Source: Candidatus Omnitrophota bacterium (GTDB lineage: Bacteria; Omnitrophota; Gorgyraeia; JAFGHF01). Taken from it: a DNA stretch of 64,000 nt. The translations under genes and the position numbers were made by a program. Positions within the stretch are counted from its first letter, which is position 1. Each line of letters starts with the position of its first letter. Location of the stretch: positions 1,300,575 to 1,364,574 of the forward strand of contig CP070837.1 of assembly GCA_020341815.1 (NCBI GenBank). Reading direction: 5' to 3'. A model generated the notes under the pieces. The model was not told where the DNA came from. It saw nothing but the letters and a program-made list of their open reading frames with translations, and searched no databases. Shown here piece by piece: positions 1 through 64,000 of this stretch.

Positions 1-57
1 GTCTTATACTGGAAGTTTGGTTTAAATAAACCCGGTATATCTACGCAAAAAGTATCT

Positions 58-1173
58 GTGCAAAAGATGAAAAACGGCGAATTTCAGCTTTTAGCGAAGG
101 ATGAGCCTTACTTTGTAAAAGGAGCAGTCTATCATCCTATACCCATAGGGCAAAATCATCAGTACAACTTTTGGAACGATCCTAATCAACCCTGGATAGA
201 AGACGGGCGTCTGATGCATCGGATGGGGGTAAACACAGTGCGTTTTTTTCAACCGGGAGAAGAGGCTAAGGAAACTTGCAGAGTTATTGACCGTTTTTAT
301 CAGCTTTACGGAATCCGCACAATATTGGGCCACTGGATGGACTACTGGAATCCGGGAAATTATGCCGATACCCGCTATCGTGAAGATTTAACCAGACGGG
401 TATTGGAGATGGTCAATACATACAAAGACGAAGAAGGAGTTTTATTGTGGATACTGGGGAACGAAAACAATCTTTCCTGGCATTCCGGAGGGAAGGTTCC
501 CTGGACCTGCCCCGAAGTAGAGCAGATGCAAGACCCTCAGAAAAAAGAACAGGCCAAAGCCAAGATTTATTATTCTCTGGTTAATCAGATTGCCCGCGAG
601 ATTAAAAAGATAGACTCAGAACATCCGGTGGCCTTAGGTAATGCCGATTTCTATAGTCTGGAGGTGGCCGGGGAGGTTTGCCCGGATATCGATTTGATAG
701 CTCTTACTTGCTATCGCGGTAAAACCCTGGGCAATCTCTGGCGGGAAGTAGAGCGAAAGACCGGTAAGCCCGTCTTGGTTATGGAATTCGGTTGCGATAG
801 TTTTAATGCCAAGACAGGCCAGGAAGATCAGGAAATACAGTCTGTCTTCCTGAAAAGTCAATGGCAGGAAATCGAAGCTAATCGGGCCGGCTCAGGCGGT
901 GTGGGAAATGCTTTGGGTGGGTGTGTCTTTGAGTGGAACGATGAATGGTGGAAACACGATGAACATATGGTCTCCAGCTGGTTTGTGCACAATACCGAAG
1001 GCGACTGGTCCGCCGGCGGTTATTATTTCGATATCGCCGCGCCTAATAATATGAATGTCAATGAGGAATGGTGGGGAATTATCGCTTTAAGTCCGGAATT
1101 GGAAAACGGGATAAATAAACGCATTCCAAAGAGAGGGTATTATGAATTACAAGAAATATGGAAGCAGAAGTAA
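58..1173 (+). CDS. Glycoside hydrolase, TIM-barrel (clan GH-A-like). Possibly 5'-partial, because the frame stays open back to position 1.
   Basis: The 371-aa ORF carries an 'ILGNENN' acid/base-like motif and a 'VLVMEFGCDS' nucleophile-like motif typical of GH5/GH2-type (beta/alpha)8 hydrolases. No in-frame stop lies upstream of the window start. The 3' end overlaps the next gene. Confidence 0.45.
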   Translation: MQKMKNGEFQLLAKDEPYFVKGAVYHPIPIGQNHQYNFWNDPNQPWIEDGRLMHRMGVNTVRFFQPGEEAKETCRVIDRFYQLYGIRTILGHWMDYWNPGNYADTRYREDLTRRVLEMVNTYKDEEGVLLWILGNENNLSWHSGGKVPWTCPEVEQMQDPQKKEQAKAKIYYSLVNQIAREIKKIDSEHPVALGNADFYSLEVAGEVCPDIDLIALTCYRGKTLGNLWREVERKTGKPVLVMEFGCDSFNAKTGQEDQEIQSVFLKSQWQEIEANRAGSGGVGNALGGCVFEWNDEWWKHDEHMVSSWFVHNTEGDWSAGGYYFDIAAPNNMNVNEEWWGIIALSPELENGINKRIPKRGYYELQEIWKQK

Positions 1174-4100
1174 TTGCATCTGGAGAGTAATAAGATTTAT
1201 CACCATTTGCCTTACTCTTGTATTTCTGTTTAATACTCCGGCTTTTGCCTTGGGCTCAAGCGTGGCGGACTTCTTGTGTGAAATCGCAATAAAGTACTAT
1301 GAGCAGGGTAAATACGAAGACGCCCTGCACGAATTTAAAAAAGCTCTTATGGTTATGCCTCAGCATCCCCAGGCCCTGAAATATATTCAGGTTATTGAGC
1401 AGAAATTGGCTTTACTGAAACCGCAAAGAGAAATTATGCCGCCTGCAGAAGCAATTCAAGCCCTTGAGGTTTCCGAAGAGCTTGAGCGCAAAAAAGCGCT
1501 TAACCGGGCCCTGGATCAGGCAGAGGCATTAATTCTGGTGCCGGAAGCAGAAGCAGGCGAAGAAGAGGTAGAAGAAATAGAAGAATGGCAGATGCCTCAA
1601 GGTCCGCAGCCGGAGATGGAAGAAATATATCCGTCACCGGAAGAGGAAATTTATCCATACACAGCCGATGAAGAATTATATCCCTCGCCGCCAGAGGAAG
1701 CCTATTCCGAGCCGCTTATCGAAATGGCCAGAGCAGAAGACGAAGAACAATTTTATCCCCCCCATCCCGAAGACGAGGCAGAAACATCGATTTTTGTGCC
1801 GGAAGCAGAAGCAGGCGAAGAAGAGATGGAAGAGATAATACCGGAACCAATGGTTAAAAAAGGCGAAGAGGCTCCCGAAGAAACTTATGCGGCGAAGGAA
1901 GTGGAAAAGGAAAAAGATGAAGATACCTCCCCCATTAAAATTAGCGGAGAATTTTTGGTAAGCCTGGGCACTTCGGACAAGGAACTTATCTGGAAAGAGG
2001 CCAACGGCGATTACAATGAGGCCAACTGGCGCAGAATCGATGAGAGTTTTGGGGTTAATACATATGACAGGCGTATTTATGATAGATTACGCGTGAATAT
2101 CGATACGGAAAAGGAAGAAGGACTTAACTTCCATAGTAATATTACTATGGATCCCTGGACTTTTATCGGGAAATCAAATAAGATTAGAGCTACAAGTCTT
2201 GTAGGGGATGAGTCTGCCGAGATCCAGTTGAAATACTGGTCGGGCACAAGGTCGATAATAAATGAATCGGTTGATTTTACTACCGATGTTTTCAATATTC
2301 CCGAAACAAAAGTACTAGACGGGAAAGTTGCGCCTTTTAGGGCCAGAGGAATTGAATTCGCTGCGGATGCGTTTGATGTGGTGAATATTCCGGAACTGGA
2401 GATTCATCAGGATTACTGGCCGGTAAGAGAGTTGTGGTTTGATTATAAAAGTGAAGATAAATTCCATTTCCGCTTCTTTCCCGTTGCCTATCAGGACCAG
2501 GCCTTGAGTTCCGACGACCCCTTGAAGCTTTCCAACCATAGGATTTATTGGGAGGAAAGCCCCTGGCTGGACAGGTGGCAGTCGGGAAGGGTGCACACAG
2601 ACGTTGTGCCTGAGGATTTTACCAGGGGCCAGTGGGAGGATGATCTCTCCTTCTTTACCCGCGACAGCAATATGGTCTATCTGACTTCTCTGCGTGGCTA
2701 TTCTATGAAAAGCAAGCCTTGGGAAAATTTAACCATAGAATCGACAGCAGCCACCCCCAAAGGCCTGTGGCAGGATTACGATGCCGTGGATAATATTGCA
2801 GGGGCGACCAGGATCAAGTTTATACCGCAGGATGATTTACTTCTGGGTTTAATTCATACCTTTAGATATGGCTTGGAAAAGGGCGACCGTGATGCAGAGA
2901 ACAGGGTGGTCGGCGGCGATATTTGTTATAACTTTTTCTCCGACTTTCATGTAAAGGGTGAAGTCGCCCATAGCTGGGATGAACGCGATCTTACCCAGGA
3001 AACTTATGATACGGACAATGAAGGCAATGCCTATAAATTCGAACTTAAAAGAGGAAAGCTCAAGGAAGAAAGGCCGGAGAGATGGGATGAAGAGGCCTAT
3101 GCAAAGGCAGAGCCTTTTGATTACGCGCTGCGCCTTAGTTATACGCGTATGGATGAAGATTTTTATCCCGGCCTGGCCACTTATCGCATTACTCGCCGCG
3201 ACCCCTTCTGGGGAAGGCATATCCATTTTGAACAGCCCTATAGAGAATATTATGGCGGGCTTTATGAGCCCACCCTGACCTGGGACGACATCCGTCCCTT
3301 TCGTATCGGCGATTCCGTAGATATAGATAGAGAGGTGGCGGGCTTGAGACTGGAGAAGGCCTTCTTAGGAGGAGACCTGGAGACGCTCTTTGATTGCCGC
3401 CGGGCCCATGAAGTTTCCGAAGGCAAATATATTGAGACTATCGGCAGGACCGAAGCCGACTGGTATGCCAGCGAAAGACTCTTGATAAAATTTCTGGCCC
3501 TTTATCACGATTTGCCCGATACTACCGGCGGAATAGACCCTATCATTTACGATGTAGACAGCAATAAATTTTTACTTAACGATGAGATAGAGGATGGGGC
3601 AGATCCTTCTTTAAAAACGGTATCCGCGGGATTTCAGTATGGATTTTTTGATTGGCTGTCTTTCGATTGTATTTATGAACGTACCAATGATTTTACCGTG
3701 GCCCTGGATGATTATCCGCGCAGGCTGCTTAGTAACCCGAATTTTACCACTGTTACCGAAGATGGCTTAATCTGGCGGGAACCGGCGCCTTTTCTTTATA
3801 ACAATTATCTTTTTCCTTTGCCGTCTTATCCCTGGTTTAATATCTACAAGGCGGCATTGGAATTGGAGCCTAACGATGATTTGAAATTGAGAGTTGAGTT
3901 TACCAAGAATGATTATAAATTTGCCGGTCAAATAGACGATAATATTAACCATCTGGGCTTTGAGGCAGACTGGGATATTACCGAGAAGCTTTCTCTGCAA
4001 CTTAACTATACATATGCAAGAAGTTATAATCTATGGAAGCAGGTAAACGGGGTAGCCGACGGTGCATTGGAATACGAGAAGCACCACAATGCCTTTGTAA

Positions 4101-4264
4101 ATTTAAATTACAAAATGGATGATAAGGGGATTTTCACCGTGCAGTTCGGGGAAGGGGCGCTTATGCCTTATAGCGCAATGTTTACTACCAGCCCCTATTC
4201 CGGATTTATTCCGACCTTGGATACCGCCCACATCATCCGCGCCTATTTTAGCAGGAAATTTTAA
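1142..4264 (+). CDS. Large secreted outer-membrane protein: signal peptide, TPR-like N-terminus, acidic/proline-rich low-complexity repeats and a ~800-aa C-terminal beta-barrel-like domain ending in Phe.
   Basis: The N-terminus has a hydrophobic signal and a TPR-like motif ('YYEQGKYEDALHEFKKAL'). Residues ~130-250 hold PEAEAGEEE and E-I-Y-P repeats, encoded by a 45-bp near-identical DNA direct repeat at 1538-1588 and 1790-1840. The C-terminus '...RAYFSRKF' matches the outer-membrane beta-barrel C-terminal Phe signature. Architecture resembles TPR+porin exporters (BcsC/PgaA type), but no family is recognised. Confidence 0.4.
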   Translation: MNYKKYGSRSNCIWRVIRFITICLTLVFLFNTPAFALGSSVADFLCEIAIKYYEQGKYEDALHEFKKALMVMPQHPQALKYIQVIEQKLALLKPQREIMPPAEAIQALEVSEELERKKALNRALDQAEALILVPEAEAGEEEVEEIEEWQMPQGPQPEMEEIYPSPEEEIYPYTADEELYPSPPEEAYSEPLIEMARAEDEEQFYPPHPEDEAETSIFVPEAEAGEEEMEEIIPEPMVKKGEEAPEETYAAKEVEKEKDEDTSPIKISGEFLVSLGTSDKELIWKEANGDYNEANWRRIDESFGVNTYDRRIYDRLRVNIDTEKEEGLNFHSNITMDPWTFIGKSNKIRATSLVGDESAEIQLKYWSGTRSIINESVDFTTDVFNIPETKVLDGKVAPFRARGIEFAADAFDVVNIPELEIHQDYWPVRELWFDYKSEDKFHFRFFPVAYQDQALSSDDPLKLSNHRIYWEESPWLDRWQSGRVHTDVVPEDFTRGQWEDDLSFFTRDSNMVYLTSLRGYSMKSKPWENLTIESTAATPKGLWQDYDAVDNIAGATRIKFIPQDDLLLGLIHTFRYGLEKGDRDAENRVVGGDICYNFFSDFHVKGEVAHSWDERDLTQETYDTDNEGNAYKFELKRGKLKEERPERWDEEAYAKAEPFDYALRLSYTRMDEDFYPGLATYRITRRDPFWGRHIHFEQPYREYYGGLYEPTLTWDDIRPFRIGDSVDIDREVAGLRLEKAFLGGDLETLFDCRRAHEVSEGKYIETIGRTEADWYASERLLIKFLALYHDLPDTTGGIDPIIYDVDSNKFLLNDEIEDGADPSLKTVSAGFQYGFFDWLSFDCIYERTNDFTVALDDYPRRLLSNPNFTTVTEDGLIWREPAPFLYNNYLFPLPSYPWFNIYKAALELEPNDDLKLRVEFTKNDYKFAGQIDDNINHLGFEADWDITEKLSLQLNYTYARSYNLWKQVNGVADGALEYEKHHNAFVNLNYKMDDKGIFTVQFGEGALMPYSAMFTTSPYSGFIPTLDTAHIIRAYFSRKF

Positions 4265-4268
4265 AAAA

Positions 4269-6728
4269 ATGAAAGGAGAGAAAGGATTGAAGTACGGACA
4301 TTTTAGCAACGATGGTTTGGAATATGTTGTCACCACGCCAAACACGCCCCGCCCCTGGATTAATTATTTAACTAACGAAGAATATTGTGCCATTGTCTCA
4401 CAGACCGGCGGCGGTTACAGTTTCTTCAAAGACTGCCGTTCGGACAGGCTTACCCGCTGGCTTCCGGAGAACTGGCATTTTGACCGTCCCGGCCGCTATC
4501 TCTATCTCAAAGATGTTCATCCCACCGCAGCCCATGGCTCAAAAGTATGGGCGGCGACATATCAGCCTTTAAGAGTAAAACCGGATTTTTACGAATGCCG
4601 GCACGGATTGGGTTATACGACGATTGCAACGAAATATTTTGGCGTGCGTTCCGAGGTGACTTATTTTGTTCCGCGTCACGACAATTGCGAGCTCTGGCTG
4701 GCCAGGATTACCAATACAACCGATAAGGATAAAACCCTGGAGGTCTTTCCTTATGTAGAGTGGTTGCTCGGCGATTATCATCTGGAGTTACGTTACCGCA
4801 ATATTATGAATTTATACAATCGGGTCTGGTATGAAGCTAAAGATAGAGTTATTCTGGCCAAAAAGACCGCTGCCTGGGGCGATTTGAACATTAAGCCTTT
4901 TACCGATATTGCCTTTTTCGCAACGTCTTTGCCGGTAAAAGGTTATGCCACGCGCAAAAGCATATTTTTGGGCAAGTTCAATACCGAAGAAAATCCCGAA
5001 GGCCTGGTAATGAACGGCCGATTTAAAAATATCGGCTTTTGTTCGGGAGAAGACAGCATTGGTTGTCTGCGTCATACAATAAATCTTGCTCCAGGACAGA
5101 GTAAGGAATTTGCGGTGATTATGGGCCAGGTAGTTTCTCGGCCCAGCGCAAGAAATCTTATCCGGAAGTATCGCCAGGTTTCTAATGCAAAAAAGGAATT
5201 GTCCGAGGTGAAAAAAGTCTGGCGCAGGCGCATCGTTGATAATATCAAGATTGAGACGCCGGATAAGAATCTCGACCTAATAATGAATGTCTGGGTGAAA
5301 TACCAGCTTTATATCTGTAATTTCTGGTCGCGCTCGCCGTCTTTTTATCATGAGGGTTCAGGCGGACGGGGTTATCGCGATTCCTGTCAGGATAGTGAGG
5401 CTATTGTTTCTATTAACCCGGAGCTTACCCGTAAAAGAATCTTAACTTTGGCTTCTTTAATCAGGAAGGACGGCACCAGCGCTCCCGGGTTTTCCGAAGC
5501 GAATAAACCGCAAGGCCATCGGCCCAATAAAGACCATCCGATTTGGCTGACTACGACCGTCTCTGCTTATATTAAAGAGACCGGTGATAAAAAGATACTT
5601 CTGAAGAAATTACCTTATCTCAAAGACCGTTGGATTGACGGTTGGGAGATAGATGCGAACTTTAAAGGCTCTTCCAGATTTGAAGGAAGCGGGACTTTAT
5701 TCGAGCATCTGGAGAGGAACCTGAATTTCACCTTTAATGATGTGGGAAAACGAGGCCTGCCCTTAATCGGCCATGCAGATTGGAACGATGCCATTGACGC
5801 AGCCGGAATAAAGCTGAAAGGCGAAAGCGTCTGGCTGGCTCAGGGCCTGGTGCGCTCTTTAAAGCAGTTAAGCGAACTGGCCTGTCTTATCGGAAAAGAA
5901 AAGAGAGCGAAAGAACTCACCCGTAAAGCCGAAATTATGTCCGAGCGCATCAACAAATATTGCTGGGATGGGGCCTGGTACAAAAGAGGCTTTACCGATA
6001 ACGGCAGTGTATATGGAAGCAGGCAAAACACCGAAGGAAAGATTTATCTGAACAGCCAGTCCTGGGCAATACTTTCCGGTGTGGCCAAGAACGAAAGATT
6101 AAATAAGGTGTTAAGTTCGGTGAATAAATATTTAGACGGGCCGCACGGACTGGCTTTGTTTTATCCGGCTTATTCCAAGTTTGACTCAAGGCTGGGGAGA
6201 ATCAGTATGTTTGCCGAGGGTACAAAGGAAAATGCCGCCGTATTTTGTCATGCGGCAACCTTTATGGCTGTAGCTTATTGCCTGGCAGGCAGAGGTCAAG
6301 AGGCGTATGAGGCGTTAAGGAAGATTATGCCCAGCGCCCAGGCCGATTACGATGTCTATAAGACCGAGCCCTATGCCTATGCCGAATATTTAGTGGGGCC
6401 GGAGCACCCCTATCTTTATGGGGAAGGAGCCTTTACCTGGATTACCGGCACCGCCGGCTGGAACTTTATGGGTGCCTGTGAATATCTTTTAGGTATTCAG
6501 AGGGATTTTTCCGGATTAAGGATTAATCCTTGTATTCCCAAAGACTGGAAGGCATTTAAAATCAGGCGGCCATTTAGAGGCAACGTTTATGAAATAGAAG
6601 TGGAGAATCCGCATCAAGTCTCACGGGGAATAGAAAAGATTTTAGTAGACGGTCGGCCCATAAAAGGCAACCTCGTTCCTGCTTTTGCCGACGCAAAGAC
6701 GCACAAGGTTAAAGTAATAATGGGGTGA
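4269..6728 (+). CDS. GH94 glycoside phosphorylase (cellobiose/chitobiose phosphorylase family).
   Basis: The N-terminus 'MKGEKGLKYGHFSNDGLEYVVTTPNTPRPWINYLTNEEY...GGGYSFFKDCRSDRLTRW' is collinear with cellobiose phosphorylase N-termini, and the ~819-aa length is typical for CBP. The start was chosen at ATG 4269, just after the upstream gene's stop. The ORF-track start at 4119 overlaps that gene. Confidence 0.8.
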   Translation: MKGEKGLKYGHFSNDGLEYVVTTPNTPRPWINYLTNEEYCAIVSQTGGGYSFFKDCRSDRLTRWLPENWHFDRPGRYLYLKDVHPTAAHGSKVWAATYQPLRVKPDFYECRHGLGYTTIATKYFGVRSEVTYFVPRHDNCELWLARITNTTDKDKTLEVFPYVEWLLGDYHLELRYRNIMNLYNRVWYEAKDRVILAKKTAAWGDLNIKPFTDIAFFATSLPVKGYATRKSIFLGKFNTEENPEGLVMNGRFKNIGFCSGEDSIGCLRHTINLAPGQSKEFAVIMGQVVSRPSARNLIRKYRQVSNAKKELSEVKKVWRRRIVDNIKIETPDKNLDLIMNVWVKYQLYICNFWSRSPSFYHEGSGGRGYRDSCQDSEAIVSINPELTRKRILTLASLIRKDGTSAPGFSEANKPQGHRPNKDHPIWLTTTVSAYIKETGDKKILLKKLPYLKDRWIDGWEIDANFKGSSRFEGSGTLFEHLERNLNFTFNDVGKRGLPLIGHADWNDAIDAAGIKLKGESVWLAQGLVRSLKQLSELACLIGKEKRAKELTRKAEIMSERINKYCWDGAWYKRGFTDNGSVYGSRQNTEGKIYLNSQSWAILSGVAKNERLNKVLSSVNKYLDGPHGLALFYPAYSKFDSRLGRISMFAEGTKENAAVFCHAATFMAVAYCLAGRGQEAYEALRKIMPSAQADYDVYKTEPYAYAEYLVGPEHPYLYGEGAFTWITGTAGWNFMGACEYLLGIQRDFSGLRINPCIPKDWKAFKIRRPFRGNVYEIEVENPHQVSRGIEKILVDGRPIKGNLVPAFADAKTHKVKVIMG

Positions 6729-8128
6729 AAATGGAAAGAAGAGAGTCTATCCGTTTGGAAAAGACTCTGCCGGTAAAGTTTGACTTACCTGACGTACCCG
6801 CAACTGGCAGCGTTAATGCCTTAGCCAGAAATATCGCCGAGGGCGGAATATTTATTGAAACCGACCTTGTCCAGGATGAAGAAATCAGTTTAGTTAGAGA
6901 GTCGCCTTTAAATTTGGAGTTTGAGCTTTTAGGCCATATACAAAGAATAAAGCCGAAGGCGAGAATCGCCTGGATAAGCAGGAAATCCGCTACCCAAAAG
7001 GAAAGGAACGGCTTTGGCGTAAGATTTATTCAGCTGGGACCCAGAGAAAAAAGGATAATTTCATTATTTATCTCGAGAGAATCGCTGGCGAAAGACGAGC
7101 TTGTAGAAAAAGAAACACCCGTTATATCGGGAGAGCAAAAGTTAACCGACAGACAGCGCAGAAACTTAAAGATTCTGGATGTCATCAGAAAAAACAGGCT
7201 GATTTCGCGGGCTGAAATCTCCAAGAGCACCGGCATAAATATAGTTACGGTCTCTAATTATATTGACACCTATCTTAAAAAGGGCCTGGTTTTTGAAAGA
7301 GGCCTGGACATCTCAACAGGAGGCAGGCGTCCGGAACTGGTGGAGATAAATCCCGACTATGGATATGCCATCGGGGTAGATTTAGGCCCTTTAAGTGAAA
7401 GCCCTGCCCGGATAGCGGTAGCGGCCGTTGATTTTACCGGCCGCGTGAAGGCGAGCGCCTTGAGAGAAAGAGGCAGCGACAATATTGAAGATTCCGTGGT
7501 TGTCTCCAAGGACTTGATTAAAGAGATATTGGCAAATGACGCGCTTGATAAAAGACGGGTCAGGGGAATTGGCCTGGGTATTTCCGGAATAATGGATAAG
7601 TTCGGCGGTACCGTGCGCAATCCTTCTACAAAGGTTACCTACGCCAATTACCTGGCGATTAAAAAAGAATTAGAGGATGAGTTCGGTCTTCCGGTATTTA
7701 TTGAAAATGCCACCAGTTGTGCCTTGTTCGCCGAGAAATGGGTGGGCTTAAGCCCGGAGGCGAGAGCGGCCGATAATATTATTTATATCTTTTCGGAGCA
7801 TCAATGCGCAATTATGCTTAAGGGCGAGCTCTATACAGGGACCAGTAAAAGCGCTGGACTCTTAAATCTTGTCCAGGACCTGGGGATATCTCTGGATGTC
7901 AAGATTGCCTATCTGGTAAATATTTTTAATCCCCAGGTGGTCGTAATAGGCAGGAACTTTTTCCAGTCGCCGGATGCGTTTTCAGACACTATTCGCCGGA
8001 CAGTCAGCCGCTGGGCCTTTCGGGAAGGGGCGCAACAGGTGCGGATTATTCCTGCTACTTTGGAGGAGACAGCCACGGCCCGGGGAGCGGCCTCTTTAGT
8101 AATCGAGGCTGCTTTTGCGAATATATAA
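6725..8128 (+). CDS. PilZ-domain / ROK-family (NagC/XylR-like) fusion transcriptional regulator.
   Basis: The N-terminus has PilZ motifs: RRxxxR ('RRESIR') and a DxSxxG-like motif ('NIAEGG') about 30 aa later. The middle has a winged-HTH ('ILDVIRKNRLISRAEISKSTGINIVTVSNYID'). The C-terminus is a ROK sugar-kinase-like fold ('AIGVDLGP...') that lacks the Cys-rich zinc motif. The start overlaps the GH94 stop (ATGA). Confidence 0.55.
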   Translation: MKMERRESIRLEKTLPVKFDLPDVPATGSVNALARNIAEGGIFIETDLVQDEEISLVRESPLNLEFELLGHIQRIKPKARIAWISRKSATQKERNGFGVRFIQLGPREKRIISLFISRESLAKDELVEKETPVISGEQKLTDRQRRNLKILDVIRKNRLISRAEISKSTGINIVTVSNYIDTYLKKGLVFERGLDISTGGRRPELVEINPDYGYAIGVDLGPLSESPARIAVAAVDFTGRVKASALRERGSDNIEDSVVVSKDLIKEILANDALDKRRVRGIGLGISGIMDKFGGTVRNPSTKVTYANYLAIKKELEDEFGLPVFIENATSCALFAEKWVGLSPEARAADNIIYIFSEHQCAIMLKGELYTGTSKSAGLLNLVQDLGISLDVKIAYLVNIFNPQVVVIGRNFFQSPDAFSDTIRRTVSRWAFREGAQQVRIIPATLEETATARGAASLVIEAAFANI

Positions 8129-8305
8129 GTAAGGCCACGACTTAGTGAATGATAATGAAACTAAGTCGTCTGGCCGAACTTATCCCGATAGCTGCAAGAA
8201 AATTTATTCTAAATTTTCGCAGTGTTTTGCTATCGGGATTAATTCACACTTATCACTTACGTCACTATTGTTCCGTAAGTGATGTGCTCATTAAAAGGTG
8301 GGGGG

Positions 8306-9481
8306 ATGGATAAAAAGATTAAACTCCTTTTGGTTGTTTTGGGGTTGATTTCTCTGTTGGGGGCGGGTCTTTCGGCGTGGATTTATTTTTCCGCCCAGGA
8401 AGAAATTATCAGATACGAGGATAAGTATAGCGAATTAGAAAAGAATAATGCATATCTTCGCCAGGGATTGGATGTTGCCGAGAAGGAAAGCCGCCAGTGG
8501 CGGGAAAAGGCGGAGCTTGTAACTGCCACTCTCAATGAATTGAGCCAGAAGTTTAATCTCCTGCAGCAGCAGTATGTATCTTTGAATAAAGAGAAGGATT
8601 CGCTATTCGATGAAAATAAAAGCCTTCTTGAGCAATTGGAGAAAATGAAAGGATTTTATTCCAAAGTTCAGGAGGAAAGGTTAGAAATAATAGAAAAAGT
8701 AGAAGTAGATGCTTCGGATGAATTCTTATCTTCTCTCTTAAAGGAAAAGGCGGCCCTGCAGGTAGAAATAGAAAAGTTAAGAGGGCAGATTGAGAGCGTA
8801 AAGAAGCAAATACGGCCTTCGCAGAATGAATTTGTCAAACTGGAACTAGAAAAAGGCTCGGTGGAGAAAAAATTAAGCGATATGGAGCGTGCCTCAGGCC
8901 TCTTAAGCAGTGATCTTTTGCAGGAGAGAAAAAAGAGGAGTTCTTTAGAGGAGGAGTTAGTCAGAACCGAAGGCCGGCTTTACCGCATAACCCAGGAAAA
9001 AGATAAGCTCGCCGAGCAACTTACCAAGATGAAGCAGGCCCTGGAGAAGAGGCTTCTTGAGTTAAGCGATACGAAGAAGGTGTTGGAAAGCGCGGTCGAG
9101 GGGGCAAAGAAGGCGATGCAGAAGACAGATGCAGGTATCGGCTCCATTGAATTGTCGCCCATTGTGGTAAAGGCAGAGCCGCCGAAAAAAGAGGCGCAGG
9201 AAATTGCGCCGCCGGCGAAAGAACCGCCGAAAAAAGAGGTGCAAGAGAAGCACTTCACGATAGAAGGCCGCATTATTACGATTAACGACAAACATAAGTT
9301 TGTGGTAATTGATATAGGCCGGGATGCCGGCGTGGAAAAGAAAATGCCTTTTAGTGTCTATCGCCAGGATAAAGAAGTAGGAAAAATAGAAGTAATTGAG
9401 GCGCGCAAAAATATCGCTGCCTGCGATATTAAAGAGATGAAGGTCAAGAATTTCGAAATTAACGACAGCGTACGCAGATGA
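8306..9481 (+). CDS. Membrane-anchored coiled-coil protein with a PEPPKKE repeat and a C-terminal beta-rich domain.
   Basis: ATG at 8306 is preceded by the RBS AAAGGTGGGGGG. The product has an N-terminal TM helix, a long heptad-rich region, a 'PPKKEAQEIAPPAKEPPKKEVQEK' repeat and a C-terminal ~80-aa domain. Confidence 0.4.
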   Translation: MDKKIKLLLVVLGLISLLGAGLSAWIYFSAQEEIIRYEDKYSELEKNNAYLRQGLDVAEKESRQWREKAELVTATLNELSQKFNLLQQQYVSLNKEKDSLFDENKSLLEQLEKMKGFYSKVQEERLEIIEKVEVDASDEFLSSLLKEKAALQVEIEKLRGQIESVKKQIRPSQNEFVKLELEKGSVEKKLSDMERASGLLSSDLLQERKKRSSLEEELVRTEGRLYRITQEKDKLAEQLTKMKQALEKRLLELSDTKKVLESAVEGAKKAMQKTDAGIGSIELSPIVVKAEPPKKEAQEIAPPAKEPPKKEVQEKHFTIEGRIITINDKHKFVVIDIGRDAGVEKKMPFSVYRQDKEVGKIEVIEARKNIAACDIKEMKVKNFEINDSVRR

Positions 9482-9978
9482 GAAAGATAATAATTTATTT
9501 TTTGATTTCTGCAGCTTCTCTTGTCTTGCCGGCGAAAGAGACAGGGGCCGAAGAAGATAAGTACGCGCAGGTTATGCGCGAGATGGCTAAAATCCATTAT
9601 ACTCGCGCAAGGAGTTATTATCGTAATGCAGAATACATAAAGGCAAAGATAGAATTAAGAGAGGTTTTAAGACTCGCCCCCGGCCATCAGGGTGCCCTAT
9701 GGTATCTCGATTGCGTAGAAAGAGCCTTGGATAGTCAGAAAGAGGCCTGCGGAAGCCGCCAGGCGAAATTAGCGAAATTAGAAAGAGAAGACAGGCTCAG
9801 TGAGGTGCAGGTGGCATTAAGCGCAGCCCAAGAGATAGAAGTGGATGAGCGCGACGCCGAAAGGGACGAGATAATAAACGAACTTTACAGGAAAGGCAAG
9901 GACTATTTTTCCCGCGGCCTTTACGCGAAAGCCATTGCCTGTTTTGAAAAGGTAATAAAATTAGCAGGAAAATATTGA
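9478..9978 (+). CDS. Secreted TPR-like protein.
   Basis: Signal peptide plus TPR-like helices. The start overlaps the upstream stop (ATGA), suggesting translational coupling. Confidence 0.35.
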   Translation: MRKIIIYFLISAASLVLPAKETGAEEDKYAQVMREMAKIHYTRARSYYRNAEYIKAKIELREVLRLAPGHQGALWYLDCVERALDSQKEACGSRQAKLAKLEREDRLSEVQVALSAAQEIEVDERDAERDEIINELYRKGKDYFSRGLYAKAIACFEKVIKLAGKY

Positions 9979-9980
9979 GA

Positions 9981-10095
9981 TGAACCCCGCTCTTCCAAAA
10001 CATCACGCCTTGCATAAAAGATATGGGTGAAGGCGGTAGGAGGAAGGATGGGGATAAGGGTTTGGCATTACAAAGAAAGGAAGGGCGGGGTGAAG
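9981..10095 (+). repeat. MITE/REP-like inverted-repeat element, copy A (TIRs TGAACCCCGCTCTTCC ... GGAAGGGCGGGGTGAAG).
   Basis: It starts 2 nt after the upstream stop codon. Its interior is ~90% identical to copy B. The 3' terminus carries the GTG (10090) used as the bioY start. Confidence 0.7.
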
Positions 10096-10680
10096 GCCTT
10101 AGAGTTATCCCGGAGTTTTTTACATAGAGAAATCGCTCTTGATCGGACCGCATCAAGAGTAATAGGACTTTGCTGCTTTACTATCCTGACGGCTTTGGGG
10201 GCTTATGTGCGCATTCCCTTGCCGTTTACGCCGGTGCCTATTACCTTGCAGACCTTTTTTGTTTTGCTTTCCGGGGCAGTGCTGGGGAAGAAATGGGGAG
10301 CCTTGAGCCAGCTAAGCTATCTTTTGCTGGGCATTATGGGTTTGCCGGTCTTTACGGGGACTGGGGCGGGCCTATCTTACCTTTTTGGGCCCACGGGAGG
10401 ATATCTTCTGGGATTTGTTGCGGCCAGCTGGATAGTCGGGTCTGCGCTTGAGCGAAGGTCTGCAAATAATACAAGCCGGATTACGCTGGCGATACTCAGC
10501 GGCTCTTTAGCAGGAATTTATCTTTTCGGGATTTCGGGATTAAGGCTCTTTTTGCAGTGTAATTTCTCAAAGGCAGTGGCCTTGGGATTTTTACCTTTCA
10601 TACCCGGAGATATTATAAAGATTATTAGCGCAGTCTTTATCTATGGCAAAATTCAAAAAAGATGCCTAGAATTATTTTAA
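10090..10680 (+). CDS. bioY: Biotin transporter BioY (ECF S-component).
   Basis: 'TLQTFFVLLSGAVLGKKWGA...GLPVFTG...GPTGGYLLGF' is the BioY signature. The start is proposed at GTG 10090 inside the repeat terminus. The longer ORF-track start at 10027 would translate repeat sequence. Confidence 0.7.
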   Translation: MKALELSRSFLHREIALDRTASRVIGLCCFTILTALGAYVRIPLPFTPVPITLQTFFVLLSGAVLGKKWGALSQLSYLLLGIMGLPVFTGTGAGLSYLFGPTGGYLLGFVAASWIVGSALERRSANNTSRITLAILSGSLAGIYLFGISGLRLFLQCNFSKAVALGFLPFIPGDIIKIISAVFIYGKIQKRCLELF

Positions 10681-11291
10681 TTTCCTTGGCTATTCCGGTG
10701 TTTCTCATAGCCGCTTCCGCCTCAGCCGAAATGAAAGATGCGAGATTCCAGAACCGGCATGGAGTGAGAATCGCAACCAGCGACAGCGACGATAGTTTTT
10801 ATGTGACCCGGGCCGGGGCTCTTGTAGATTACAGTTTTCCCCGCTTGAATAAAATTATAAAAATTCTGCCCTTTTTCGAATACCAGCATAATCTCGATAA
10901 TGGCGCCTGGTGGAGAAAAGAAGCCGGCGTAGAAGTGGGCAGTTCTTTTTTTAATGATTGTTTTTACTGGGGTGCTTCCTTTCAGCATATCTGGCAGCAG
11001 GAGGAGAATTACGCTGTTGAGGCCAACGATGAGACCAGTGAATGGGAATCGCGTTTCGTGATTACCCCTCCCATAAAATGGTGGCTCTTTAAAGATAAAT
11101 TGACCTTGAAGCTTTTTGATGAATATACCTATGATTTCGAAAGAGGCCAGCCCACTATTAATGAAGTGGGCGTGAGTTTCGACTGGCAGATTAGCGAAAA
11201 AGTAAAAATGCCCCTTGGCTGGAGGCATATAGACAGGATTCATGATTTTGATTCTGACTTGATGGAAGTATCCGTATTGTTTTCCTTTTAA
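10662..11291 (+). CDS. Small secreted outer-membrane beta-barrel-like protein (hypothetical).
   Basis: Signal peptide; C-terminus '...SVLFSF' ends in Phe; alternating amphipathic strands. Confidence 0.3.
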   Translation: MPRIILISLAIPVFLIAASASAEMKDARFQNRHGVRIATSDSDDSFYVTRAGALVDYSFPRLNKIIKILPFFEYQHNLDNGAWWRKEAGVEVGSSFFNDCFYWGASFQHIWQQEENYAVEANDETSEWESRFVITPPIKWWLFKDKLTLKLFDEYTYDFERGQPTINEVGVSFDWQISEKVKMPLGWRHIDRIHDFDSDLMEVSVLFSF

Positions 11292-11307
11292 CCGGAGAGA
11301 GACAACT

Positions 11308-12267
11308 ATGAGACGACACATTGTATCTTTTGTAACGATGGTAATAATCTTAGGCAGCTATGCGAAGATTTCTTCTGCTTACTGGATCTGGACTCCCCAG
11401 ACCGGAAAGTTTATCAATCCCAAATATGCGGTAAAGGAGACGCCCCAGAAACAGTTTGACTGGGCGATGACTTTCTTTGAGGCCGAGGATTACAAAAAGG
11501 CAATCGCCGAATTCGAGAAGCTCATCAAGCATTATCCTCTTTCAAAGCTTGCGGCCTCCAGCCAGTTTCATCTGGCCTGGGCCCAGGAAAATACGGGGGA
11601 TTATTACAAGGCATTCAAGAGTTATCAACTGGTTATCGATAAATATCCCTACTCGGAACGGGTGGATGAGATAATCGAAAGGCAATACCGTATCGGTAAT
11701 CTCTTCTATAGCGGACAGAAGGCCAAGCTCTTAGGCGTGCCTATATTGCCCGCAAAAAAACAGGCCATAGAAATCTTTAGCGCAGTGGTTGAGAACGCCC
11801 CCTACGGCAAATACGCCCCTTATGCCCAGTACAAATTGGGTGAATGTTATATGGAGATAGAAGATTATATCAATGCGGCCTTGGCCTTTAAGAAAATTAT
11901 CGAGAGTTACCCCAAAAGCCCCTTAGTTGACGACGCCAAGTACCAGATAGCAATGTGCGCGGCAAATTCCACCAGCGGCCCGGAATACAATGAAGAGGAT
12001 ACGGATAAGGCGATTAAAGAATTTAAAGATTTCGTCAGGAGATATCCCGACAGCCAGATGGAAAAAGAGGCCCACCAGCTTATCGATAAACTGGAAGACC
12101 AGAAGGCCCAAAATCAATTCAATATTGCCCGTTTTTATGAAAAACAGAAAAACTTAGACAGTGCTATTATTTATTACGAGGAGATACTGGACAAATATCC
12201 CCAGAGTGAATGGGCGGTCAAGGCCCTGGAGCGGGTACAGATAATCCGCAAAGAGATGGAAAAGTAA
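11308..12267 (+). CDS. bamD: Outer membrane protein assembly factor BamD-like TPR lipoprotein.
   Basis: Signal sequence, multiple TPR motifs ('EDYKKAIAEFEKLIKHYP', 'ARFYEKQKNLDSAIIYYEEILDKYPQSEWA') and the ~300-aa size typical of BamD/YfiO. Confidence 0.5.
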   Translation: MRRHIVSFVTMVIILGSYAKISSAYWIWTPQTGKFINPKYAVKETPQKQFDWAMTFFEAEDYKKAIAEFEKLIKHYPLSKLAASSQFHLAWAQENTGDYYKAFKSYQLVIDKYPYSERVDEIIERQYRIGNLFYSGQKAKLLGVPILPAKKQAIEIFSAVVENAPYGKYAPYAQYKLGECYMEIEDYINAALAFKKIIESYPKSPLVDDAKYQIAMCAANSTSGPEYNEEDTDKAIKEFKDFVRRYPDSQMEKEAHQLIDKLEDQKAQNQFNIARFYEKQKNLDSAIIYYEEILDKYPQSEWAVKALERVQIIRKEMEK

Positions 12268-12270
12268 TTA

Positions 12271-12385
12271 TGAACCCCGCCCTTCCAAAACATCATACTT
12301 TGCATAATAGATATGGGCGAAGGTGGCAGGAGGAAGGATGGGGATAAGGGTTTGGCATTGCGAAGAAGGGAAGGGCGGGGTGAAG
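12271..12385 (+). repeat. MITE/REP-like element, copy B.
   Basis: It begins 3 nt after the bamD stop. The TIRs are TGAACCCCGCCCTTCC / GGAAGGGCGGGGTGAAG. The GTG at 12380 is the lptE start. Confidence 0.7.
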
Positions 12386-12940
12386 AGATTTAATTTTATA
12401 TTCTTATTATTGGCTATAGCATGCATGCAGGGTTGCGGCTATACCGCAGGTTCGCTGCTTCCTTCACACATCAAGACAATTCATATCCGCCCTTTCCGAA
12501 ATAAAATAGAGCTGACCGGGGAATTGAGACAGGAGGAATATCGTTTTCGCAGCTATCGCACGCATCTGGAAACGGATATCACCAAAGAGGTTATCTCGAG
12601 ATTCATAAACGACGGGCACCTCCAGGTGATTGATGAGAAAAATGCGGATGTAGTTTTGGAGGGTGAGCTGATCGATTATCTCAGCCAACCCGTGCGTTAC
12701 GGCTCCGATAACGAGACCGTCGAGGAATACAGAATCAGCATAGTCTGTTCCGTTAAGCTCAACGATATAAAGGAAAATAAACTTATGTGGCAGGAGTCGC
12801 GGATTATCGGCGATACCACTTATAGCGACAGCGACCAGAGTCAAGCGCGGGGATATTATACGAGCGAAAGCACTGCGGTATCCAGCGCTGTTTCCGATTT
12901 AGCCAGGCGCATTGTCAATCGCACCATTGAAGGATGGTAA
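12380..12940 (+). CDS. lptE: LPS-assembly lipoprotein LptE.
   Basis: From GTG 12380: 'VKRFNFIFLLLAIACMQGC|GY', a lipoprotein signal peptide with a lipobox. It lies immediately upstream of holA, the conserved lptE-holA synteny. ~185 aa. Confidence 0.55.
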   Translation: MKRFNFIFLLLAIACMQGCGYTAGSLLPSHIKTIHIRPFRNKIELTGELRQEEYRFRSYRTHLETDITKEVISRFINDGHLQVIDEKNADVVLEGELIDYLSQPVRYGSDNETVEEYRISIVCSVKLNDIKENKLMWQESRIIGDTTYSDSDQSQARGYYTSESTAVSSAVSDLARRIVNRTIEGW

Positions 12941-13806
12941 GCTCAAGAGAGGCACCAGTATATCTGCTCACCGGCAGCGAGCAATTCTTAAAAGAAGAAA
13001 ATCTCACTCGGATTAAATCCGCCCTTTTAGATGCGGCCTCGCGAGATTTCAACTTCAATGTCTTTTATGCAGGCTCCTGCGCGGTTAAGAAGATATTGGA
13101 ATGCGCCTCCACAGCGCCTTTTCTCGGGTCTAAAAGAGTGGTCCTGGTGCACCGAATCGAGGATTTTTCCGCCTCCGAAGAAAAGCTCATCCTTTCCTAT
13201 GTAAAAGTCCCCAATAAAGTTAGCGTGCTTATTCTAGAGACTTCAGAGAGCAATCTTAAACAGAGATTTTTTGCCGAGATTTGCAGGCATGCCCGGCTTA
13301 TTCGTTGTGATCCTCTTAAAGGAAGAGAGCTCGTCATTTGGCTTAAGAGGCAGGTTGCGGCCAAGGGTAAAAAAATAGAAGAGGCGGCCCTCCAGCTTTT
13401 ACTGGATACCTCAAGGCTTAGTTTGCAGGCTTTGGCTTTCTCTCTGGATAATCTTATTTTATATATCGGGCAGAAAGAGACGATTACCTGCGCTGACGTG
13501 GAGAAGTTAACCGGCTCAGACGATATGGCCTCAAGCGCATTTGAGCTTTATGATGCCGTTATTGCCGGTGAGAAAGAAAAATCTTTTGAGGTCCTGGAGA
13601 GTTTATGGAGAGATGGCGTAAGCTTCTCGCAGATCTTAGGGGCTTTAAGCTACAAGTTTATACTGAACAGGAATAGGATAAGTTCCGGCAGGCTCAAAGG
13701 CTATCTTTTGGATTTACAAAATACCGACAGGGATATCAAGACTTCAAGACAGGGACAAAAAATAGCGCTGGAACTTTTGACGGCGAGACTCTTAAACCTT
13801 GGTTAA
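12934..13806 (+). CDS. holA: DNA polymerase III delta subunit.
   Basis: N-terminus 'VYLLTGSEQFLKEE' with delta-subunit-like architecture; overlaps the lptE stop. Confidence 0.6.
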   Translation: MVSSREAPVYLLTGSEQFLKEENLTRIKSALLDAASRDFNFNVFYAGSCAVKKILECASTAPFLGSKRVVLVHRIEDFSASEEKLILSYVKVPNKVSVLILETSESNLKQRFFAEICRHARLIRCDPLKGRELVIWLKRQVAAKGKKIEEAALQLLLDTSRLSLQALAFSLDNLILYIGQKETITCADVEKLTGSDDMASSAFELYDAVIAGEKEKSFEVLESLWRDGVSFSQILGALSYKFILNRNRISSGRLKGYLLDLQNTDRDIKTSRQGQKIALELLTARLLNLG

Positions 13807-14052
13807 TTTTCGCATCAGGCGGGATTTTTTGCGCCAGGCTTTATTCTTATGAATTATCTTTTTGCTTGAGGCCTTATCTAATTTGGAGCTCAGCTGATTA
13901 AGTATCTTTTTTGCCTGCTCGACCTTTTTCTCATCCACAAGGGCTAAAAACTTCTTGTTTAAGGTCTTTAATTCAGAGATTGCCCCGATATTCCGCAGAT
14001 GTCTTTTTTTGGCCTTGCGCAGTTCTTTGAAGGCTGATTTTTTTATTGGCAT
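13792..14052 (-). CDS. rpsT: 30S ribosomal protein S20.
   Basis: 'MPIKKSAFKELRKAKKRHLRN...KKIIHKNKAWRKKSRL' is the S20 signature; divergent from murJ, as in many bacteria. Confidence 0.85.
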   Translation of the reverse strand: MPIKKSAFKELRKAKKRHLRNIGAISELKTLNKKFLALVDEKKVEQAKKILNQLSSKLDKASSKKIIHKNKAWRKKSRLMRKLTKV

Positions 14053-14118
14053 TATTTATTCCTCTTAATCTTTTGCCGCCTATTTGAGTACCAGTTAAGA
14101 TAACATATAAGGGGCGAT

Positions 14119-15759
14119 TTGTCAAGTATGGACGAAAATAAATCCCTGATAAAATCCACACGGGCAATCAGCGAGGCGACCTTTGCCAGCCGCATCCTGG
14201 GCTTTATCCGCGATGTTATCATCGCCCGGCTTTTTGGCACAGGCGTGCGCGCCCAGGCCTTTGTGGTGGCCTTTAGGATTCCTAACCTCTTGCGCAGCCT
14301 GGTGGGTGAAGGCGCCACAAATAGCGCCGTAGTGCCTGTCCTGGCCCGCCTGAATGAGCGGGGTAAAAGAGAGGAATTCTGGCAGGTGGCCAACTGCCTG
14401 TTGAATATCTTGATAGTAGTGCTGGCGGTCTTAACCTTACTGGGTGAGCTGCTTGCCCCGATTATCGTGCGCGCCATTGCCCCCGGCTTTATGAAGGACC
14501 CGCAGAAGCTATACCTGACTATACGGCTGACCAGATTTCTATTTCCTTATATTCTTCTGGTGGGCCTCTCCGCCTATGCGATGGCGGTATTGAACTCTCT
14601 TAAAAGCTTTGCCCTGCCAGCGCTTGCCCCCAGCATGCTTAATATCGCCCTGATTACCAGCGCCTTGATTTTCTGCCCGCGCTTAAAGGAGCCGGTTGAT
14701 GCCTTAGGCATAGGGGTGTTAAGCGGAGGGGTTCTGCAGTTAGCGGTCCAGGTGCCCCTGCTTCTCAAAAAGGGCCTGCTTAAAAAAAGAAGCTTTAGTT
14801 TTTTTCACCCCGCCCTTCTAAATACCACGCCTTACATAGGAGATGTGGGCGAAGGCAATAAAAAGAAGGGCGGGGTTCACCCCCGGGTAAAGGAGATGGG
14901 CAGGCTCTTTCTGCCGCGCACCTTAGGCATTGCAATATACCAGATTAATCTTTTTGTGGATACTATCTTTGCCTCTTTAACCTTTATAGTGGGTGAGGGC
15001 GCCCCGGCGGCCTTTCAGTATGCCAATCGCCTGGTGCAATTTCCCCTGGCCTTATTCGGCATAGCCTTAGCCCAGGCGGCACTGCCTGCTATGTCGGGCC
15101 TGGCCGCGCGCAAGGACTTTGCCCAGATGAGAAGGACGCTTTCCTTTTCTCTGCGCAGTGTTTTTACGATGATGCTGCCGGCCACGGTGGGGCTTATGGT
15201 GTTGGCACGCCCCCTGGTTAAGGTGATATTCGAGCGGGGCACCTTTAGCAGCTATTCTACGAACATCACCTCTTTTGTGCTTTTATTTTATTGTCTGGGG
15301 CTTACCGGCTATGCCGGCATAAAGGTGCTGGCCAGCTATTTCTACTCCCTGAAAGACACCTTTACCCCCAGTAAGGCAGCAGCCATTGCCCTGTTAATCA
15401 ATGTTATCTTAAACTTCCTTTTGATGCGGCCCTTAAAAATGGGGGGCCTGGCTTTGGCTACGGCAATCTCGGTTACAATTAATTTTGGCTGGCTTCTATT
15501 TGCCATGCGCAAGAGAATAGGAAAAATAGAGGGGCTTTTTGCTGCGCTGGGCAGGATTGTCTTGGCCGCCTCTATTATGGGGGCGGCTTTGTGGTTTGGC
15601 CTCTATCGCAGCGGGTTCCTCTGGGGCAGCGGGCTTATGCTTGCCTTTAAATTGTGCGCCTCTATTGCGCTGGGCGTATTGGTTTATTCGGGAGCCCTGA
15701 AGTTGCTTTCGCCTAGTGAGGCCGGGATATTTATCAGATGGATATTAAGGAGAAAATAA
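14119..15759 (+). CDS. murJ: Lipid II flippase MurJ, with a ~79-bp repeat element inserted in-frame.
   Basis: MurJ/MviN motifs ('RIPNLLRSLVGEGA', 'FLPRTLGIAIYQINLFVDTIFAS'). An extra ~25 aa ('SFSFFHPALLNTTPYIGDVGEGNKKKGGVHP') is encoded by the repeat copy at 14805-14883. Confidence 0.8.
   Translation: MSSMDENKSLIKSTRAISEATFASRILGFIRDVIIARLFGTGVRAQAFVVAFRIPNLLRSLVGEGATNSAVVPVLARLNERGKREEFWQVANCLLNILIVVLAVLTLLGELLAPIIVRAIAPGFMKDPQKLYLTIRLTRFLFPYILLVGLSAYAMAVLNSLKSFALPALAPSMLNIALITSALIFCPRLKEPVDALGIGVLSGGVLQLAVQVPLLLKKGLLKKRSFSFFHPALLNTTPYIGDVGEGNKKKGGVHPRVKEMGRLFLPRTLGIAIYQINLFVDTIFASLTFIVGEGAPAAFQYANRLVQFPLALFGIALAQAALPAMSGLAARKDFAQMRRTLSFSLRSVFTMMLPATVGLMVLARPLVKVIFERGTFSSYSTNITSFVLLFYCLGLTGYAGIKVLASYFYSLKDTFTPSKAAAIALLINVILNFLLMRPLKMGGLALATAISVTINFGWLLFAMRKRIGKIEGLFAALGRIVLAASIMGAALWFGLYRSGFLWGSGLMLAFKLCASIALGVLVYSGALKLLSPSEAGIFIRWILRRK
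14805..14883 (+). repeat. MITE/REP-like element, copy D (short variant), in-frame within murJ.
   Basis: The TIRs are TCACCCCGCCCTTC ... GAAGGGCGGGGTTCACCCC. The interior is homologous to copies A/B but with a ~45-bp deletion. Confidence 0.6.
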
Positions 15760-15871
15760 ACCCCGCCCTTCCTAAAAAACGTAAGTTAGGTATCAAAAAA
15801 AGAATTAGAGGACTTTACCTTTGCCAAAGAATATATGTAGACTAAGCAGAAAAATGAAGGGCGGGGTGAAG
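15757..15871 (+). repeat. MITE/REP-like element, copy C (divergent interior).
   Basis: It starts at the murJ stop (TAAACCCCGCCCTTCC) and ends GAAGGGCGGGGTGAAG. The uvrC ATG 15854 and GTG 15866 lie within it. Confidence 0.65.
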
Positions 15872-17263
15872 AGTTTTCCGGATAGCCCGGGCGTATATCT
15901 TATGAAGGATAAGCCCGGGCGCATACTTTATGTGGGCAAGGCCTCTTCCTTAAAGAGGCGAGTGAGCTCCTATTTCCAGAAGCCCCAAGCCGGCAAGACA
16001 CGAGTTTTGCTTTCGCGGACAAAAGATATAGAGTATATCCAGACCTCATCCAGCGCCCAGGCCTTATTGCTGGAGAATTCTTTAATCAAAAAGCACAGGC
16101 CTTATTATAACGCCGCCTTAAAAGACGATAAAAGTTATCCTTATGTGAAAGTCGACACGCCTCGTGCCTGGGGTGCAGTTACAATTACCAGAGGCAAAAA
16201 GGAAAAGGGCGCAAAATATTACGGGCCTTACACCAGTGTCAAATTGCTGAAGAGCGCAATCAAAACTTTAAGGGCGGTATTTCCCTTTAGAAGCTGCCGG
16301 CGCCTGCCTAAAAAACCCTGCCTTTATTTTCAGCTTAAGCTTTGTCCGGGGATGTGCATAAAAAAGATAGATAAAAAGGTTTATCGGGAAAACCTCAGGC
16401 AGCTGGGGTTATTCCTTGAGGGTAAGCACAAAGAGCTCATCTCGCAGCTCACGGATAAGATGCAAAAGGCCGCCAAGCGCGAATCCTTCGAAGAGGCGGC
16501 AATGCTGAGGGATAGAATTACCTCTTTATCGGAGATTATAACCCAGACCAAAGAGACGGGGCAGCAAGAGCTCATTTTTCAGCTTCAGAAGGAATTAAAT
16601 CTCACTCAAGCCCCCCGGCGCATCGAGGCCTTTGATGTTTCAGAGATTGCCGGAAGCGGCACAGTCGGCTCGATGGTTAGTTTCCTAGACGGAAAGCCCG
16701 ATAAAAACAATTATCGCAAGTTTAAGATAAAGACGGTAAAAGGCATTGATGACTATGCAATGATTTGTGAGGTCTTACGCCGCAGGTTCGCCAGGGCTCT
16801 CAAGAGCTCGCTTCCCGATTTGATTATGATTGACGGAGGGAAGGGCCATCTTTCATCAGCCCGTAAGGAATTGAGCGCTTTAGGGCTTTCGAAAATACCC
16901 GTTATTGCCCTGGCCAAGCGCCTGGAGAATATCTATACGCCTTCGGGTGAGGTCTTGAGCTTGCCTCGCGATTCAAAAGTATTACACCTCTTACAGCGCA
17001 TCCGTAATGAGGCGCACCGCTTTGCTATTTCCTATCACCGCAAATTGAGGCAAAAAGATATGCGCGCGTCTTTTCTGGATAAGATTGCCGGCATCGGCCC
17101 CAAAAAGAAAAGGGCTCTCCTGCGCCATTTTAAGTCTGCTCAGGCAATTAAAAAGGCAAGTGTAGAAGATTTGCTGAAGGTGAAAGGTATTGACAGGAAG
17201 ACAGCAGAAAGGATTATCAAATACTTAAAATTAAAGGATTTTTCTCAGTTTCCAACGAATTAA
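15854..17263 (+). CDS. uvrC: Excinuclease ABC subunit C.
   Basis: GIY-YIG module ('SPGVYLMKD...ILYVGKA'), a 'NEAHRFAISYHRKLR' endonuclease region and a C-terminal HhH ('KVKGIDRKTAERIIKYLK'). The start could instead be GTG 15866. Confidence 0.75.
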   Translation: MKGGVKSFPDSPGVYLMKDKPGRILYVGKASSLKRRVSSYFQKPQAGKTRVLLSRTKDIEYIQTSSSAQALLLENSLIKKHRPYYNAALKDDKSYPYVKVDTPRAWGAVTITRGKKEKGAKYYGPYTSVKLLKSAIKTLRAVFPFRSCRRLPKKPCLYFQLKLCPGMCIKKIDKKVYRENLRQLGLFLEGKHKELISQLTDKMQKAAKRESFEEAAMLRDRITSLSEIITQTKETGQQELIFQLQKELNLTQAPRRIEAFDVSEIAGSGTVGSMVSFLDGKPDKNNYRKFKIKTVKGIDDYAMICEVLRRRFARALKSSLPDLIMIDGGKGHLSSARKELSALGLSKIPVIALAKRLENIYTPSGEVLSLPRDSKVLHLLQRIRNEAHRFAISYHRKLRQKDMRASFLDKIAGIGPKKKRALLRHFKSAQAIKKASVEDLLKVKGIDRKTAERIIKYLKLKDFSQFPTN

Positions 17264-17321
17264 CTTAGTCTAGCTTATCAACTGTCCATCCTGTCTTTTA
17301 CGCCTAACGTCGCAAATAACC

Positions 17322-17373
17322 GATAGTCTAAAGCAGAGCGACGAAGAACGAGAAGCGCTGCTTTAGACTATCC
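17322..17373. repeat. 15-bp perfect inverted repeat (GATAGTCTAAAGCAG ... CTGCTTTAGACTATC) at the uvrC / low-GC island boundary.
   Basis: Direct reading; no downstream U-run, so not a canonical intrinsic terminator. Confidence 0.5.
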
Positions 17374-17433
17374 GAGTTAATTTACCTTGTTAGGTTTTGA
17401 CTAATTACCGCCTCCTGCTTAGGTGGTTTACAT

Positions 17434-18672
17434 TCATTTTATGTCGCTTCCATAGCTATAGAGGGAAAACTGCTTGAATGATGCTTCTTTATTACCCCAT
17501 AGTGCTGTTTTATTCAATGGGTCCCATTTCCAGGTACCGCTTTGATTGCTATATCTCGCCGCAGTTTCAATAACGTTACCACTACTCATTTTACGGATGT
17601 TCGCCATGATCATGGTTCCATTAGAGAGACTCGATATGTTGATTAAATTATCTCTGTTTGGATTTAAAAGAGAGGTTTTGCTATGCTCGGACCATGCGAC
17701 TCCGTCCGACGACTTATAAACAATAGTTCGCCATCCATGAAGAGAATCTCCGGCGCCAGAACCAGTTCCCGTTTGCTCACGATTCACTGCCAAAATGAAA
17801 CTGTCTGCGTCGTGAGTTACAGCAGGATTAGAATCTATTGTGGTGAACCCTGTGCTTGATAGATTAATTGCATTAATGTGTGAAGCCTGGAAAACTGGCA
17901 GGTTAAACGGAGGCATCATTTCCCCCACGGCTGTGACAACCTGGAAGGCCCCTGCCGAAAATTTGCGCCACGCGATTAGAATTTTTCCGTTACTGTGGTA
18001 TGTGACCGAAGGTCGGCCTTCAACGCCTGAGTTAAGTGTACCCTGCTCAAGAACTGGGGAAAAAAGGAAACTCCTTGAATTGTGATCGTAAATCTTTGCG
18101 ACAACTTTCTCGTTTTGTTGAAAAACGACCAATCGAAGGTCGCCACCCAGGTCTACTACGTCTGGCGCTGAATTTGTCTCGCCTGCTGGAAGAGCAGTAC
18201 CTGTAGTGTCCCAAATCGCCGGCCCAAGGCCCCAGACTGTTACTATCGTGTTCGGTTTGTCGAACAGAACCCATTGAAGTAGACCATCAAATCGCTTTGC
18301 TGTTGCACCAACTCCATGTGTGGCATTTAAGGTAGTGCTAACAGGGGAATAAACGTTCGGGAAGTTTCCATTCTCCCACATCAATCCATCCTTTGACCAA
18401 CGTACTTGGATCTTCGCCGTCGACCTGTTAGAGCCTGCTTCCATGAATGAAAAAACAAAATTCTCCTTGGATTCTGCGCTCTTGCCAACTAAGTCTTTTA
18501 TCATCTCTTGTCGTGCGGATTCAATAGTTTGAAGAACTTCCGGTTGAGCTCGTTCCAAAGTCTCAGCCCTTCTCAGAAGTGGATTGTCCTGTGCAACGAC
18601 ATTCTGAAGACTAAGAACTAATCCGATAAGTAATACAAATAGTAACTTCGTTGTAAACATTTGCTTTTTCAT
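17434..18672 (-). CDS. Secreted BNR/Asp-box beta-propeller protein (sialidase-like fold) encoded on an AT-rich island.
   Basis: Signal peptide 'MKKQMFTTKLLFVLLIGLVLSLQNVVAQ' and an Asp-box 'SSDGVAWSE'. Codon usage is visibly AT-richer at third positions than neighbouring genes. Confidence 0.4.
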   Translation of the reverse strand: MKKQMFTTKLLFVLLIGLVLSLQNVVAQDNPLLRRAETLERAQPEVLQTIESARQEMIKDLVGKSAESKENFVFSFMEAGSNRSTAKIQVRWSKDGLMWENGNFPNVYSPVSTTLNATHGVGATAKRFDGLLQWVLFDKPNTIVTVWGLGPAIWDTTGTALPAGETNSAPDVVDLGGDLRLVVFQQNEKVVAKIYDHNSRSFLFSPVLEQGTLNSGVEGRPSVTYHSNGKILIAWRKFSAGAFQVVTAVGEMMPPFNLPVFQASHINAINLSSTGFTTIDSNPAVTHDADSFILAVNREQTGTGSGAGDSLHGWRTIVYKSSDGVAWSEHSKTSLLNPNRDNLINISSLSNGTMIMANIRKMSSGNVIETAARYSNQSGTWKWDPLNKTALWGNKEASFKQFSLYSYGSDIK

Positions 18673-18780
18673 CTGTTCTCTCCTTTCGAATTAAAGATGG
18701 CTTCTCTGACAATCTAACTCTGCTCGTTTCTCACTAACGAATAAGGGAACTCACTTTTAATCTTCTAGTTACAACAGAAT

Positions 18781-19038
18781 CTAACGCCCAAAATGAGCGG
18801 TTTTTGGAGCAGCGAAGCTGCGTATATCTTTGACCGTTTTTTGGGGGAAGAGGTTACTCTGCATAAGGAAGCTCGCACCAGCAACAAGGGTTACTACTGA
18901 AAGAAGCTGAATACTTAACATCTTAACTGACCCGGCATGACCTATAGAGGCCGTGCTCAACGCTCGCATTATCGCTAAAGCGATAATGCCGCTAATTATC
19001 CCGACGAAAACACCAATACTGATTCCAATAAAATTCAA
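18781..19038 (-). CDS. Small two-TM membrane protein (hypothetical), same AT-rich island.
   Basis: Two hydrophobic helices; no recognisable family. Confidence 0.25.
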   Translation of the reverse strand: MNFIGISIGVFVGIISGIIALAIMRALSTASIGHAGSVKMLSIQLLSVVTLVAGASFLMQSNLFPQKTVKDIRSFAAPKTAHFGR

Positions 19039-19301
19039 GATGTTTCCTTTTCTTCTTCTTCCTTATGTTCTTCTTGCCCTAACATTCGAAATCAGGGGCA
19101 CAAGCCGCGCAATGGACCGCATCTGAATCGATGAGTGCCATATCTTCGATGGGTTTTATTTTAATATGTGGAATACATCTTTTCTGGATAGTTTTCAGTA
19201 ACTTTAGTCAATTATTTCATATTTCTCAGGCCTTGTCAAGAAAACCTTGCTTATTTTCTGCCTTTTCTTTATAATGCCACAAGAGGTAGATTCTGTTTAA
19301 A

Positions 19302-19637
19302 ATGAAAGAATATACCCCCTTCCAACGCAAGGTTTTCAAAGCAGTTTCGGCAGTTCCCTTTGGCCGGAGGCGCAGCTACCAGTGGGTGGCCAGGCGAATA
19401 GGCATGGGCCTTGCTTTGAAGAAAAACAAAGACTTATTTATTGTGCCCTGCCATAGGGTTGTAATGGCCGATGGCGCCCTCGGCGGTTATGTTTTGGGTA
19501 AAAAAATGAAGAAAATCCTTTTAGGTTTGGAGGAGAGATTGACGGGGGCAAGGGCCATCTTTCATCGGCCCTTAGAGGAGCTGCTCAAGGTAAAGGGTAT
19601 TGATAGAAAAGCCGCAAAAAATATTCTCAAATATTAG
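19302..19637 (+). pseudogene. Chimeric ORF: a paralog of the methylated-DNA-protein-cysteine methyltransferase DNA-binding domain fused to a uvrC 3' fragment.
   Basis: Residues 1-~80 are ~85% nt-identical to the intact ogt-like gene at 20500 and retain PCHRV, but 'RPHAARAV' is deleted. From 19540 the sequence matches uvrC 16832-16864 and then uvrC ~17165-17230 (…GKGHLSSA…LKVKGIDRK…). The junction falls at an ATTGAC microhomology. Confidence 0.5.
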
Positions 19638-19638
19638 A

Positions 19639-20364
19639 ATGAATGTTAAAGAATTATATCTAAAGAGCAAAGACAACAATCGCCTGGCGATAAACATAAT
19701 TTCCGGGGCTAAGGATAAGGTTATAATTATCTGTCCCGGATTTTTTCAAAGCAAAGATACGCCTACTTTTGGCGCCATTGCCAATTCTTTTGGGGAAGAT
19801 TTTGACATAATAAGCGTAGATATGAGGGGCCATGGACGAAGCGGCGGTCTGTGCACCTTTGGGGTAAAAGAGGAAGAGGACTTAAGCGTAATTATAGATT
19901 ACGCCAGAGAAAGATACAAGCGCATAGGGATGCTTGCCTTTTCTTTAGGCGCATTGGCATGCGTAAATTATGTCTCCGGAAGCGACAGGGTGAACAGTTT
20001 AGTTTTGGTAAGCGCCCCCATGGCCTTTGAGGAAATAGAAAACCAGTTCTGGAAGCCCTCGGCGGTAAAGACCGGCCTGCGCGGCCTGGAAAAGTCAGCG
20101 GGGGCAAGACTCGGCAATCCTTTCCTGGATAAGAAAAAGCCCATTGAGGTAATAGGTAAGGTTTCGCCTACCCCTGTATTGTTTATCCACGGGCAGGCAG
20201 ACCCTATTGTTAGCGTGCGGCACAGCAGGGCGCTGTATAAGGCAGCAGGTGAGCCTAAGAAACTGGTGATATTTGATAAGGGCAGCCATGCCCAGGAGTT
20301 ATTTCAGGATTGTAAAGAGAAGTTTGTAAGTGAAATACAGGCGTGGTTTAAAAAGACGTTATGA
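19639..20364 (+). CDS. Alpha/beta-hydrolase fold protein.
   Basis: A GxSxG-like nucleophile elbow ('AFSLGA') and a C-terminal 'GSHAQ' His. Start taken at ATG 19639, just after the chimeric ORF's stop. Confidence 0.5.
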   Translation: MNVKELYLKSKDNNRLAINIISGAKDKVIIICPGFFQSKDTPTFGAIANSFGEDFDIISVDMRGHGRSGGLCTFGVKEEEDLSVIIDYARERYKRIGMLAFSLGALACVNYVSGSDRVNSLVLVSAPMAFEEIENQFWKPSAVKTGLRGLEKSAGARLGNPFLDKKKPIEVIGKVSPTPVLFIHGQADPIVSVRHSRALYKAAGEPKKLVIFDKGSHAQELFQDCKEKFVSEIQAWFKKTL

Positions 20365-20499
20365 AAAATTATTATTTTTATCCATAACATCCGAAATAAC
20401 CGGCCAAAAAGCGTAGGGGACGGCCGGCTGGCCGCCCGATTTATTATAATTATATATTGTAGGGGCATGGTTTCCGCGCCCGTTAATTTTTTCTATAAA

Positions 20500-20775
20500 A
20501 TGAAAGAATATACCCCCTTCCAACGTAAAGTCTTTAAAGCGGTTTCGACAATCCCCTTTGGCCAGAGGCGCAGTTACCGGTGGGTGGCCAAGAGAATAGG
20601 TCGCCCTCATGCCGCCAGGGCCGTGGGGCTTGCCTTGAAGAAGAATAAAGACCTGTTTGTCGTGCCCTGCCACAGGGTAGTAAGGGCGGATGGCGCAATT
20701 GGGGGTTATGTCCTGGGTGGGGAAATCAAGAAGATGCTTTTGGATTTGGAGAAGAAATTGACTCAAAAGGCTTAG
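20500..20775 (+). CDS. ogt: Methylated-DNA-[protein]-cysteine S-methyltransferase, DNA-binding/active-site domain only (Ogt/Ada-C-like).
   Basis: 'TPFQRKVFKAV...RPHAARAVGLALKKN...VVPCHRVV' carries the PCHR active-site motif. About 90 aa, with no N-terminal domain. Confidence 0.65.
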   Translation: MKEYTPFQRKVFKAVSTIPFGQRRSYRWVAKRIGRPHAARAVGLALKKNKDLFVVPCHRVVRADGAIGGYVLGGEIKKMLLDLEKKLTQKA

Positions 20776-20777
20776 CT

Positions 20778-20786
20778 TGGTATAAT
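20778..20786 (+). promoter_or_regulatory. Extended -10 promoter element (TGgTATAAT) upstream of prfB.
   Basis: TGGTATAAT lies 25 nt upstream of the prfB ATG, and the RBS AGGGAGG is at 20803-20809. Confidence 0.4.
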
Positions 20787-20810
20787 ATTCTACTAACCCT
20801 TAGGGAGGAA

Positions 20811-21912
20811 ATGATGCTGGATGATTTGAAGGCAAGACTTAAAACTATGGCCGAGCGCCTGGAGCAGCTGCGAGGTTATCTTTGACGTAGACAAAAAAGG
20901 GGCGCGGATAAAGGATATCGAAGGCCGGATGTCTCATCCGCAATTCTGGAAGGACAGCAAAAAGGCCCAGGAGCTGATTGGTGAATTAAAGGGCTTAAGG
21001 AATAGCTGTCTGGGCTGGAAAAAGGCCAAGGAGCAGCACGCGGATTTGGAGGAGCTTGCCGAGGTTGTGGAGAGTGAGGATACTTCAAGTCTTGAGTATC
21101 TGGATAGAGACCTTAGGCAATTATCCAGCGATATAGATAAACTTGAGTTTACCACTCTGCTTAGCGGCGAGGAAGATAAAAATAACGCCATCCTGAGCAT
21201 TCACGCCGGGGCCGGAGGAACCGAATCCTGCGACTGGACAGGGATGCTTGCGCGGATGTATCTTCGCTGGACCGAGAGAAAAGGCTTTGTTGCCTCGACA
21301 CTGGACTTTCTGCCGGGTGAGGAAGCGGGCACAAAAAATATCACTATCCTGATAAAAGGCGAATACGCCTATGGCTACCTCAAAGCAGAGAGCGGGGTGC
21401 ACCGCCTGGTACGCATCTCTCCCTTTGATGCCAATAAGCGCCGGCATACCTCATTTGCCTCTGTAGATGTGATTGCCGAGATAAGTGATGAGATTAAAGT
21501 AGAAATAAAACCCGAAGATTTAAAGATAGATACTTTTCGCTCTTCCGGAGCCGGCGGACAGCACGTAAACGTGACTGATTCGGCGGTGCGCATAACTCAC
21601 CTGCCCACGGGCATCATTGTCCAGTGCCAGAACGAGAGATCGCAGTTTAAAAACAAGTCGCAGGCCTTGAAGGTATTGCGCGCCCGGCTTCACGAAAGAG
21701 AAAAGGAAGAGCAGAGGAAAAAGCTGGAGGCCGGTTACGCCGCCAAGCAGGATATTGCCTGGGGCAGCCAGATTCGCTCCTATGTCCTGCACCCTTATAC
21801 TATGGTCAAAGACCACCGCACCAATTACGAGAAGGGAAACGCAAGTGGCGTATTGGACGGCGATATCGATGAGTTTATCGAGGCCTATCTCAAATGGAAG
21901 GTTAAAAAATAA
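20811..21912 (+). CDS. prfB: Peptide chain release factor 2 with a programmed +1 ribosomal frameshift (frame 0 20811-20882; +1 frame 20884-21912).
   Basis: Frame 0 encodes 'MMLDDLKARLKTMAERLEQLRGYL' and then reaches CTT TGA C, the canonical RF2 autoregulatory frameshift site. The +1 frame continues 'DVDKKGARIKDIEGRMSHPQFW...' through the SPF and GGQ motifs. Confidence 0.85.
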
Positions 21913-24789
21913 ATGTTTGGATTTTTGCTGAACAAGATTGTCGGCTCACAAAGCGAGCGCACCTTAAAACGCTTTAAGCCCCTGGTGGATAGAATCAACG
22001 GCCTTGAAGGGACTGTATCTTCCCTTAGCGACGATGAGCTTAAAGGAAAGACCCGGGAGTTTAAAGAGCGTATCGCAAAAAGTGCCGCCGCCTATCAGGA
22101 CGCTTTAGGGGATTTGGAGCGTCAGCTGGGGGAGGTGGCTATCCCTCAGGAGAAGCAGAAAATAAAAGTCAAGATAAGGGACATCAATAACAAAATCTTA
22201 GAAGACGTTTTACCTGAGGCCTTTGCCGTGGTGCGCGAGGCGGCCCGCCGCACTATCGGCCTGCGCCATTACGATGTGCAGCTTATGGGGGCGATGACAC
22301 TGCATTACGGAATGATTGCCGAGATGAGTAACGGCGAGGGAAAGACCCTCGTGGCTACCCTTACCGCCTATCTCAATGCCTTAAGGGGCAGGGGCGTGCA
22401 CGTGGTCACGGTCAATGATTATCTCGCCCGGCGCGACCGCTACTGGATGGGGCCGGTTTATGAGTTTTTGGGTCTTTCCGTCGGTGTCATTCAGAACGAT
22501 ATGGATGATGAAGAAAGGCAAAAGGCCTACAATTGCGACATCACCTACGGCACGAATAATGAATTTGGCTTTGATTATCTGCGCGACAATATGAAGTTTC
22601 GCCGGGAGCAGATGGTTCAGAGAGAGTTTCATTACGCTATCGTCGATGAGGTGGACAGCATCTTAATCGATGAGGCCAGGACGCCTTTGATTATCTCCGG
22701 GCCGGCTGAGGAAGCCACCGATAAATATTATCAGGCCGATAAGATTGCCCGCAAATTAAAAGGGAAAAAGATTACCGATAAGGAAGAGATAGAAGCCAAA
22801 TACAGGGACATAGACTTAACCGCCGGCTTTGATTTTATCATCAAGGAAAAGGAGCATCTGGTTTATCTTACCGAGGAGGGTGAGAAAAAGGCAGCCGGGA
22901 TGTGGGGCGTGGATAACCTTAATACAATCGAGACAATGCCCCTTAAGCACCTCACCCAGCAGGCCCTGCGCGCCCACAGCGTCCTTTTCCAGCGCGATGT
23001 AAATTACATAGTCAAGGAAGGCCAGGTGATTATCGTCGATGAGTTTACCGGGCGCCTGATGCCCGGCAGGCGCTGGAGCGACGGGCTGCATCAGGCCGTT
23101 GAGGCCAAAGAGGGGGCAAAGATCGAAAGAGAAAATCAGACCTTAGCCACGGTTACTTTTCAGAACTATTTTCGTATGTATGAGAAACTCGCCGGAATGA
23201 CCGGAACGGGTTCCACCGAAGCCGCGGAGTTCGGCCACATCTATAGCCTGGATATAGTTACTATTCCCAATAACAGACCGCCGGTTCGCCAGGATTTGGC
23301 CGATGTTATCTATAAAACAGAAAAGGAAAAGTTCCGCTCAGTCGTGGAAGAGGTGGTCGAAAGCCGCAAAAAGGGGCGTCCGGTTCTGGTGGGCACTATC
23401 TCCATCGAGAAATCCGAACATTTAAGCGACCTCCTGAAGCAGCGCGGCATACCTCACAATGTCTTAAACGCCAAGTATCATGAAATGGAGGCGCACATCG
23501 TGGCCCAGGCCGGGCGCATAAATGCGGTTACTATCGCCACCAATATGGCCGGACGAGGCACCGATATCCGCTTGGGCGGAAATGCGGAGTTTATGGCCGA
23601 TGACATCTTGCGCCAGAAAAAGATCGGGCCGCATGATGCAGGTTATCACGAGGAGCGAAAAGGGCTTCTTGATGTTCTTATCCCTAAGGTTTCGGCGGAA
23701 CGCGAGAAGGTTTTGGAGTTAGGCGGGCTTTATGTCCTGGGCACAGAGCGCCATGAGTCGCGGCGGATAGATAATCAGCTGCGCGGGCGTTCCGGGCGCC
23801 AGGGTGTGGCCGGCGCCTCGCGATTTTATCTTTCGCTGGAGGATGATTTGATGCGTATCTTTGCCTCGGAGAGGATTTCCCGGGTTATGGATTTCTTCAA
23901 GTGGGAAGAGTCCGTGCCTATAGAGCATGCCTTGATTACCAGAAGCATCGAGACCGCCCAGAAAAGGGTAGAGGGACACAATTTCGAAATCAGAAAACAG
24001 CTTTTGCAGTATGACAATGTGATGAACCGCCAGAGAGAGGTGATTTATGATGAAAGGCGCCGCGTCCTGGAAAGCGCAAGGCTCAAAGAGCATATCTTTG
24101 AGATGATAGATGAAATGCTGGAGGCCATTTTCGGCCTTTATGCCAATGAAGGTATTCCTGCCGAGGAATGGAATCTGGTGGGACTGAAGAATCACATCAG
24201 GTCGAAGTTTTTCCTGGAGATGGAAGATTTTCCGGCGGGAAGACCCATTGGCCAGATGCGTCAGGATGTTCGGGACAAAATTTATGCCGCCTACGAACAG
24301 AAAGAGCTCGCTTTCGGCAGAGAGAAGTTGGAGCACATAGCCCACATTATTCTTCTTCAGGTGATTGACGCAAAATGGAAGGACCATTTATACAACATGG
24401 ATTTCCTGCGCGAAGGAATCGGCCTGCGCGGCTACGGGGGGCACGACCCTCTGGTGGAATATCAGCGCGAAGGATATGATATGTTTAGCCGGATGGTCGA
24501 GAGCATTAAAGATGAGGCCCTTGAGTTTATCTTTAAGGCCCGCCCGGTAAAAGAAGAGAGGGTCTCCGGTGTCTTTGCGCAGATTCCCCAGCAGTTTTTG
24601 CATCCGGAAAGCGCAAAAGTCAAGGATCTGCCTTCGCAAAAGGAAAAGCCTCTTCCGGAAGCTCCGCCCCGGCCCGCAACTGAGGCACCGCGTCCTTTTA
24701 AGAGAGAAAAAGATAAAATCGGCCGTAATCAACCCTGTCCCTGCGGCAGCGGTAAGAAGTATAAAAAGTGCTGTGGCAGGGACAGTTAA
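21913..24789 (+). CDS. secA: Preprotein translocase ATPase SecA.
   Basis: DEAD-motor motifs and a C-terminal zinc finger 'CPCGSGKKYKKCCG'; the start abuts the prfB stop. Confidence 0.9.
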   Translation: MFGFLLNKIVGSQSERTLKRFKPLVDRINGLEGTVSSLSDDELKGKTREFKERIAKSAAAYQDALGDLERQLGEVAIPQEKQKIKVKIRDINNKILEDVLPEAFAVVREAARRTIGLRHYDVQLMGAMTLHYGMIAEMSNGEGKTLVATLTAYLNALRGRGVHVVTVNDYLARRDRYWMGPVYEFLGLSVGVIQNDMDDEERQKAYNCDITYGTNNEFGFDYLRDNMKFRREQMVQREFHYAIVDEVDSILIDEARTPLIISGPAEEATDKYYQADKIARKLKGKKITDKEEIEAKYRDIDLTAGFDFIIKEKEHLVYLTEEGEKKAAGMWGVDNLNTIETMPLKHLTQQALRAHSVLFQRDVNYIVKEGQVIIVDEFTGRLMPGRRWSDGLHQAVEAKEGAKIERENQTLATVTFQNYFRMYEKLAGMTGTGSTEAAEFGHIYSLDIVTIPNNRPPVRQDLADVIYKTEKEKFRSVVEEVVESRKKGRPVLVGTISIEKSEHLSDLLKQRGIPHNVLNAKYHEMEAHIVAQAGRINAVTIATNMAGRGTDIRLGGNAEFMADDILRQKKIGPHDAGYHEERKGLLDVLIPKVSAEREKVLELGGLYVLGTERHESRRIDNQLRGRSGRQGVAGASRFYLSLEDDLMRIFASERISRVMDFFKWEESVPIEHALITRSIETAQKRVEGHNFEIRKQLLQYDNVMNRQREVIYDERRRVLESARLKEHIFEMIDEMLEAIFGLYANEGIPAEEWNLVGLKNHIRSKFFLEMEDFPAGRPIGQMRQDVRDKIYAAYEQKELAFGREKLEHIAHIILLQVIDAKWKDHLYNMDFLREGIGLRGYGGHDPLVEYQREGYDMFSRMVESIKDEALEFIFKARPVKEERVSGVFAQIPQQFLHPESAKVKDLPSQKEKPLPEAPPRPATEAPRPFKREKDKIGRNQPCPCGSGKKYKKCCGRDS

Positions 24790-24804
24790 TAAATAAAACC
24801 TTGT

Positions 24805-26295
24805 ATGCGAAGATTTTTAAGAGATATCTTTTTATGTATCTTTTCTGCTATTTTATTGATTCTTTCCTTTCCCAAACCCAACCTCTCGATTCTGGCCTGG
24901 GTTACTCTAGTGCCCTGGTTTTTTGCGCTGGATGAAAGAAGGCCGAAATCTGCTTTTTTCTTTTCTTATCTGACGGGTGTTATTTTCTTTTCGGGAGTTC
25001 TTTACTGGTTAACTCATGTCAGCACTCTGGGCTTTAGCATATTGGCGCTTTTTCTGGCGCTATTTTTTGCGGCCTTCGGGGTGCTTTTTTCTATTTGCAT
25101 GCGCCGCGGGCTTTGCGCTTTGCTGCTTTTGCCTTGCTTCTGGGTTTTCCTGGAATATATTCGCAATCATTTATTCACCGGCTTCGGCTGGGCGCTTCTG
25201 GGCCATTCTCAATATCAGAACTTGGCCTTTATTCAGATAAGCGATATTACCGCTGTTTACGGAGTCTCGTTTTTGATTGTCCTGGTGAATGCGGGGCTTT
25301 GGCAAATCCTTAAAAGGAATATTTTTCTTCCTGCAATTTGCATTTTTTCCTCTCTGGCCTTGACATTAAGTTACGGTTATATTAAATTACATTATCCTCC
25401 GCAAAAAGGAGAGGATATCAAAGTAGCGACAATACAGGGCAATATTCCCCAGATAGTAAAATGGGACCCGGACGCCCGGGGGTATATCCTGGAGAAATAT
25501 CTACGTTTGACTGAAATAGCTTCCGGGGAGCGCCCGGATATAATCATCTGGCCGGAGACCTCTGTGCCGGGATACCTGCAGAATGACCCGGCCCTGTTGC
25601 AAGAGATTTCCTCTTTATCCAAAAGGATTTATCCGGCCTATCTTTTGGTGGGTACGCCTCACGAAGGGGAAAGAGGAAAAATCTATAACAGCGCAACTCT
25701 GTTTTTTCAGGGCGGGATTATGCGGCGTTACGATAAGGTGCATCTTGTTCCTTTCGGAGAATTTATCCCGCTGCCTGCGATTTTTTCCCGTTTTTCATTT
25801 GCCGGGCTGATTGGGAATTTTACGCCGGCTGAAGATTATACGATATTCTGTTTTTCTAAGGAAAAGCAAAGGATACGCCTAGCCGCCCTGATTTGCTTTG
25901 AGGATGTTTTTCCTCATCTGGCCAGGCGCTTTACCAGAAGAGGCGCAGACCTTTTAGTAAATATGACAAATGACGCCTGGTTTAAGGATTCCTCCGAGCC
26001 CGAACAGCATCTTCAGGCCTCGGTGTTTCGGGCGGTGGAAAACAGGGTAAACCTGGTGCGCAGCGCCAATACAGGTGTCTCTTGTTTTATCAATCCCTGG
26101 GGTAAAGTATTAAGCAGGGTTCGTGATGCTTCCGGGCAAGATGTATTGGTTGAAGGGCAAAAGACAGAGAGTTTAAAAATTGTTTCTATGTACAGCTTTT
26201 ACCGCGCCTTTGGCGATGTCTTTGCCTGGGGTTGCTCTCTGGTTACTTTAGGCGCTTTAACTATTGCCCTGCGCAGAAAAAGGAAACCGTTATGA
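24805..26295 (+). CDS. lnt: Apolipoprotein N-acyltransferase.
   Basis: A multi-TM N-terminus followed by a CN-hydrolase domain ('KVATIQGNIPQ...'). Confidence 0.75.
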   Translation: MRRFLRDIFLCIFSAILLILSFPKPNLSILAWVTLVPWFFALDERRPKSAFFFSYLTGVIFFSGVLYWLTHVSTLGFSILALFLALFFAAFGVLFSICMRRGLCALLLLPCFWVFLEYIRNHLFTGFGWALLGHSQYQNLAFIQISDITAVYGVSFLIVLVNAGLWQILKRNIFLPAICIFSSLALTLSYGYIKLHYPPQKGEDIKVATIQGNIPQIVKWDPDARGYILEKYLRLTEIASGERPDIIIWPETSVPGYLQNDPALLQEISSLSKRIYPAYLLVGTPHEGERGKIYNSATLFFQGGIMRRYDKVHLVPFGEFIPLPAIFSRFSFAGLIGNFTPAEDYTIFCFSKEKQRIRLAALICFEDVFPHLARRFTRRGADLLVNMTNDAWFKDSSEPEQHLQASVFRAVENRVNLVRSANTGVSCFINPWGKVLSRVRDASGQDVLVEGQKTESLKIVSMYSFYRAFGDVFAWGCSLVTLGALTIALRRKRKPL

Positions 26296-26885
26296 CCTTT
26301 TATTGTTTGAGCAAATTTCTGTTCGGATTATTTGCCAAGATATTCTTACGCCTGAAAGTCGAAGGCGAGGAAAACTTGCCTGAGGAGGGAGGGTTTATAC
26401 TTGCCGCCAATCATGCAAGCAGCCTGGACCCCTTTATAGTTACAGCGGCAATTCCCCGCTATATCCGCTGGATGGTTGTTTATGAATATTATGACAAGTG
26501 GTATTTAAGACGTATCCTGAGGCGGATGCGCTTTATCCGCATAGAGAACAATTTGCCCAAAGAGGTCTTTCGCGCCCTTAAAAGCGGTGATATAGTGGGT
26601 TTTTTCCCTGAGGGAAGGCGCAGCTGGGACGGGCGCCTGGGCCAGGCCCGCTCGGGGGTGGCGGCTTTGGCCAGGGCAAGCTCCTGCCCCGTAATTCCCG
26701 TAGCAATCCGGGGGACGTTTGCGGCTTTGCCGCGAACGAGGAAATTCCTTAAGTTTTCTCCGGTTACCGTGCGTATCGGCGCGCCTTTAACCTTTGCCAA
26801 GGTCGCAAATAGAAAAGACAGGCAGAGGCGGGATGAGGAAAATACGGGCAAAATTATGGATGCCATTGCCAAATTGTTATATTGA
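26292..26885 (+). CDS. 1-acyl-sn-glycerol-3-phosphate acyltransferase family (PlsC-like) lysophospholipid acyltransferase.
   Basis: HX4D motif 'NHASSLD' and an 'FPEGRRS' block; the ATG overlaps the lnt stop (ATGA). Confidence 0.6.
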   Translation: MTFYCLSKFLFGLFAKIFLRLKVEGEENLPEEGGFILAANHASSLDPFIVTAAIPRYIRWMVVYEYYDKWYLRRILRRMRFIRIENNLPKEVFRALKSGDIVGFFPEGRRSWDGRLGQARSGVAALARASSCPVIPVAIRGTFAALPRTRKFLKFSPVTVRIGAPLTFAKVANRKDRQRRDEENTGKIMDAIAKLLY

Positions 26886-26941
26886 CAACCCTGATACCTT
26901 AGGATATAATAAGCTGGCTTATTAGTATATAAGGTAAAAAT

Positions 26942-28363
26942 ATGGATAAAATCAGACTGAAGAAATTAGAAGCAATACGCAGGAAAGGAATTTGCGCCTA
27001 CGGGCGGAGTTTTAATAAGTCCTCTGGTATCAAAGAGTTAGTGGACAATTTTCAGGAAGGAAAGTCCACCCAGACCGCCGGGCGGATTATGGCCTTGCGC
27101 AGCCACGGAAAGAGCATCTTTGGGGATTTGAAAGATGAGGCGGGGAGGATTCAGTTTTATCTTAAGCTGGATTCGGTGGGTGAGGAGAATTTTGAGCTTT
27201 TCCTCGACAATATGGATATCGGCGATATTATCGGCGTTAAGGGAAAACTTTTTAAGACGCGCACCCAGGAGCCCACCATAGAGGTTGCCGAATACAAGGT
27301 TTTGGCGAAGTCCTTAAGGCCGCTTCCGGAAAAATGGCACGGCTTAAAAGATATAGAGGTCAGGTTCCGCCAGCGATACTTGGACCTTCTGGCAAATGAC
27401 AGGGTGAGGGAAATATTCGTTCTGCGCAGCCGGATGATTACCAAGATTAAGGAATTTCTGGATAAGCGCGGGTATCTTGAGGTAGAGACGCCCATGCTGC
27501 ATCAGCTTGCCGGCGGGGCGGCGGGCAGCCCCTTTAAGACGCATCATCAGGCTCTGGATACGAATTTATTTTTAAGGATTGCCCCGGAGCTTTACTTAAA
27601 GCGCCTTTTGGTGGGCGGATTTGAGAAGGTCTATGAAATAAACCGCTCCTTCCGCAACGAAGGCATCTCCACTCGGCACAATCCGGAATTTACCATGCTT
27701 GAGACCTATACCGCTTACGCGGATTATGAGGAGGTAATGAAGCTGACCGAGGAGCTGATTGGCTTCTTGGCGCTTGAGCTTTTGGGAAAGACCGAGTTAA
27801 GCTATCAGGGAAAGACGATAGATTTTTCCCGCTGGGAAAGGCGCTCTTTTCAGGAGCTGATGGAGAAAAACTTCGATATCCATCCTCATGAAAATGAAAA
27901 GGTCTGGATTAGCAAGCTGAAGAAAAAAGGCATAAAGCTGGAGAAGGCCAAGCTTAGCCGTTCGCAGATTTTGAATATTATCGCCGATTTACTTTCGCCG
28001 GAGGAGACACATCCGGTGTTTGTAACCGACTTATATACGGAATTGTGCCCTCTTGCCAAAAGGAAAAAGGATAATCCGCTTTTGACCGAAAGGTTTGAGC
28101 TGTTTATCTCAGGCATGGAGGTGGCCAATGCCTATTCCGAATTAAACGATCCTCAGGAGCAGAGAAAAAGGTTTAGTGAGCAGCTGGGCGATTCCAAGGA
28201 AAAGCAGAAGATCGATGAGGATTTTCTGCGGGCCTTGGAATACGGCATGCCCCCGGCGGGCGGCTTAGGCATCGGCATTGACCGGCTGGTAATGTTATTT
28301 ACCGATTCGCCTTCTATCCGCGAGGTAATCCTTTTTCCCCAGTTGAAACCGGAGAAAAAATGA
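26942..28363 (+). CDS. lysS: Lysine-tRNA ligase (class II).
   Basis: OB-fold anticodon-binding N-terminus and class II motifs 1-3 ('FRNEGIS', 'GGLGIGIDRLVML'). Confidence 0.85.
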   Translation: MDKIRLKKLEAIRRKGICAYGRSFNKSSGIKELVDNFQEGKSTQTAGRIMALRSHGKSIFGDLKDEAGRIQFYLKLDSVGEENFELFLDNMDIGDIIGVKGKLFKTRTQEPTIEVAEYKVLAKSLRPLPEKWHGLKDIEVRFRQRYLDLLANDRVREIFVLRSRMITKIKEFLDKRGYLEVETPMLHQLAGGAAGSPFKTHHQALDTNLFLRIAPELYLKRLLVGGFEKVYEINRSFRNEGISTRHNPEFTMLETYTAYADYEEVMKLTEELIGFLALELLGKTELSYQGKTIDFSRWERRSFQELMEKNFDIHPHENEKVWISKLKKKGIKLEKAKLSRSQILNIIADLLSPEETHPVFVTDLYTELCPLAKRKKDNPLLTERFELFISGMEVANAYSELNDPQEQRKRFSEQLGDSKEKQKIDEDFLRALEYGMPPAGGLGIGIDRLVMLFTDSPSIREVILFPQLKPEKK

Positions 28364-29535
28364 AGTGGGAGCTGTTTATAAGCTGGAGATATTTTACCGC
28401 TAAGCGCAGAGAGAGGTTTATCTCTTTAATCAGCCTGATTTCCATTTTAGGGATTGCCTTGGGGGTAATGGCGCTGATTGTGGTTATCTCGGTGATGAAC
28501 GGCTTTGATAAGGAATTGCGCCAGAGGATTGTGGGGGTTAATCCCCATATCCAGATTGAGAAGCACGGCGGAATAGAAAATAGTGATGAGCTTTTGGCAA
28601 TTTTAAATAATACAGAAAACGTTACCGGTGCCAGCCCCTTTATTAACGGGCAGGCCTTATTTAAGGCGGATGAGGCGGTGACGGGGGTTCTGCTTCGCGG
28701 CATTGCGCCTGCTACTGAAGTGAGCGAGATAGAAAAATATCTGCTCGAGGGCAGTATGGATTTGAGTGATAACGATATAATTATCGGAAACGAGCTGGCC
28801 AAAAAATTTTATTTAAATTTGGGCGATAAGGTCTCGGTCATTTCACCGAGTGAGGGTAAGAACTTTAATTTTAATGTTGCCGGTATCTTCAGCTCCGGGA
28901 TGTATGAATATGATTTGAATCTGGTGTTGACCAATATCAAATCCGCCCAGGATATTTTTAATCTGCAGGGCCTGGTGGGAGGCATAGCGGTGCGCCTGGA
29001 TAGTCTTTATAAGGCATCTAGCATGCGCCAGCTGCTTCAGAGAAAGCTGGGATATCCCTACTGGGTAAGAGACTGGATGAGCATGAACAGAAATCTCTTC
29101 AGCGCATTGAAGCTGGAGAAGACAACAATGTTTGTTATTGTGGCCTTGATTGTGGTGGTGGCCTGTTTTAATATCGCCGGAAGCCTGATTATGGTGGTGA
29201 TGGAGAAGACCAAGGATATCGGAATACTTAAGGCTATAGGAGCGGCGAATAAGGCCATAAAAAAGATATTTATTATGGAGGGTGCGATTTTAGGATTTTT
29301 GGGAACTGCTTTGGGCGCAGCCTCGGGTCTTTTGCTTTGCTGGCTGCTCAAGACCTATAAGTTTATTCATCTGCCCCGCGATATTTATTATATTGAGAGC
29401 CTGCCTGTCCAGATGCGCTGGATGGATTCCATAGTTATCGTAACGGCTGCTGTGATAATTGCTCTTTTGGCCACGGTTTATCCGGCTCATCAGGCAGCTA
29501 AGCTTAATCCGGCCGATACGCTGCGTTATGAATAA
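28360..29535 (+). CDS. lolE: Lipoprotein-releasing system permease LolC/LolE (FtsX family).
   Basis: 'LISLISILGIALGVMALIVVISVMNGF' and the FtsX C-terminal four-TM bundle; followed by lolD. Confidence 0.7.
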   Translation: MKWELFISWRYFTAKRRERFISLISLISILGIALGVMALIVVISVMNGFDKELRQRIVGVNPHIQIEKHGGIENSDELLAILNNTENVTGASPFINGQALFKADEAVTGVLLRGIAPATEVSEIEKYLLEGSMDLSDNDIIIGNELAKKFYLNLGDKVSVISPSEGKNFNFNVAGIFSSGMYEYDLNLVLTNIKSAQDIFNLQGLVGGIAVRLDSLYKASSMRQLLQRKLGYPYWVRDWMSMNRNLFSALKLEKTTMFVIVALIVVVACFNIAGSLIMVVMEKTKDIGILKAIGAANKAIKKIFIMEGAILGFLGTALGAASGLLLCWLLKTYKFIHLPRDIYYIESLPVQMRWMDSIVIVTAAVIIALLATVYPAHQAAKLNPADTLRYE

Positions 29536-29553
29536 TATGCGGGGGGATTATTT

Positions 29554-30225
<672 letters not shown>

Positions 30226-30354
30226 TATTCAGTATCTTGTATTTAGTAAAATAGAAAATAGTAAAAACACTTATAAATATTTAAAGATTATATAAAAAAG
30301 TTTTTGACTAGATACTAGATACGAGCGACTAGCGACTATTATTAGGGAGGTAAA

Positions 30355-31227
30355 ATGAAGGTCTATATCAACGGCAAGTTTTATGAAAAGAAGGATGCCA
30401 AGATTTCCGTATTCGACCACGGCCTTCTCTACGGCGACGGTGTATTTGAGGGCATCCGCTCATACAACCGCCTGGTATTCAAGCTGAAAGAGCATATCGA
30501 CAGGCTCTTTGAATCCGCGCATACCCTGATGCTGGATATCCCTCTTACGAGAAAAGAGATGATGAAGGCGGTGCTTTCTACCTTAAAGACAAACGGGCTT
30601 AAAGATGCCTACATTAGAGTAGTGGTTACCAGAGGCGAAGGGGACCTGGGGCTGGACGTGCGCAAGTGCCGCGGCCGAGCCTGCATAATTATTATCACGG
30701 ATAAGATTACGCTTTACCCCGATAAGCTCTACAAAAAGGGGCTGGAGATAATAACCGTGCCCACGGTGAGAAATTTGCCTGAGGCCTTGAACCCGCAGAT
30801 AAAATCCCTGAATTACCTGAATAATATCCTGGCCAAGATCGAGGCGGTTAACTCGGGAGTCGAAGAGGCGATTATGCTCGATTCTTTGGGCTATGTTGCC
30901 GAATGCACCGGCGACAATATCTTTATTGCCAAGGGCGGACAGCTTTATACCCCGCCGCAGTGCATGGGCACATTAAGGGGGATTACCCGCGATACGGTCT
31001 TAGAGATTGCCGCAAAGAAAAAAATCCTCGGGCATGAGCACGTGCTTACCCGCCATGAACTGTATAATTCAACCGAGGCGTTTTTGACCGGCACCGCAGC
31101 GGAGATTATTCCGGTGGTAAAAGTCGACGGGCGCGTTATCGGAGGAGGAAAGCCGGGCGATATAACCTTAATGCTGATGAAAGAGTTTAAGAAGCTGACC
31201 AAAACAGAGGGCGTGAAATACAAATAA
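30355..31227 (+). CDS. ilvE: Class IV (branched-chain / D-amino-acid) aminotransferase, BCAT-like.
   Basis: 'LLYGDGVFEGIRSY' and a fold-type IV PLP region; 290 aa. Confidence 0.6.
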   Translation: MKVYINGKFYEKKDAKISVFDHGLLYGDGVFEGIRSYNRLVFKLKEHIDRLFESAHTLMLDIPLTRKEMMKAVLSTLKTNGLKDAYIRVVVTRGEGDLGLDVRKCRGRACIIIITDKITLYPDKLYKKGLEIITVPTVRNLPEALNPQIKSLNYLNNILAKIEAVNSGVEEAIMLDSLGYVAECTGDNIFIAKGGQLYTPPQCMGTLRGITRDTVLEIAAKKKILGHEHVLTRHELYNSTEAFLTGTAAEIIPVVKVDGRVIGGGKPGDITLMLMKEFKKLTKTEGVKYK

Positions 31228-31242
31228 GAGAAAGGGTAAAAT

Positions 31243-31770
31243 ATGGTATGTGATATATGTCATAAGAATGAAGCCAGTGTACATCTGACGGAGATAGTAG
31301 ATAATCAGATTACCGAACTTCACCTCTGTGAGGAATGCGCCCGGCAAAAAGGGGCGCAGATGGAGCAGCATTTTGGCCTGGCCGACCTTTTGGCGGGCCT
31401 GGCCGATTTGGGCCAGCAGTTTGAAGTGGGAGGTAAAAGCGAAATTAAATGTCCCGCCTGCGGCCTGACTTACGAGGACTTTCGGCGCATCGGCCGTCTT
31501 GGCTGCAGCGAGTGTTACGAGGCATTTAAAGACAGCTTAAGCGTTCTCTTAAAGAGAATCCACGGCTCTACGCAGCATCTGGGCCGCTCACCGGCCAAAG
31601 CCAAAACCGAGACGCCGGTTGAGAAAAAATCCGAGGTGAGTATATTGCGCATGAGGCTGCAAAGGGCGATTGAGATGGAGGAATTCGAAGAGGCCGCCCG
31701 CCTGCGGGATAAAATCAGGGCCCTGGAGGCCAAGGAGAAAAAAGAGAAAGAAAACAGGAGAGTGCGATGA
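31243..31770 (+). CDS. mcsA: Protein-arginine kinase activator McsA-like (zinc fingers plus a UVR domain).
   Basis: Two CxxC pairs near the N-terminus and a UvrB/C-type UVR motif ('EEFEEAARLRDKIRALE'); immediately upstream of mcsB and clpC. Confidence 0.6.
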   Translation: MVCDICHKNEASVHLTEIVDNQITELHLCEECARQKGAQMEQHFGLADLLAGLADLGQQFEVGGKSEIKCPACGLTYEDFRRIGRLGCSECYEAFKDSLSVLLKRIHGSTQHLGRSPAKAKTETPVEKKSEVSILRMRLQRAIEMEEFEEAARLRDKIRALEAKEKKEKENRRVR

Positions 31771-32822
31771 AGCTCAACGATCTAATTAATCAGAACTGCG
31801 AGTGGCTGAAGGGTACCGGGCCCAACTCCAATGTTGTAATCTCCAGCCGGATAAGGCTGGCCAGAAATTTAAGCCGCATTTCCTTTTCTCACTGGGCAAA
31901 TAAAAAGCAGAAAGAAGAGGTCCTCAAAAAGGCAAAAGAGGCCTTTGGCTCCAGCAATTATACAAAAGGGGCGCTTTTCCTGCAGCTGGCCGACCTGAAT
32001 AATCTGGATAAGCAATTCCTGATTGAGCGCCATCTTATCTCCCGGGAGCACGCCATGCGCAGCAATCATAAGGCCGTCTTGGTCGGCGACAGAGAAATCT
32101 TAAGCATTATGGTAAACGAAGAAGACCATTTGAGGATGCAGGTGATGCAGTCGGGCTTTAATCTGGGGGAGGCCTGGCAGATTACCAAAAGGCTTGATGA
32201 AGATTTTGAGAAAAGCTTACAGTTTGCTTATTCGCAGACCTGGGGATATCTGACCGCCTGCCCGACGAACACAGGAACGGGACTGCGGGCCTCGGTAATG
32301 CTGCATTTGCCCGCATTAGTGATGGCCAGGCAGATAAATAAGGTCCTGCAGGCAATTACTAAATTAAACCTGACCGCGCGCGGCTTCTACGGCGAAGGCA
32401 CCGAGGCCAGCGGGAATTTCTTCCAGATATCCAATCAGGTTACCCTGGGTCATTCCGAAGAGGATATCCTGGATAATATCGAAAGGGTCATCAAGCAGGT
32501 CATCGGGCATGAGCAGAATGCCAGACGGGCCCTCTTTGAGCAGGACAGGGCCAGGATTGAGGACCGCATCTGGCGCTCTTTTGCCACGTTAAAGAACGCC
32601 CACATTATTACCAGCAAAGAGGCTATTGATTTGTTTTCCAAGGTCCGCCTGGGCGTAGATATGGGCATACTCAAAGAAGGCCTGGATATCCAGACCATCA
32701 ACCGGATTTTTATTTTGATGCAGCCGGCGCATCTGCAGAAAATCGAACACAAGACACTTTCTGCCCAGGAGAGGGATATGAAACGGGCAGAACTGATCAG
32801 GAAAGAATTAGGAGGGAACTAG
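31767..32822 (+). CDS. mcsB: Protein arginine kinase McsB (ATP:guanido phosphotransferase).
   Basis: Phosphagen-kinase active-site motif 'CPTNTGTGLRAS'. Confidence 0.8.
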   Translation: MKLNDLINQNCEWLKGTGPNSNVVISSRIRLARNLSRISFSHWANKKQKEEVLKKAKEAFGSSNYTKGALFLQLADLNNLDKQFLIERHLISREHAMRSNHKAVLVGDREILSIMVNEEDHLRMQVMQSGFNLGEAWQITKRLDEDFEKSLQFAYSQTWGYLTACPTNTGTGLRASVMLHLPALVMARQINKVLQAITKLNLTARGFYGEGTEASGNFFQISNQVTLGHSEEDILDNIERVIKQVIGHEQNARRALFEQDRARIEDRIWRSFATLKNAHIITSKEAIDLFSKVRLGVDMGILKEGLDIQTINRIFILMQPAHLQKIEHKTLSAQERDMKRAELIRKELGGN

Positions 32823-32824
32823 AA

Positions 32825-35260
32825 ATGTTCAACCGCTTCACCGAACGGGCAAGAAAGGTGATTATTCTGGCCAAAGAAGAGGCCAAGCGTTTTAATCACG
32901 ACTATATCGGCACCGAGCACATCCTGCTGGGATTAATCCGCGAAGGCGAAGGTGTGGCCAGCGCGGTTTTACAAAATACAGGATTGAATCTGGATAAGAT
33001 AAGGCTGGAGATTGAAAAGCTTGTGCAGCCGGGGCCGACCACGGTTGTTTCCGGGGATATACCTTTTACCCCCCGGGCCAAACGGGTGGTGGAGTTATCA
33101 ATGGAAGAGGCCAGGCAGCTGGGGCATAACTATATCGGCACCGAACACCTGCTTCTGGGGCTTTTGCGCGAAGGCGAAGGCGTAGCCGCGCAGGTGCTCT
33201 TAGCCCTGGGTTTGGATTTAAATAAAGTGAGGACTGAGATAATGGAGCTTTTGGGCCAGGGGATACCCGGCGCTCAGCAGGAGGCAGGTCCCGCCGCAGC
33301 AAGGGCCAAGGGCAAGACCCCGGCTTTGGATGCCTTCGGACGAGATTTAACCGCCCTGGCCAGAGAGGCCAAGCTTGATCCGGTAATCGGCCGGAAAAAT
33401 GAGATTGAGCGGCTGGTTCAGATTTTAAGCCGGCGCACCAAAAACAACCCCGTGCTTTTGGGTGAGGCCGGCGTAGGCAAGACCGCTATCGTAGAGGGCC
33501 TGGCCCAGCAGATTGTCTCGGGAAATATCCCCGAGGTGCTCAAGGATAAACGCATTGTCATAATTGACTTGGCCTTGATGGTTGCCGGGACTAAGTACCG
33601 CGGGCAATTCGAAGAACGCATCAAGGCGGTAATGGACGAGATAAGAAGATCGGAAAACGTGGTAATGTTTATCGATGAGCTGCATACCTTAGTGGGCGCA
33701 GGAGGGGCGGAAGGGGCGATCGATGCCTCTAATATTCTAAAACCCGCTCTTTCCCGGGGAGAGATTCAGTGTATCGGCGCCACTACCATGGATGAATACC
33801 GCAAATATATCGAAAAAGACGCCGCCCTTGAGCGCAGATTCCAGACTATTATGGTGGATCCCCCGACGGTGGATGAGACAATACAGATATTAAAGGGCTT
33901 GAGAGACAAATACGAGGCCCATCACAAAGTCAAGTTTACCGACGAGGCTCTTGAGCAGGCGGTTAAGCTCTCCGATAGATATATCAGCGGCCGCTATTTG
34001 CCCGATAAGGCCGTTGACCTGATTGATGAGTCCGGGGCAAAGGCCAGGCTTTCAGCGCTTATGGCCCCTCCTGATTTGCAGGAGAAGGAGAAGAATATAG
34101 AGGAGCTGCATAAGGAAAAGCAGGCGGCGATAAAGAGTCAGGATTTTGAGAAGGCCGCCAAGTTCAGGGACGAGGAGCGCGAGGCTAAGGCCGAGCTGCA
34201 AAAACTAAAAGATACCTGGAACAAGAAAAAGGTAGAGGTAACACCCACCGTAACCGATGAAGATATTGCCCAGATAGTGTCCAAATGGACGGGTATTCCC
34301 ATCTCCAGACTGGAGGAGAAGGAGTCGGAGCGGCTTCTGAAGATGGAAGAGAACATACACAAAATGGTAGTCGGCCAGGATGAGGCTATTGCCGCTATTG
34401 CCCGCGCGGTAAGACGTTCCCGCGCCGGCATCAAAGACCCCCGCCGGCCTATCGGCTCTTTTGTGTTTTTGGGACCCACCGGCGTGGGAAAGACGCTACT
34501 GGCAAGAGCCCTGGCAGAGTTTATGTTCGGTAACGAGAATGCCCTGATTCAGCTGGATATGTCGGAGTATATGGAGAAGTTTAATGTCTCGCGTCTTGTG
34601 GGTGCGCCTCCGGGTTATGTGGGTTATGAAGAGGGAGGCCAGCTTACGGAGAAGGTAAGGCGCAGGCCTTATTCGGTGGTCCTGCTCGATGAAATCGAAA
34701 AGGCCCATCCGGATGTATTTAATATACTTCTTCAGGTCTTGGAAGACGGGCGGCTCACCGACAGCTTCGGCCGCAAAGTGGATTTTCGCAATACCATTTT
34801 GATTATGACCTCCAATATCGGCGCAGAGATACTCAAGAAGCAGGGCTCTTTGGGCTTCAAGTCGCAAAAAGAAGAGGTTACTTTTCAGGAGATGAAGAAG
34901 AAGTTATTGGATGAGGTGAGCCGAACCTTCAAACCGGAGTTCTTAAATCGTATCGACGATATAACCGTTTTTCACCCCTTAACAAAAGACGACCTCTATA
35001 AAATAATAGATATTGAGGTTGGGCACGTCCAGAAGAGGTTAAGCGAGCAGGACATTACGCTTGAGCTGACTAAAAGCGCCAAAGAGTTCCTCATCGATAA
35101 AGGATTTAATCCCGTATTCGGCGCCCGTCCCTTAAAACGGACCATCCAGAGGTATCTGGAAGATCCGCTTTCGGAGGAGATAATCAGCAAGAAATTTAAG
35201 AAATCCAGAAAGATAAAAGTATCTTGCGAAAAAGGAAAGAGTGAGCTTAGTTTTACTTAG
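32825..35260 (+). CDS. clpC: ATP-dependent Clp protease ATP-binding subunit ClpC.
   Basis: Tandem Clp_N repeats, two AAA+ modules, a UVR linker and a ClpB_D2-small domain. Confidence 0.85.
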
Positions 35261-35268
35261 GCCTTGTC

Positions 35269-36678
35269 ATGCGCAACAGGCATAGAAGCATTAAGAAGCT
35301 TGTGCTTTTTCTACTGCTGTTATCGACGGCGGTTGTTTTTGCTTACGGAAGAAGAGAGGCCTTTTTCCAGCAGGCGAAAAAGCTGATTAAGCAAAAACTG
35401 GAGAGGAGATTTTCACCCGCAGAGCTTTCCATCGGAAAGATAAAGGCGGGCCTGTTTTATGGCCTGGTGCTGAAAGAGGTGAAAATCAAGTTTTCCCATT
35501 TCAATGTCGAGATTGCCGAGGCTTTAGTTAATTATAACCTCTGGCAGAATGTTTTTGGCCTGGGGAAAGAAGCGGCGGACGGCTCAAGGCAGCGAGGCGA
35601 GCTTGTATGTACGCTTGATGGCGGAAAGATTTTTTTAGGCGAAGCCCCTCTGCTTAAAGATTTGGAGGGTAAACTCCTCTTGGGCCAAAAAGGATTAACT
35701 TTCGAGGAAATCAGCGGTTCTTTTAAGGGCGGCCCCCGCCAGGCCTTGAAATTGCATGGGGAGGCGACAGAGGAGGCCCTGACTCTTACGGCAAATCTTG
35801 AGCGTTCAAGCTTTGGCAGCCTCGATGTCTTAACCAATCTTAATTTGACTTTGGATAAAAAACTTAATCTTTATGACGATAGCGCCAAGACCTGCGGGAG
35901 GCTAACAACCTACGGCTCTGTACTGAATAAGCAGCCATTCCCTGAGCTTAACGCCTCTTTTGAGATTCAGGATGGAAAACTGCGCATACTTACCTGCAGC
36001 CTGGGAGACAGTTACGACTTGCGCGGTATTATCGGCTTATCGGCTCCCTATGAGGCAAATCTATCTTTAAACTTTAACCAGGCCGCACCCCACGAATTCA
36101 TATCTCGGCTGGGCCCGCTCTCAAAAGGCGCAAGGGCGCAGCTTGGCGTCGGGGGGCAGCCGGATTTTTCCGGTTTAGTCAACGGCCTGATTAAGGCCAG
36201 CGGCCCCCTCAAGCGCCCCAGGATAGAAGGGTGCCTGGAAGTGATGGAGGGACATATCGGCGATTTGGATTTTGCCAGCGCCGATATCAATATAAAAGGC
36301 CGCTATCCGCGACTTTTTGTCGTTGACTCGCGTATTTGCCGGGAGGATGGATTTTTCATTATGGAAGGGGAAATGGATTTCAGTAATTTAGCAGGGCAAA
36401 AAGTCCTGGATATAAAATTCAAGAGTGATAAAGGTATGCTCTGGCAGGGCTGGGATATAACGCGCAATTCCGACAACGACGTGCATGCCTCCAAAAGCAT
36501 CGCCGAGGATGTAAAGGTCACCTTTGACAGCTTTATGGAAGGAACAAGAGATAACCTGGAGAACGATTATACAAATGAATTGGGCCTGGAGTGCAGAATC
36601 TTTGGCGATAAACTCCTCAGACTGCGCCTGCGCAAAGAAGAGGAAATCTTAGGCGTTGAGCGCAAGATTAGGTTTTGA
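35269..36678 (+). CDS. Hypothetical membrane-anchored protein.
   Basis: One N-terminal TM helix, then a 440-aa beta-rich soluble region; no recognisable family. Confidence 0.25.
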   Translation: MRNRHRSIKKLVLFLLLLSTAVVFAYGRREAFFQQAKKLIKQKLERRFSPAELSIGKIKAGLFYGLVLKEVKIKFSHFNVEIAEALVNYNLWQNVFGLGKEAADGSRQRGELVCTLDGGKIFLGEAPLLKDLEGKLLLGQKGLTFEEISGSFKGGPRQALKLHGEATEEALTLTANLERSSFGSLDVLTNLNLTLDKKLNLYDDSAKTCGRLTTYGSVLNKQPFPELNASFEIQDGKLRILTCSLGDSYDLRGIIGLSAPYEANLSLNFNQAAPHEFISRLGPLSKGARAQLGVGGQPDFSGLVNGLIKASGPLKRPRIEGCLEVMEGHIGDLDFASADINIKGRYPRLFVVDSRICREDGFFIMEGEMDFSNLAGQKVLDIKFKSDKGMLWQGWDITRNSDNDVHASKSIAEDVKVTFDSFMEGTRDNLENDYTNELGLECRIFGDKLLRLRLRKEEEILGVERKIRF

Positions 36679-36817
36679 TTGAGGCTGTCCCTTGCTTAAA
36701 CAAGGGGAAATTCTCTTCGACAATTTCCCTCTTAAGCTGCGGGATTAATTCGCACAAGCTAACGTAGAAAAACTGAAGGAGATGAACTTACGAAAATTAT
36801 AAATTTTTGTAAGTTCA

Positions 36818-37606
36818 GTGCTCATTAAAATGAAAGATTGTCTTAGCATATTGGGAAAGAAAATGTTGGACGGCCTGCATTATACCGGAGAGCTTTTTCT
36901 TTTAGGTATAAGGGCTCTGCATGGAATATTCACAAGCCGCCTTAAACGCAGGCAGGTTATTGCCCAGATGAGCAAAATCGGCACAGATAGTTTGTTTATC
37001 GTCTCGCTCTGCTCTTTATTTGTAGGAATAGTTTTGGTTTTTCAGAGCGCCTATCAGATGCAGAAGCTGGGGGCGGAGAAGTTTATTGCCCATCTGGTGG
37101 CCCTTTCTATGTGCCGTGAGCTGGGGCCGGTTTTTACCGCATTGATAATAGCCGGAAGGGCCGGCGCTTCTATCAGCGCAGAGCTTGGCACAATGAAGGT
37201 TACCGAGCAAATCGATGCCTTGGAGACCATGGCCGCCAATCCCATTAAATATTTGATCTCTCCCAGATTTCTGGCTCTGGCGACCATGCTGCCTCTTTTG
37301 ACTATCTATGCCAATTTTATCGGCATAGTAGGCGGTTATATGGTGGCGGTCTGGAAATTAGGGCTCACCTCGGCTATGTATATAAACTCAACCTTCGATG
37401 CCTTAGTCTTAAAAGACATATTCAGCGGTCTTTTTAAGTCGGTAGTCTTTGCCATGATTATTTGTATCGTCTCCTGTTATCAGGGCCTGCGCACCGAAGG
37501 CGGGGCCGAAGGGGTGGGTAAAGCCACAACCTTGGCGGTAGTGGTTTCATTCGTGTTGATTATTGCTGCGGATTGCCTGTTTACCGCATTTTTCTATTTT
37601 ATATAA
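36818..37606 (+). CDS. mlaE: Mla/Ttg2-type ABC transporter permease MlaE.
   Basis: 'AYQMQKLGAEKFIAHLVALSMCRELGPVFTALIIAGRAGASI' matches MlaE. The start is either GTG 36818 or ATG 36830. Confidence 0.75.
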   Translation: MLIKMKDCLSILGKKMLDGLHYTGELFLLGIRALHGIFTSRLKRRQVIAQMSKIGTDSLFIVSLCSLFVGIVLVFQSAYQMQKLGAEKFIAHLVALSMCRELGPVFTALIIAGRAGASISAELGTMKVTEQIDALETMAANPIKYLISPRFLALATMLPLLTIYANFIGIVGGYMVAVWKLGLTSAMYINSTFDALVLKDIFSGLFKSVVFAMIICIVSCYQGLRTEGGAEGVGKATTLAVVVSFVLIIAADCLFTAFFYFI

Positions 37607-37608
37607 CT

Positions 37609-38352
37609 ATGATAGAAATCATTAATCTCTGCAAATCATTCGAGGAGCACCAGGTCTTAAAAAACCTTAATCTCACTATTAACAAGGGCGAGACTTCCGT
37701 AATTATCGGCTGTTCCGGCTGCGGCAAAAGCGTCTTGCTTAAAAGTATCATCGGCCTTTTGAAGCCCGACTCAGGCCAGGTGATTATCGATGAAGAGGAT
37801 GTAACCCGGCTTAATGAAGAAGGACTTAACCGCCTGCGGCTTAAGTTCGGGATGCTTTTTCAGGGCGCGGCCCTTTTTGATTCTCTGAGCGTGGGCGAGA
37901 ACGTGGGATTTATTTTGCGCGAACATACCGATACGGATGAGGCCACCATAGCAAAGAGGGTCAGGGAAAGCCTGGATTTAGTGGGCCTTGAAGGAATAGA
38001 GGATTTGATGCCCTCCGAATTGAGCGGAGGTATGAAAAAAAGAGCGGCCCTTGCCCGGGCGATTTGCGCCCGCCCGAAAATTATCCTGTATGATGAGCCG
38101 ACTACCGGGGTCGATCCTATCCGGGCCGATGCCATTAATACATTAATCCGCCGGCTCCATGATAAACTTGAGGTTACCTCTGTTGCCGTGACCCACGATA
38201 TGGTCAGCGCCTACAAGATTGCCGACAGAATCTGCATGCTTTATGACGGAAAGATTATAGAAAGCGGAAGCGTCGAAGAAATCAAAAACAGCAAACACCC
38301 TGTGGTGCAGCAGTTTATCAGCGGTGCAGCCCAGGGGCCTATTGAGACTTAA
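37609..38352 (+). CDS. mlaF: Mla-type ABC transporter ATPase MlaF.
   Basis: Walker A 'GCSGCGKS' and signature 'LSGGMKKRAALARA'; ATG 37609. Confidence 0.8.
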   Translation: MIEIINLCKSFEEHQVLKNLNLTINKGETSVIIGCSGCGKSVLLKSIIGLLKPDSGQVIIDEEDVTRLNEEGLNRLRLKFGMLFQGAALFDSLSVGENVGFILREHTDTDEATIAKRVRESLDLVGLEGIEDLMPSELSGGMKKRAALARAICARPKIILYDEPTTGVDPIRADAINTLIRRLHDKLEVTSVAVTHDMVSAYKIADRICMLYDGKIIESGSVEEIKNSKHPVVQQFISGAAQGPIET

Positions 38353-38382
38353 AGCCTTTATTTTTTAAATCGAGGAGGAGGT

Positions 38383-39027
38383 ATGATAAATAAGCAGAAC
38401 CTTGAATTGAAGGTAGGCATATTCGCTTTTATCGCTTTAGTAATTTTAATCCTGGCTATATTCTCTATCAGCGAAATTCATATCTTCCGTCCGGGGTATT
38501 TGATCGAGATAACTTTCGCTTTCGCCAGTGGCATCGATGTGGGGGCCATAGTAAGGGTCGCGGGGATAGAAGCGGGAGAGGTCAGGGATGTACAGATGTT
38601 TTATGATAAAAATAAAGCCGAACCCAAAATAGTGCTTTCGGTTTGGCTGAATAAGGATATAAAGATTCCTCGGGATTCCTGCGCCTATGTCAGCGTCTCC
38701 GGTTTTATCGGCGATACATACCTGGAGATTATTCCGGGTGGGGATTACACCCATTTATTAAAAGAGGGGGATGTATTAGTAGGGCGCGACCCTTTGAGTC
38801 CGGAGACCTTGATGGACCTGGCGCATAAGGTTGCCGCCGACCTCGACAATGTCCTGGGTTCGGTGGATGAGGTTTTGGATGAAGAGACAACAGTGGCCTT
38901 GAAAGAGACGATTCATAATTTCCGTGACTTTTCCCAGAGCCTTAAAGTTATAACCGGCCGCCTGGAACGCGGAGAGGGAAAGTTAGGCGCCTGGCTCAAG
39001 CCCAAGAAATCGCGCAAGAAGAAATAA
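38383..39027 (+). CDS. mlaD: MCE-domain periplasmic substrate-binding protein MlaD.
   Basis: An N-terminal TM helix followed by an MCE domain. Confidence 0.7.
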   Translation: MINKQNLELKVGIFAFIALVILILAIFSISEIHIFRPGYLIEITFAFASGIDVGAIVRVAGIEAGEVRDVQMFYDKNKAEPKIVLSVWLNKDIKIPRDSCAYVSVSGFIGDTYLEIIPGGDYTHLLKEGDVLVGRDPLSPETLMDLAHKVAADLDNVLGSVDEVLDEETTVALKETIHNFRDFSQSLKVITGRLERGEGKLGAWLKPKKSRKKK

Positions 39028-40416
39028 ATGGCTAAAGTAAAGAGTATATTTACCTGTCAGCAATGCGGATATCAATCAGCAAAGTGGTTAGGCCGCTGCC
39101 CCGATTGCAATAACTGGAATAGCTTAACAGAAGAGACCCAAATTAGGGAAACCCGTCCCTCCTTGCGTCAATTCGCCAATCCCCAGCCGCCTCAGCTTCT
39201 TTCGGATGTTCAGGGTTCCGATGAGATAAGGCAGTCCACCAATATAGAAGAATTGGACAGAATTCTGGGGGGAGGGATAGTTTCGGGTTCGGTGGTTTTG
39301 GTGGGAGGTGAGCCCGGTATCGGCAAATCCACCCTTTTGCTTCAGGCCTGCCTCGCCGCTTGCAGGCGGGCCTGCCAAAAACTTGCCAGCGCTTCCAGCT
39401 CTATCCTTTATGTAAGCGCAGAGGAATCAATTCAGCAGACCAAGCTCAGGGCTTTACGACTGGGTGAGATACCCAAAGACCTTTATATAGTCAGCGAAAC
39501 AAACGTAGACTTAATTACCCAATACGTCAGAAAGCTATCTCCGGCTTTGGTGGTGATTGACTCTATCCAGGTGATGTATAACCCGGATCTTTCTTCCGGA
39601 GCCGGCAGCGTCAGCCAGGTGAGGGAGTGCTCCGGAGTTCTTACGGCGCTGGCCAAAGCAAGCAACATCCCTGTATTTTTAGTCGGACACGTAACCAAAG
39701 AGGGGTATCTTGCCGGCCCCCGCGTCTTGGAGCATATGGTTGATACGGTGCTCTATTTTGAGGGCCAGAGAGAAACTTCTTTCAGGATTTTAAGGGCGGT
39801 AAAAAACAGATTTGGTTCAACTAATGAAATCGGGGTTTTTCAGATGACCGGTTGCGGCCTGGCTCAGGTAAACAACCCTTCCCAGCTTTTGCTTGCCCAG
39901 CGGCCGAAACAGGCCGCGGGCTCGGTGGTAGTTCCCTGCATTGAAGGGACGCGTCCGCTTCTGGTGGAAATTCAGGCTTTGGTCAGCCGCTCGGGGCTGG
40001 TAATGCCCCGGCGCTGGTGCTCGGGGTTAGACTATAACCGGATTGCCCTTTTGATTGCGGTTTTGGAGAAGCGCGCGGGGCTGGGCCTGGCGAGTCAGGA
40101 TATTTTTGTTAATGTGGTCGGAGGCATCAAGGTCCAGGAGCCGGCCATAGACTTAGGCATTGCCGTGGCAGTTGCCTCCAGTCTGAAAGAGGCGCCTGTC
40201 GAGCAGCAAGACATTGTTCTGGGAGAGATAGGTTTGGGGGCGGAGGTGCGCGGGGTAACCCAGCCTGAGGTTAGAATAAAGGAGGCCCAGAGACTGGGCT
40301 TTAAGCGTTGCATTATTGCCAAGAATAATCTTAAGAGCCTCAAAATCAAAGGCTCCATTGAACTGATAGGTGTGGAAACGGTAAGCGAAGCCCTGGAGGC
40401 GGTTTTAAAAAAATGA
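39028..40416 (+). CDS. radA: DNA repair protein RadA/Sms.
   Basis: N-terminal C4 zinc finger, Walker A 'GGEPGIGKST' and a Lon-protease-like C-terminus. Confidence 0.85.
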   Translation: MAKVKSIFTCQQCGYQSAKWLGRCPDCNNWNSLTEETQIRETRPSLRQFANPQPPQLLSDVQGSDEIRQSTNIEELDRILGGGIVSGSVVLVGGEPGIGKSTLLLQACLAACRRACQKLASASSSILYVSAEESIQQTKLRALRLGEIPKDLYIVSETNVDLITQYVRKLSPALVVIDSIQVMYNPDLSSGAGSVSQVRECSGVLTALAKASNIPVFLVGHVTKEGYLAGPRVLEHMVDTVLYFEGQRETSFRILRAVKNRFGSTNEIGVFQMTGCGLAQVNNPSQLLLAQRPKQAAGSVVVPCIEGTRPLLVEIQALVSRSGLVMPRRWCSGLDYNRIALLIAVLEKRAGLGLASQDIFVNVVGGIKVQEPAIDLGIAVAVASSLKEAPVEQQDIVLGEIGLGAEVRGVTQPEVRIKEAQRLGFKRCIIAKNNLKSLKIKGSIELIGVETVSEALEAVLKK

Positions 40417-41381
40417 AGATGAAAAGGATTGGTTTATTGACCAGCGGCGGGGATTGCCCCGGGATGAATGCCTGTATCCGCAGTGTGGTGCGCACGGCCA
40501 TCTATAAGGGCCTGGAGGTCTACGGCATTTTTAAAGGTTATCAGGGCTTGATTGAGGGTCAGGTTAAGGCGCTCGATCGCCGCTCGGTTTCCAATATCTT
40601 GACTCACGGAGGCACAATGCTTAAGACCGCCCGCTCTCCGGAGTTTAAGACCGCCGCCGGCCAGAACAAGGCTAAGCGCGTAATTGAGCAAAACGGGCTT
40701 GAGGGCCTGGTGGTAATCGGAGGGGACGGTTCATTTCGCGGGGCGCACCGGCTCTGGCAGAGATGGAAGTTTCCGGTAATAGGGGTGCCGGCCACTATCG
40801 ATAATGATATCAACGGCACCGACGCAACTATCGGCGCGGACACCGCGGTAGATACCGCACTATACGCAATAGATAAGATAAGGGATACGGTTACTTCCTT
40901 AGAAAGAATATTTGTCATTGAGGTTATGGGTAGAGGCTCAGGCTATATTGCCCTGGAGGTCGGGCTTGCCGGTGGGGCCGAGGATATCATTATCCCCGAG
41001 AGGCGCTATAATATAGATAAGATGTGCGCCGATATCCGCACAGGCCACAAAAAAGGAAAAATCAGCTGGATAATCGTTGTGGCCGAGGGTGCAGCAAGCG
41101 CTGCCGATGTAGCCGCAAAGATTACCCGCAAGACGCATCTTGAGACCAGAGTCAGCGTCTTAGGGCACATCCAGCGGGGCGGTTCTCCTTCGGCGGATGA
41201 TCGCATCCTGGCTACGCATCTGGGGGCGGAGGCGGTAAAGTGTCTGATCAGGGGTGAGCGGGATAAAATGGTGGGCATGGTCAATAATCGCGTCAAAACG
41301 GTGGATTTAAGTTATGCCGTCAAAAAGAAGAAAATAAATACAGAGGTTTTGTATCGTTTAATCCGCATACTAGCACTGTAA
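40413..41381 (+). CDS. pfkA: ATP-dependent 6-phosphofructokinase.
   Basis: 'GLLTSGGDCPGMNA', 'GGDGS' and 'MGR' motifs. Confidence 0.85.
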   Translation: MKMKRIGLLTSGGDCPGMNACIRSVVRTAIYKGLEVYGIFKGYQGLIEGQVKALDRRSVSNILTHGGTMLKTARSPEFKTAAGQNKAKRVIEQNGLEGLVVIGGDGSFRGAHRLWQRWKFPVIGVPATIDNDINGTDATIGADTAVDTALYAIDKIRDTVTSLERIFVIEVMGRGSGYIALEVGLAGGAEDIIIPERRYNIDKMCADIRTGHKKGKISWIIVVAEGAASAADVAAKITRKTHLETRVSVLGHIQRGGSPSADDRILATHLGAEAVKCLIRGERDKMVGMVNNRVKTVDLSYAVKKKKINTEVLYRLIRILAL

Positions 41382-41507
41382 CACTGAGAACACTGAATTG
41401 TTAACACTGAGAACACTGAAAGAAAAACTTCAGTGGTTTCAGTGGTTTCAGTGACAAAAGAAAAACTTCAGTGGTTTCAGTGGTTATTTTTCAGTGGTTT
41501 CAGTGAC
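41380..41507 (+). repeat. Complex direct/inverted repeat array: 2x AACACTGAGAACACTGAA, then 9-bp periodic TTCAGTGGT units.
   Basis: Repeats at 41380-97 and 41403-20 (A units), then 41429-55 and 41467-507 (B units). B is an imperfect reverse complement of A, and a ~33-bp tandem duplication lies within. The RBS AAAGGAGGT follows directly. Confidence 0.65.
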
Positions 41508-41520
41508 AAAAGGAGGTAAA

Positions 41521-42921
41521 ATGCTTTACAGAGACGTCAAGGATTTGCTTGAGAAAACCAGTAGTGCAATCAGGGTTTCAAAAGAGGGTGTAACAATAGA
41601 AGATAAGGCAAGACTTAAAGCCAAGGTTATAGACGAGCTGGTATATAATCTTTGTCTTAATGAAAATCAGGCGGTAAAGGACGCCTCGCGCTGGATTATC
41701 TGGGGGGCGGCCGCTGAACTCGGGATTTATCCCTCTTCTATCCAGGGGCTTTATGAGGCAAAGGGAAAGGACAAATACAGCCAGATTACTGTACCTGCGG
41801 TGAATATAAGAGGCCTGACATATGATGTGGCCCGCGCCTTGATCAGGACGGCAATGAAATTAAAATCGTTAAATTTTGTTTTTGAGATTGCCCGCTCGGA
41901 GATAGGTTATACCTTTCAGCGCCCGGCGGAATATGCGGCAATTTGCCTGGGGGCGGCAATTAAGGAGGGTTTTTCCGGTCCTTTATTTATTCTGGGGGAT
42001 CATTTCCAGCTTAAGGCCAAAAATTATGCTGCTGATGCCGCCAAAGAAATCGACTCGGCAAAGGAGCTTATCCGCGAGGCCATTGAGGGGGGATTCTATA
42101 ATATCGATATCGACAGCTCGACGCTGGTGGATTTAGATAAGAAGACGCTGAATGAACAGCAGTGGAATAACTACGATGTAACGGCAAAGTTGACCTCCTT
42201 TATCCGGGAGATTCAGCCTAAGGATATCACGGTTTCGGTAGGCGGAGAGATAGGCGAGGTCGGAGGAAAGAATACCACGCCTGAAGAGTTCCGGGCGTTT
42301 ATGGAGGGATACAAAAAAGAGCTGAATAAAAACGGCAAAGGCTCCAAAGGAATTAGTAAAATCAGCATCCAGACCGGGACCGCCCATGGGGGCGTGGTTC
42401 TGCCCGACGGAAGTATCGCCAAGGTAAGCCTGGATTTTGATGTCTTAAGGAAAGTCTCCGAAATTGCCCGCCATGAATACGGACTGGCCGGGACGGTGCA
42501 GCACGGGGCTTCAACCCTTCCGGATGATGCCTTCCATCACTTTCCCCAGACCGAGACTGCTGAGGTGCACCTGGCTACAGGCTTTCAGAACATTGTTTAT
42601 GAAAGCAGGTATTTCCCCCGGGATTTAAGAGATAAGATTTATGCCTGGCTTAAAGAAAATTGCAGTGCCGACAGAAAAGAAGGGATGAGTGATGAGCAGT
42701 TTATATACAAGACCCGCAAAAAGGGTTTTGGCCCCTTCAAGAAAGAGCTGATGAGCCTGCCGGAAGATGTGCGAAATAATATCGGCAAGGAATTGGAGGA
42801 AAAATTCACTTTTATTTTCCAGAAGCTCAATGCCGCCGATACCGAGGCCCTGACCAGGCGATACGTAAAGCCTGTTACTATTAAGAAGGCCTGCCCCGAA
42901 GGGTTAATCAAGGCCTTATAA
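41521..42921 (+). CDS. Class II aldolase-family protein (probable fructose-bisphosphate aldolase, long form).
   Basis: It lies downstream of pfkA. Segments 'VPAVNIRGL', 'GDHFQ' and 'QHGAST' are compatible with class II FBP aldolase cores. Assignment is tentative. Confidence 0.45.
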   Translation: MLYRDVKDLLEKTSSAIRVSKEGVTIEDKARLKAKVIDELVYNLCLNENQAVKDASRWIIWGAAAELGIYPSSIQGLYEAKGKDKYSQITVPAVNIRGLTYDVARALIRTAMKLKSLNFVFEIARSEIGYTFQRPAEYAAICLGAAIKEGFSGPLFILGDHFQLKAKNYAADAAKEIDSAKELIREAIEGGFYNIDIDSSTLVDLDKKTLNEQQWNNYDVTAKLTSFIREIQPKDITVSVGGEIGEVGGKNTTPEEFRAFMEGYKKELNKNGKGSKGISKISIQTGTAHGGVVLPDGSIAKVSLDFDVLRKVSEIARHEYGLAGTVQHGASTLPDDAFHHFPQTETAEVHLATGFQNIVYESRYFPRDLRDKIYAWLKENCSADRKEGMSDEQFIYKTRKKGFGPFKKELMSLPEDVRNNIGKELEEKFTFIFQKLNAADTEALTRRYVKPVTIKKACPEGLIKAL

Positions 42922-42933
42922 AAATAAAAAAAA

Positions 42934-42980
42934 GCCCCCCCGATGCTTTTTATAAAAAACAATCGGGGGGTTTTTATTTT
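42934..42980. terminator. Bidirectional intrinsic terminator between the convergent aldolase-like gene and lptG.
   Basis: A 9-bp GC stem (CCCCCCGAT…ATCGGGGGG) flanked by an A-run on one side and a T-run on the other. Confidence 0.65.
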
Positions 42981-44065
42981 GGTGCGCGGCGCATCAGCAT
43001 TATGGCGACGGTGGAGAAGAGGAAATTGGCAAACCACGCCGATATAATCGGCGGCAGAGTTCCGCCTTTACCTAAAGCAAGGCTTAGGGCCTCTACCGTG
43101 TAATAGAAGAAGGCAATGACTACCGAAAGCCCGATACTGGCTACTTTTCCGGTGCCTTGCGTAGAAAGGGCAAAAGGGATACCCAAGAATATAATTATCA
43201 AACTGACAAAGGGAAAAGAAATCTTATAATGCAAATCCACCAGCAGCTTCTGCACAATCTTGGCTCCGCTTCCCGAGAGCCTCCTGATATATTCTCTTAA
43301 TTTCTGGTAATTCATAAACTCAGCCGAGGCCTCCCGCCTTAGGAAGTCCTTGGGCTTTTCTTCGATACCGATGAGCATCTTCTTGAAAAAGGCCGGCTCG
43401 GCATTTTCCTCTTCCTTATCGTTAAAATTGTAAACAACGCAGTCATTGAATGCCCACTTATTTCCCTGCCATTGTGCGCTTTTGGCCTGAATCTTGGCGA
43501 TAACCCGTTCCTCATTATCCTGCTCCAGGATAGTTATTTCTTCAAGGAGGTTGCTCTTGGTGTAGAATTTGCGCACATGAATGAGGCGGTTGTGCGCCCC
43601 GTAAAGAGCGATATTTTCCACTATTCTCTCTTGGAGCTGTGCCTTTTCTTTATCAAGATGTTCTTCTTTTACGGTGGCCGAAACAAGGTTTGCCTGAGGA
43701 ACGATTTTATCGTTAATCACCAGCGTAGCCATGCTGATAACTATCCCCAGGAAGAAAAAAGGCAGCACCATTCTCCAGATGCTTAAGCCCGTTGCTTTAA
43801 GGGCGATTATTTCATTGTATTTACTGAGATTTCCCAGTATATAGAGGGTGGAAAGAAGTGCTGCGATAGGCGCGGTGCGCACAAAGATTATCGGCAGAAA
43901 GGCCCCGTAATACTGAAGAAGCACTGACCATTCCACATGGTGTTTAAGGATATCCTCCAGGCGGCCGCAGAGGTCAATAACTACATAGAGGCTAATAAAC
44001 ACCGTCAGGCAGTAGAAAAAGGGCACCAGGAATTCTCTGACTATATAGCGGTCGATTATTTTCAC
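42974..44065 (-). CDS. lptG: LPS export ABC permease LptG/LptF family (YjgP/YjgQ).
   Basis: 'KIIDRYIVREF' N-terminus with six TM helices. The GTG start at 44063-65 lies inside repeat copy E. Confidence 0.7.
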   Translation of the reverse strand: MKIIDRYIVREFLVPFFYCLTVFISLYVVIDLCGRLEDILKHHVEWSVLLQYYGAFLPIIFVRTAPIAALLSTLYILGNLSKYNEIIALKATGLSIWRMVLPFFFLGIVISMATLVINDKIVPQANLVSATVKEEHLDKEKAQLQERIVENIALYGAHNRLIHVRKFYTKSNLLEEITILEQDNEERVIAKIQAKSAQWQGNKWAFNDCVVYNFNDKEEENAEPAFFKKMLIGIEEKPKDFLRREASAEFMNYQKLREYIRRLSGSGAKIVQKLLVDLHYKISFPFVSLIIIFLGIPFALSTQGTGKVASIGLSVVIAFFYYTVEALSLALGKGGTLPPIISAWFANFLFSTVAIMLMRRAPK

Positions 44066-44196
44066 CCCGCCCTTCCTTTCATCTCATCGTAATCTTAGGT
44101 CCAATTTTAACTTTGCTAGACTGTCTCTGCATTGCTTTATAGCTTTTACCCTTGCCCTTAATTGTAAGTATGCGGTTTTAGGAAGAGCGGGGTTCA
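44062..44196 (-). repeat. MITE/REP-like element, copy E (between lptF stop and lptG start).
   Basis: The TIRs are TCACCCCGCCCTTCC ... GGAAGAGCGGGGTTCA with a unique interior. The GTG-bearing terminus faces lptG. Confidence 0.6.
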
Positions 44197-44201
44197 TCGT
44201 T

Positions 44202-45290
44202 TTATCTCTTATTGGTATGGAAAATCAGAATAAGGCCTGCTGCGGTAAGAGCAATATTGGCCAGCCACATACTCAAACCCGGATAGACTAATCCCCTGAC
44301 GGAAAGGACCTCTCCCGTCAGAAAGAGTACATAATAGGCAACGAATACCCCGATACTTAAGCCGATACCGACGAACTTCTCCCGCCTTCTGGTGCAGATT
44401 GCCAGGGGCAGCCCCAGGATAACAAAGGCAAAGGTTGAAAAGGAAAAGGAAAGCTTTTTGTTTATCTCGGTAACGATAGGGGTAACCTCGATGTTCTCTT
44501 TTTGCAGCTCGTGCATCTTCTGGCGCAGCTCGCGCACGCTCATATCCTTTAATTTTTTCTGCATATTTTCCGTATCGTCGGAGATATCCAGGGTCAGATA
44601 ATAGGTCTTGAAATTGAGCTTGTAAAAGACGCCGGGGTCTTTGGGGTTAGGTTCGTCGCTTGAGCCGTTTATTAATTTCAGTTTTATGATATCTTTTTCC
44701 GGAAGCGGCAGGAACTCCCCCTCGTTGGCAATAATGGTGCGCGTGGCTTTTCCCTCCTGGGGCTGATAAATTCTTATATTACTGAGCTTGTTCTGGTGAA
44801 TTCCGTAAATGAAGATAATGTAATTCTGGAAGCTGCGGATAAAGGTGCCGGCCTCAAGAAATGCTGCGGGAGTCTTCATGCCGATCTGCTTGACGATTTT
44901 TCGTGATGCGAATAAGGCCCGGGGCTTCAGTTTATCGTTAATGGGGATAGAGGCAAGTGAAGCCACCAGGCCCACTATGATTATGGGAAAGCATAACCTG
45001 TAGAGATTAATTCCGCTGGCCCTGATAGCGACAATCTCATTATCGGCGGAAAGCCTGCCGATAGTCAGGAGTGTGGCGCTGAGGATGGAAAGGGGCAGCG
45101 CATAAGTTAAGATATTGGGGATAAGCAGAAAGATTAATTTGACCACCAGCCCCAGGCTCACCCCTTTATTGACTACCAGATTAAAGAGGTTTACCAGACT
45201 GCCGATAAGCATTATAAAGATAAGAATAGCCAGCGACAGGATAAACGGCCAGAATAATTCTTTTAATAAATATGTTCTCAGGATTTTCAC
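44202..45290 (-). CDS. lptF: LPS export ABC permease LptF/LptG family.
   Basis: The start is proposed at GTG 45288-90 ('VKILRTYLLKE') inside repeat copy F. The ORF-track extension to 45332 would translate repeat sequence. Confidence 0.65.
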   Translation of the reverse strand: MKILRTYLLKELFWPFILSLAILIFIMLIGSLVNLFNLVVNKGVSLGLVVKLIFLLIPNILTYALPLSILSATLLTIGRLSADNEIVAIRASGINLYRLCFPIIIVGLVASLASIPINDKLKPRALFASRKIVKQIGMKTPAAFLEAGTFIRSFQNYIIFIYGIHQNKLSNIRIYQPQEGKATRTIIANEGEFLPLPEKDIIKLKLINGSSDEPNPKDPGVFYKLNFKTYYLTLDISDDTENMQKKLKDMSVRELRQKMHELQKENIEVTPIVTEINKKLSFSFSTFAFVILGLPLAICTRRREKFVGIGLSIGVFVAYYVLFLTGEVLSVRGLVYPGLSMWLANIALTAAGLILIFHTNKR

Positions 45291-45363
45291 CCCGCTCTTC
45301 CTTTCTTCCCAATACCACTTGCCTATCCCCAATCCTTCCGATGTTTAGGAAGGGCGGGGTTCA
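45287..45363 (-). repeat. MITE/REP-like element, copy F (between comF stop and lptF start).
   Basis: The TIRs are TCACCCCGCTCTTCC ... GGAAGGGCGGGGTTCA. Confidence 0.6.
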
Positions 45364-45368
45364 TTTTT

Positions 45369-46133
45369 TTATGCTTTGCGCGCTAAAGTAAATACCTCAA
45401 TTCTATTTGCCCCTGCTTTATGCAGTGCTTTTGCGCACTCATTTACCGTGGCGCCTGTTGTCAGGACGTCATCCACCAGTAAGACGTTTTTATTTTTAGG
45501 GACATTTTTATTTTTGACCTTAAAGGCGCCCTTAATGTTCTTAAGCCTTTCTGTGCGCGAGAGGTTAATCTGAGGCTGGGTAGCTTTAATTTTAATGAGC
45601 GTTTTATTATGCGCTTGTTTCGAGAAGGCCTTAGCTAAAGATTCGCTCAAGATGCCTGCCTGATTAAACTGCCTCCGGCGCTCTTTTGCGCTGTAAAGAG
45701 GCACAGGCAGAATCAAATCCACTTTTCTCATATCCAAAAACCTGCCCGCAAAATCGATCATCAATTCCGCCAGCGGCCCGCTTAAAGATAATTTACTGTT
45801 GTATTTAAATAGATGGATGCATTCTTTAATTACGCCCTCGTATATGCACGCAGAGTGCGCTTTCTTAAAGAAATACCCGGAGGCTTGACAATCCTTACAG
45901 ATAAATGCGTGATTTTGGCTTTTTGCGGGCCTGCCCGCCTTCATGCTGGCGGGCAGGTGCCTGGCGCATATGCGGCAAAAAGGCGGCAGATTGAACTTAA
46001 TCTTGTTCCAGCATATTTCACATAAGGGCTTATCGCTTAAGGGGTTTAGCCTCGCTCTGCATAGCAGGCAGGATAAAGGATAAATCAGATTTATAAAACT
46101 CCTTATCCAGGGCTTAAACACCGTGCTTGTCAA
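45369..46133 (-). CDS. comF: ComF family protein (phosphoribosyltransferase domain).
   Basis: N-terminal Cys-rich zinc finger and a C-terminal PRT motif 'LLVDDVLTTGATV'. Confidence 0.65.
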   Translation of the reverse strand: MTSTVFKPWIRSFINLIYPLSCLLCRARLNPLSDKPLCEICWNKIKFNLPPFCRICARHLPASMKAGRPAKSQNHAFICKDCQASGYFFKKAHSACIYEGVIKECIHLFKYNSKLSLSGPLAELMIDFAGRFLDMRKVDLILPVPLYSAKERRRQFNQAGILSESLAKAFSKQAHNKTLIKIKATQPQINLSRTERLKNIKGAFKVKNKNVPKNKNVLLVDDVLTTGATVNECAKALHKAGANRIEVFTLARKA

Positions 46134-46212
46134 TATACCATTTTATGCGTATCCTGTCAAGAAAATGTCTACTTGCAAAGAGGAGGGCTTTGTGGTAGGA
46201 TAACAACGAAAT

Positions 46213-46941
46213 ATGGGCGAAAAAATACGTTTACAGGTGGCCCTGGCGCAGTTGGGCTTTGCCTCGCGCAGAGCTGCCGCAGAGATTATAAAAAGCGGCA
46301 AGGTAAAGGTGGATGGCAAAATTATCCTTGAGCCGGGATACAGGGTCAGCTTAGAAAAAAACTCTATAATCGTCGAGGGCAGAAAGGCCTTATGTCCCAA
46401 AAAGGTCTATCTTTTACTCAATAAACCCAAAGGCGCGGTAAGCACAGTCAGGGATAGATATGCCCGGCGCACCGTGCTTGATTTACTGGGGAAAATAGAT
46501 ACGCGGGTTTATCCGGTGGGCCGCCTGGATAAGGATACGAGAGGGCTTTTGCTTTTGACTAACGACGGAGAACTCACCCACCGTCTGCTCCATCCCAAAT
46601 TCGGCATCAAAAAAGTTTATCGGGTTTCGGTGGAGGGTGAGATTCCTCGGCGCAAGATTGAAAAACTGGAAAAAGGCATTTATCTGGAAGGCAAAAAGAC
46701 CTTTCCCTGTAAAATCAGTATTCTTAATATAGTAAAGAAAACAACTTTATTGCGCGTTGAGCTCACCGAGGGGCGCAAGAGACAGATAAAGAAGATGTTT
46801 GCTTCTATGGGGCATCCGGTCTTGGATATAGAGAGGATAGCCTTCGGCCCTTTGAAGCTGGCTACCCTTAAGCCGGGGAAGTGGCGCCGCCTGAAAATGA
46901 ATGAAATTGCCAAGTTGAAAAGCTTAAGCGGGGTGATTTAG
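46213..46941 (+). CDS. rluB: rRNA pseudouridine synthase (RsuA/RluB family).
   Basis: S4 domain plus a catalytic 'GRLDKDTRGLLLLTNDGEL' block. Confidence 0.75.
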   Translation: MGEKIRLQVALAQLGFASRRAAAEIIKSGKVKVDGKIILEPGYRVSLEKNSIIVEGRKALCPKKVYLLLNKPKGAVSTVRDRYARRTVLDLLGKIDTRVYPVGRLDKDTRGLLLLTNDGELTHRLLHPKFGIKKVYRVSVEGEIPRRKIEKLEKGIYLEGKKTFPCKISILNIVKKTTLLRVELTEGRKRQIKKMFASMGHPVLDIERIAFGPLKLATLKPGKWRRLKMNEIAKLKSLSGVI

Positions 46942-46943
46942 TT

Positions 46944-48179
46944 TTGAGTCTATTCTGGCATATCCTGGGGCTGGTTATTTTACTTTTACTGTCCGGGCTT
47001 TTCTCAGGCACGGAGACCGCGCTTTTTTCCCTGTCCAAGATACAATTGCGCCGCTTGAAAGAGGCCTCACCTTTAAAGAGTGCCTTGATTGAGGAGCTCC
47101 TGGATTCTCCCCGCCGCACCTTAAACACTATCCTTACCGGCAATATGCTGGTGAATATCACTATCAGCGCCCTGATTACCGAGACCGTAATGTCTGTGAG
47201 CGGACAGAAAAAACTGGGTTTTTCCGTGGGGATAGCCACTTTTCTGCTCTTGGTATTCGGGGAGGTTACGCCTAAGACCTTTGCCATTTCGCATGCTGAG
47301 GGGTTAGCCTCTTTTGTTGCACGCCCTTTGCATATTTTTTCTAAGGTTATCTCGCCTGTTTGTCTTCTCTGGTCCAGGATTGCCGACTTTTTTTCTCAGC
47401 GTATAGTGGGCCCGCAGCACCTCAGGCAGCCGTTTCTCACCTCTGAGGAAATCCGGGGCCTGATTTCCATCGGAGAAAAAGGAGGTATAGTCAGCAGGGA
47501 AGAAGAGCAGATGATATACACGGTGTTTGATTTCGCGGAGAGGCATATCAATGAGATTATGACCCCGCGCGTGGACATCGTCAGCGTCGACGTGCAGCAG
47601 GATAGTTTTGGGCTTGAGAAGATACTCAAAGAAAGCCGTCATTCCAAAATCCCCGTATATAAAGACAGCGTGGATAATATCCTGGGGATTATCTATGCCA
47701 AGGAATATCTACTTTCGCCTTGTCGGGAGTGGCAGAACCTGATTAAGCCGGTCTTGTTTGCCCCGGAGACCAAAAAGATAGAAGAGCTTTTGCTTGAGTT
47801 TCAGGACAAAAAGTCCTATGTAGCTATAGTAAGCGACGAATACGGCGGGACCTCAGGCCTGATTACTATCGAGGATATCCTGGAAGAGATAGTGGGTGAG
47901 ATTCAGGACGAATACGATACCGAGGAGAAGCTTATCCTGAGAGTGGATGAAGAGACCGTCTCGGTCAGCGGAAAAACCAGCCTGTATGATTTAAACGAAG
48001 AACTGAAAACCCGTTTTAGGGCCAAAGAGATCCAGACCGTAGCCGGGTTTATAATTCATCTTTTCGGCAGAATCCCCAAGTCCGGGGAGAGCACCAGATA
48101 CAGGGATTATCTCTTTACGGTCGATGATGTGCGCAAGAACAGAATCCGTAAAGTTACGATAAGGAAAAAACAGAGATGA
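46944..48179 (+). CDS. CNNM/HlyC-CorC family transporter (DUF21 + CBS pair + CorC_HlyC).
   Basis: Four TM helices in DUF21, tandem CBS domains and a transporter-associated C-terminus. Confidence 0.7.
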   Translation: MSLFWHILGLVILLLLSGLFSGTETALFSLSKIQLRRLKEASPLKSALIEELLDSPRRTLNTILTGNMLVNITISALITETVMSVSGQKKLGFSVGIATFLLLVFGEVTPKTFAISHAEGLASFVARPLHIFSKVISPVCLLWSRIADFFSQRIVGPQHLRQPFLTSEEIRGLISIGEKGGIVSREEEQMIYTVFDFAERHINEIMTPRVDIVSVDVQQDSFGLEKILKESRHSKIPVYKDSVDNILGIIYAKEYLLSPCREWQNLIKPVLFAPETKKIEELLLEFQDKKSYVAIVSDEYGGTSGLITIEDILEEIVGEIQDEYDTEEKLILRVDEETVSVSGKTSLYDLNEELKTRFRAKEIQTVAGFIIHLFGRIPKSGESTRYRDYLFTVDDVRKNRIRKVTIRKKQR

Positions 48180-49144
48180 TTCTGGAAGTAATCTTATTCA
48201 TAGTATTTTTTGTTCTGCTTCAGGCCTTTTTCTCCGGCTCGGAGATGGCTGTCGTATCGGTTAATAGAATTAAAATGGAACAGCTGGCGCAAGCGAAGCT
48301 TTCCCAGGCGGTGCTTCTGAAGAAGATGCTCGCCTCACCCGACAAGCTCCTGAGCACGACTCTGGTGGGCACCAATCTTTCGGTGGTTACATCCTCGGCG
48401 GTGTTTACTACATTCATCGTGGCCTATTTTGGCCAGAGATATACCTGGCTTACCTCGGTAGTTATGACGCCGGTTATTTTGATTTTCGGCGAAGCAATCC
48501 CTAAGACCGTGTTCAGGCACTATGCCGATAAGATAACTTACAGGATAGTGGGTATTTTAAGGTTTTTCAGCGTTATTTTTTGGCCGTTGGTTATAGTTAT
48601 GGCTTTTATTTCGCGGATAATTTTATTCCCCTTCAAGACAAAGAAGGCAAAAAAGGTCAGTCCTTTCGTCAGCCGGGAAGAGTTGAAATTACTGATCAGG
48701 GAAATCAAAAAAGACGAGATAATCAAGCCGCATGAGCGCGCTATCATCCACAGAATATTTGAATTCGGCAGCAAAAAGGTCAAGGAGATTATGGTGCCGC
48801 TTAAGGATATAGTAAGCATGGAGGCCGGGGAGGGCGCCTTGCGCCTGAAGGAATTGTCCCGGGAAAAGGGATTTTCCCGTATCCTGGTTTATGAAGGCGA
48901 AAAAGATAACATCACCGGCTTTGCCAATGTGTTCGATGCCCTTTATGAAGAAGGCGCCTACAGCAGGGTGGGTGAGCGTCTGCGCCCGGTGTTACATATG
49001 TCTTCGGAAAGCCCCATTGATAAGGTATTTTACGCTTTGCAGTTAAAAAGGATGCAGGTTGCCGTCCTTGAGGATGAGAATAAGAAAAATATAGGCATGG
49101 TCACCTTTAAAGACCTGCTCGATGAGATTACGGGAGAGATGTAG
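48176..49144 (+). CDS. Second CNNM-type protein (DUF21 + CBS pair, no CorC C-terminus).
   Basis: A paralogous architecture; its start overlaps the upstream stop. Confidence 0.6.
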   Translation: MILEVILFIVFFVLLQAFFSGSEMAVVSVNRIKMEQLAQAKLSQAVLLKKMLASPDKLLSTTLVGTNLSVVTSSAVFTTFIVAYFGQRYTWLTSVVMTPVILIFGEAIPKTVFRHYADKITYRIVGILRFFSVIFWPLVIVMAFISRIILFPFKTKKAKKVSPFVSREELKLLIREIKKDEIIKPHERAIIHRIFEFGSKKVKEIMVPLKDIVSMEAGEGALRLKELSREKGFSRILVYEGEKDNITGFANVFDALYEEGAYSRVGERLRPVLHMSSESPIDKVFYALQLKRMQVAVLEDENKKNIGMVTFKDLLDEITGEM

Positions 49145-49884
49145 TGCTCATTAAATATATCTTTTTAGGGATTATTCAGGGACTGACGGAGTTTTTGCCG
49201 GTGAGCAGTTCCGCGCACCTGGTAATCTTTCAGGAGTTATTTGGGCTTTCGCAGGATAAGGTTGTCTTGAGCATCGCTTTACACCTGGGGAGCCTGGCGG
49301 CGCTGATTGTATTTTTATTTAAAGATATAAAGCGTTTTCTTAAACCCAGGATTGTCTCATCCATATTGCTGGCTACCTTTGTAACGGCAGTAATTGTTAT
49401 TTTGGGACAAGATTATTTTGAAAGCATGTTCTCATCGGGCCGGTTAATCTTACCGCTTATTGTCAGCGGGATAATTTTACTGAGCACAAAGAAGTTTGGC
49501 GGAGGCTTGCGGGGTGCGGATGATTTGAAGCTGGCGGACGGTTTCTGGCTGGGTCTTGTCCAGGGGCTTTCGGTAATCCCCGGGCTTTCCCGCTCGGGCG
49601 TTACGATTTCAACGCTTCTCTTTCGCGGTGTGGAAAGAGAAACCGCTTTTAAGTTTTCCTTTCTGGCTTCGATATTGGCTATTTTAGGGGCGCTTTTTTT
49701 CAAAGTAAAAGATTTTGCCTCGCCCGCTTGCTTTGATAGATATATGCTTTTTGGTTTTCTGGGGGCCTTCTTAAGCGGCCTTCTGGCCTTAAAGGTTCTG
49801 CTGGCAATTATTCGCCGGGCGCGCTTCTACCTGTTCGGCTATTACTGCCTGGCGCTGGCTCTAGTGTTATGGAGGTTATTATGA
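49144..49884 (+). CDS. uppP: Undecaprenyl-diphosphatase.
   Basis: 'GIIQGLTEFLPVSSSAHL' is the BacA/UppP signature. The GTG start overlaps the upstream stop. Confidence 0.75.
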   Translation: MLIKYIFLGIIQGLTEFLPVSSSAHLVIFQELFGLSQDKVVLSIALHLGSLAALIVFLFKDIKRFLKPRIVSSILLATFVTAVIVILGQDYFESMFSSGRLILPLIVSGIILLSTKKFGGGLRGADDLKLADGFWLGLVQGLSVIPGLSRSGVTISTLLFRGVERETAFKFSFLASILAILGALFFKVKDFASPACFDRYMLFGFLGAFLSGLLALKVLLAIIRRARFYLFGYYCLALALVLWRLL

Positions 49885-51230
49885 GGCACTTATCGATAAT
49901 GCTTCCCGAAATCAGGGAGCTGTTGAAATTGAATAAGAAGGAAGAGCTGAACGAGGCCCTGCGCGAGATGCACCCGGCCGATATAGCTGACGCCCTTTTC
50001 GATCTGCATATAAAAGAGCAGGTTGCCCTGATCAGCCGCATCGATAAGGAGCAGATGATTAAGGTCTTTGATGAGCTGGATGAAGAGGAGCAGTTTGAGC
50101 TTCTGGATAAATTGGAGAAAGAGCTCTCCGCCTATCTTTTGAACGAGATGTCTCCGGATGAAAGAGCCGACCTTTTAAGCAGTCTGCCGGATGAGGTGGT
50201 AAATAAATTTCTCAACCTGATGAGCGAGAACGAACGAAAAGATGTGGAGAAGCTGCTGAGGTATCCTGCCAACTCCGCCGGCAGTATTATGACTACGGAA
50301 TATATCTCGCTCACCCCTGAGCTTATGGTGTCTCAGGCCGCTGAGCTCATCAGGCAGGCCGCCCCCAAAAAAGAGACCATTTATTACACTTATGTTACCG
50401 ACCATGAGCACAGATTGGTGGGATTTGTTTCGCTTAAAGATATATTCATGGCCAGGGAAGATGTGCCTATCAAGAAGCTTATGCACCGCAGGGTATTTAA
50501 GGCCTTTGCCGAGCACGATCAGGAAGAGGTAGCCCAGACGGTGCGCAAATATAATCTGCTGGCCCTTCCGGTAATAGATAAGGATAAGAAGCTCGTGGGC
50601 ATAGTTACCGTCGATGATATCATGGATGTCTTGCGCCAGGAAAACACCGAAGACGTTTACAAGATGGCGGCTATGCTTGCGCCAAAGGAAGAATACTTCA
50701 ATACCGGATTTTTTACTCTCGTCAGGCGCAGGATAGTCTGGCTGGTAATCTTACTGATAGCTGTACAGTTTTCCGGGCAAATCCTCAAAAACTACGGCTT
50801 TGCCCTGGAGGCCGTCGTGGCCCTGGCCTTTTTTATTCCCCTGCTTCTTAATACAGCCGGTAATGCCGGGACCCAGTCCAGCACCACCATTATCCGCGGG
50901 CTGGCCACGGGTGAAATAACAATCAATCAGGTCTTAAAGGTTGTGCGTCGGGAGATAGGCTTAGGATTAGTCCTGGGAGGGGCTTTGGGTGTGCTGGGCG
51001 CAGGAAGGGCGCTGCTTTTGCAAGGCAACCCCTTTGTGAGCCTTGCCGTGGGTCTTGCGCTTGCGGCGACTATTGTGATGGCTACCCTGACCGGGGCTTT
51101 TCTGCCGCTTCTTCTAAAGAAACTCAAGATTGACCCGGCGGTGGCAGCCGGCCCTTTTATTTCTACGGTGGTGGATATAACCGCCTTGATAGTCTATTTT
51201 GAAATAGCCAAAGCATTGCTTCATCTGTGA
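49881..51230 (+). CDS. mgtE: Magnesium transporter MgtE.
   Basis: MgtE_N, CBS pair and five-TM channel domains. The start is ATG 49881 or 49869. Confidence 0.8.
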   Translation: MRHLSIMLPEIRELLKLNKKEELNEALREMHPADIADALFDLHIKEQVALISRIDKEQMIKVFDELDEEEQFELLDKLEKELSAYLLNEMSPDERADLLSSLPDEVVNKFLNLMSENERKDVEKLLRYPANSAGSIMTTEYISLTPELMVSQAAELIRQAAPKKETIYYTYVTDHEHRLVGFVSLKDIFMAREDVPIKKLMHRRVFKAFAEHDQEEVAQTVRKYNLLALPVIDKDKKLVGIVTVDDIMDVLRQENTEDVYKMAAMLAPKEEYFNTGFFTLVRRRIVWLVILLIAVQFSGQILKNYGFALEAVVALAFFIPLLLNTAGNAGTQSSTTIIRGLATGEITINQVLKVVRREIGLGLVLGGALGVLGAGRALLLQGNPFVSLAVGLALAATIVMATLTGAFLPLLLKKLKIDPAVAAGPFISTVVDITALIVYFEIAKALLHL

Positions 51231-51246
51231 TATGGAGGTATGAGGA

Positions 51247-52656
51247 ATGAGCGGGATTTTTGGAGTGGTCTCTGCTGAGGATTGCACCCAGACCCTTTTT
51301 TGCGGCACGGATTACCACTCGCATTTAGGGACCGAATATGCGGGGCTGGCTGTTCTGGGTGAGGACTTTTCCCGTCAGATACACAGCATAGGGCAAAGCC
51401 AGTTTAAATCGAAGTTTTATGAAGATTATAAAAAGATGCGGGGCAATAAAGGTATCGGCGTAATCAGCGCCTTTGATGAGCAGCCGATATATCTGCATTC
51501 GCGCTTTGGGCCCTTTTGCATCGTCACAAACGGTTTAGTTGAAAATGCCCAGGAACTGGTTAATGAGCTGTTAAACAAGGGTATATCTTTCAGTGAGGTA
51601 AGCAGGGATACGGTGAATATGCCCGAGTTAGTTGCCAAGCTAATCAATCAGGGCCAGACTCTGGTCGAGGGCATAGAGAAGATGTTCGAGGCGATTGAGG
51701 GCTCCTGCTCGCTTCTGTTGCTGAATAACGAGGGCATTTATGCGGCCAGGGATAAACTGGGTTACACCCCTCTTGTAGTAGGCAGGCGCGGGAATGATTG
51801 GGCGGTAACTACCGAGACCAGCGCCTTTCCCAATATCGATTTTGAAGTCGTAAAATATCTTCAGCCGGGCGAGATAGTTTTATTAAAGGAGGAAGGCCTG
51901 GCTGATAAAAAACCGGGCTCTGGCCTGGCCCAGGTCTGCACCTTTCTCTGGATATATACAGGATTTCCCGCCTCCAGTTACGAAGGGATAAACGTGGAGG
52001 TGGTCCGTGAGCGCTCGGGGCGCGCCTTAGCCAGGAAGGATAAGGATATAAATATAGATTTGGTCTCGGGCGTGCCTGATTCGGGTACGGGCCATGCCTT
52101 AGGTTATTCTGCTGAGTCAGGTAAGCCCTATCGGCGACCCCTGGTTAAATATACGCCCGGATACGGCCGCAGTTACACTCCGCCCTCGCAGGAGGCGCGC
52201 GATTTAATCGCCCGGATGAAGCTGATTCCGGTCAGGGAAATAATCGAGGGCAACAGGATTGTGGTTTGTGAGGATTCTATCGTCCGCGGCACGCAATTAA
52301 AGAACTTCACCGTTAAAAAATTATGGGAGGCCGCAGCGCGCGAAGTGCACGTGCGCCCGGCGTGTCCGCCTTTGATGTTTCCCTGCAGGTTTAATCTTTC
52401 CACCCGCAGTATCCGCGAGCTGGCTGCCCGCAGGGCTATCCATAGCCTGGAGGGGCATGAATTGGAAGATGTCTCAAAGTATCTCAATCATCACACCCAG
52501 GAATATAAGAGAATGGTGGAATGGATTGCCCGGGACTTAGAGGTGACTACGCTTAGATATCAAACCGTGGATGATATGGTTAAAGCCATAGGCCTGCCTA
52601 AAGAGAGGCTCTGCCTCTATTGCTGGAATGGGCAGTGCCCCCTGAAAGGGATATGA
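51247..52656 (+). CDS. Amidophosphoribosyltransferase-like protein (class II glutamine-amidotransferase/PRTase fold) with Ser in place of the N-terminal Cys.
   Basis: The N-terminus is 'MSGIFGV' where PurF has 'MCGIVGI'. The C-terminus carries a PRPP motif 'VVCEDSIVRGTQL'. Confidence 0.55.
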   Translation: MSGIFGVVSAEDCTQTLFCGTDYHSHLGTEYAGLAVLGEDFSRQIHSIGQSQFKSKFYEDYKKMRGNKGIGVISAFDEQPIYLHSRFGPFCIVTNGLVENAQELVNELLNKGISFSEVSRDTVNMPELVAKLINQGQTLVEGIEKMFEAIEGSCSLLLLNNEGIYAARDKLGYTPLVVGRRGNDWAVTTETSAFPNIDFEVVKYLQPGEIVLLKEEGLADKKPGSGLAQVCTFLWIYTGFPASSYEGINVEVVRERSGRALARKDKDINIDLVSGVPDSGTGHALGYSAESGKPYRRPLVKYTPGYGRSYTPPSQEARDLIARMKLIPVREIIEGNRIVVCEDSIVRGTQLKNFTVKKLWEAAAREVHVRPACPPLMFPCRFNLSTRSIRELAARRAIHSLEGHELEDVSKYLNHHTQEYKRMVEWIARDLEVTTLRYQTVDDMVKAIGLPKERLCLYCWNGQCPLKGI

Positions 52657-53366
52657 TGCTTCTATACGGAAAGAACTCTGTTCTTGAGCGGCTGAAGGTC
52701 AATCCCGCCAGCATAAAAAAGATATGCCTGCAGGATAATTTTTCTTCAGGCTCCATAGAGAAATTAATAAAGGAAAATAAGATTCCTCAGGAACGCCTCT
52801 CTGCCCGGAAATTAGCCAGAATAAAACCCGCCAAAGATTTGCAAGGCATAGTCGCTAGGATAGATAACTTTACATATATCCCCTTTGATGATTTGTTAAA
52901 AGAGGCGCGTCTTTCGCTTATATTTTTGGATAGAGTAAACGACCCCCATAACTTAGGGGTTATTATCCGCACCGCCGCCTGCTTCGGCGGCAATGCCGTG
53001 ATTATCCCTAAATATAAGGCCTGCGAGGTAAATGAGACGGTTCTGCATGTGGCCTCGGGAGGAGAGAATTATATTCCGGTGTCGCTCGTCTCCAATCTTT
53101 CCAATGCCTTAATCAAGGCCAAGAAGCGCGGATACTGGATTGCAGGCGCTGTTGTAAGTAATGAGGCCCAGGATATAAGTAAGGTTTCTCTGCCTTTTCC
53201 CCTGGCGCTTCTTTTGGGCTCAGAGGGTGAGGGTATTCGCAGGGGATTAGAAAAGCGCCTTGATATAAGCCTGAGTATTCCGATGAAGGGGGCGGGGCTT
53301 TCCTTTAACGTGGGTATGGCTTGTGCCATTTTCTGTTATGAGATATCCAGACAAAGACATACTTAA
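52653..53366 (+). CDS. rlmB: TrmH/SpoU-family RNA 2'-O-methyltransferase (RlmB-like).
   Basis: SpoU motifs ('DRVNDPHNLGVIIRTA', 'LLLGSEGEGI'). The ATG overlaps the upstream stop. Confidence 0.7.
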   Translation: MMLLYGKNSVLERLKVNPASIKKICLQDNFSSGSIEKLIKENKIPQERLSARKLARIKPAKDLQGIVARIDNFTYIPFDDLLKEARLSLIFLDRVNDPHNLGVIIRTAACFGGNAVIIPKYKACEVNETVLHVASGGENYIPVSLVSNLSNALIKAKKRGYWIAGAVVSNEAQDISKVSLPFPLALLLGSEGEGIRRGLEKRLDISLSIPMKGAGLSFNVGMACAIFCYEISRQRHT

Positions 53367-53922
53367 TTTTATTGCCGAGGCGGGCTTACTTAAGCGCCTG
53401 CGGCGTTCGGGTTGGTCGGTGATGGGAGTTAAAGACGCAGAGACCGTTGCCGAGCACAGCTTCAGGTGCGCGGTGATAGCCTATCTCCTTGCCCGCATGG
53501 AGGGCGTTTCGCCTTATAAGGTATTGCTGATGGCCCTGTTTAACGATATCCAGGAGGCGCGGATTACCGATTTACACAAGATGGCCCAGCGCTATATAGA
53601 GGCGCATGCAGCAGAGGACAAATCCTTTAACGAGCAAATCAGCTCTTTACCCAAGAATATAAAGAAAGAGTTGAAAGATATGTATAGGGAGTATAAAGCT
53701 CAACAGAGCAAAGAAAGCATTATCGCCAGGGATGCCGATATCCTGGAGTGCCTGATTCAGGCCAAGGAGTATTATGAATACGGCTATCCCGAGGCCACCA
53801 AGTTTATGAAAAAGGCCCCGCGCTTTCTCAAGACAAAAAGCGCCCGAAGCGTCTGGCGGCAGGGGAAAAATATGAGCCTTAACGAGTGGTGGTTTGAGTT
53901 AAGCGATTTTAAGCGCTTGTAG
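53323..53922 (+). CDS. HD-domain phosphohydrolase (YfbR-like 5'-nucleotidase family).
   Basis: HD motif context ('AEHSFR...', 'ITDL'). Confidence 0.5.
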   Translation: MPFSVMRYPDKDILNFIAEAGLLKRLRRSGWSVMGVKDAETVAEHSFRCAVIAYLLARMEGVSPYKVLLMALFNDIQEARITDLHKMAQRYIEAHAAEDKSFNEQISSLPKNIKKELKDMYREYKAQQSKESIIARDADILECLIQAKEYYEYGYPEATKFMKKAPRFLKTKSARSVWRQGKNMSLNEWWFELSDFKRL

Positions 53923-53957
53923 AGAATCATTGCGCTAAAAATTTTCAATAAATAGTC

Positions 53958-54116
53958 TTGCATAAATATGCAAGAGGGTATACAATATGCCCCTGTGGAG
54001 AAGGGCAGGCCTTTTGCCTGTCGCGGGTAGAACCGTGTTAAAACAAATAAAGATCTCAATGTCAGAATGGATCTTTCACCCATTATTGCCAATGGTGAAA
54101 GATCCTTTTGTTTTTA
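53958..54116 (+). promoter_or_regulatory. Sigma70-type promoter with a palindromic -35, followed by a leader carrying mutually exclusive antiterminator and intrinsic-terminator hairpins upstream of kamA.
   Basis: The -35 TTGCAT sits inside the palindrome TTGCATAAATATGCAA, then 17 bp, then the -10 TACAAT. The terminator is GGATCTTTCACC…GGTGAAAGATCC (54069-54105) with a T-run at 54106-54116. The alternative hairpin AAGATC (54050-55) / GATCTT (54070-75) overlaps the terminator's 5' arm. Confidence 0.5.
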
Positions 54117-54151
54117 TGAGGTAAACCTTTCATAAGGAGGGGAAAAGTGCC

Positions 54152-55276
54152 ATGGGCACAGAAGTAAAAGAATTGTTGTTAGAGAGGGATGAACCTCCAG
54201 GTAGTTTGAACTGGAACAGCTGGAGGTGGCAATTACGAAATGCCGTAAGAAATGCAGAGACATTAGAAAAAATAATTCCCTTGAACTCTGAACAAAAGCA
54301 GAGCTTAAGCAAGGTTATTGCCAAATATCCCCTGGCAATAACGCCTTATTATTTATCGCTCATTGATAGAAATAACCCGCAGGATGCCGTGAGGATGCAA
54401 TGCGTGCCTTCAGCTGAGGAAATGAAGCTGTATTTTGAAATGCACGACGACCCTCTCGGCGAGGAAGATGATTCCGTGCTCCCCGGGCTTATTCATCGCT
54501 ATCCCGACAGGGTGCTTTTGGTCCTGACTAATATGTGCCCTGTTTATTGCAGGCACTGCACCCGAAAAAGGCAGTGGTGTAAGGGTAATTGGATCAGCCG
54601 CCCCAAGGAGCTGGAGAATACATATCGCTATATCGAGATGCACACGGAGATTCGGGATGTTATTCTCTCAGGGGGCGACCCGCTTATCCTATCTACGGCG
54701 ATGCTGGAAGGGGTATTAAGCAGGCTCAGGCAAATCAGGCATGTTGAGATTGTCAGGATCGGCACGCGTTGTCCGGTTGTCCTTCCCCAGAGGATAGACG
54801 CAGAGTTGGTTGCCATGCTTAAGAAATACCGACCCCTGTGGGTAAATACGCATTTTAATCACCCCAATGAAATAACGAAGGAATCCGCCAGGGCGGCTGA
54901 TATGATGCTTTGCGCGGGGCTTGCGCTTAATAATCAGAGTGTGCTTCTAAAGGGGATAAATGACAGCGTAGAGATTATGACCAGGCTTTGCCAGAGGCTG
55001 CTTGGGATTGGAGTAAGGCCTTATTATCTTTTCCAGTGCGACCCCGTAAGCGGCACGGCCCATTTCAGGACTTCGGTGGAAAAGGGCATAGAGATTATAA
55101 GGGCCATGCGGGGATTTACCTCAGGCCTGTGCGTGCCTACTTTTGTAGTGGACGGACTCAAAGGTCAGGGAAAGGTGCCTCTTGCGCCCAATTACTTAGT
55201 CTCCAAAGAAGATAACTATATGCTGCTTGAGGGATATGAGGGGAAGCGGTTTAAGTATTACAATCCGGAGGATTAG
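54152..55276 (+). CDS. kamA: L-lysine 2,3-aminomutase (radical SAM, KamA/AblA-like).
   Basis: 'CPVYCRHCTRK' radical-SAM cluster motif and a KamA-like core; 374 aa. Confidence 0.7.
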   Translation: MGTEVKELLLERDEPPGSLNWNSWRWQLRNAVRNAETLEKIIPLNSEQKQSLSKVIAKYPLAITPYYLSLIDRNNPQDAVRMQCVPSAEEMKLYFEMHDDPLGEEDDSVLPGLIHRYPDRVLLVLTNMCPVYCRHCTRKRQWCKGNWISRPKELENTYRYIEMHTEIRDVILSGGDPLILSTAMLEGVLSRLRQIRHVEIVRIGTRCPVVLPQRIDAELVAMLKKYRPLWVNTHFNHPNEITKESARAADMMLCAGLALNNQSVLLKGINDSVEIMTRLCQRLLGIGVRPYYLFQCDPVSGTAHFRTSVEKGIEIIRAMRGFTSGLCVPTFVVDGLKGQGKVPLAPNYLVSKEDNYMLLEGYEGKRFKYYNPED

Positions 55277-56317
55277 GTGAAGATAGGCATAACTTACAAC
55301 CTGAAAGACGACTTATCCCCCGATGCCATCGTTAACGATGAGTTTGCCGAGGAGTTCGATAGCGCCGCAACTATTGACGCCATATGCGGAGTTTTGCAGC
55401 AGGAAGGCTATGACAGCGTAAAGTTGGGCGGGACACTTGATATCGTCGGCAGAATAAATAAAGAAAATATAGATTTCGTATTTAATATCGCAGAAGGCGC
55501 ATGCGGCAGAAACCGCGAATCGCACGTCCCTTCACTTTTAGAGATGTGTGATATGCCTTATTCCGGCTCCGACCCTCTGACGCTGGGGCTTACGCTGGAT
55601 AAGATTATGACCAAGAAGATTGCCTATTATGCGGGCATTCCCACGCCCAATTATAAGGTAATATGGCAATCGGAAGACCTGAAAACAATAGAAAATGTCT
55701 TGAGGTATCCCCTGATAACAAAACCGGCCTGGGAGGGCTCCAGCAAAGGGATATATAATTCATCCAAAGTATCCGATGGGGATAATTTGAAGAAGAACGT
55801 AAAGCTGCTTCGAGAGAAGTATCCGCATCAGCCGATACTGGTTGAGGAATACATCGAGGGCAAGGAAATCACCGTCGGCGTAATAGGCAATAACCCTGCG
55901 CAAATCTTAGGGGTTATGGAGATTGTAAATAAACATTTGCCGGGTGAGGATTTGCTTTATTCGCTTGAGGTGAAGAAAGACTGGAGGAACTTAGTTGATT
56001 ATCTGGTGCCGGCGAATGTAGGTAAATTAGAGGACAGACATATAAGGCATTATGCGCTTTCGGCCTTCCGGGAGTTTGGCTGCCGGGATATCGCAAGAGT
56101 AGATTTTAAGCTTTCCCGAAGCCAAAACAAGATATTTCTGCTGGAGATAAATCCGCTTCCGGGTTTATCGCCCGAATATGCCGACCTTGTGATAATGAGC
56201 CGAAAGGCGGGAATAGAATACAGGGACCTGGTTCTGTCTATTCTGTATCAGGGGTTTTCACGTTATGAATCTTTGGGGAAAATGGTAAAAATTTCAAGGG
56301 TGGGTCTTAAACTATGA
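55277..56317 (+). CDS. D-alanine-D-alanine ligase-family ATP-grasp enzyme.
   Basis: An N-terminal Ddl-like 'FNIAEGACGRNRES…LEMCDMPYSGS' block and a C-terminal ATP-grasp fold. Confidence 0.55.
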   Translation: MKIGITYNLKDDLSPDAIVNDEFAEEFDSAATIDAICGVLQQEGYDSVKLGGTLDIVGRINKENIDFVFNIAEGACGRNRESHVPSLLEMCDMPYSGSDPLTLGLTLDKIMTKKIAYYAGIPTPNYKVIWQSEDLKTIENVLRYPLITKPAWEGSSKGIYNSSKVSDGDNLKKNVKLLREKYPHQPILVEEYIEGKEITVGVIGNNPAQILGVMEIVNKHLPGEDLLYSLEVKKDWRNLVDYLVPANVGKLEDRHIRHYALSAFREFGCRDIARVDFKLSRSQNKIFLLEINPLPGLSPEYADLVIMSRKAGIEYRDLVLSILYQGFSRYESLGKMVKISRVGLKL

Positions 56318-57303
56318 AGCAATATGATTTTGCCTTAGCCTGGAACAGCGGAAGCAAGGAAAAGTTTGTTACGTGGACACGGAAGGAATGCACCGTCAGG
56401 GGGATGAAATTCCATCTGATAACCGAAAAGAACGTGGAAGGGACAATTGAGGACCTCGAGAAGAATAAATTGAAGATAAAGTTTCTTCTGGATAATGAGT
56501 CCGATTACGAGGATAAGAGAAATTTATTTGCCCGGCTCTGTTATGCGGTCAAGGATAACGGGGGTACTGTGGTCTGCGACCCGGACGATGCCCGCCAGGC
56601 GGCAAATAAGGCGATTACGCACTATGATTTGGTGAAGGCGAAGCTTCCCGTTCCCTATACGGTTGTTGTGCGTAACTGGGAGCCGGATGATTTTAAATTG
56701 ACCAAGGATGAGCTGAAGTCATTAGGCGCGCCCTTTATAATAAAACCGGCCTCAGGGTTTGGTCAGCAGGGCGTGCTTAAAAATGCCAACGGCTCTATTA
56801 CAGAGATAGCCCAGGCAAGGCATTTCAGCAGGGGCGATGATTTTCTCCTGCAGGAAAAGGTTAATCCGCTTATCCTGGGGGATAGGCAGGCCTGGTTCAG
56901 GACGTATTTTCTGTTTGGCGAGATTATCCCCTGCTGGTGGGATACCGAAAGCGGCCGCTACGCCCACGTTACCCTGCGCCAGATGTATAATTATAAGCTG
57001 CTTCCGCTTGCCCGGATTATTTCCGAGATAGCACGGATAACCAATATGGATTTCTTCTCATCGGAGATTGCCATTACCGGCAAAGAAAAAAAGAAGCATT
57101 TCATGGCCATAGACTATGTAAACGACCAGCCCGAGCTCTGCGTGCGTTCTCAAAAGGGCGGGGAAGGGCCGGTATCCGAGATAGTGCAGCATATTTCCGA
57201 AAAAATAGTAGAGACGGCCTGGCGCATCTCCAGAGGCGTATATACCGGAATGCACCGTTCGATATGGCTTGCAAAGGCAACGCATGAGGATGAGAGCATC
57301 TAG
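56314..57303 (+). CDS. Second ATP-grasp-family ligase (RimK-like core).
   Basis: 'FIIKPASGFGQQGV' ATP-grasp glycine-rich loop. The start overlaps the upstream stop. Confidence 0.45.
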   Translation: MKQYDFALAWNSGSKEKFVTWTRKECTVRGMKFHLITEKNVEGTIEDLEKNKLKIKFLLDNESDYEDKRNLFARLCYAVKDNGGTVVCDPDDARQAANKAITHYDLVKAKLPVPYTVVVRNWEPDDFKLTKDELKSLGAPFIIKPASGFGQQGVLKNANGSITEIAQARHFSRGDDFLLQEKVNPLILGDRQAWFRTYFLFGEIIPCWWDTESGRYAHVTLRQMYNYKLLPLARIISEIARITNMDFFSSEIAITGKEKKKHFMAIDYVNDQPELCVRSQKGGEGPVSEIVQHISEKIVETAWRISRGVYTGMHRSIWLAKATHEDESI

Positions 57304-57320
57304 GCCCATGAGCAGGAGAG

Positions 57321-57740
57321 ATGAGGTTTCCCAGAAGCACCCGCAAATTCGACGAAATCTTCAAAAAGGCGCATTGCCCCGCTCCCTCAGAGCTTAAGGG
57401 CGAATACTTCGTCGATATGCTCAGTGCCCTTCCCACCTTAAGAGGCTTTTTCCACCGCAAGGTTTTTATCCCCGAAGGAGACGGAGTTTCAGGTTACAAT
57501 CTGCTTTTTGCCGACAAAAAGTGGGGCGCTTTTTTTCTGGAGAAAGGGATTTGTAATGAGCTGGGCTCGATAGAGGCAATGGTAATAAATTACGATAGAG
57601 AAGAAAATTCCTTTCTCACCAATAAAATCAGGGATTATATAAGATGTATCGAGCCGGGAAGGTTATACATCGGCCGCTTCAATTACCTTTTTATGGGAAA
57701 ATTGCGCTTTCTGGGATATTTTAGTTTGAGCAAGGCATAG
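57321..57740 (+). CDS. Hypothetical protein, last gene of the kamA/ATP-grasp cluster.
   Basis: 139-aa ORF with no recognisable motifs. Confidence 0.25.
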
Positions 57741-57754
57741 AAAAGGGGGCCTCT

Positions 57755-58798
57755 ATGTATAAGATAATTTTACTGGGATTGCTTATGGCATTTATAGCCC
57801 AACGAAGTTCTTTTGCCGATGAGAAAAAGGCCACTTTTGCCGGAGGGTGCTTCTGGTGCATGGAGCCGCCTTTTGAAGCCTTAAAAGGCGTAAGCGAAGT
57901 TACCTCAGGCTATATGGGCGGCACCAGGAAAAATCCCACATATGAAGAGGTTTCATCAGGCAAGACAGGGCACAGAGAGGTGGTTCAGGTTACTTATGAT
58001 GCCTCTAAAATAAGCTATACAGAGCTTCTGGATGTTTTTTGGAAGCAGATAGACCCGACTGATGCAAGCGGGCAATTCGCCGATCGCGGCTCACAATACA
58101 AAACCGCCATATTTTACCACGACCAGCAGCAGAGGCGCCTGGCGGAGGAGTCCAAAAGCAAACTCGAAGAGTCGGGAAAGTTTGAAAAACCAATCGTCAC
58201 CGAAATCCTAAAGGCCTCTACATTTTATCCGGCCGAAGAGTATCACCAGGACTATTATAAGAAATGCCCCTTCAAATACGATAGTTATAAAAAGGGCTCC
58301 GGCAGGGATGAGTTCATTAAGGAAAAATGGAGCGGTAAAGCCCCCGGTAATCCTAATGAGTATCGCAAGCCATCCGAGGCAGAGATCAAGGAAAAGCTTA
58401 CGCCTTTGGAATATCAGGTTACCCAGCAATGCGGCACAGAGCCGCCGTTTAACAATAAATACTGGGACAATAAAAAAGAAGGTATTTATGTAGATATTGT
58501 TTCCGGTGAGCCGCTGTTCAGCTCTCTGGATAAATTCGATTCCGGAACCGGCTGGCCCAGCTTTACCAGGCCGCTTGAGGCGGACAATGTCGTGAGGAAA
58601 GAAGACAGAAGGTTCTTCGGTATGCGCACCGAGGTAAGAAGCAAAGACGCCGATTCCCACCTGGGCCATGTATTTGATGACGGGCCCGAACCTACGGGCC
58701 TGCGTTACTGCATAAACTCCGCGGCCTTACGTTTTATACCGAAAGAGGATCTGGAAAAGGAAGGCTACGGGGAATATAAAAAGCTTTTTGAGAAATAG
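57755..58798 (+). CDS. msrAB: Bifunctional peptide methionine sulfoxide reductase MsrA-MsrB with an N-terminal signal/anchor.
   Basis: MsrA 'GGCFWCME' motif, MsrB 'RYCINSAAL' motif and a hydrophobic N-terminus. Confidence 0.8.
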
Positions 58799-58810
58799 CA
58801 GGAGGAAGTT

Positions 58811-60052
58811 ATGTCCGCAAAATTGAAGGTCAGGCAATTCGCTGCCGGCAGCTGCTATTCTTACATTTTGAATTGTCAATCCGAGGCGTTTATTATCGAT
58901 CCGCATATAAGCCTGCCGGAGGAATATATCGGCTATCTCGATAAGCACGGATTAACGCTTAAATATATAGTGGATACGCATACCCATGCGGACCATTTTT
59001 CTCTGGCGGCGATATTGAAGGAAAGATTCAAGGCGCCCGTATTGATGCACGAGAGGGCTATGTCCGAGGTGGCCGATAGACGCCTTAAAGAAGGCGATGA
59101 AATCTCTATCGGCCCAAAGCATTTTAAGATTTTGTATGCGCCCGGGCACACGGATGACACCATAAATATTTACGGAGAAGGCATGATTTTTACCGCCGAT
59201 GTGCTTTTGATAGGCAGCGTGGGGCGCACCGACTTCCAGAACGGCTCGCCGGAATCGATGTTCGATACCCTGGAGAAATTAAGGGCCCTTCCCGATGAGA
59301 CGATAGTATTTCCCGTGCACGACTATAACGGCAGGAAATCCTCTACTATCGGCAGGGAAAAGGCGCGCAACCCCTTTATGCGCGAAAGAAATAAAGAGGC
59401 CTTTGTGCGTAATGCCCGCTCAAAAAAGCTACCCAAACCCTTCAATATCGATAACATCATCAGGGTAAATCAGAAAGGGCAGGCCAGGACTCTGGAGATG
59501 GTTTCTCCCAAAGAAGCTCAAGAGGTTATTTTGCGGGATGAGCAGGTTAAGCTGCTGGATGTGCGTTCTCCTCTGGAGTTTCATGAGGTCCACATCAAGG
59601 ATTCGCTTAATGTGCCCATAGATACCATAGGCCTTAAACTGAAAGACCTGAGTGAGTCCGGAAAGAGTTATATAGTGCTCTGCCGCACCGGAAACCGCTC
59701 ACCCATGGCCGCAGATATGCTATTGCAATCCGGTCTTCATACGGTAAAAGTTATGCAAGGGGGCATGACGCGCTGGCAGAAGGAAAGGCTCCCCGTTATA
59801 AAGGGAGAAGGTGGCGTGTCTCTGGAGCGGCAGGTCAGATTTACTGCAGGCGCTGTAGTGCTTTTTGGCATAATAATGAGCTGGTTTGTAAACAGGGCCT
59901 TTATCTGGATTCCCATAGGCGTCTCCTGCGGGCTTATCTTTTCCGGATTGAGCGACAATTGCCTTCTGAGCGCGTTGTTGATGAGGCTCCCCTACAATAA
60001 AAAATTATATAAGACCAAAACAGGGGGCGGCACCTGCTCCATCAGTCAGTAA
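58811..60052 (+). CDS. Metallo-beta-lactamase-fold (persulfide-dioxygenase-like) - rhodanese - DUF2892 (YgaP-like membrane tail) fusion protein.
   Basis: 'HTHADHF' MBL motif, rhodanese active site 'CRTGNRS' and a C-terminal two-TM tail. Confidence 0.6.
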   Translation: MSAKLKVRQFAAGSCYSYILNCQSEAFIIDPHISLPEEYIGYLDKHGLTLKYIVDTHTHADHFSLAAILKERFKAPVLMHERAMSEVADRRLKEGDEISIGPKHFKILYAPGHTDDTINIYGEGMIFTADVLLIGSVGRTDFQNGSPESMFDTLEKLRALPDETIVFPVHDYNGRKSSTIGREKARNPFMRERNKEAFVRNARSKKLPKPFNIDNIIRVNQKGQARTLEMVSPKEAQEVILRDEQVKLLDVRSPLEFHEVHIKDSLNVPIDTIGLKLKDLSESGKSYIVLCRTGNRSPMAADMLLQSGLHTVKVMQGGMTRWQKERLPVIKGEGGVSLERQVRFTAGAVVLFGIIMSWFVNRAFIWIPIGVSCGLIFSGLSDNCLLSALLMRLPYNKKLYKTKTGGGTCSISQ

Positions 60053-60086
60053 AAAAGTTTTTATTTAACCGGGGAGGGCTGAAGGA

Positions 60087-60716
60087 ATGAAAAAACTATT
60101 GCATATTATAGCTACCTGCCGGGGCAAGGAATCAAGGACCTTAAAGGTAAGCGATGCCTTTATTAAGGCCTTTAAGCTGAAGCATCCGGAGTGTAATATC
60201 GATGAGCTTAACTTGTTTGATGCAAAGCTGCCCGAGCTCACCGTAAAAAAATTGGACGGAAAGTATGTGCTTTTGGGCGGGGGTGAGCTTGCGGGAGAAT
60301 TAAAAGAGGCCTGGAAGGATATAGAGGCCCATATAGAGCGCTTCCTTGCGGCCGATATTTACTTAATCAGCACCCCGATGTGGAATTTCAACATCCCCTA
60401 TATCCTGAAGCATTATATTGATATAATAGTCCAGCCCAAATATCTTTTCCGATACACCCAAAAGGGCCCCGAGGGCCTGGCGAAGAATAAAAAGATGATT
60501 GTTATTACCAGCCGCGGCGGTGATTACAGCGAAAATAGCCCATTTCACGCCTATGACCTCCAGGAGCCTTATCTGCGCACCATATTCGGCTTTACGGGGA
60601 TTACCGATATCACCTTTGTTATTGCCCAGCCCATGGATGCACTTGGCCCTGAGGTAGCCGCTCAAAAGATTAAAGAGGCCGAAGGGCGCGCCGTAAAAGT
60701 AGCTCAAGAGATATGA
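60087..60716 (+). CDS. azoR: FMN-dependent NADH-azoreductase / flavodoxin-like quinone reductase.
   Basis: 'STPMWNFNIPYILKHYIDII' is the AzoR signature. Confidence 0.7.
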   Translation: MKKLLHIIATCRGKESRTLKVSDAFIKAFKLKHPECNIDELNLFDAKLPELTVKKLDGKYVLLGGGELAGELKEAWKDIEAHIERFLAADIYLISTPMWNFNIPYILKHYIDIIVQPKYLFRYTQKGPEGLAKNKKMIVITSRGGDYSENSPFHAYDLQEPYLRTIFGFTGITDITFVIAQPMDALGPEVAAQKIKEAEGRAVKVAQEI

Positions 60717-60728
60717 AGGAGGCGAGTT

Positions 60729-61001
60729 ATGAGCTCTAAAAAAAGCTTCACTGCCGAGGAAGCCAAAAAGATCGGAGAAAAGCTGGGGATAAAGTGGGAT
60801 AAGTTTGATGTGGAGCAATTCAGGCGGGGGATGGATGTGGAATTGGAGCACGGTTTGCATGATGTCTTAACAAATGTTACGGGAGATGACGCCTTAATCA
60901 CAGGTAAGATTGCCCTGGCCCATCTTAATGAGTTTCCCGATTATTATACCCGGCTTGATAAGATGGAAAAGGAAGCCGAGGAGTTCTGGGAAGGAAAATA
61001 A
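60729..61001 (+). CDS. Small hypothetical protein.
   Basis: 90-aa charged protein; no family recognised. Confidence 0.3.
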   Translation: MSSKKSFTAEEAKKIGEKLGIKWDKFDVEQFRRGMDVELEHGLHDVLTNVTGDDALITGKIALAHLNEFPDYYTRLDKMEKEAEEFWEGK

Positions 61002-61018
61002 AGAAAAGGAGCTAAGCC

Positions 61019-61504
61019 ATGACCAGAAAGAAAAAGGGTCAGTTTCCGGCAAAATGGGATCCCTTTATGAATGAGATGGCCTCGTTTAAGAAATCCATTG
61101 ACCAGGCCTTTGACAGTTTCTTCAAGCATCCCTTATTGGCTAAGATGCCTTCGGTATTCAAGGGCGCCTTTGGCGTCTGGAGGCCTGCGATCGATGTCTA
61201 TGAGACCGAAAGAGAAGTGGTGGTAAAGGCAAGCGTGCCCGGTTGCGACAAAAAGGCCATAAAGGTCGATGTAAAGAACAATCTGCTTACCATCACAGGC
61301 CAGAGAAAAGAAGAAAAAGAGATTAAAAAGAAAAACTTCTACCATAAAGAGCAGACTATGGGCGCTTTCCAGAGAAGCATAACCCTGCCCCAGAACATCA
61401 ATCCCGAGAAAGCCAAGGCCACATGCGAAAACGGAGTGCTCAAGATTGTCTTTCCCCGGACCAAGTCCCCCGGGGGAAAGGGAAAAAACATAGAAATCGA
61501 GTAA
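61019..61504 (+). CDS. Hsp20/alpha-crystallin small heat-shock protein.
   Basis: Alpha-crystallin domain ('WRPAIDVYETEREVVVKASVPG…TCENGVLKIVFP'). Confidence 0.8.
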   Translation: MTRKKKGQFPAKWDPFMNEMASFKKSIDQAFDSFFKHPLLAKMPSVFKGAFGVWRPAIDVYETEREVVVKASVPGCDKKAIKVDVKNNLLTITGQRKEEKEIKKKNFYHKEQTMGAFQRSITLPQNINPEKAKATCENGVLKIVFPRTKSPGGKGKNIEIE

Positions 61505-61522
61505 AATTCCAAAGGAGCGCAT

Positions 61523-62428
61523 ATGGGAGAAAAAAGGCCCTTAAATCCGGTTGAGGAATTAAGAAGAGATAAATTAGAGAAGCTAAAGAAGTGTTTTTCA
61601 GAGCTTGAAGGCTATAAGCGGAATAAGCTTACTTTACAGTATCCTGTCTTTTTCGTTCCCGGCTGGACATGCGAAGATTGCGCCGCATGGAAAAAGCCTT
61701 ATGAAAAAATTCCCAAAAAATACAAGGAATATTATAAACCCGCAAAATACTGGATAGATGAGATTATCGAGAATAAAGAGCAGGCTCATTTTATCGAATT
61801 TACGGATCAGGAAAGCAAGGATTCTCCGAGTTTCATGAAATTGGGAGAATATCTTAAGAAAAAATTAATAGCTATAACTCAAGAAAGGCCTATTAACCTG
61901 GTTGGACACAGTATGGGCGGTTTGGACATAAGGTCTGCTATTTCGGATGTTAAAGAGCCGGCTTTAAACACAAGGAATGTTATAACGGTAGGCACTCCCA
62001 ATAACGGAACTCTTGAGGCCGGACTGCTTAACTGGAAGTTTGTTCAAGATATGGTAAAAAAGTTTAAAAAAATGAAGGATTATCACATAATTCAGGGATG
62101 CAATCTCTATAGAGGAAGCAATCCCATAAGAGAGATTAACGAGCCTAAAGAGCGTCTTAATTTGCTGGAAAAAATTGACAAATTCTATGTTTTTATGGGT
62201 TTAAGAGACAGCACGGTCAAAAGCAGCCCCAAGCTGAAAAAAGACGGCATTTCGGAAGATTTATACGAAGAAAAGGTAAAAATAATTCAGACAGCCAGCG
62301 CCGAACATTCGGGCAAGGACGGAATAACCCAGGATCCGAGACTTTTTCTTCCTATAATTAAGATTTTGTGCGGCATCGAGCTAAAGGACGATTTCAATCA
62401 CGGGTATATTTACAGAAAAGAGACTTAA
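61523..62428 (+). CDS. Alpha/beta-hydrolase lipase/esterase-like protein.
   Basis: Nucleophile elbow 'GHSMGG' with an 'FFVPGW' N-terminal block. Confidence 0.45.
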   Translation: MGEKRPLNPVEELRRDKLEKLKKCFSELEGYKRNKLTLQYPVFFVPGWTCEDCAAWKKPYEKIPKKYKEYYKPAKYWIDEIIENKEQAHFIEFTDQESKDSPSFMKLGEYLKKKLIAITQERPINLVGHSMGGLDIRSAISDVKEPALNTRNVITVGTPNNGTLEAGLLNWKFVQDMVKKFKKMKDYHIIQGCNLYRGSNPIREINEPKERLNLLEKIDKFYVFMGLRDSTVKSSPKLKKDGISEDLYEEKVKIIQTASAEHSGKDGITQDPRLFLPIIKILCGIELKDDFNHGYIYRKET

Positions 62429-62442
62429 AGAAGGTTTTGAAT

Positions 62443-62994
62443 ATGGGCTATGAAGCTGCATTATCAAAAGGCTGGAGTGATGTAGAAAGCTTAAGCCAGG
62501 AAAAGACGCATCAGGTGCAGTTCTTAAATGATACTTATACGCTCAATGTTGAGGATAAGAGCATATTATCCGATGCCTGCAATATAGCGGCCAAGCCCTA
62601 TTTAAGTATCTTATTGCTGCATTATCTGGCCCAATCCCTGAAAGGCTTATCGTCAGTCAAAGGAGAATGGATTACATTTCAGCAATTAAGCGGGGGCCAG
62701 GCGTATTATCCTGTTTTCAGTAAAAGGGTAGTTGAACCGCTTATAGCCAAATACGGCAGTAATCCGCAAGCCTTGCTTGATGCGCTTAAGCCCTACAGGG
62801 CTGAACCTTCCGGGATGGCCGATGCCAGCGTTATCTTAAATGTCCTTGAAGGAGTGCCCATCCTTATTCAGCTCTGGGGCGGCGATGAGGAATTCAAGCC
62901 CAACGCCAATATGCTGTTCGATAAGAGCATAATGGATATTTTTCCCACCGAAGATGTAGTCATCCTGGCCGAAATCATAGTGCGGACTATTTAA
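62443..62994 (+). CDS. Hypothetical protein.
   Basis: ATG 62443; no recognisable motifs; 183 aa. Confidence 0.25.
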   Translation: MGYEAALSKGWSDVESLSQEKTHQVQFLNDTYTLNVEDKSILSDACNIAAKPYLSILLLHYLAQSLKGLSSVKGEWITFQQLSGGQAYYPVFSKRVVEPLIAKYGSNPQALLDALKPYRAEPSGMADASVILNVLEGVPILIQLWGGDEEFKPNANMLFDKSIMDIFPTEDVVILAEIIVRTI

Positions 62995-63323
62995 TGAGAA
63001 TTTGGGATATCCATCCGAAAAAATTATGCAGGAATCACCTTCTCGGTGAACATAGAGAGCTCCACGGCATTTGGGCAATCTTAACCAAACACAAAAAAGG
63101 ATATGCGCATCATCCGGAAACAAAAAGATGGCGCGGTAAGTTAAAGGCATTATATCTGCGCCATCAGGCCTTGGCCGTCGAAATGAATAAAAGGCGATAT
63201 GAGCATAACAGTCCCCTGGATAAAAAAATGGCAAAAGGCGCCTCTGCGCAAAATATATATCTTCATACCCCGAATAAACAGGTAAAAATATTACGTAATA
63301 AGAAGTGTAATTGTAAAATATAG
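62994..63323 (+). CDS. Pyrimidine-dimer DNA glycosylase-family (T4 endonuclease V-like) small protein.
   Basis: The N-terminus 'MRIWDIHPKKLCRNHLLGEHRELHGIW' matches the short bacterial Pyr_excise-type family pattern (MRxWxxHP…L…EHRE). Confidence 0.45.
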   Translation: MRIWDIHPKKLCRNHLLGEHRELHGIWAILTKHKKGYAHHPETKRWRGKLKALYLRHQALAVEMNKRRYEHNSPLDKKMAKGASAQNIYLHTPNKQVKILRNKKCNCKI

Positions 63324-63344
63324 ATAATAAGGGGGTGGGTTAAG

Positions 63345-63653
63345 ATGTTGGCAGAGTTCAGTATTATACCCGTTGGGGATGGGATATCTATCAGCTCCCA
63401 TGTGGCAAAGGTCGCAAAGATTATAGATGAAAGCGGCCTGAATTATCGCATCAACCCTATGGCTACGGTGGTGGAAGGTGAGATTGATGAGGTCTTTTCC
63501 CTGATTAAGAAGTGCCATCAAAGAATGATGCAGGATGTGCAGAGGGTCTCAATCAGCATCACCATCGACGACCGCAAGGATAAAAAATCACCCCGTATGG
63601 ATAAGAAACTGGCCTCGGTTGAAGAAAAAATAGGGAAGAGCCTTAGAAAATAG
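63345..63653 (+). CDS. MTH1187/YkoF-family (UPF0045) ligand-binding protein.
   Basis: 'MLAEFSIIPVGDGISISSHVAKVAKIIDESGLNYRINPMATVVEGE' matches the family N-terminus. Confidence 0.6.
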   Translation: MLAEFSIIPVGDGISISSHVAKVAKIIDESGLNYRINPMATVVEGEIDEVFSLIKKCHQRMMQDVQRVSISITIDDRKDKKSPRMDKKLASVEEKIGKSLRK

Positions 63654-63661
63654 AAAACATA

Positions 63662-63809
63662 TTGACCTGATTAGGATTGCATGATATATTAATATCAATA
63701 ATAATAAAGTGGTGAGTTTGAAGGGGGAACCTCCACATATCCGCCAGAGGCGGATCAGCTTCAGGCTGAAAATAAGTAAAACCTTCGCTGAATAAGCGGA
63801 GGTTTTTTT
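63662..63809 (+). ncRNA. Candidate small RNA or cis-regulatory leader, promoter to intrinsic terminator (~120-150 nt), class unknown.
   Basis: The -35 TTGACC (63662-67), a 17-bp spacer and the -10 TATATT (63685-90). Internal hairpins (GGTGAGTTTGAAGGGGGAACCTCCAC; CCGCCAGAGGCGG). Terminator AACCTTCGC…GCGGAGGTT plus a T7 run (63780-63809). The ORF6N gene's RBS and ATG follow immediately. Confidence 0.3.
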
Positions 63810-63827
63810 GTTTAAAAGGAGGGATAA

Positions 63828-64000
63828 ATGAAAACATTAGTCAGGCAAGCTACAATTGAGAAAAAAATATTTTTGATAAGAAATCACAGAGTCATGATAG
63901 ATAGAGATTTAGCAGAAGTTTATGGTGTTCCAACTAAAGCTTTAAATCAAGCGGTTAAAAGAAATATAAAGAGATTTCCCGACGATTTTATGTTTAGTTT
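63828..64000 (+). CDS. ORF6N/KilA-N-like domain protein (3'-truncated by the window end).
   Basis: 'IFLIRNHRVMIDRDLAEVYGVPTKALNQAVKRNIKRFPDDFMF' matches the ORF6N domain consensus. Confidence 0.55.
   Translation, partial: MKTLVRQATIEKKIFLIRNHRVMIDRDLAEVYGVPTKALNQAVKRNIKRFPDDFMFS

Follow-up and report, generated by a model that had tools for sequence, protein, structure and literature searches.

The window, by which we mean the whole 64,000-nucleotide stretch of DNA that was analysed, contains on its minus strand a comF-like > lptF > lptG operon in which each lpt gene is preceded by a copy of a short repeat element, E ahead of lptG and F ahead of lptF, the core of each element being flanked by two copies of a target-site duplication (TSD):

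46132-46160, minus strand: promoter-like site TTGACA-17-TATATT, upstream of the operon
45369-46133, minus strand: comF-like phosphoribosyltransferase gene, first gene of the operon
45286-45363, minus strand: element copy F with both TSD copies, core 45290-45359
44202-45290, minus strand: lptF coding sequence, 362 aa, GTG start at 45290-45288 (read below as chimeric)
44061-44196, minus strand: element copy E with both TSD copies, core 44065-44192, TSD TGAA on the coding strand
42974-44065, minus strand: lptG coding sequence, 363 aa, GTG start at 44065-44063 (read below as chimeric)

Both products were identified as LptF_LptG proteins (PF03739) by Pfam profile searches (E 1.5e-79 for lptF and 2.7e-86 for lptG), with full-length matches over profile positions 1-353, and profile positions 1-2 fall on residues 6-7 counting from the GTG in each protein. 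The initial annotation had placed both starts at a GTG on the edge of an element, and we found these, as well as all its other features, where it had put them when the sequence was re-read. The lptG GTG (reverse complement of 44063-44065) is the first start codon past an in-frame TGA seven codons upstream, with no alternative start codon between the two. The lptF GTG (reverse complement of 45288-45290) is also the start given in the NCBI annotation of the source genome, whose 362-aa product (P0001) is identical to ours. Homology and annotation support the use of GTG in both genes.

The promoter-like site upstream of the operon has 11 of 12 matches and a TG extension, and is a consensus match only. 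Inside the elements we observed no strong promoter-like site, the best being a 9 of 12 match (44082-44055) overlapping the gene-proximal end of E, and promoter-like counts in the element region were no higher than in shuffles. A role as intrinsic terminator was also considered and rejected; no element scored as terminator-like, the sense-strand hairpin being followed by GAAAAU rather than a U-run.

The stop codon of the comF-like gene (TAA, 45371-45369) lies 9 nt ahead of the core of F. On the plus strand E is flanked by TTCA at 44061-44064 and 44193-44196, and F by TTCA at 45286-45289 and 45360-45363. The terminal inverted repeats (TIRs) of E read CCCCGCTCTTCC on the mRNA 5' side and GGAAGGGCGGGG on the 3' side, and the following smaller features were located within or across the two elements:

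44071-44079, minus strand: Shine-Dalgarno (SD)-like AAAGGAAGG, 5 nt ahead of the lptG GTG, in the TIR of E that adjoins the gene
45297-45304, minus strand: SD-like AAAGGAAG, 6 nt ahead of the lptF GTG, in the TIR of F that adjoins the gene
44084-44197, minus strand: stranded ancestral lptG ATG (44197-44195) and its 37-codon ORF across E, in frame with lptG
45323-45364, minus strand: stranded ancestral lptF ATG (45364-45362) and a 13-codon ORF, MNPALPKHRKDWG, with stop TAG at 45325-45323
45328-45340, minus strand: internal decoy motif GGAAGGATTGGGG in F, which by prediction could take the place of the SD-containing 3' arm in pairing with the 5' arm
45330-45332, minus strand: TTG opening the ORF-track extension of lptF (MGIGKWYWEERKSGVK...), rejected as a start codon

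The SD-like sequence is conserved in the wider family as GAAAGGAAGRGCGGGG-TGA, and SD-like pentamers are enriched at gene starts in the window. The 37-codon ORF across E stops at a TGA (44086-44084) 18 nt ahead of the lptG GTG. Read-through from the stranded ATG as the true N-terminus was ruled out by this in-frame TGA in E and by the TAG after 13 codons in F.

Comparative genomics of the lptFG region, a check that the initial annotation had proposed, showed empty junctions with a single copy of the target. Four syntenic loci (L109-L112), all arranged as comF-like > lptF > lptG < fba and with LptF 75-81% identical, contained no element. Their lptF-lptG spacers measure 1-12 nt, and their comF-lptF spacers 3-6 nt in three cases and 159 nt in L112. 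The genes start with ATGAAR or GTGAAG, except lptF of L112 (ATGAGA), and the empty sites read, for example, TAAaca-ATGAAGATCC and TAAaatt-ATGAAAATT. Deleting the core of F and one TGAA from the window gave TAAAAAA-ATGAAAATCCTGAGA, while the same operation on E gave TAAAACG-ATGAAAATAATCGAC, both matching the orthologues. Excision also restored ATGAAA starts and the orthologous N-termini MKILRTY (LptF) and MKIIDRY (LptG), the LptF orthologues beginning MKILR(T/K)YLLKEL and the LptG orthologues MKIIDRY or MKLIDRY. From this restoration we infer that the elements inserted into the TGAA of an ATG-AAA start. Presence/absence polymorphism of the element within one species was not seen.

These empty sites alter the reading of the element ends. 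What had been described as two variants of the terminus, GGGGTGAA (also GGGGTGAAA) and GGGGTTCA, are instead the two copies of the TSD, which covary and are present once in empty sites. Judged by these junctions, the terminal four bases are duplicated target (TGAA on the coding strand, TTCA on the other) and not element sequence, and the new start is a chimera, its G being the last TIR base and its TG duplicated gene sequence. The earlier placement of the GTG inside the repeat therefore holds for the G only. Similarly, the end facing the stop codon does not simply lack a GTG, as had been noted; the original ATG lies stranded there, beyond the element, as ATGAACCCC. Insertion into the start codons themselves had been missed.

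Four further copies were observed elsewhere in the window, all on the plus strand:

9981-10094, plus strand: copy A, core 9985-10090, TSD TGAA, at the start of bioY (GTG at 10090)
12271-12384, plus strand: copy B, core 12275-12380, TSD TGAA, at the start of lptE (GTG at 12380)
14804-14879, plus strand: copy C, core 14808-14875, TSD TTCA, inside murJ
15757-15870, plus strand: copy D, core 15761-15866, flanks TAAA/TGAA, new uvrC GTG at 15866

The paired-terminus pattern found exactly six elements in the window (0.00 expected), and the 14-nt terminal motif occurred 12 times (1.18 expected). Around E, F, A and B there are two copies of TGAA, and the orthologous empty sites have one. In silico excision of A and B gave orthologous N-termini, and that of D, which sits at the murJ stop and within the ancestral 5' end of uvrC, a rescued truncated one; the lptE product from GTG 12380 begins MKRFNFIFLLLAIAC. 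Copy C lies in the opposite orientation to its flank and is an in-frame insertion of 72 nt that adds 24 aa to a loop of MurJ and is absent from the aligned orthologues of 518-520 aa. The relatedness of the copies on longer alignment, which the initial annotation had assumed, held fully for F, which can be aligned with A and B over the whole length and derives from their type by an internal deletion of 36 nt. E shares with A-D only 17-20 nt at the ends, its interior being about 50% identical to a subfamily of 121-126 nt from other MAGs.

The ORF-track extension of lptF to TTG 45332 is entirely element sequence, and we agree with the earlier reading that it is very unlikely to be the native N-terminus, as the orthologues and the NCBI call start at MKIL. 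Translation from this TTG would give LptF a 14-residue N-terminal extension (MGIGKWYWEERKSG-), the equivalent start in A and B being an internal AGGAGGAAGG-ATG. In A, B and F no stop codon interrupts the frame between the internal start and the GTG, and in A and B a strong AGGAGG lies 4 nt upstream of the in-frame ATG, which is in a loop and unsequestered by the terminal stem. In F, however, the ATG has turned to TTG with just 1 nt between GGAAGG and the codon, and the orthologues lack the 14 residues. Nor is the internal start a family property: in most copies the frame is closed by a stop immediately ahead of ...ERKGGV, and an open 14-codon frame has about even odds by chance. The internal ATG belongs to the decoy motif GGAAGGATGGGG, and this accounts for its conservation. 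We therefore regard initiation within the element as improbable, and the chimeric GTG is retained as the start.

At least about 40 further copies were observed in other MAGs, mostly labelled Omnitrophota. The family statistics given here come from a scan for near-perfect termini and refer to the matches listed, the copies not being independent of one another. All six window copies and at least about 40 copies elsewhere end in the TIRs CCCCGCYCTTCC / GGAAGRGCGGGG. The cores measure 68-128 bp and the TIRs (CCCCGCCCTTCC...GGAAGGGCGGGG) are G+C-rich and 12-16 bp long, while the interiors are unrelated between subfamilies, have stops in most frames and hold no coding capacity of their own. The copies are multiple and dispersed, with six in the 64 kb of the window and 4-7 matching loci in each of several MAGs among the matches listed. 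The copies are single rather than tandem, with one tandem pair (L063). Neither an autonomous partner nor a transposase bearing these termini was detected in the window and 114 loci (~0.9 Mb); the same search found no solo ends, and no TIR-bounded segments of 0.4-7 kb except pairs of neighbouring short copies in the window. A phage vector was considered and rejected, as viral contigs gave no matches to the element.

The flanks of 45 family copies among the matches listed form covarying direct repeats, namely TGAA/TGAA (36), TGAG/TGAG (4) and CTGA/CTGA (1), whereas in unrelated hairpin families caught by the same pattern the flanks continue the palindrome instead. The base ahead of the left flank in these 45 listed copies is A (37) or G (8) and never C or T, which means that a start codon was always kept there. 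These flanks bear on a possible origin as REP/REPIN sequences or as IS200/IS605-derived PATEs, moved in single-stranded form by an HUH (Y1) transposase and placed beside a fixed tetranucleotide without duplication. REP/REPINs end in a conserved GTAG/CTAC, leave the target unduplicated and are associated with a RAYT gene, and PATEs have a subterminal hairpin at each end and insert 3' of a fixed tetranucleotide without duplication. The present elements resemble them in their G+C-rich palindromic ends, small size, intergenic position, conserved tetranucleotide by the hairpin and strong orientation bias. Such an origin is nevertheless very unlikely given that the same tetranucleotide stands on both flanks and changes on both together (TGAG/TGAG, CTGA/CTGA), with one copy in the empty site; that the ends form one terminal inverted repeat, CCCC/GGGG, rather than separate subterminal hairpins with a GTAG/CTAC signature; and that copy C is inverted relative to its flank.

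The tie between element orientation and downstream gene, suggested earlier for E and F, extends to 44 of 45 copies among the matches listed. The chimeric GTG opens an ORF of at least 100 codons in 35 of 41 listed copies, compared with 20.6% of 621 control GTGAR sites (p 1.2e-18), and in 22 of 48 listed copies a long upstream ORF terminates on the TGA within the left copy of the duplication, i.e. a split ATGA overlap. Gene-start copies in sense orientation within operons, together with a predicted stem that sequesters SD and start codon, could also describe resident, non-mobile intercistronic regulators (attenuators or processing sites) that evolved in place and are alike through convergence or shared regulation. 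That reading is already contradicted by the empty sites, since in four relatives the orthologous junctions span 1-12 nt and have no hairpin. Covarying 4-nt duplications flank the copies, related interiors are dispersed at unrelated genes in many MAGs, and copy C lies in frame inside murJ. Rfam 15 gave no match at gathering score in the whole window, and relaxed searching around E and F gave only JA04 (24.6 bits against a threshold of 81, E 0.82). We consider a resident origin extremely unlikely.

We conclude that E and F are very probably non-autonomous, MITE-like elements of Omnitrophota which inserted in the lptF and lptG start codons and supply a replacement translation initiation region. 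In each of lptF and lptG the ATG-AAA start provided the TGAA target, and these four bases were duplicated on insertion, which left the ancestral ATG and the stop of the upstream gene on the far side (ATGAA followed by CCCC...). Towards the gene, the duplicated TG and the terminal G of the TIR form a new in-frame GTG with the protein unchanged (M-K-I-...), and the same TIR puts the AAAGGAAG SD-like sequence 5-6 nt upstream of this GTG. With an RBS brought by the element and a new GTG, lptF and lptG stay intact, and this replacement region would be what allows copies to survive on start codons and operon stop/start junctions. The preference for RTGAR targets is inseparable from selection on where insertions survive.

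In the mRNA, the terminal repeats may pair and hide the SD and GUG. A terminal stem was predicted in all six window copies, with fold z-scores of -4.1 for E and -1.39 for F (the latter no better than shuffles), and the predicted cost of forcing SD and GUG open was 21.5 kcal/mol for E and 2.6 kcal/mol for F. Two routes to initiation can be proposed. Ribosomes ending the upstream gene and/or translating the ORF from the stranded ATG would melt the 5' arm, a form of translational coupling by unfolding or re-initiation; this would be the likely route for E and lptG, where the ORF extends for 37 codons within the element, its stop being 18 nt ahead of the GTG. Alternatively, the internal decoy copy of the 3' arm would pair with the 5' arm instead, the likely route for F and lptF, where SD exposure is predicted to cost only ~2.6 kcal/mol. 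Of 49 copies among the matches listed, 59% have a 5' arm that is predicted to pair more favourably with an internal AGGAAG-N3-6-GGGG motif than it does with shuffled interiors. We found no correlation between SD-opening cost and the stop position of the upstream short ORF (Spearman -0.11, p 0.48).

A plainer account is that the elements insert at any TGAR target with no functional design, SD and GTG being a fortunate by-product and purifying selection leaving only harmless copies. It fits most of the data, differs from the main explanation only in degree, and we consider it a possibility, if rather an unlikely one. Copy C shows that insertion elsewhere, and in opposite orientation to the target, is possible, and the 124-nt subfamily has neither the decoy nor the full-length ORF, and hence no obvious coupling device. 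Compensation in the stem at the RNA level was looked for and rejected; the sole variable TIR position is often C.A in the mRNA sense, lacks covariation support and leaves TIR mismatches uncompensated, and the stem may thus be kept at the DNA level only. Alone, however, the absence of design leaves three observations among the listed copies unexplained. Core length is 1 mod 3 in 27 of 42; in 10 of 42 the ORF from the stranded start crosses the whole element and ends at a TGA overlapping the new GTG (GTGA), compared with 2.2 predicted by shuffles; and the internal decoy is enriched. A bolder reading is that the element is no mere tolerated parasite but a mobile, self-contained translational coupler which homes to RTGAR starts and stop/start overlaps in a defined orientation, puts in place of the native initiation region a hairpin-gated SD and GUG whose accessibility is set in each copy by a decoy or relay ORF, and so rewires operons. 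We consider this doubtful. If true, transposition of the coupler would change, throughout Omnitrophota, how translation is coupled within envelope and other operons and in what stoichiometry their products are made, and might involve a start-codon-specific transposase or recombinase of a new type.

For annotation, the recurring GGGCGGGG-TGA would mark true GTG starts in these genomes, while ORF extensions into the repeat (lptF to 45332, bioY to 10027, lptE to 12323) would be artefacts and 24-residue inserts in proteins such as MurJ transposon scars. For mobile-element biology, the family offers a clear sequence-level case of a TIR built to regenerate the RBS and start codon that insertion destroys, which may permit colonisation of the gene-densest sites, ATGA stop/start overlaps, in a streamlined 1.5-Mb genome. 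It also provides dozens of natural constructs, in which a predicted hairpin-gated RBS with or without a decoy arm or relay ORF stands before different genes, that could be used for testing models of coupling (unfolding, re-initiation). Literature searches for an Omnitrophota repeat element or a start-codon-supplying MITE found no description of either.

To our knowledge, MIRUs are the only commonly cited parallel so far for an element that regenerates an RBS and start codon; we know of no sequence relationship between them and the present element, and the two are compared here by description. MIRUs were reportedly treated by Supply et al. in 1997 (Mol Microbiol 26:991). Two papers describe them as dispersed repeats of 40-100 bp in operons, gene-oriented and apparently mobile, which insert at start codons and keep the downstream gene translated, with filled and empty sites, tetranucleotide direct repeats and an ORF through the unit that overlaps the flanking stop and start codons (PMC12548453, PMC3184786). 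The present family, being short, intercistronic, gene-oriented and at start codons, with empty and filled sites and tetranucleotide repeats, is closest to these, and 10 of 42 listed copies also have a through-ORF with the -4 (GTGA) overlap. In most present copies, however, the through-ORF is absent, that of E stopping 18 nt early and that of F after 13 codons. Moreover, the present element has perfect G+C-rich TIRs, donates the SD and completes the GTG from its last base and the duplication. MIRUs are mycobacterial (Actinomycetota) and usually tandem (VNTRs), whereas the present copies are single and in Omnitrophota.

The family shares with MITEs a size well under 500 bp, TIRs, a TSD seen from filled and empty sites and multiple dispersed copies. 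Like the Neisseria Correia, pneumococcal RUP and cyanobacterial Nezha elements, it is small and non-coding, has TIRs and a fixed-length, preferred-sequence TSD, and is present in many dispersed copies that would be co-transcribed with neighbours and form a stable RNA hairpin (PMC3184786, PMC3049150). It differs from them in that its 4-bp TGAR duplication falls on start codons, its TIR holds the SD, its terminal base completes the start codon and its ends are G+C-rich rather than A+T-rich. What Correia elements are said to supply is promoters and IHF sites, not start codons (PMC3184786, PMC3049150).

Neisseria REP2 and the Borrelia IR lie directly upstream of ORFs and contain an RBS and initiation codon (PMC3184786), as does the present repeat with respect to its downstream gene. 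REP2 is presented as having no TIRs and as carrying a promoter and a complete ATG (PMC3184786). The present element, in contrast, has no strong predicted promoter and gives one base of the start codon, and its insertion with duplication is demonstrable. We know of no homology between the element and the Rickettsia RPE. Copy C, a palindromic repeat in frame in the essential murJ, nevertheless resembles RPE and in-frame BOX/ERIC-type insertions (PMC3184786). In-frame residence is exceptional here (one of six copies in the window), the typical site being a start codon.

Coupling by RNA unfolding is exemplified by rpmI-rplT, phage f1 genes VII-IX and MS2 coat-lysis (PMC12548453). The present predicted RBS would be similar in lying within a hairpin whose 5' arm may be reached by ribosomes ending the upstream ORF. 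The known structures are resident in one operon, whereas the present one would come ready-made, by a mobile element, to many operons.

The lptF and lptG genes lie on the minus strand behind a comF-like phosphoribosyltransferase gene, and a short inverted-repeat element occupies each junction between these three genes (copies F and E). Four further copies (A-D) were found in the window.

Genes at the lpt locus and element copies in the window (core, element without flanks)
45369-46133, minus strand, comF-like phosphoribosyltransferase gene
45290-45359, core of element F, at the lptF start, filling the comF-like/lptF junction
44202-45290, minus strand, lptF (LptF/LptG family, Pfam LptF_LptG)
44065-44192, core of element E, at the lptG start, filling the lptF/lptG junction
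42974-44065, minus strand, lptG (LptF/LptG family, Pfam LptF_LptG)
15761-15866, core of copy D, at the murJ stop and uvrC start
14808-14875, core of copy C, inside murJ (14119-15759); with flanks, 14804-14879
12275-12380, core of copy B, at the lptE start
9985-10090, core of copy A, at the bioY start

On the coding strand E and F both read xATGAA-CCCCGCYCTTCC...GGAAGRGCGGGG-TGAAA, and the GGGG|TGAAA boundary yields the GTG that opens both lpt reading frames, as the initial annotation had proposed. For lptG this GTG is the first possible start, since no start codon separates it from an in-frame TGA seven codons further upstream. Positions 1-2 of the Pfam LptF_LptG profile correspond to residues 6-7 from the GTG in both genes, and LptF is 100% identical to a 362-aa LptF/LptG permease called by NCBI from the same GTG on a 1.55-Mb Omnitrophota MAG contig. 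The longer lptF frame from TTG 45332, earlier dismissed as untranslated repeat, is very probably not used: the TTG belongs to F's decoy motif (an internal imperfect copy of the SD-bearing 3' arm) and is separated from GGAAGG by a single base, every close LptF homologue examined lacks the 14 added residues (the one longer homologue, P0005, has an unrelated 14-residue extension), and the same frame is stopped just upstream of ...ERKGGV in most family copies among the matches listed. Where fba and lptG converge, a palindrome flanked by runs of A and T (42926-42979; AAAAAAAAGCCCCCCCGATG...CAATCGGGGGGTTTTTATTT) looks like a bidirectional intrinsic terminator. Short repeats, both tandem and dispersed (TTTCAGTGG / TTTCAGTGGTTTCAGTGACAAAAG, 41428-41512), were observed immediately upstream of the class II fructose-bisphosphate aldolase gene and extend over its ORF-track start; the real start may be a downstream ATG (MLYRD...).

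Both the 14-nt terminal motif (12 in the window against 1.18 expected) and paired elements (six against 0.00 for a pattern requiring two termini 46-106 nt apart) exceeded chance. The proposed kinship of E and F with copies A-D held over the full length for F, which aligned end to end with A and B as a 36-nt internal-deletion derivative, while the similarity of E to the other window copies was confined to the 17-20 nt ends, its interior matching a 121-126 nt subfamily of other genomes at about 50% identity. Shared ends with unlike interiors are the usual pattern for end-defined elements. Run on 185,579 species-representative genomes, the both-termini pattern matched at least 108 loci. About 36 of the matches listed (108 loci) carry an E/F-type element, and hosts among them are mostly Candidatus Omnitrophota, with a few Elusimicrobia, Clostridia, Planctomycetia or plain "bacterium". 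The other matches listed are unrelated palindromes with the same G+C-rich core by coincidence. These include a 96-nt family (..CCCA-CCCCGCCCTTCGGGCA...TGCCCGAAGGGCGGGG-TGGG..), abundant in one Opitutales MAG and also observed in Kiritimatiellia and other MAGs, and a long-palindrome family (GAAGGAGGGCATGC-CCCCGCTCTTCG...) in Pyrinomonadaceae and other Acidobacteriota MAGs (loci of the two include L004, L005, L018, L025, L028, L043, L065, L071, L073 and L099). Both have the core 11-mer in common with the E/F element. Two other repeats were also observed in the window: an inverted repeat at 30216-30338 (36-nt arms, 78% complementary, 51 nt apart, rich in TAGTCGCTAG / CTAGATAC), and blocks of 112 and 139 nt repeated at 19291-19543 and 20489-20762 (about 1.2 kb spacing, 79-86% identity), which suggest adjacent paralogous genes.

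In the unrelated families, those of Opitutales and Pyrinomonadaceae MAGs among them, the flanks prolong the palindrome (for instance CCCA...TGGG, TTGC...GCAA); in the E/F family they are direct repeats. Among the matches listed, the flank pairs of 45 copies were TGAA/TGAA (36), TGAG/TGAG (4), CTGA/CTGA (1) and pairs with a one-base mismatch (4). Four relatives (LptF 75-81% identical) retain the order comF-like > lptF > lptG < fba, and all four lacked an element at either junction. Their comF-like/lptF junctions read TAAaca|ATGAAGATCCTCAGAACC, TAAaag|GTGAAGATCC and TAAattaag|ATGAAAATACTA, and their lptF/lptG junctions TAAaatt-ATGAAAATTATTGACCGC and TAAa-ATGAAGATTATCGAT. Deletion in silico of the core plus one TGAA gave TAAAAAA|ATGAAAATCCTGAGAACA (MKILRTY) for lptF and TAAAACG|ATGAAAATAATCGACCGC (MKIIDRY) for lptG, which agree base for base with the relatives' empty sites. 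Excision of A and B likewise gave the orthologous starts of bioY (MKALELS vs MHAFELS) and lptE (MKRFNFIF vs MKRINFIF). Covarying flanks, empty sites and excision products that match orthologues together identify E and F as insertions into the TGAA of ATG-AAA start codons, a history we consider well supported. In each GTG the G comes from the terminal repeat, as its final base, and the TG is duplicated gene sequence. The functional reading of the initial annotation was essentially right but its anatomy is corrected here: the stop-facing "GGGGTTCA variant" is not an element terminus but the second copy of a 4-bp target-site duplication (TSD) on the start codon, read from the other strand. As coding-strand sequence this copy is ATGAACCCC and includes the stranded ancestral ATG. 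In one relative, L112 (2841-3000), comF-like and lptF are 159 nt apart, and the spacer, filled with repeated GGTTAA(T/C)A motifs and a small hairpin, is an intergenic repeat of another kind at the junction held by F in the window.

The base 5' of the left TSD copy was A in 37, G in 8 and a pyrimidine in none of 45 copies among the matches listed, so a start codon always remains there. At the other edge, a reading frame of 100 codons or more began at the chimeric GTG in 35 of 41 identical-flank copies among these matches; among 621 further GTGAR sites of these loci the share was 20.6% (binomial p 1.2e-18). A long co-directional upstream ORF stopped at the TGA of the left TSD copy in 22 of 48 copies among the matches listed; in these an ATGA stop/start overlap of the classical kind has been split, and each gene retains its signals. 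In 12 further copies the distance from the upstream stop to the element was 4-19 nt. Relative to the TGAR flank, and through it to the gene, 44 of 45 copies among the matches listed shared one internal polarity. Copy C, the sole exception, is inverted relative to its flank yet sense with its host gene. Orientation thus follows transcription, in line with the link to the downstream gene drawn earlier from E and F. Insertion chemistry permits either orientation, making selection the more likely cause.

In relatives, uvrC overlaps the murJ 3' end by 22 nt; in the window (region 15733-15870) copy D occupies this overlap. The ancestral UvrC N-terminus is MDIKEKIK-SFPDSPGVY. Copy D sits at ATAAAG with unequal flanks (TAAA left, TGAA right), and the murJ TAA stop is preserved within the left flank. 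The chimeric GTG at 15866 lies seven codons downstream of the old ATG, and uvrC apparently begins there, its first seven codons lost. Here the element would go beyond relocating a start and supply a new start codon. Copy C plus one TTCA measures 72 nt and is an in-frame insert (FHPALLNTTPYIGDVGEGNKKKGGV, 24 residues) in a loop of MurJ (NCBI-annotated, 543 aa); of 13 aligned orthologues (56-75% identical), 8 have 518-520 aa and no such insert. Other Omnitrophota MurJ proteins have inserts in the same loop, of 20 residues at copy C's position (P0131) or, a few positions upstream, of about 16-24 residues (P0126, P0133, P0142), and the loop may be especially prone to in-frame insertion of repeats. 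In their ORF-track extensions (10027-10092, 12323-12382), bioY and lptE hold a strong AGGAGGAAGG-ATG within A and B, in frame with the terminal GTG and 14 codons upstream of it; element-encoded N-terminal extensions (MGIRVWHYKERKGGV-) are conceivable in principle.

The gene-proximal repeat, GAAAGGAAGRGCGGGG-TG, carries AAGGAAG 5-6 nt before the GUG. Given the 2.4-fold enrichment of SD-like pentamers at window gene starts (16.8% vs 6.9%), it is a plausible ribosome-binding site. The terminal repeats pair in every predicted mRNA fold, and the predicted cost of opening SD and GUG was 27.4 kcal/mol for D, 21.5 for E, 11.6 for B, 7.4 for A and 2.6 for F. The low costs reflect an alternative pairing of the 5' arm with the decoy (GGAAGGATGGGG in A and B, GGAAGGATTGGGG in F), which beat shuffled interiors in 59% of 49 copies among the matches listed (mean z -2.0). 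Tandem or nested copies at L063 (690-816), L031, L101 and L021, either two elements with one common TGAA or an element containing an additional perfect 3' arm (AGGAAGGGCGGGGTGAA), may indicate how the decoy originated. For strongly closed copies, translation from upstream would be the likely opener: the stranded ATG, 4-5 nt past the upstream stop, opens a short ORF over the 5' arm. This ORF has 37 codons in E (in frame, stopping 18 nt before the GTG) and 13 in F, and in D the frame from the old uvrC ATG extends past the 5' arm and through most of the interior to a stop about 25 nt before the GTG (manual count). Core length was 1 mod 3 in 27 of 42 copies among the matches listed, and in 10 of the 42 the stranded-start ORF spans the whole element and ends in a GTGA overlap with the new GTG (2.2 expected from shuffles; simulated p 2e-5, the copies being non-independent). 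A single neat mechanism is disfavored by several observations: opening cost and short-ORF stop position were uncorrelated across family copies among the matches listed, the 124-nt subfamily had neither decoy nor through-ORF, the F fold was no better than shuffles (z -1.39), and the variable repeat position is often C.A in the mRNA sense.

No Rfam family matched the element, and the searched literature held no description of an Omnitrophota element of this kind. The element agrees with a MITE in its small size, terminal inverted repeats (TIRs), target duplication and dispersed copies. No autonomous partner was found among TIR-bounded segments in the window and fetched loci, and no phage-borne copy in the viral contigs searched. 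An origin as a REP/REPIN or IS200/IS605-type element is ruled out, given that the duplication covaries. By lifestyle the nearest described case is the mycobacterial MIRU. Section 11 of PMC12548453 and section 9 of PMC3184786 describe MIRUs as apparently mobile, with tetranucleotide direct repeats and filled and empty sites, and as inserting at start codons with an internal ORF coupled to the gene at -4 nt. The full-span GTGA ORFs correspond to this -4 coupling, but the Omnitrophota element mostly lacks a through-ORF, has true TIRs, donates the SD and completes the start codon by its last base. Neisseria REP2 and Borrelia IR repeats likewise contain a ribosome-binding site and start codon but lack terminal repeats and include a promoter. 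With relevance to mobile-element biology, translational coupling and Omnitrophota genome annotation, the element is best read from its sequence as a MITE that combines a MIRU-like start-codon lifestyle with a built-in replacement initiation region.

Follow-up and report, generated by a model that had tools for sequence, protein, structure and literature searches.

Three adjacent genes at positions 54152-57303 of the analysed 64,000-nt stretch of DNA (the window) from an uncultivated member of the Omnitrophota code for a lysine-type aminomutase and two different ATP-grasp ligases, an arrangement that is repeated in unchanged order in at least two phyla. We judge the chances about even that these genes form a biosynthetic module for a small beta-lysine-containing di- or tripeptide. 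Four ORFs are located at 54152-57740, all on the + strand as originally predicted:

54152..55276, + strand: KamA-family radical-SAM/PLP aminomutase, 374 aa (Pfam Radical_SAM and LAM_C)
55277..56317, + strand: Ddl-like ATP-grasp ligase, 346 aa (Pfam Dala_Dala_lig_C, 126 bits)
56314..57303, + strand: divergent second ATP-grasp ligase (AG2), 329 aa, of the RimK/LysX/GshB structural type
57321..57740, + strand: conserved protein of 139 aa, an eight-stranded calycin/lipocalin-like beta-barrel

The three enzyme genes are tightly coupled, since the kamA stop abuts the start of the Ddl-like gene, which in turn overlaps the AG2 gene by 4 nt. The original prediction had read all four ORFs as one operon controlled by a strong promoter and an attenuator-type leader. 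Its ORFs, lysine-type aminomutase and two ATP-grasp ligases were recovered, and the trio proved to be conserved across phyla, but the membership of the 139-aa ORF and the promoter/attenuator were not confirmed. The 139-aa ORF gave no match in a Pfam scan, and although adjacent here it lies outside the conserved module. It is missing from every related cluster and its homologs occupy unrelated gene contexts, which rules it out as a pathway component. The view that the gene combination is not a described pathway agrees with a literature search, which yielded no paper on it and none that joins the aminomutase with ATP-grasp, Ddl, S66 or RimK. Pfam analysis of the window neighbors identified a SpoU methylase, an HD hydrolase, MsrAB, and an MBL-rhodanese protein; no GNAT acetyltransferase was found among these scanned neighbors, and none is recurrent in related clusters. 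A function in anti-phage defense was rejected, as PADLOC returned a single sub-threshold match of KamA to pVip (E 0.0081, 13.6 bits) that is due to radical-SAM domain similarity.

The aminomutase

The KamA-family protein is predicted to be a lysine 2,3-aminomutase yielding beta-lysine. It shares 53% identity over 354 residues with the enzyme of Clostridium subterminale (PDB 2A5H), but is a short form in which the C-terminal extension of the clostridial protein (~40 aa) is missing. The radical-SAM motif CxxxCxxC (CPVYCRHC at residues 129-136) occurs in 21 of 21 cluster sequences, the PLP lysine in GQGK341 aligns with GGGK337 of 2A5H, and FQCD297 and FVVD334 correspond to its YQCD293 and FVVD330. 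The aspartates Asp293 and Asp330 of the C. subterminale enzyme are those which we take to bind the epsilon-ammonium group of lysine; according to Ruzicka and Frey, these positions are reportedly Lys and Asn in glutamate 2,3-aminomutase. Equivalents of D293, D330, and K337 are kept in 20 of 20 cluster-linked KamA homologs. The protein passed the NCBIfam KamA subfamily model TIGR00238 (341 bits, cutoff 199) and stayed under the cutoffs of all equivalog models, namely AblA (476 bits, cutoff 525), the glutamate type (441, cutoff 650), the arginine type (405, cutoff 600), and EpmB (257, cutoff 369). The shortfall against AblA is consistent with ~45 absent C-terminal model positions. The proposed KamA/AblA-type identity was thus borne out, with the enzyme being lysine-type and nearer to AblA than to EpmB.

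The best-known bacterial use of beta-lysine is the modification of EF-P, and the aminomutase is short, as is EpmB. It could therefore be imagined that an EpmB-type aminomutase acts here with an ATP-grasp ligase in place of EpmA in EF-P beta-lysylation. The low EpmB score relative to AblA, the lack of an efp gene in tblastn searches of the window and 83 related loci, and the wide distribution of the ligases without the aminomutase make this extremely improbable.

The two ATP-grasp ligases

Both genes 3' of kamA code for ATP-grasp ligases, as had been proposed; HMM and structure comparisons assigned the Pfam domain Dala_Dala_lig_C to the Ddl-like protein and a RimK/LysX-like fold to AG2. The Ddl-like protein has a best PDB match with an E value of 6.5e-29 and is 27.7% identical to E. 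coli DdlB (tblastn), but scored under every NCBIfam Ddl cutoff (best 173.7 bits vs. 243). It was aligned with E. coli DdlB, the reference sequence of which was verified as identical to 2DLN. The residues K97, K144, S150, E180, K215, R255, D257, E270, N272, and G276 (E. coli DdlB numbering) are kept, and the catalytic K97, K144, E180, K215, R255, D257, E270, and N272 are also conserved across the Ddl-like subfamily. Compared to DdlB, nearly all subfamily members have V18 replaced by D, H63 by E, E68 by R, and L282 by D; further differences are K/R at Y216, A/S/G at S281, and a 1-residue insertion. From the 2DLN literature, we take H63, Y216 (in the E15-S150-Y216 triad), S281, and L282 to be the D-Ala subsites of DdlB. 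Because charged residues are found at D-Ala-binding positions while the ATP/Mg catalytic residues are kept, the alignment places the protein in a distinct subfamily that is evidently not a true D-Ala:D-Ala ligase. Current pipelines sometimes label this subfamily "D-alanine--D-alanine ligase". Residues tracking the presence of KamA were not identified, as the motif PGLSP[EQ]Y.. vs. PGL[HN]P[VI]S.. goes with lineage instead.

AG2 has no Pfam match and belongs to a small separate family of ~365 representative clusters. It combines the ATP-grasp fold with a pre-ATP-grasp N-domain; structurally it comes closest to LysX/ArgX and RimK, and its neighbors in structure include BacD (3vmm) and the L-amino-acid ligase BL00235 (3vot). 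Family scores were far lower than the respective cutoffs (rimK_fam 27.9 vs. 143.4 bits; LysX 26.7 vs. 275.6 bits), and a profile search of the PDB gave nothing significant (best E 0.4). The AG2 domain also occurs fused to peptidase M3, GNAT, and LanB-N (PEARL-like) domains, and together with the RimK/LysX-like fold these fusions point to amino-acid or peptide substrates.

Conservation of the gene cluster

The suggested gene-neighborhood survey showed that the kamA-Ddl-like-AG2 trio is found in many species-level genomes, with hosts in the Omnitrophota, the Margulisiibacteriota, and unclassified MAGs, and with further metagenomic examples. Co-occurrence was counted in 61 species-representative AG2 loci that had enough flanking sequence. 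A gene for an S66 LD-carboxypeptidase-like protein is the most frequent partner of AG2 (31/61 loci), followed by the Ddl-like gene (23/61) and KamA (16/61), and all four genes occur together in 14 loci. KamA was never found without the Ddl-like gene (16 of 16 KamA loci), 7 of the 23 Ddl-like loci have no adjacent KamA, and AG2 with S66 also exists without KamA or the Ddl-like gene. The evolutionary core is hence AG2 with or without the S66 peptidase, with KamA in about one quarter of the AG2 loci, and beta-lysine is not obligatory for the AG2 family.

With almost every gene in the window pointing the same way and little space in between, mere adjacency says little here, and the 139-aa gene did turn out to be an unrelated neighbor in this dense single-strand genome. 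For the three enzymes, an accidental neighborhood of unrelated genes is nevertheless refuted by the survey, given the common gene order in different phyla and the strict association of KamA with the Ddl-like gene, and we consider it hardly credible. Neither of the two findings that the original prediction had named as speaking against it, an EpmB-type aminomutase with efp nearby or ordinary ddl/rimK genes co-localized by chance, was made.

In most Omnitrophota the cluster is accompanied by S66, ArsR, and acidic secreted protein genes, and genes for a TreT-like GT4, a GH65, and a MarC-family membrane protein recur nearby in this phylum or around the cluster. None of S66, ArsR, the acidic secreted protein, GT4, or GH65 was detected in the window by tblastn. 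In some loci a 322-aa protein without Pfam or PDB match is encoded between AG2 and S66; locus L002 adjoins a methyltransferase/helicase island.

Two of the four recurrent families, the Ddl-like and the LdcA-like S66 proteins, are classically peptidoglycan enzymes. The module could thus build or remodel a beta-lysine-containing stem peptide or cross-bridge of the cell envelope, in which the Ddl-like ligase would supply a different terminal dipeptide, AG2 would attach a residue in the side chain, and S66 would act as LD-carboxypeptidase. The ATP-grasp D-aspartate ligase Asl, which has a partner racemase, provides a model for such a side-chain addition. The housekeeping-like conservation of the cluster at high identity within the Omnitrophota and the lack of a second ddl in the 64-kb window (tblastn with E. 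coli DdlB) are in line with this function. However, the D-Ala-binding residues are replaced, the Ddl-like protein is under all Ddl cutoffs, S66 scored far below the cutoff of the muramoyltetrapeptide carboxypeptidase (LdcA) model (135 vs. 378 bits), mur, fem, and pbp genes are not recurrent in the neighborhoods, and beta-lysine is to our knowledge not among the known constituents of peptidoglycan. A role in the envelope therefore seems unlikely.

The frequent AG2-S66 pairing could also represent a writer and an eraser, with the RimK-like AG2 adding C-terminal residues to a protein or ribosomal peptide, S66 removing them, and the Ddl-like ligase and KamA extending or capping the tail with beta-lysine. 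This would fit the best structural matches of AG2, which act on protein C-termini, its fusions to LanB-N/PEARL-like and M3 peptidase domains, and small, acidic-tailed, Cys-rich ORFs located 5' of kamA in four loci. The latter were considered as LysW-like carriers and rejected, because they are restricted to these four loci and absent from the window. No small partner or carrier (S6- or LysW-like) is conserved across related loci, the acidic secreted protein is likewise absent from the window, and Ddl-type enzymes normally use free amino acids, so that we also regard this scenario as improbable.

Proposed pathway

Beta- or rearranged amino acids are ligated by ATP-grasp enzymes in carnosine synthase and in PylC, which follows the radical-SAM lysine mutase PylB. 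In the proposed beta-lysine peptide pathway, KamA would first convert L-lysine to beta-lysine by radical-SAM/PLP chemistry. The Ddl-like ligase would then activate a carboxylate as acyl phosphate and couple beta-lysine to a second amino acid, and AG2 would append another residue or link the product to a different carboxylate. The LdcA/MccF-like S66 serine carboxypeptidase, encoded beside AG2 in most relatives, may trim or recycle the product. Ligase substrates, step order, product, and role are what we infer here, with the substrate pockets of the Ddl-like protein read from the alignment, and it is purely by conjecture that the product could be a beta-lysyl peptide, oligo-beta-lysine, or solute. 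The lack of a characterized homolog of either ligase and of S66, ArsR, and acidic-protein genes in the window speaks against this pathway, as do the AG2 and Ddl-like loci that have no adjacent KamA.

Our leading guess for the role is a cytoplasmic stress or compatible solute, because the TreT-like and GH65 genes recur beside the cluster in Omnitrophota; the origin of some hosts from non-saline aquifers argues against an osmolyte. Possible, though rather doubtful in its entirety, is the broader view that KamA, the Ddl-like ligase, and AG2, with or without S66, make and turn over a new class of cytoplasmic beta-lysine peptides resembling carnosine or glutathione, which would serve the Omnitrophota and Margulisiibacteriota as stress or compatible solute or as nitrogen reserve. 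In that case AG2 would found a new ATP-grasp family, and the S66 peptidase would be the hydrolase dedicated to it.

Pairs of Ddl-like and ATP-grasp ligases also make bacilysin, rhizocticin, and tabtoxin. The rhizocticin ligase pair is RhiM/RhiC (PMC13579937), and the S66 family includes MccF (PMC4010828). Together with the recurring MarC-family gene, this would be compatible with a "Trojan-horse" peptide antibiotic assembled by L-amino-acid-ligase-type enzymes, for which S66 would be an MccF-like self-immunity hydrolase. Warhead-forming and export genes are absent, S66 is missing from the window, and the high-identity conservation across many Omnitrophota looks vertical, unlike that of sporadic secondary-metabolite clusters; an antibiotic is thus very unlikely.

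The leader region

Upstream of kamA, the following elements were recognized:

53956..53975, no strand assigned: perfect 9+2+9 palindrome TCTTGCATAAATATGCAAGA, read from the sequence, overlapping the -35-like hexamer
53958..53986, + strand: promoter-like TTGCAT-17 nt-TACAAT, 8/12 consensus positions, by sequence inspection
54069..54115, + strand: terminator-like leader element, 37 nt ahead of the kamA start
54134..54142, + strand: Shine-Dalgarno-like AAGGAGGGG, ending 9 nt before the kamA ATG, by sequence inspection

The promoter-like site was under the threshold of the consensus scan and is therefore not listed there. The palindrome (-9.1 kcal/mol as RNA, z -3.95) may serve as an operator or form a weak hairpin behind the HD-domain gene that precedes it; it is present as a single copy in the window and was not found in 95 related loci. 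The terminator-like hairpin (-19.5 kcal/mol, z -5.99) consists of a 12-bp stem GGAUCUUUCACC/GGUGAAAGAUCC with an inner extension (54069-54105), followed by UUUUGUUUUU (54106-54115), and the entire leader (53985-54155) folds with -59.1 kcal/mol (z -3.84). A candidate antiterminator was no better than shuffles, a search of positions 50000-62000 against Rfam gave no match to a known riboswitch or leader family at E<=1, and blastn and nhmmer searches of the leader against all related loci gave no match. Of the strong promoter and attenuator once assumed, a promoter-like site and a strong terminator-like hairpin are what was found.

Significance and comparison with known systems

The few fates of beta-lysine that we know of are conversion to an osmolyte by acetylation, modification of EF-P, fermentation, and incorporation into NRPS antibiotics. 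A conserved route with two ATP-grasp ligases would, if true, add a new one and give a first function to the AG2 family and the divergent Ddl subfamily. The host phyla lack cultured physiology, so that a defined product would be a rare biochemical handle on them, and a set of three compact genes lends itself to direct testing in a heterologous host.

With AblA/AblB, the source of the compatible solute N-epsilon-acetyl-beta-lysine in methanogens and some bacteria, the cluster shares a KamA/AblA-type lysine 2,3-aminomutase as first enzyme, followed by conjugation of beta-lysine. AblA is the best-scoring equivalog for the window protein, yet the score is under the cutoff and the C-terminal extension is absent, and two ATP-grasp ligases stand in place of the GNAT acetyltransferase (ablB). 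PylB differs in being neither a KamA-family nor a PLP enzyme; the module has two ligases and no PylD, and PylC was not among the sequence matches. The Ddl-like protein shares the Dala_Dala_lig_C domain and the conserved ATP, Mg, and transition-state residues with DdlB and VanA, but pairwise similarity is low and its gene shares an operon with that of an aminomutase. AG2 is ~12% identical to members of the RimK/LysX/glutathione synthetase clade, without a significant sequence-profile match; RimK is partnered by the RimB protease (Pseudomonas), a retropepsin, whereas the partner of AG2 is S66 and a LysW-like carrier is not conserved. Carnosine synthase (ATPGD1), BacD, RizA/RizB, and TabS are related to the ligases only at the superfamily level and have a gene context unlike that of the window, but they too belong to the ATP-grasp enzymes and assemble di- or oligopeptides out of free amino acids, with a beta-amino acid as donor in the case of carnosine.

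Organization of the gene region

Four abutting plus-strand genes, anticipated by the original prediction, were recovered in the ORF listing (window positions):

54152–55276, plus strand: KamA-family radical-SAM aminomutase, 374 aa
55277–56317, plus strand: Ddl-like ATP-grasp ligase, 346 aa, with a GTG start directly after the preceding stop
56314–57303, plus strand: second ATP-grasp ligase (AG2), 329 aa, overlapping the preceding gene by 4 nt
57321–57740, plus strand: lipocalin-like barrel protein, 139 aa

The base composition is uniform over the gene region, and a gap of 229 nt separates kamA from the end of an HD-domain hydrolase gene at 53922. The operon had been predicted to end at 57740, a boundary that proved arbitrary because co-directional genes (periplasmic-type MsrAB, an MBL-rhodanese fusion, and others) continue downstream at gaps of 12–34 nt. 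About 50 of the 61 non-overlapping ORFs of at least 80 aa in the window (1–64000) lie on the plus strand with very short intergenic gaps, and adjacency alone is thus weak evidence of co-function in this genome. Within 57755–60052, a bifunctional MsrA/MsrB with a signal-peptide-like N-terminus precedes an MBL-fold/rhodanese/YgaP-like membrane fusion of a kind found in BigR-regulated sulfide-detoxification operons; no ArsR or BigR gene adjoins this pair. In one related locus (L086, 4724–6923), purD and purE flank a gene for a homologue of the 139-aa protein, and the stop and start codons overlap; this setting may point to a function unconnected with beta-lysine.

The predicted combination of a strong promoter with an attenuator was upheld only in part. 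The promoter-like sequence (TTGCAT-17-TACAAT) agrees with the consensus at only 8 of 12 positions and is absent from the consensus scan listing. A strong terminator-like hairpin (54069–54105; −19.5 kcal/mol, z −6.0), with UUUUGUUUUU on its 3' side, is situated 37 nt ahead of the kamA start codon. This distance leaves no space for a downstream promoter, and transcription must therefore pass through the hairpin. Compared with shuffled sequence, the full leader is more highly structured (z −3.8); its single candidate antiterminator was no better than shuffles, and it matched no Rfam family. A perfect 20-nt palindrome (53956–53975) overlapping the −35-like hexamer occurs once in the window, and neither it nor a counterpart of the leader was found in the related loci. 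Putative conditional read-through of the hairpin is plausible.

Conservation of the gene cluster

A scan for AG2 homologues in one genome per species yielded 79 loci, in which ORFs were called and clustered and neighbourhoods mapped; neighbour counts were limited to 61 loci whose flanks extended at least 2.4 kb upstream and at least 1 kb downstream. A gene for an LD-carboxypeptidase-like protein (S66) was located near AG2 in 31/61 loci, a Ddl-like gene in 23/61, and kamA in 16/61, always accompanied by the Ddl-like gene; all four occurred together in 14/61. Among the 18 loci with AG2 orthologues of at least 55% identity, 14 contained the Ddl-like gene and 10 kamA. The recurrence of the kamA–ATP-grasp grouping, for which a neighbourhood survey had been suggested, is thereby established. 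The gene order was KamA-Ddl-AG2-S66 or KamA-Ddl-S66-AG2 in Omnitrophota, Margulisiibacteriota, and unclassified MAGs, and the same KamA-Ddl-AG2/S66 order was present on independent metagenomic contigs. Chance adjacency of the enzyme genes, a highly improbable explanation, is refuted by the recurrence of the KamA–Ddl-like–AG2 order in these groups.

The neighbour counts show a nested architecture, in which AG2 with or without S66 forms the core, to which the Ddl-like gene is often added; from this nested co-occurrence we infer that KamA feeds the Ddl-like step. Many Omnitrophota clusters are preceded by genes for an ArsR/SmtB regulator and a small acidic signal-peptide protein and followed by those for a TreT-like GT4 glycosyltransferase, a GH65 enzyme, and a MarC protein. 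Since neither S66 nor any of these accompanying genes was found anywhere in the 64-kb window, the window contains a reduced, three-gene version of the cluster.

Predicted functions of the enzymes

The aminomutase contains the Pfam domains Radical_SAM and LAM_C and exceeded the cutoff of the NCBIfam KamA subfamily (341 versus 199 bits). Among the equivalog models AblA scored highest (476 bits), followed by the glutamate type (441), the arginine type (405), and EpmB (257), all below their respective cutoffs. Modification of EF-P is very unlikely as the function of the cluster, since the EpmB model is disfavoured and no efp gene is linked. The enzyme shares 53% identity over 354 residues with the lysine 2,3-aminomutase of Clostridium subterminale (PDB 2A5H). 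Its CxxxCxxC motif is intact, as are the PLP lysine (equivalent to K337) and the counterparts of D293 and D330, the two aspartates that bind the epsilon-ammonium group of lysine, and it is for these reasons that its predicted reaction is likely the conversion of lysine to beta-lysine. Equivalents of these residues were retained in 20/20 homologues from related clusters. The cluster-linked aminomutases lack the C-terminal extension of the clostridial enzyme and, at approximately 357–391 aa, are short forms; of two length outliers, one reflected a contig end and the other a start codon called too far upstream.

The Ddl-like protein carries a Dala_Dala_lig_C domain (Pfam, 126 bits) and scored below all curated Ddl cutoffs (top score 173.7 versus 243); its top match among solved Ddl structures had an E-value of 6.5e-29, and tblastn with E. 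coli DdlB gave 27.7% identity over 256 residues. Thirty cluster-linked members were aligned to E. coli DdlB, whose sequence was confirmed to be identical to 2DLN/1IOV. The ATP, Mg, and transition-state residues K97, K144, S150, E180, K215, R255, D257, E270, N272, and G276 are kept, and nearly all members share the substitutions V18->D, H63->E, E68->R, and L282->D, in addition to more variable ones (Y216->K/R, S281->A/S/G) and a one-residue insertion. In DdlB these six substituted positions form the two D-Ala subsites. Because the catalytic residues are kept and the subsite positions altered, the protein is predicted to be catalytically competent and to belong to the Ddl-like ATP-grasp group without being a D-Ala:D-Ala ligase. 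The charged substitutions would suit charged substrates such as (beta-)lysine. Remodelling of peptidoglycan peptides, in keeping with the Ddl and LdcA family flavour of the cluster, is an unlikely alternative given the loss of the D-Ala residues and the lack of linked mur genes.

No Pfam domain was found in AG2, RimK/LysX models matched weakly and only in the N-terminal part, and a profile search of PDB sequences returned nothing significant. A hypothetical protein encoded in a Candidatus Omnitrophota MAG matches AG2 with 100% identity. The family, small, isolated, and dominated by Omnitrophota, comprises 727 members after clustering at 90%; in a set of 1.84 billion proteins it has only 365 representatives at the 50% identity level. 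Fusions of the domain to M3 oligopeptidase, GNAT, the LanB N-terminal domain, and GlxRS argue for amino acids or peptides as probable substrates. AG2-type domains joined to Peptidase_M3, GNAT, and lantibiotic-dehydratase N-terminal domains occur in proteins P0336, P0338, and P0392. A single 955-aa ORF combines AG2 with a class-Ic Glx-tRNA synthetase (L050, 2927–5794), and the two genes adjoin in L045 (approximately 8001–10780). A RimK-like writer of protein C-termini paired with S66 as eraser is improbable to a similar degree as peptidoglycan remodelling, as no substrate gene is conserved; a Trojan-horse antibiotic with MccF-like immunity appears less probable still.

Accompanying genes in related loci

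In most Omnitrophota clusters, the ArsR/SmtB regulator (HTH_5, NF033788, 71 bits) and a signal-peptide protein of approximately 120 aa with a very acidic mature part are encoded upstream of kamA (L010, 5058–5801; L096, 2907–3693; about 16 Omnitrophota loci), where the window has the 229-nt structured leader. Two small unannotated ORFs lie between the acidic protein and kamA in L005 (5489–5812), L006 (5541–5828), L008 (1204–1512), and L014 (5473–5813). One encodes a basic peptide of approximately 45 aa (..GLRKYIRRQK..ELL.RFY), present alone in L013, L016, and L017; the other encodes a Cys-rich peptide of approximately 45–55 aa (MCCDxCPxYxxC..LKxxCCxxCxDYxxC, then an acidic tail) which, given the upstream ArsR/SmtB, resembles a metallothionein or LysW-like Zn-finger carrier. 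Neither occurs in the window.

The TreT-like GT4, GH65 phosphorylase/hydrolase, and MarC-family membrane protein recur directly downstream of Omnitrophota AG2/S66 (L010, 11254–14786; L096, 9013–10877; L015, L018, L019, L078) and may constitute a trehalose- or kojibiose-type sugar-solute island. A conserved protein of approximately 305–322 aa without Pfam or PDB match is encoded between AG2 and S66 (L096, 7008–7976; L005, 8993–9940) or upstream of the Ddl-like gene (L018, 2044–2958; L025); its D-P-H-I-W-N ... D-F-D pattern, recognized by eye, is reminiscent of small-molecule kinases. AG2 is also paired, in the absence of KamA, with members of a second and more distant Ddl-like subfamily (27% identity to the window protein; paralogue in L060). 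Immediately upstream of this pair is an SMC/AAA_15 – N6/N4 methyltransferase – ResIII helicase island resembling a defence locus (L002/L003, 1–8990).

Proposed pathway and comparison with known systems

The best-supported reading is beta-lysine conjugation, whose product class and role we infer and which we judge to have roughly an even chance of being correct. KamA would form beta-lysine, the Ddl-like ligase would join it to another amino acid, and the RimK/GshB-like AG2 would extend or conjugate the product, which S66 would trim or recycle in relatives. In line with the original prediction, no published description of the combination was found: a full-text literature search, with the 2009 amidoligase survey outside its coverage, did not link a 2,3-aminomutase to ATP-grasp, Ddl, S66, or RimK-type genes. 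The cluster, found in uncultivated phyla, is compact and open to direct testing; if this reading is true, it would extend the known fates of beta-lysine and assign a function to an ATP-grasp family that has no annotation. None of the components falls outside known superfamilies, and analogous chemistry exists elsewhere, for example in glutathione synthetase and the GNAT/ATP-grasp NAGGN synthase. Further precedents are the PylB/PylC system, in which a Ddl-like ligase acts after a radical-SAM lysine mutase, and carnosine synthase, an ATP-grasp enzyme that uses a beta-amino acid donor.

Follow-up and report, generated by a model that had tools for sequence, protein, structure and literature searches.

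A candidate attenuator leader with a palindromic -35 region in front of a KamA-family gene cluster of an Omnitrophota bacterium

How is a gene cluster expressed when a strong intrinsic terminator directly precedes its first ribosome-binding site? This question is raised by a locus of a Candidatus Omnitrophota MAG, which we analysed within a stretch of 64 kb (GCA_020341815.1, CP070837.1:1,300,575-1,364,574, forward strand), hereafter called the window; all positions are those of the window unless a locus is named. A plus-strand gene array (46213-62994) has here its only large gap, 229 nt long (53923-54151), between an HD-hydrolase gene and a KamA-family gene. The initial annotation of this DNA had read most of the gap as a promoter and leader upstream of kamA, and possibly as a novel ligand- or protein-responsive attenuator. 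The genes that border the gap are the following.

Upstream of the gap, plus strand: two CNNM/CorC-type transporters, a BacA-type undecaprenyl-diphosphatase, MgtE, a glutamine amidotransferase, a SpoU methylase and the HD hydrolase
54134-54154, plus strand: ribosome-binding site AAGGAGG (54134-54140) and start codon (ATG 54152) of the KamA-family gene, read from the sequence
54152-60716, plus strand: the whole tightly packed array behind the leader, seven genes
54152-55276, plus strand: KamA-family radical SAM protein
55277-56317, plus strand: Ddl-like (D-Ala-D-Ala-ligase-like) ATP-grasp protein
56314-57303, plus strand: second, weak ATP-grasp protein
57321-57740, plus strand: 139-aa protein of unknown function
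57755-58798, plus strand: MsrA-MsrB
58811-60052, plus strand: MBL-rhodanese protein
60087-60716, plus strand: flavodoxin-like reductase

From the spacing alone, we infer that the seven genes (54152-60716) are co-transcribed. The first of them encodes a protein with a 100% match in NCBI, on a contig of 1.55 Mb, and its N-terminus is consistent with the homolog consensus, which supports the start at ATG 54152. The label kamA is approximate: the protein does belong to the KamA family of radical SAM enzymes, but it does not reach the NCBIfam cut-offs for lysine, glutamate or arginine 2,3-aminomutase. At the positions that correspond to D293 and D330 of the Clostridium LAM (structure 2A5H), the two Asp residues that bind the lysine epsilon-amino group, it has retained Asp, and the retention of both makes a lysine-type substrate likely. 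The KamA-family gene and the two ATP-grasp genes (54152-57303) form a conserved cluster in Omnitrophota, to which an S66 LD-carboxypeptidase-like gene is added in some genomes. This composition suggests the synthesis of a peptide or solute containing a beta-amino acid, and the product of a pathway with a KamA-like aminomutase and two ATP-grasp ligases probably contains beta-lysine. Among the 20 neighbouring genes scanned (44202-62994), none encodes a regulator, and none of their 20 proteins carries an ANTAR domain.

Within the gap, the order of elements given by the initial annotation was confirmed: a promoter-like site with a palindrome, then a leader, a strong terminator and the ribosome-binding site. 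The DNA-level elements and the terminator are as follows.

53937-53957, plus strand: A/T-rich, UP-element-like region directly 5' of the -35 hexamer, 15/21 identical to the promoter-upstream region of a related locus, L089
53958-53986, plus strand: candidate promoter of the sigma-70 type, TTGCAT (53958-53963), 17 nt, TACAAT (53981-53986), read from the sequence, with a predicted transcription start near 53993
53956-53975, strand-neutral: inverted repeat TCTTGCATA-AA-TATGCAAGA (arms of 9 bp, centre of 2 nt), candidate operator at which a dimeric regulator would bind
54069-54115, plus strand: intrinsic terminator with a 12 + 3 bp stem, a 6-nt loop and the U-tract TTTTGTTTTT, from folding and sequence

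The promoter had been called near-consensus. Its hexamers and 17-nt spacer are indeed present, but the term is overstated, since TTGCAT matches TTGACA at only 3/6 positions; TACAAT matches its consensus at 5/6, giving a total of 8/12 at optimal spacing. With these hexamers, the site falls below the threshold of an automated promoter scan, which makes no call there. Matches of equal quality number 35 in the window, both strands included, and occur in 8% of shuffled copies of the intergenic region (P ~0.08). The location of the candidate in the only large gap of a long plus-strand array is supporting context, and further evidence comes from L089, the closest syntenic relative among the loci examined: the 21 nt upstream of the TTGACA hexamer of L089 are identical to 53937-53957 at 15/21 positions, in exact register with the TTG. 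When 220 AT-rich, TTG-anchored 21-mers from the window were used as controls, the best reached 12 and none reached 13 or more. The region 53937-53957 is probably orthologous to the promoter-upstream region of L089, and the in-register similarity suggests that the ancestral promoter of the cluster was retained in the window. Inspection of the sequence in and after the terminator found neither a sigma-54-like GG/GC spacing nor a promoter-like hexamer pair. A TTGCCA at 54086, inside the terminator, was considered as a -35 and rejected, because no -10 lies at 16-19 nt from it. Elsewhere in the window, a TTGACA-17-TATAAT promoter (26882-26910) that matches the consensus at 12/12 positions lies just 5' of a gene starting at 26942, indicating that the organism uses canonical sigma-70 promoters.

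The inverted repeat spans the -35 hexamer and the first 12 nt of the spacer; its arms are perfect and it measures 20 bp in total. The earlier description as a perfect 16-bp palindrome has to be corrected to 9+2+9, because the central AA is not self-complementary. The whole window has only four palindromes of this kind, and a shuffled intergenic region rarely yields one (P = 0.005). There is no second copy in the window, nor a copy with a 2-nt spacer in the 91 loci searched for it. The TGCATA-A-TATGCA found upstream of the kamA homolog of L058 (3744-3756) was discarded as a second copy: its centre is 1 nt and the resemblance is probably a coincidence. Most likely, 53956-53975 is the operator of a dimeric repressor, and it would then provide a second, independent control point. 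A separate perfect palindrome, GCATTATCGCT-AA-AGCGATAATGC (18966-18989), was observed in a divergent promoter region of the window, between a minus-strand gene ending at 18672 and a plus-strand gene starting at 19302, with promoter-like sites at 19239 (minus strand) and 19247 (plus strand) flanking it.

The canonical intrinsic terminator, claimed with a 12-bp stem and a U-run, proved to be present and strong. Its stem pairs 54069-54080 with 54094-54105 (12 bp), followed by a 1-nt bulge and 3 further pairs, and 9 of the 10 nt after the stem are U (TTTTGTTTTT, 54106-54115). The hairpin is worth -18.3 kcal/mol and counts among the approximately four best terminators of the window; for the segment 54060-54118 the folding energy is -22.2 kcal/mol (z = -5.8), a value matched by 0/200 shuffles. 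The element thus has the stable stem-loop and immediate U-tract on the transcribed strand that identify an intrinsic (Rho-independent) terminator, and it is directed to the plus strand only, no T-run following the hairpin on the minus strand. An automated terminator scan misses 54069-54115, presumably because the bulge splits the stem. The end of the terminator lies 18 nt before the ribosome-binding site and 36 nt before ATG 54152, not 35 nt before the ribosome-binding site as first annotated. Since only 18 nt separate the U-tract from the ribosome-binding site and no hexamer pair is found in or after the terminator, transcripts of the operon must cross the terminator, whatever promoter they start from. 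This forced read-through, together with the order of the elements, makes "attenuator candidate, class unknown" a fair description of the locus.

Two further observations concern terminators. An A-tract, AAAACAAA (54040-54047), lies 21 nt 5' of the terminator stem and can pair without mismatch with 54107-54114 of the U-tract; it looks like the A-tract that a bidirectional terminator would have, moved away from the stem by a 21-nt segment that carries the antiterminator strand described below. At 42936-42970, between convergent genes, the window also holds an intrinsic terminator of the bidirectional type, CCCCCCGATGC...GATCGGGGGG, each strand having its own T-run.

If transcription starts at 53993, the leader is ~123 nt long. 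Its predicted parts, and an open frame that overlaps it, are listed here.

53993-54048, plus strand: 5' part of the leader, from RNAfold predictions
54004-54022, plus strand: hairpin 1, 7 bp, loop CUUUU (RNAfold)
54023-54036, plus strand: hairpin 2, GCGG-GUAGAA-CCGU (RNAfold)
54037-54048, plus strand: A-rich linker
53998-54001 with 54054-54057 and 53993-53995 with 54063-54065, plus strand: weak enclosing helix, GAGA/UCUC and CUG/CAG (RNAfold)
54049-54076, plus strand: candidate antiterminator hairpin, AAAGAUCU with GGAUCUUU, then AU-GUCAGA-AU (RNAfold)
53987-54124, plus strand: 45-codon open frame MPLWRRAGLLPVAGRTVLKQIKISMSEWIFHPLLPMVKDPFVFMR spanning leader and terminator, with GAGG 9 nt 5' of its ATG

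The upstream portion of the leader (53993-54068) folds barely better than its shuffles (z = -1.9, 7/200 as good). The alternative hairpin that had been proposed to compete with the terminator (AAGATC...GATCTT) can indeed be drawn, and its pairing extends to 7 nt (AAAGATC, 54049-54055, with GATCTTT, 54070-54076), the 3' strand being the start of the 5' arm of the terminator. It is weak, however, with predicted energies of -3.9 to -5.3 kcal/mol, the -3.9 standing against -20.5 kcal/mol for the terminator. The complement lies 14 nt 5' of the terminator 5' arm, and when the 46 nt upstream are shuffled, 4% of the copies contain a 7-nt complement to this arm, a marginal value (P ~0.04). In folds of truncated leaders, the antiterminator hairpin forms before the 3' arm of the terminator is transcribed. 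Given this difference in stability, termination is the expected default.

Could the leader belong to a described family of regulatory RNAs? Rfam 15, searched at gathering score over the whole window, returned 0 matches, and a search of 53880-54200 at E up to 10 returned only chance-level sRNA matches (4227 families); no known family was thus assigned to the leader. The Rfam models also bear out the stated absence of canonical T-box and L-box signatures: neither the T-box (RF00230) nor the lysine riboswitch or L-box (RF00168) gave a match in the window at gathering score or in 53880-54200 at E up to 10. A leader of ~123 nt is moreover too short for a T-box Stem I and antiterminator. The weak resemblance to the T-box sequence that had been pointed out does exist as a 13-mer, GGGTAGAACCGTG, but it mismatches at 3 positions, and matches of this kind show no excess over chance (5 seen, 8.3 expected). 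Likewise, the c-di-AMP riboswitch model (RF00379) has no match in the window, and the same model finds the example of L058 at 106 bits. The ANTAR substrate motif consists of a pair of consecutive hairpins, each with a stem of 3 bp or more and a 6-nt loop, joined by a linker of ~5-12 nt; the second hairpin overlaps a terminator, and each loop begins with A and has G as its fourth residue (PMC3369931). The RNAfold predictions reproduce this layout, with 54023-54036 and 54049-54076 as hairpins, 6-nt loops and a 12-nt linker, and the predicted second hairpin shares 54069-54076 with the terminator. The two loops, GUAGAA and GUCAGA, have G at position 1 in both cases, and at position 4 G in the first and A in the second. 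The fit to an ANTAR substrate is thus superficial, the defining A1/G4 loop residues being absent.

Homologous loci were collected by alignment-based scans of genome and metagenome contig collections and by 11 exact-protein look-ups, and 176 loci were compared. The matches listed from both collection scans were mostly Dehalococcoidia LAM loci with a handful of Omnitrophota, and the nearest KamA homologs found were 62-72% identical. No leader-like sequence was found in the 176 loci by blastn-short or nhmmer, or in the upstream regions of the fetched loci by local alignment with shuffle controls; a covariance model of the single leader, run against the 176 loci, found only the leader itself, and the pattern GCCTGNCGCGGGTAGAACCGTG had 0 matches in the metagenome contig collection. 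A covariance-model match in L124 (30 bits) was dismissed as it aligns only to the terminator hairpin. In L172, a Logan assembly of the same population, the sequence is identical over all 4125 bases compared, leader included, and thus adds no variation. The lack of a conserved leader upstream of kamA homologs had been named beforehand as what would refute the proposal, and it is what we found in every homolog examined. With no similar leader found, no helix has covariation support. Hence, of the proposed novel ligand- or protein-responsive attenuator, the attenuator anatomy stands, but the present evidence gives no positive support to a new class of ligand-binding riboswitch, because conservation upstream of kamA homologs is lacking, the antiterminator is weak and the fold reaches only z = -1.9.

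The relatives of the HD protein (best 80% identical, next 76%) are followed by different downstream genes. More precisely, the SpoU-HD pair is conserved in Omnitrophota and the next gene varies (L173, L174, L175-L177), encoding a B12-binding radical SAM protein, OmpW, or desulfoferrodoxin with rubrerythrin, so that the site of the leader is a variable junction. None of 12 related loci has a terminator directly before kamA, and the only strong terminator among them lies ~250 nt upstream of kamA, in L081. L089 has no intrinsic terminator after the HD gene or before kamA, which indicates that the terminator in the window is not a conserved end of the upstream operon.

In most Omnitrophota relatives, the region before the conserved cluster of KamA and two ATP-grasp genes differs from that of the window and contains an ArsR-type repressor module with small peptide genes (L089:1949-2880, L090:953-2272, L086:245-1187, L082:3092-3831, L085:3399-3968, L091:82-228 and L001, ~160 nt upstream of 4001). 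The fullest module comprises four genes, whose products are an ArsR-type regulator, an acidic secreted protein (~115-141 aa), a basic peptide of 47 aa (MKRKRQLAQGVRKYIRRQKMIIKRM...) and a Cys-rich peptide (35-56 aa); the four genes are not all present in every locus, and L081 has none. The order in L089 is SpoU, HD, promoter, arsR-type gene, small genes and kamA. The Cys-rich peptide follows the pattern MCC-x2-CP-x-Y-x2-C ... CC-x2-CP-x-Y-x2-C, only 15 codons of it being left in L089; it has no Pfam match, and a role in the pathway as a metallothionein-like or RiPP-like partner is conceivable. Promoters of the form TTGACA-17-TATATG precede the module in L086 (150-200), L089 (1864-1910) and L090 (880-925), and in these three loci a 22-bp palindrome, TATATGnnnAT/ATnnnCATATA, begins at the -10; it is likely an ArsR-type operator. 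The homologous cluster therefore has a TTGACA promoter and an operator of its own in these relatives, which supports the reading of the window that we favour below. No homolog of the ArsR, 130-aa, 47-aa or Cys-rich peptide genes was found in the window, and its intergenic region contains neither the TATATG-N10-CATATA operator nor a remnant of it.

An evolutionary scenario may thus be suggested for this junction: the promoter seems to have been retained from the ancestor, the ArsR module and its operator to have been lost, and the new -35 palindrome and the terminator-containing leader to have been gained. A stronger version, in which the ancestral ArsR and small-peptide module was replaced by a new cis-acting RNA switch, belonging to a riboswitch or protein-dependent antiterminator class not described before and coupled to a new operator, we hold to be quite improbable; if true, it would represent a rewiring from a protein repressor to RNA-based attenuation.

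All together, the reading that we favour, tentatively and at a little short of an even chance, is a lineage-specific attenuator with termination as the default and an operator over the -35. A sigma-70 promoter of moderate quality would have its -35 within the 20-bp inverted repeat, and a dimeric repressor bound to this repeat would block the binding of RNA polymerase. Transcripts starting at ~53993 would carry the ~123-nt leader, in which the terminator would form by default, keeping the operon off or low. Expression would then require read-through, most likely obtained when a trans-acting factor stabilises the weak hairpin 54049-54076, or else when the polymerase is otherwise modified. An RNA-binding protein is a more likely read-through factor than a small molecule, given how small and weakly structured the putative aptamer is and that no second example was found. 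Against this reading stand the lack of conservation, the weak and statistically marginal antiterminator, the barely structured 5' domain, a promoter that by its 8/12 matches could be due to chance, and the absence of a regulator gene among the 20 neighbours scanned. The analysis shows the sequence elements, their order and how strong the terminator is; we infer that the promoter is used, where transcription starts, that read-through is regulated and what kind of effector acts.

Several other explanations compete with a lineage-specific attenuator. The terminator could simply be constitutive and close the operon that lies upstream (Mg2+ transporters, GATase, SpoU, HD), the promoter being fortuitous and kamA being expressed, without any sensing, by leakage or from an unrecognised type of promoter. 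The terminator is indeed the first one after the long plus-strand array, the leader is unconserved, the junction after SpoU-HD is variable (L173, L174, L175), and a promoter match as good arises in 8% of shuffles. However, 147 nt separate the HD stop codon from the terminator, and this interval contains a promoter-like site and a rare palindrome; the in-register similarity to L089 argues that the promoter is real; L089 lacks a terminator after HD; and, there being no room for a promoter after the terminator, a seven-gene array would rely on leakage through a strong terminator. We consider an operon boundary of this kind unlikely, although it has to be taken seriously. The same promoter, short structured transcript and strong terminator are also the anatomy of an sRNA gene, and the ~123-nt RNA might act independently in trans while the kamA operon receives read-through only. 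An sRNA would leave unexplained that the ribosome-binding site of a seven-gene array without a promoter of its own follows after 18 nt in the same orientation, which is the anatomy of a leader, and it has neither an Rfam match nor conservation on its side; it appears very improbable.

Two alternatives attribute the read-through to other signals. In a new metabolite riboswitch of the OFF type, a ligand would stabilise the helix 53993-54001/54054-54065 around hairpins 1 and 2, sequester the UCUC of the antiterminator and let the terminator form. The nesting is correct, as the 3' strand of this P1 helix overlaps the 5' strand of the antiterminator, whose 3' strand overlaps the 5' arm of the terminator; no known family claims the leader, and a kamA homolog sits behind a c-di-AMP riboswitch in L058. 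Against this, the putative aptamer has ~70 nt, helices of 4-7 bp and z = -1.9, alternative pairings of such a kind are easily found in any sequence, and a single occurrence with no homolog offers no covariation, whereas riboswitch classes are usually widespread. A riboswitch is therefore improbable in our view. In a translation-coupled attenuation like that of pyrBI, the 45-codon frame (53987-54124) would be translated on transcripts derived from upstream and the trailing ribosome would melt the terminator, so that read-through would report translation or polymerase pausing. The frame runs through leader and terminator without a stop, closes 27 nt 5' of the kamA ATG and has GAGG at 9 nt from its own ATG. 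Only 1 nt separates the -10 hexamer from this ATG, which a transcript of the proposed promoter would therefore lack, and the frame is incompatible with the promoter supported by L089. Open frames of 45 codons arise by chance in roughly 10% of cases; this one is not conserved and shows no informative codon bias, and relatives carry unrelated small ORFs at the equivalent place. We regard this explanation as the most improbable one.

The leader is thus a single-genome orphan of ordinary architecture, a regulatory arrangement of a well-known kind. We found no paper that ties kamA to a dedicated leader, and a full-text literature search for "Omnitrophota" with "riboswitch" returned only an unrelated work (a preprint and its PNAS version). 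If the conditional terminator is real, it would be among the first cis-regulatory RNAs proposed for Omnitrophota and would mark the control signal of a conserved, uncharacterised pathway with a KamA-like enzyme and two ATP-grasp proteins. We see it chiefly as a caution and as something to look for in metatranscriptomes, rather than as a new RNA class.

Among known systems, the E. coli pyrBI operon has a 44-codon leader frame that spans its attenuator. The window is alike in having a frame of ~45 codons that runs through the terminator and stops just before the structural gene, but here the start codon lies 5' of the predicted transcription start. The lysine riboswitch (RF00168) upstream of lysC shares with the arrangement proposed for our locus the order of a promoter, a structured leader, mutually exclusive antiterminator and terminator, a ribosome-binding site and a lysine-related downstream gene; unlike it, the leader described here has no Rfam match, and its putative aptamer is small, weakly structured and unconserved. 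The targets of ANTAR proteins (EutV, NasR, AmiR; PMC3369931) resemble the predicted fold by two hexaloop hairpins, a 12-nt linker, the overlap of the second hairpin with the terminator and default termination, and differ in that the A1/G4 loop residues are missing here and the second stem is bulged.

Closer to the gene itself, Desulforadius tongensis (L058) carries a c-di-AMP riboswitch (ydaO, RF00379) at 3443-3574, with 106 bits and a 132-nt aptamer, and our reading of its sequence places a terminator-like hairpin ~375 nt upstream of the kamA homolog. As proposed for the window, a KamA-family gene is preceded by a cis-regulatory RNA and a terminator-like hairpin, which indicates that KamA-family genes can be under leader control; the RNA is a different one, KamA is longer (424 aa) and the gene context is not the same. 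Last, the control of the ArsR/SmtB type (L086, L089, L090) resembles the arrangement proposed for our locus in that the cluster lies behind its own promoter with a palindromic operator, and in L089 the 21 nt upstream are alike. In these relatives, however, the 22-bp operator lies at the -10 and an arsR-type gene follows, whereas in the window another palindrome covers the -35 and a terminator-containing leader takes the place of the regulator gene.
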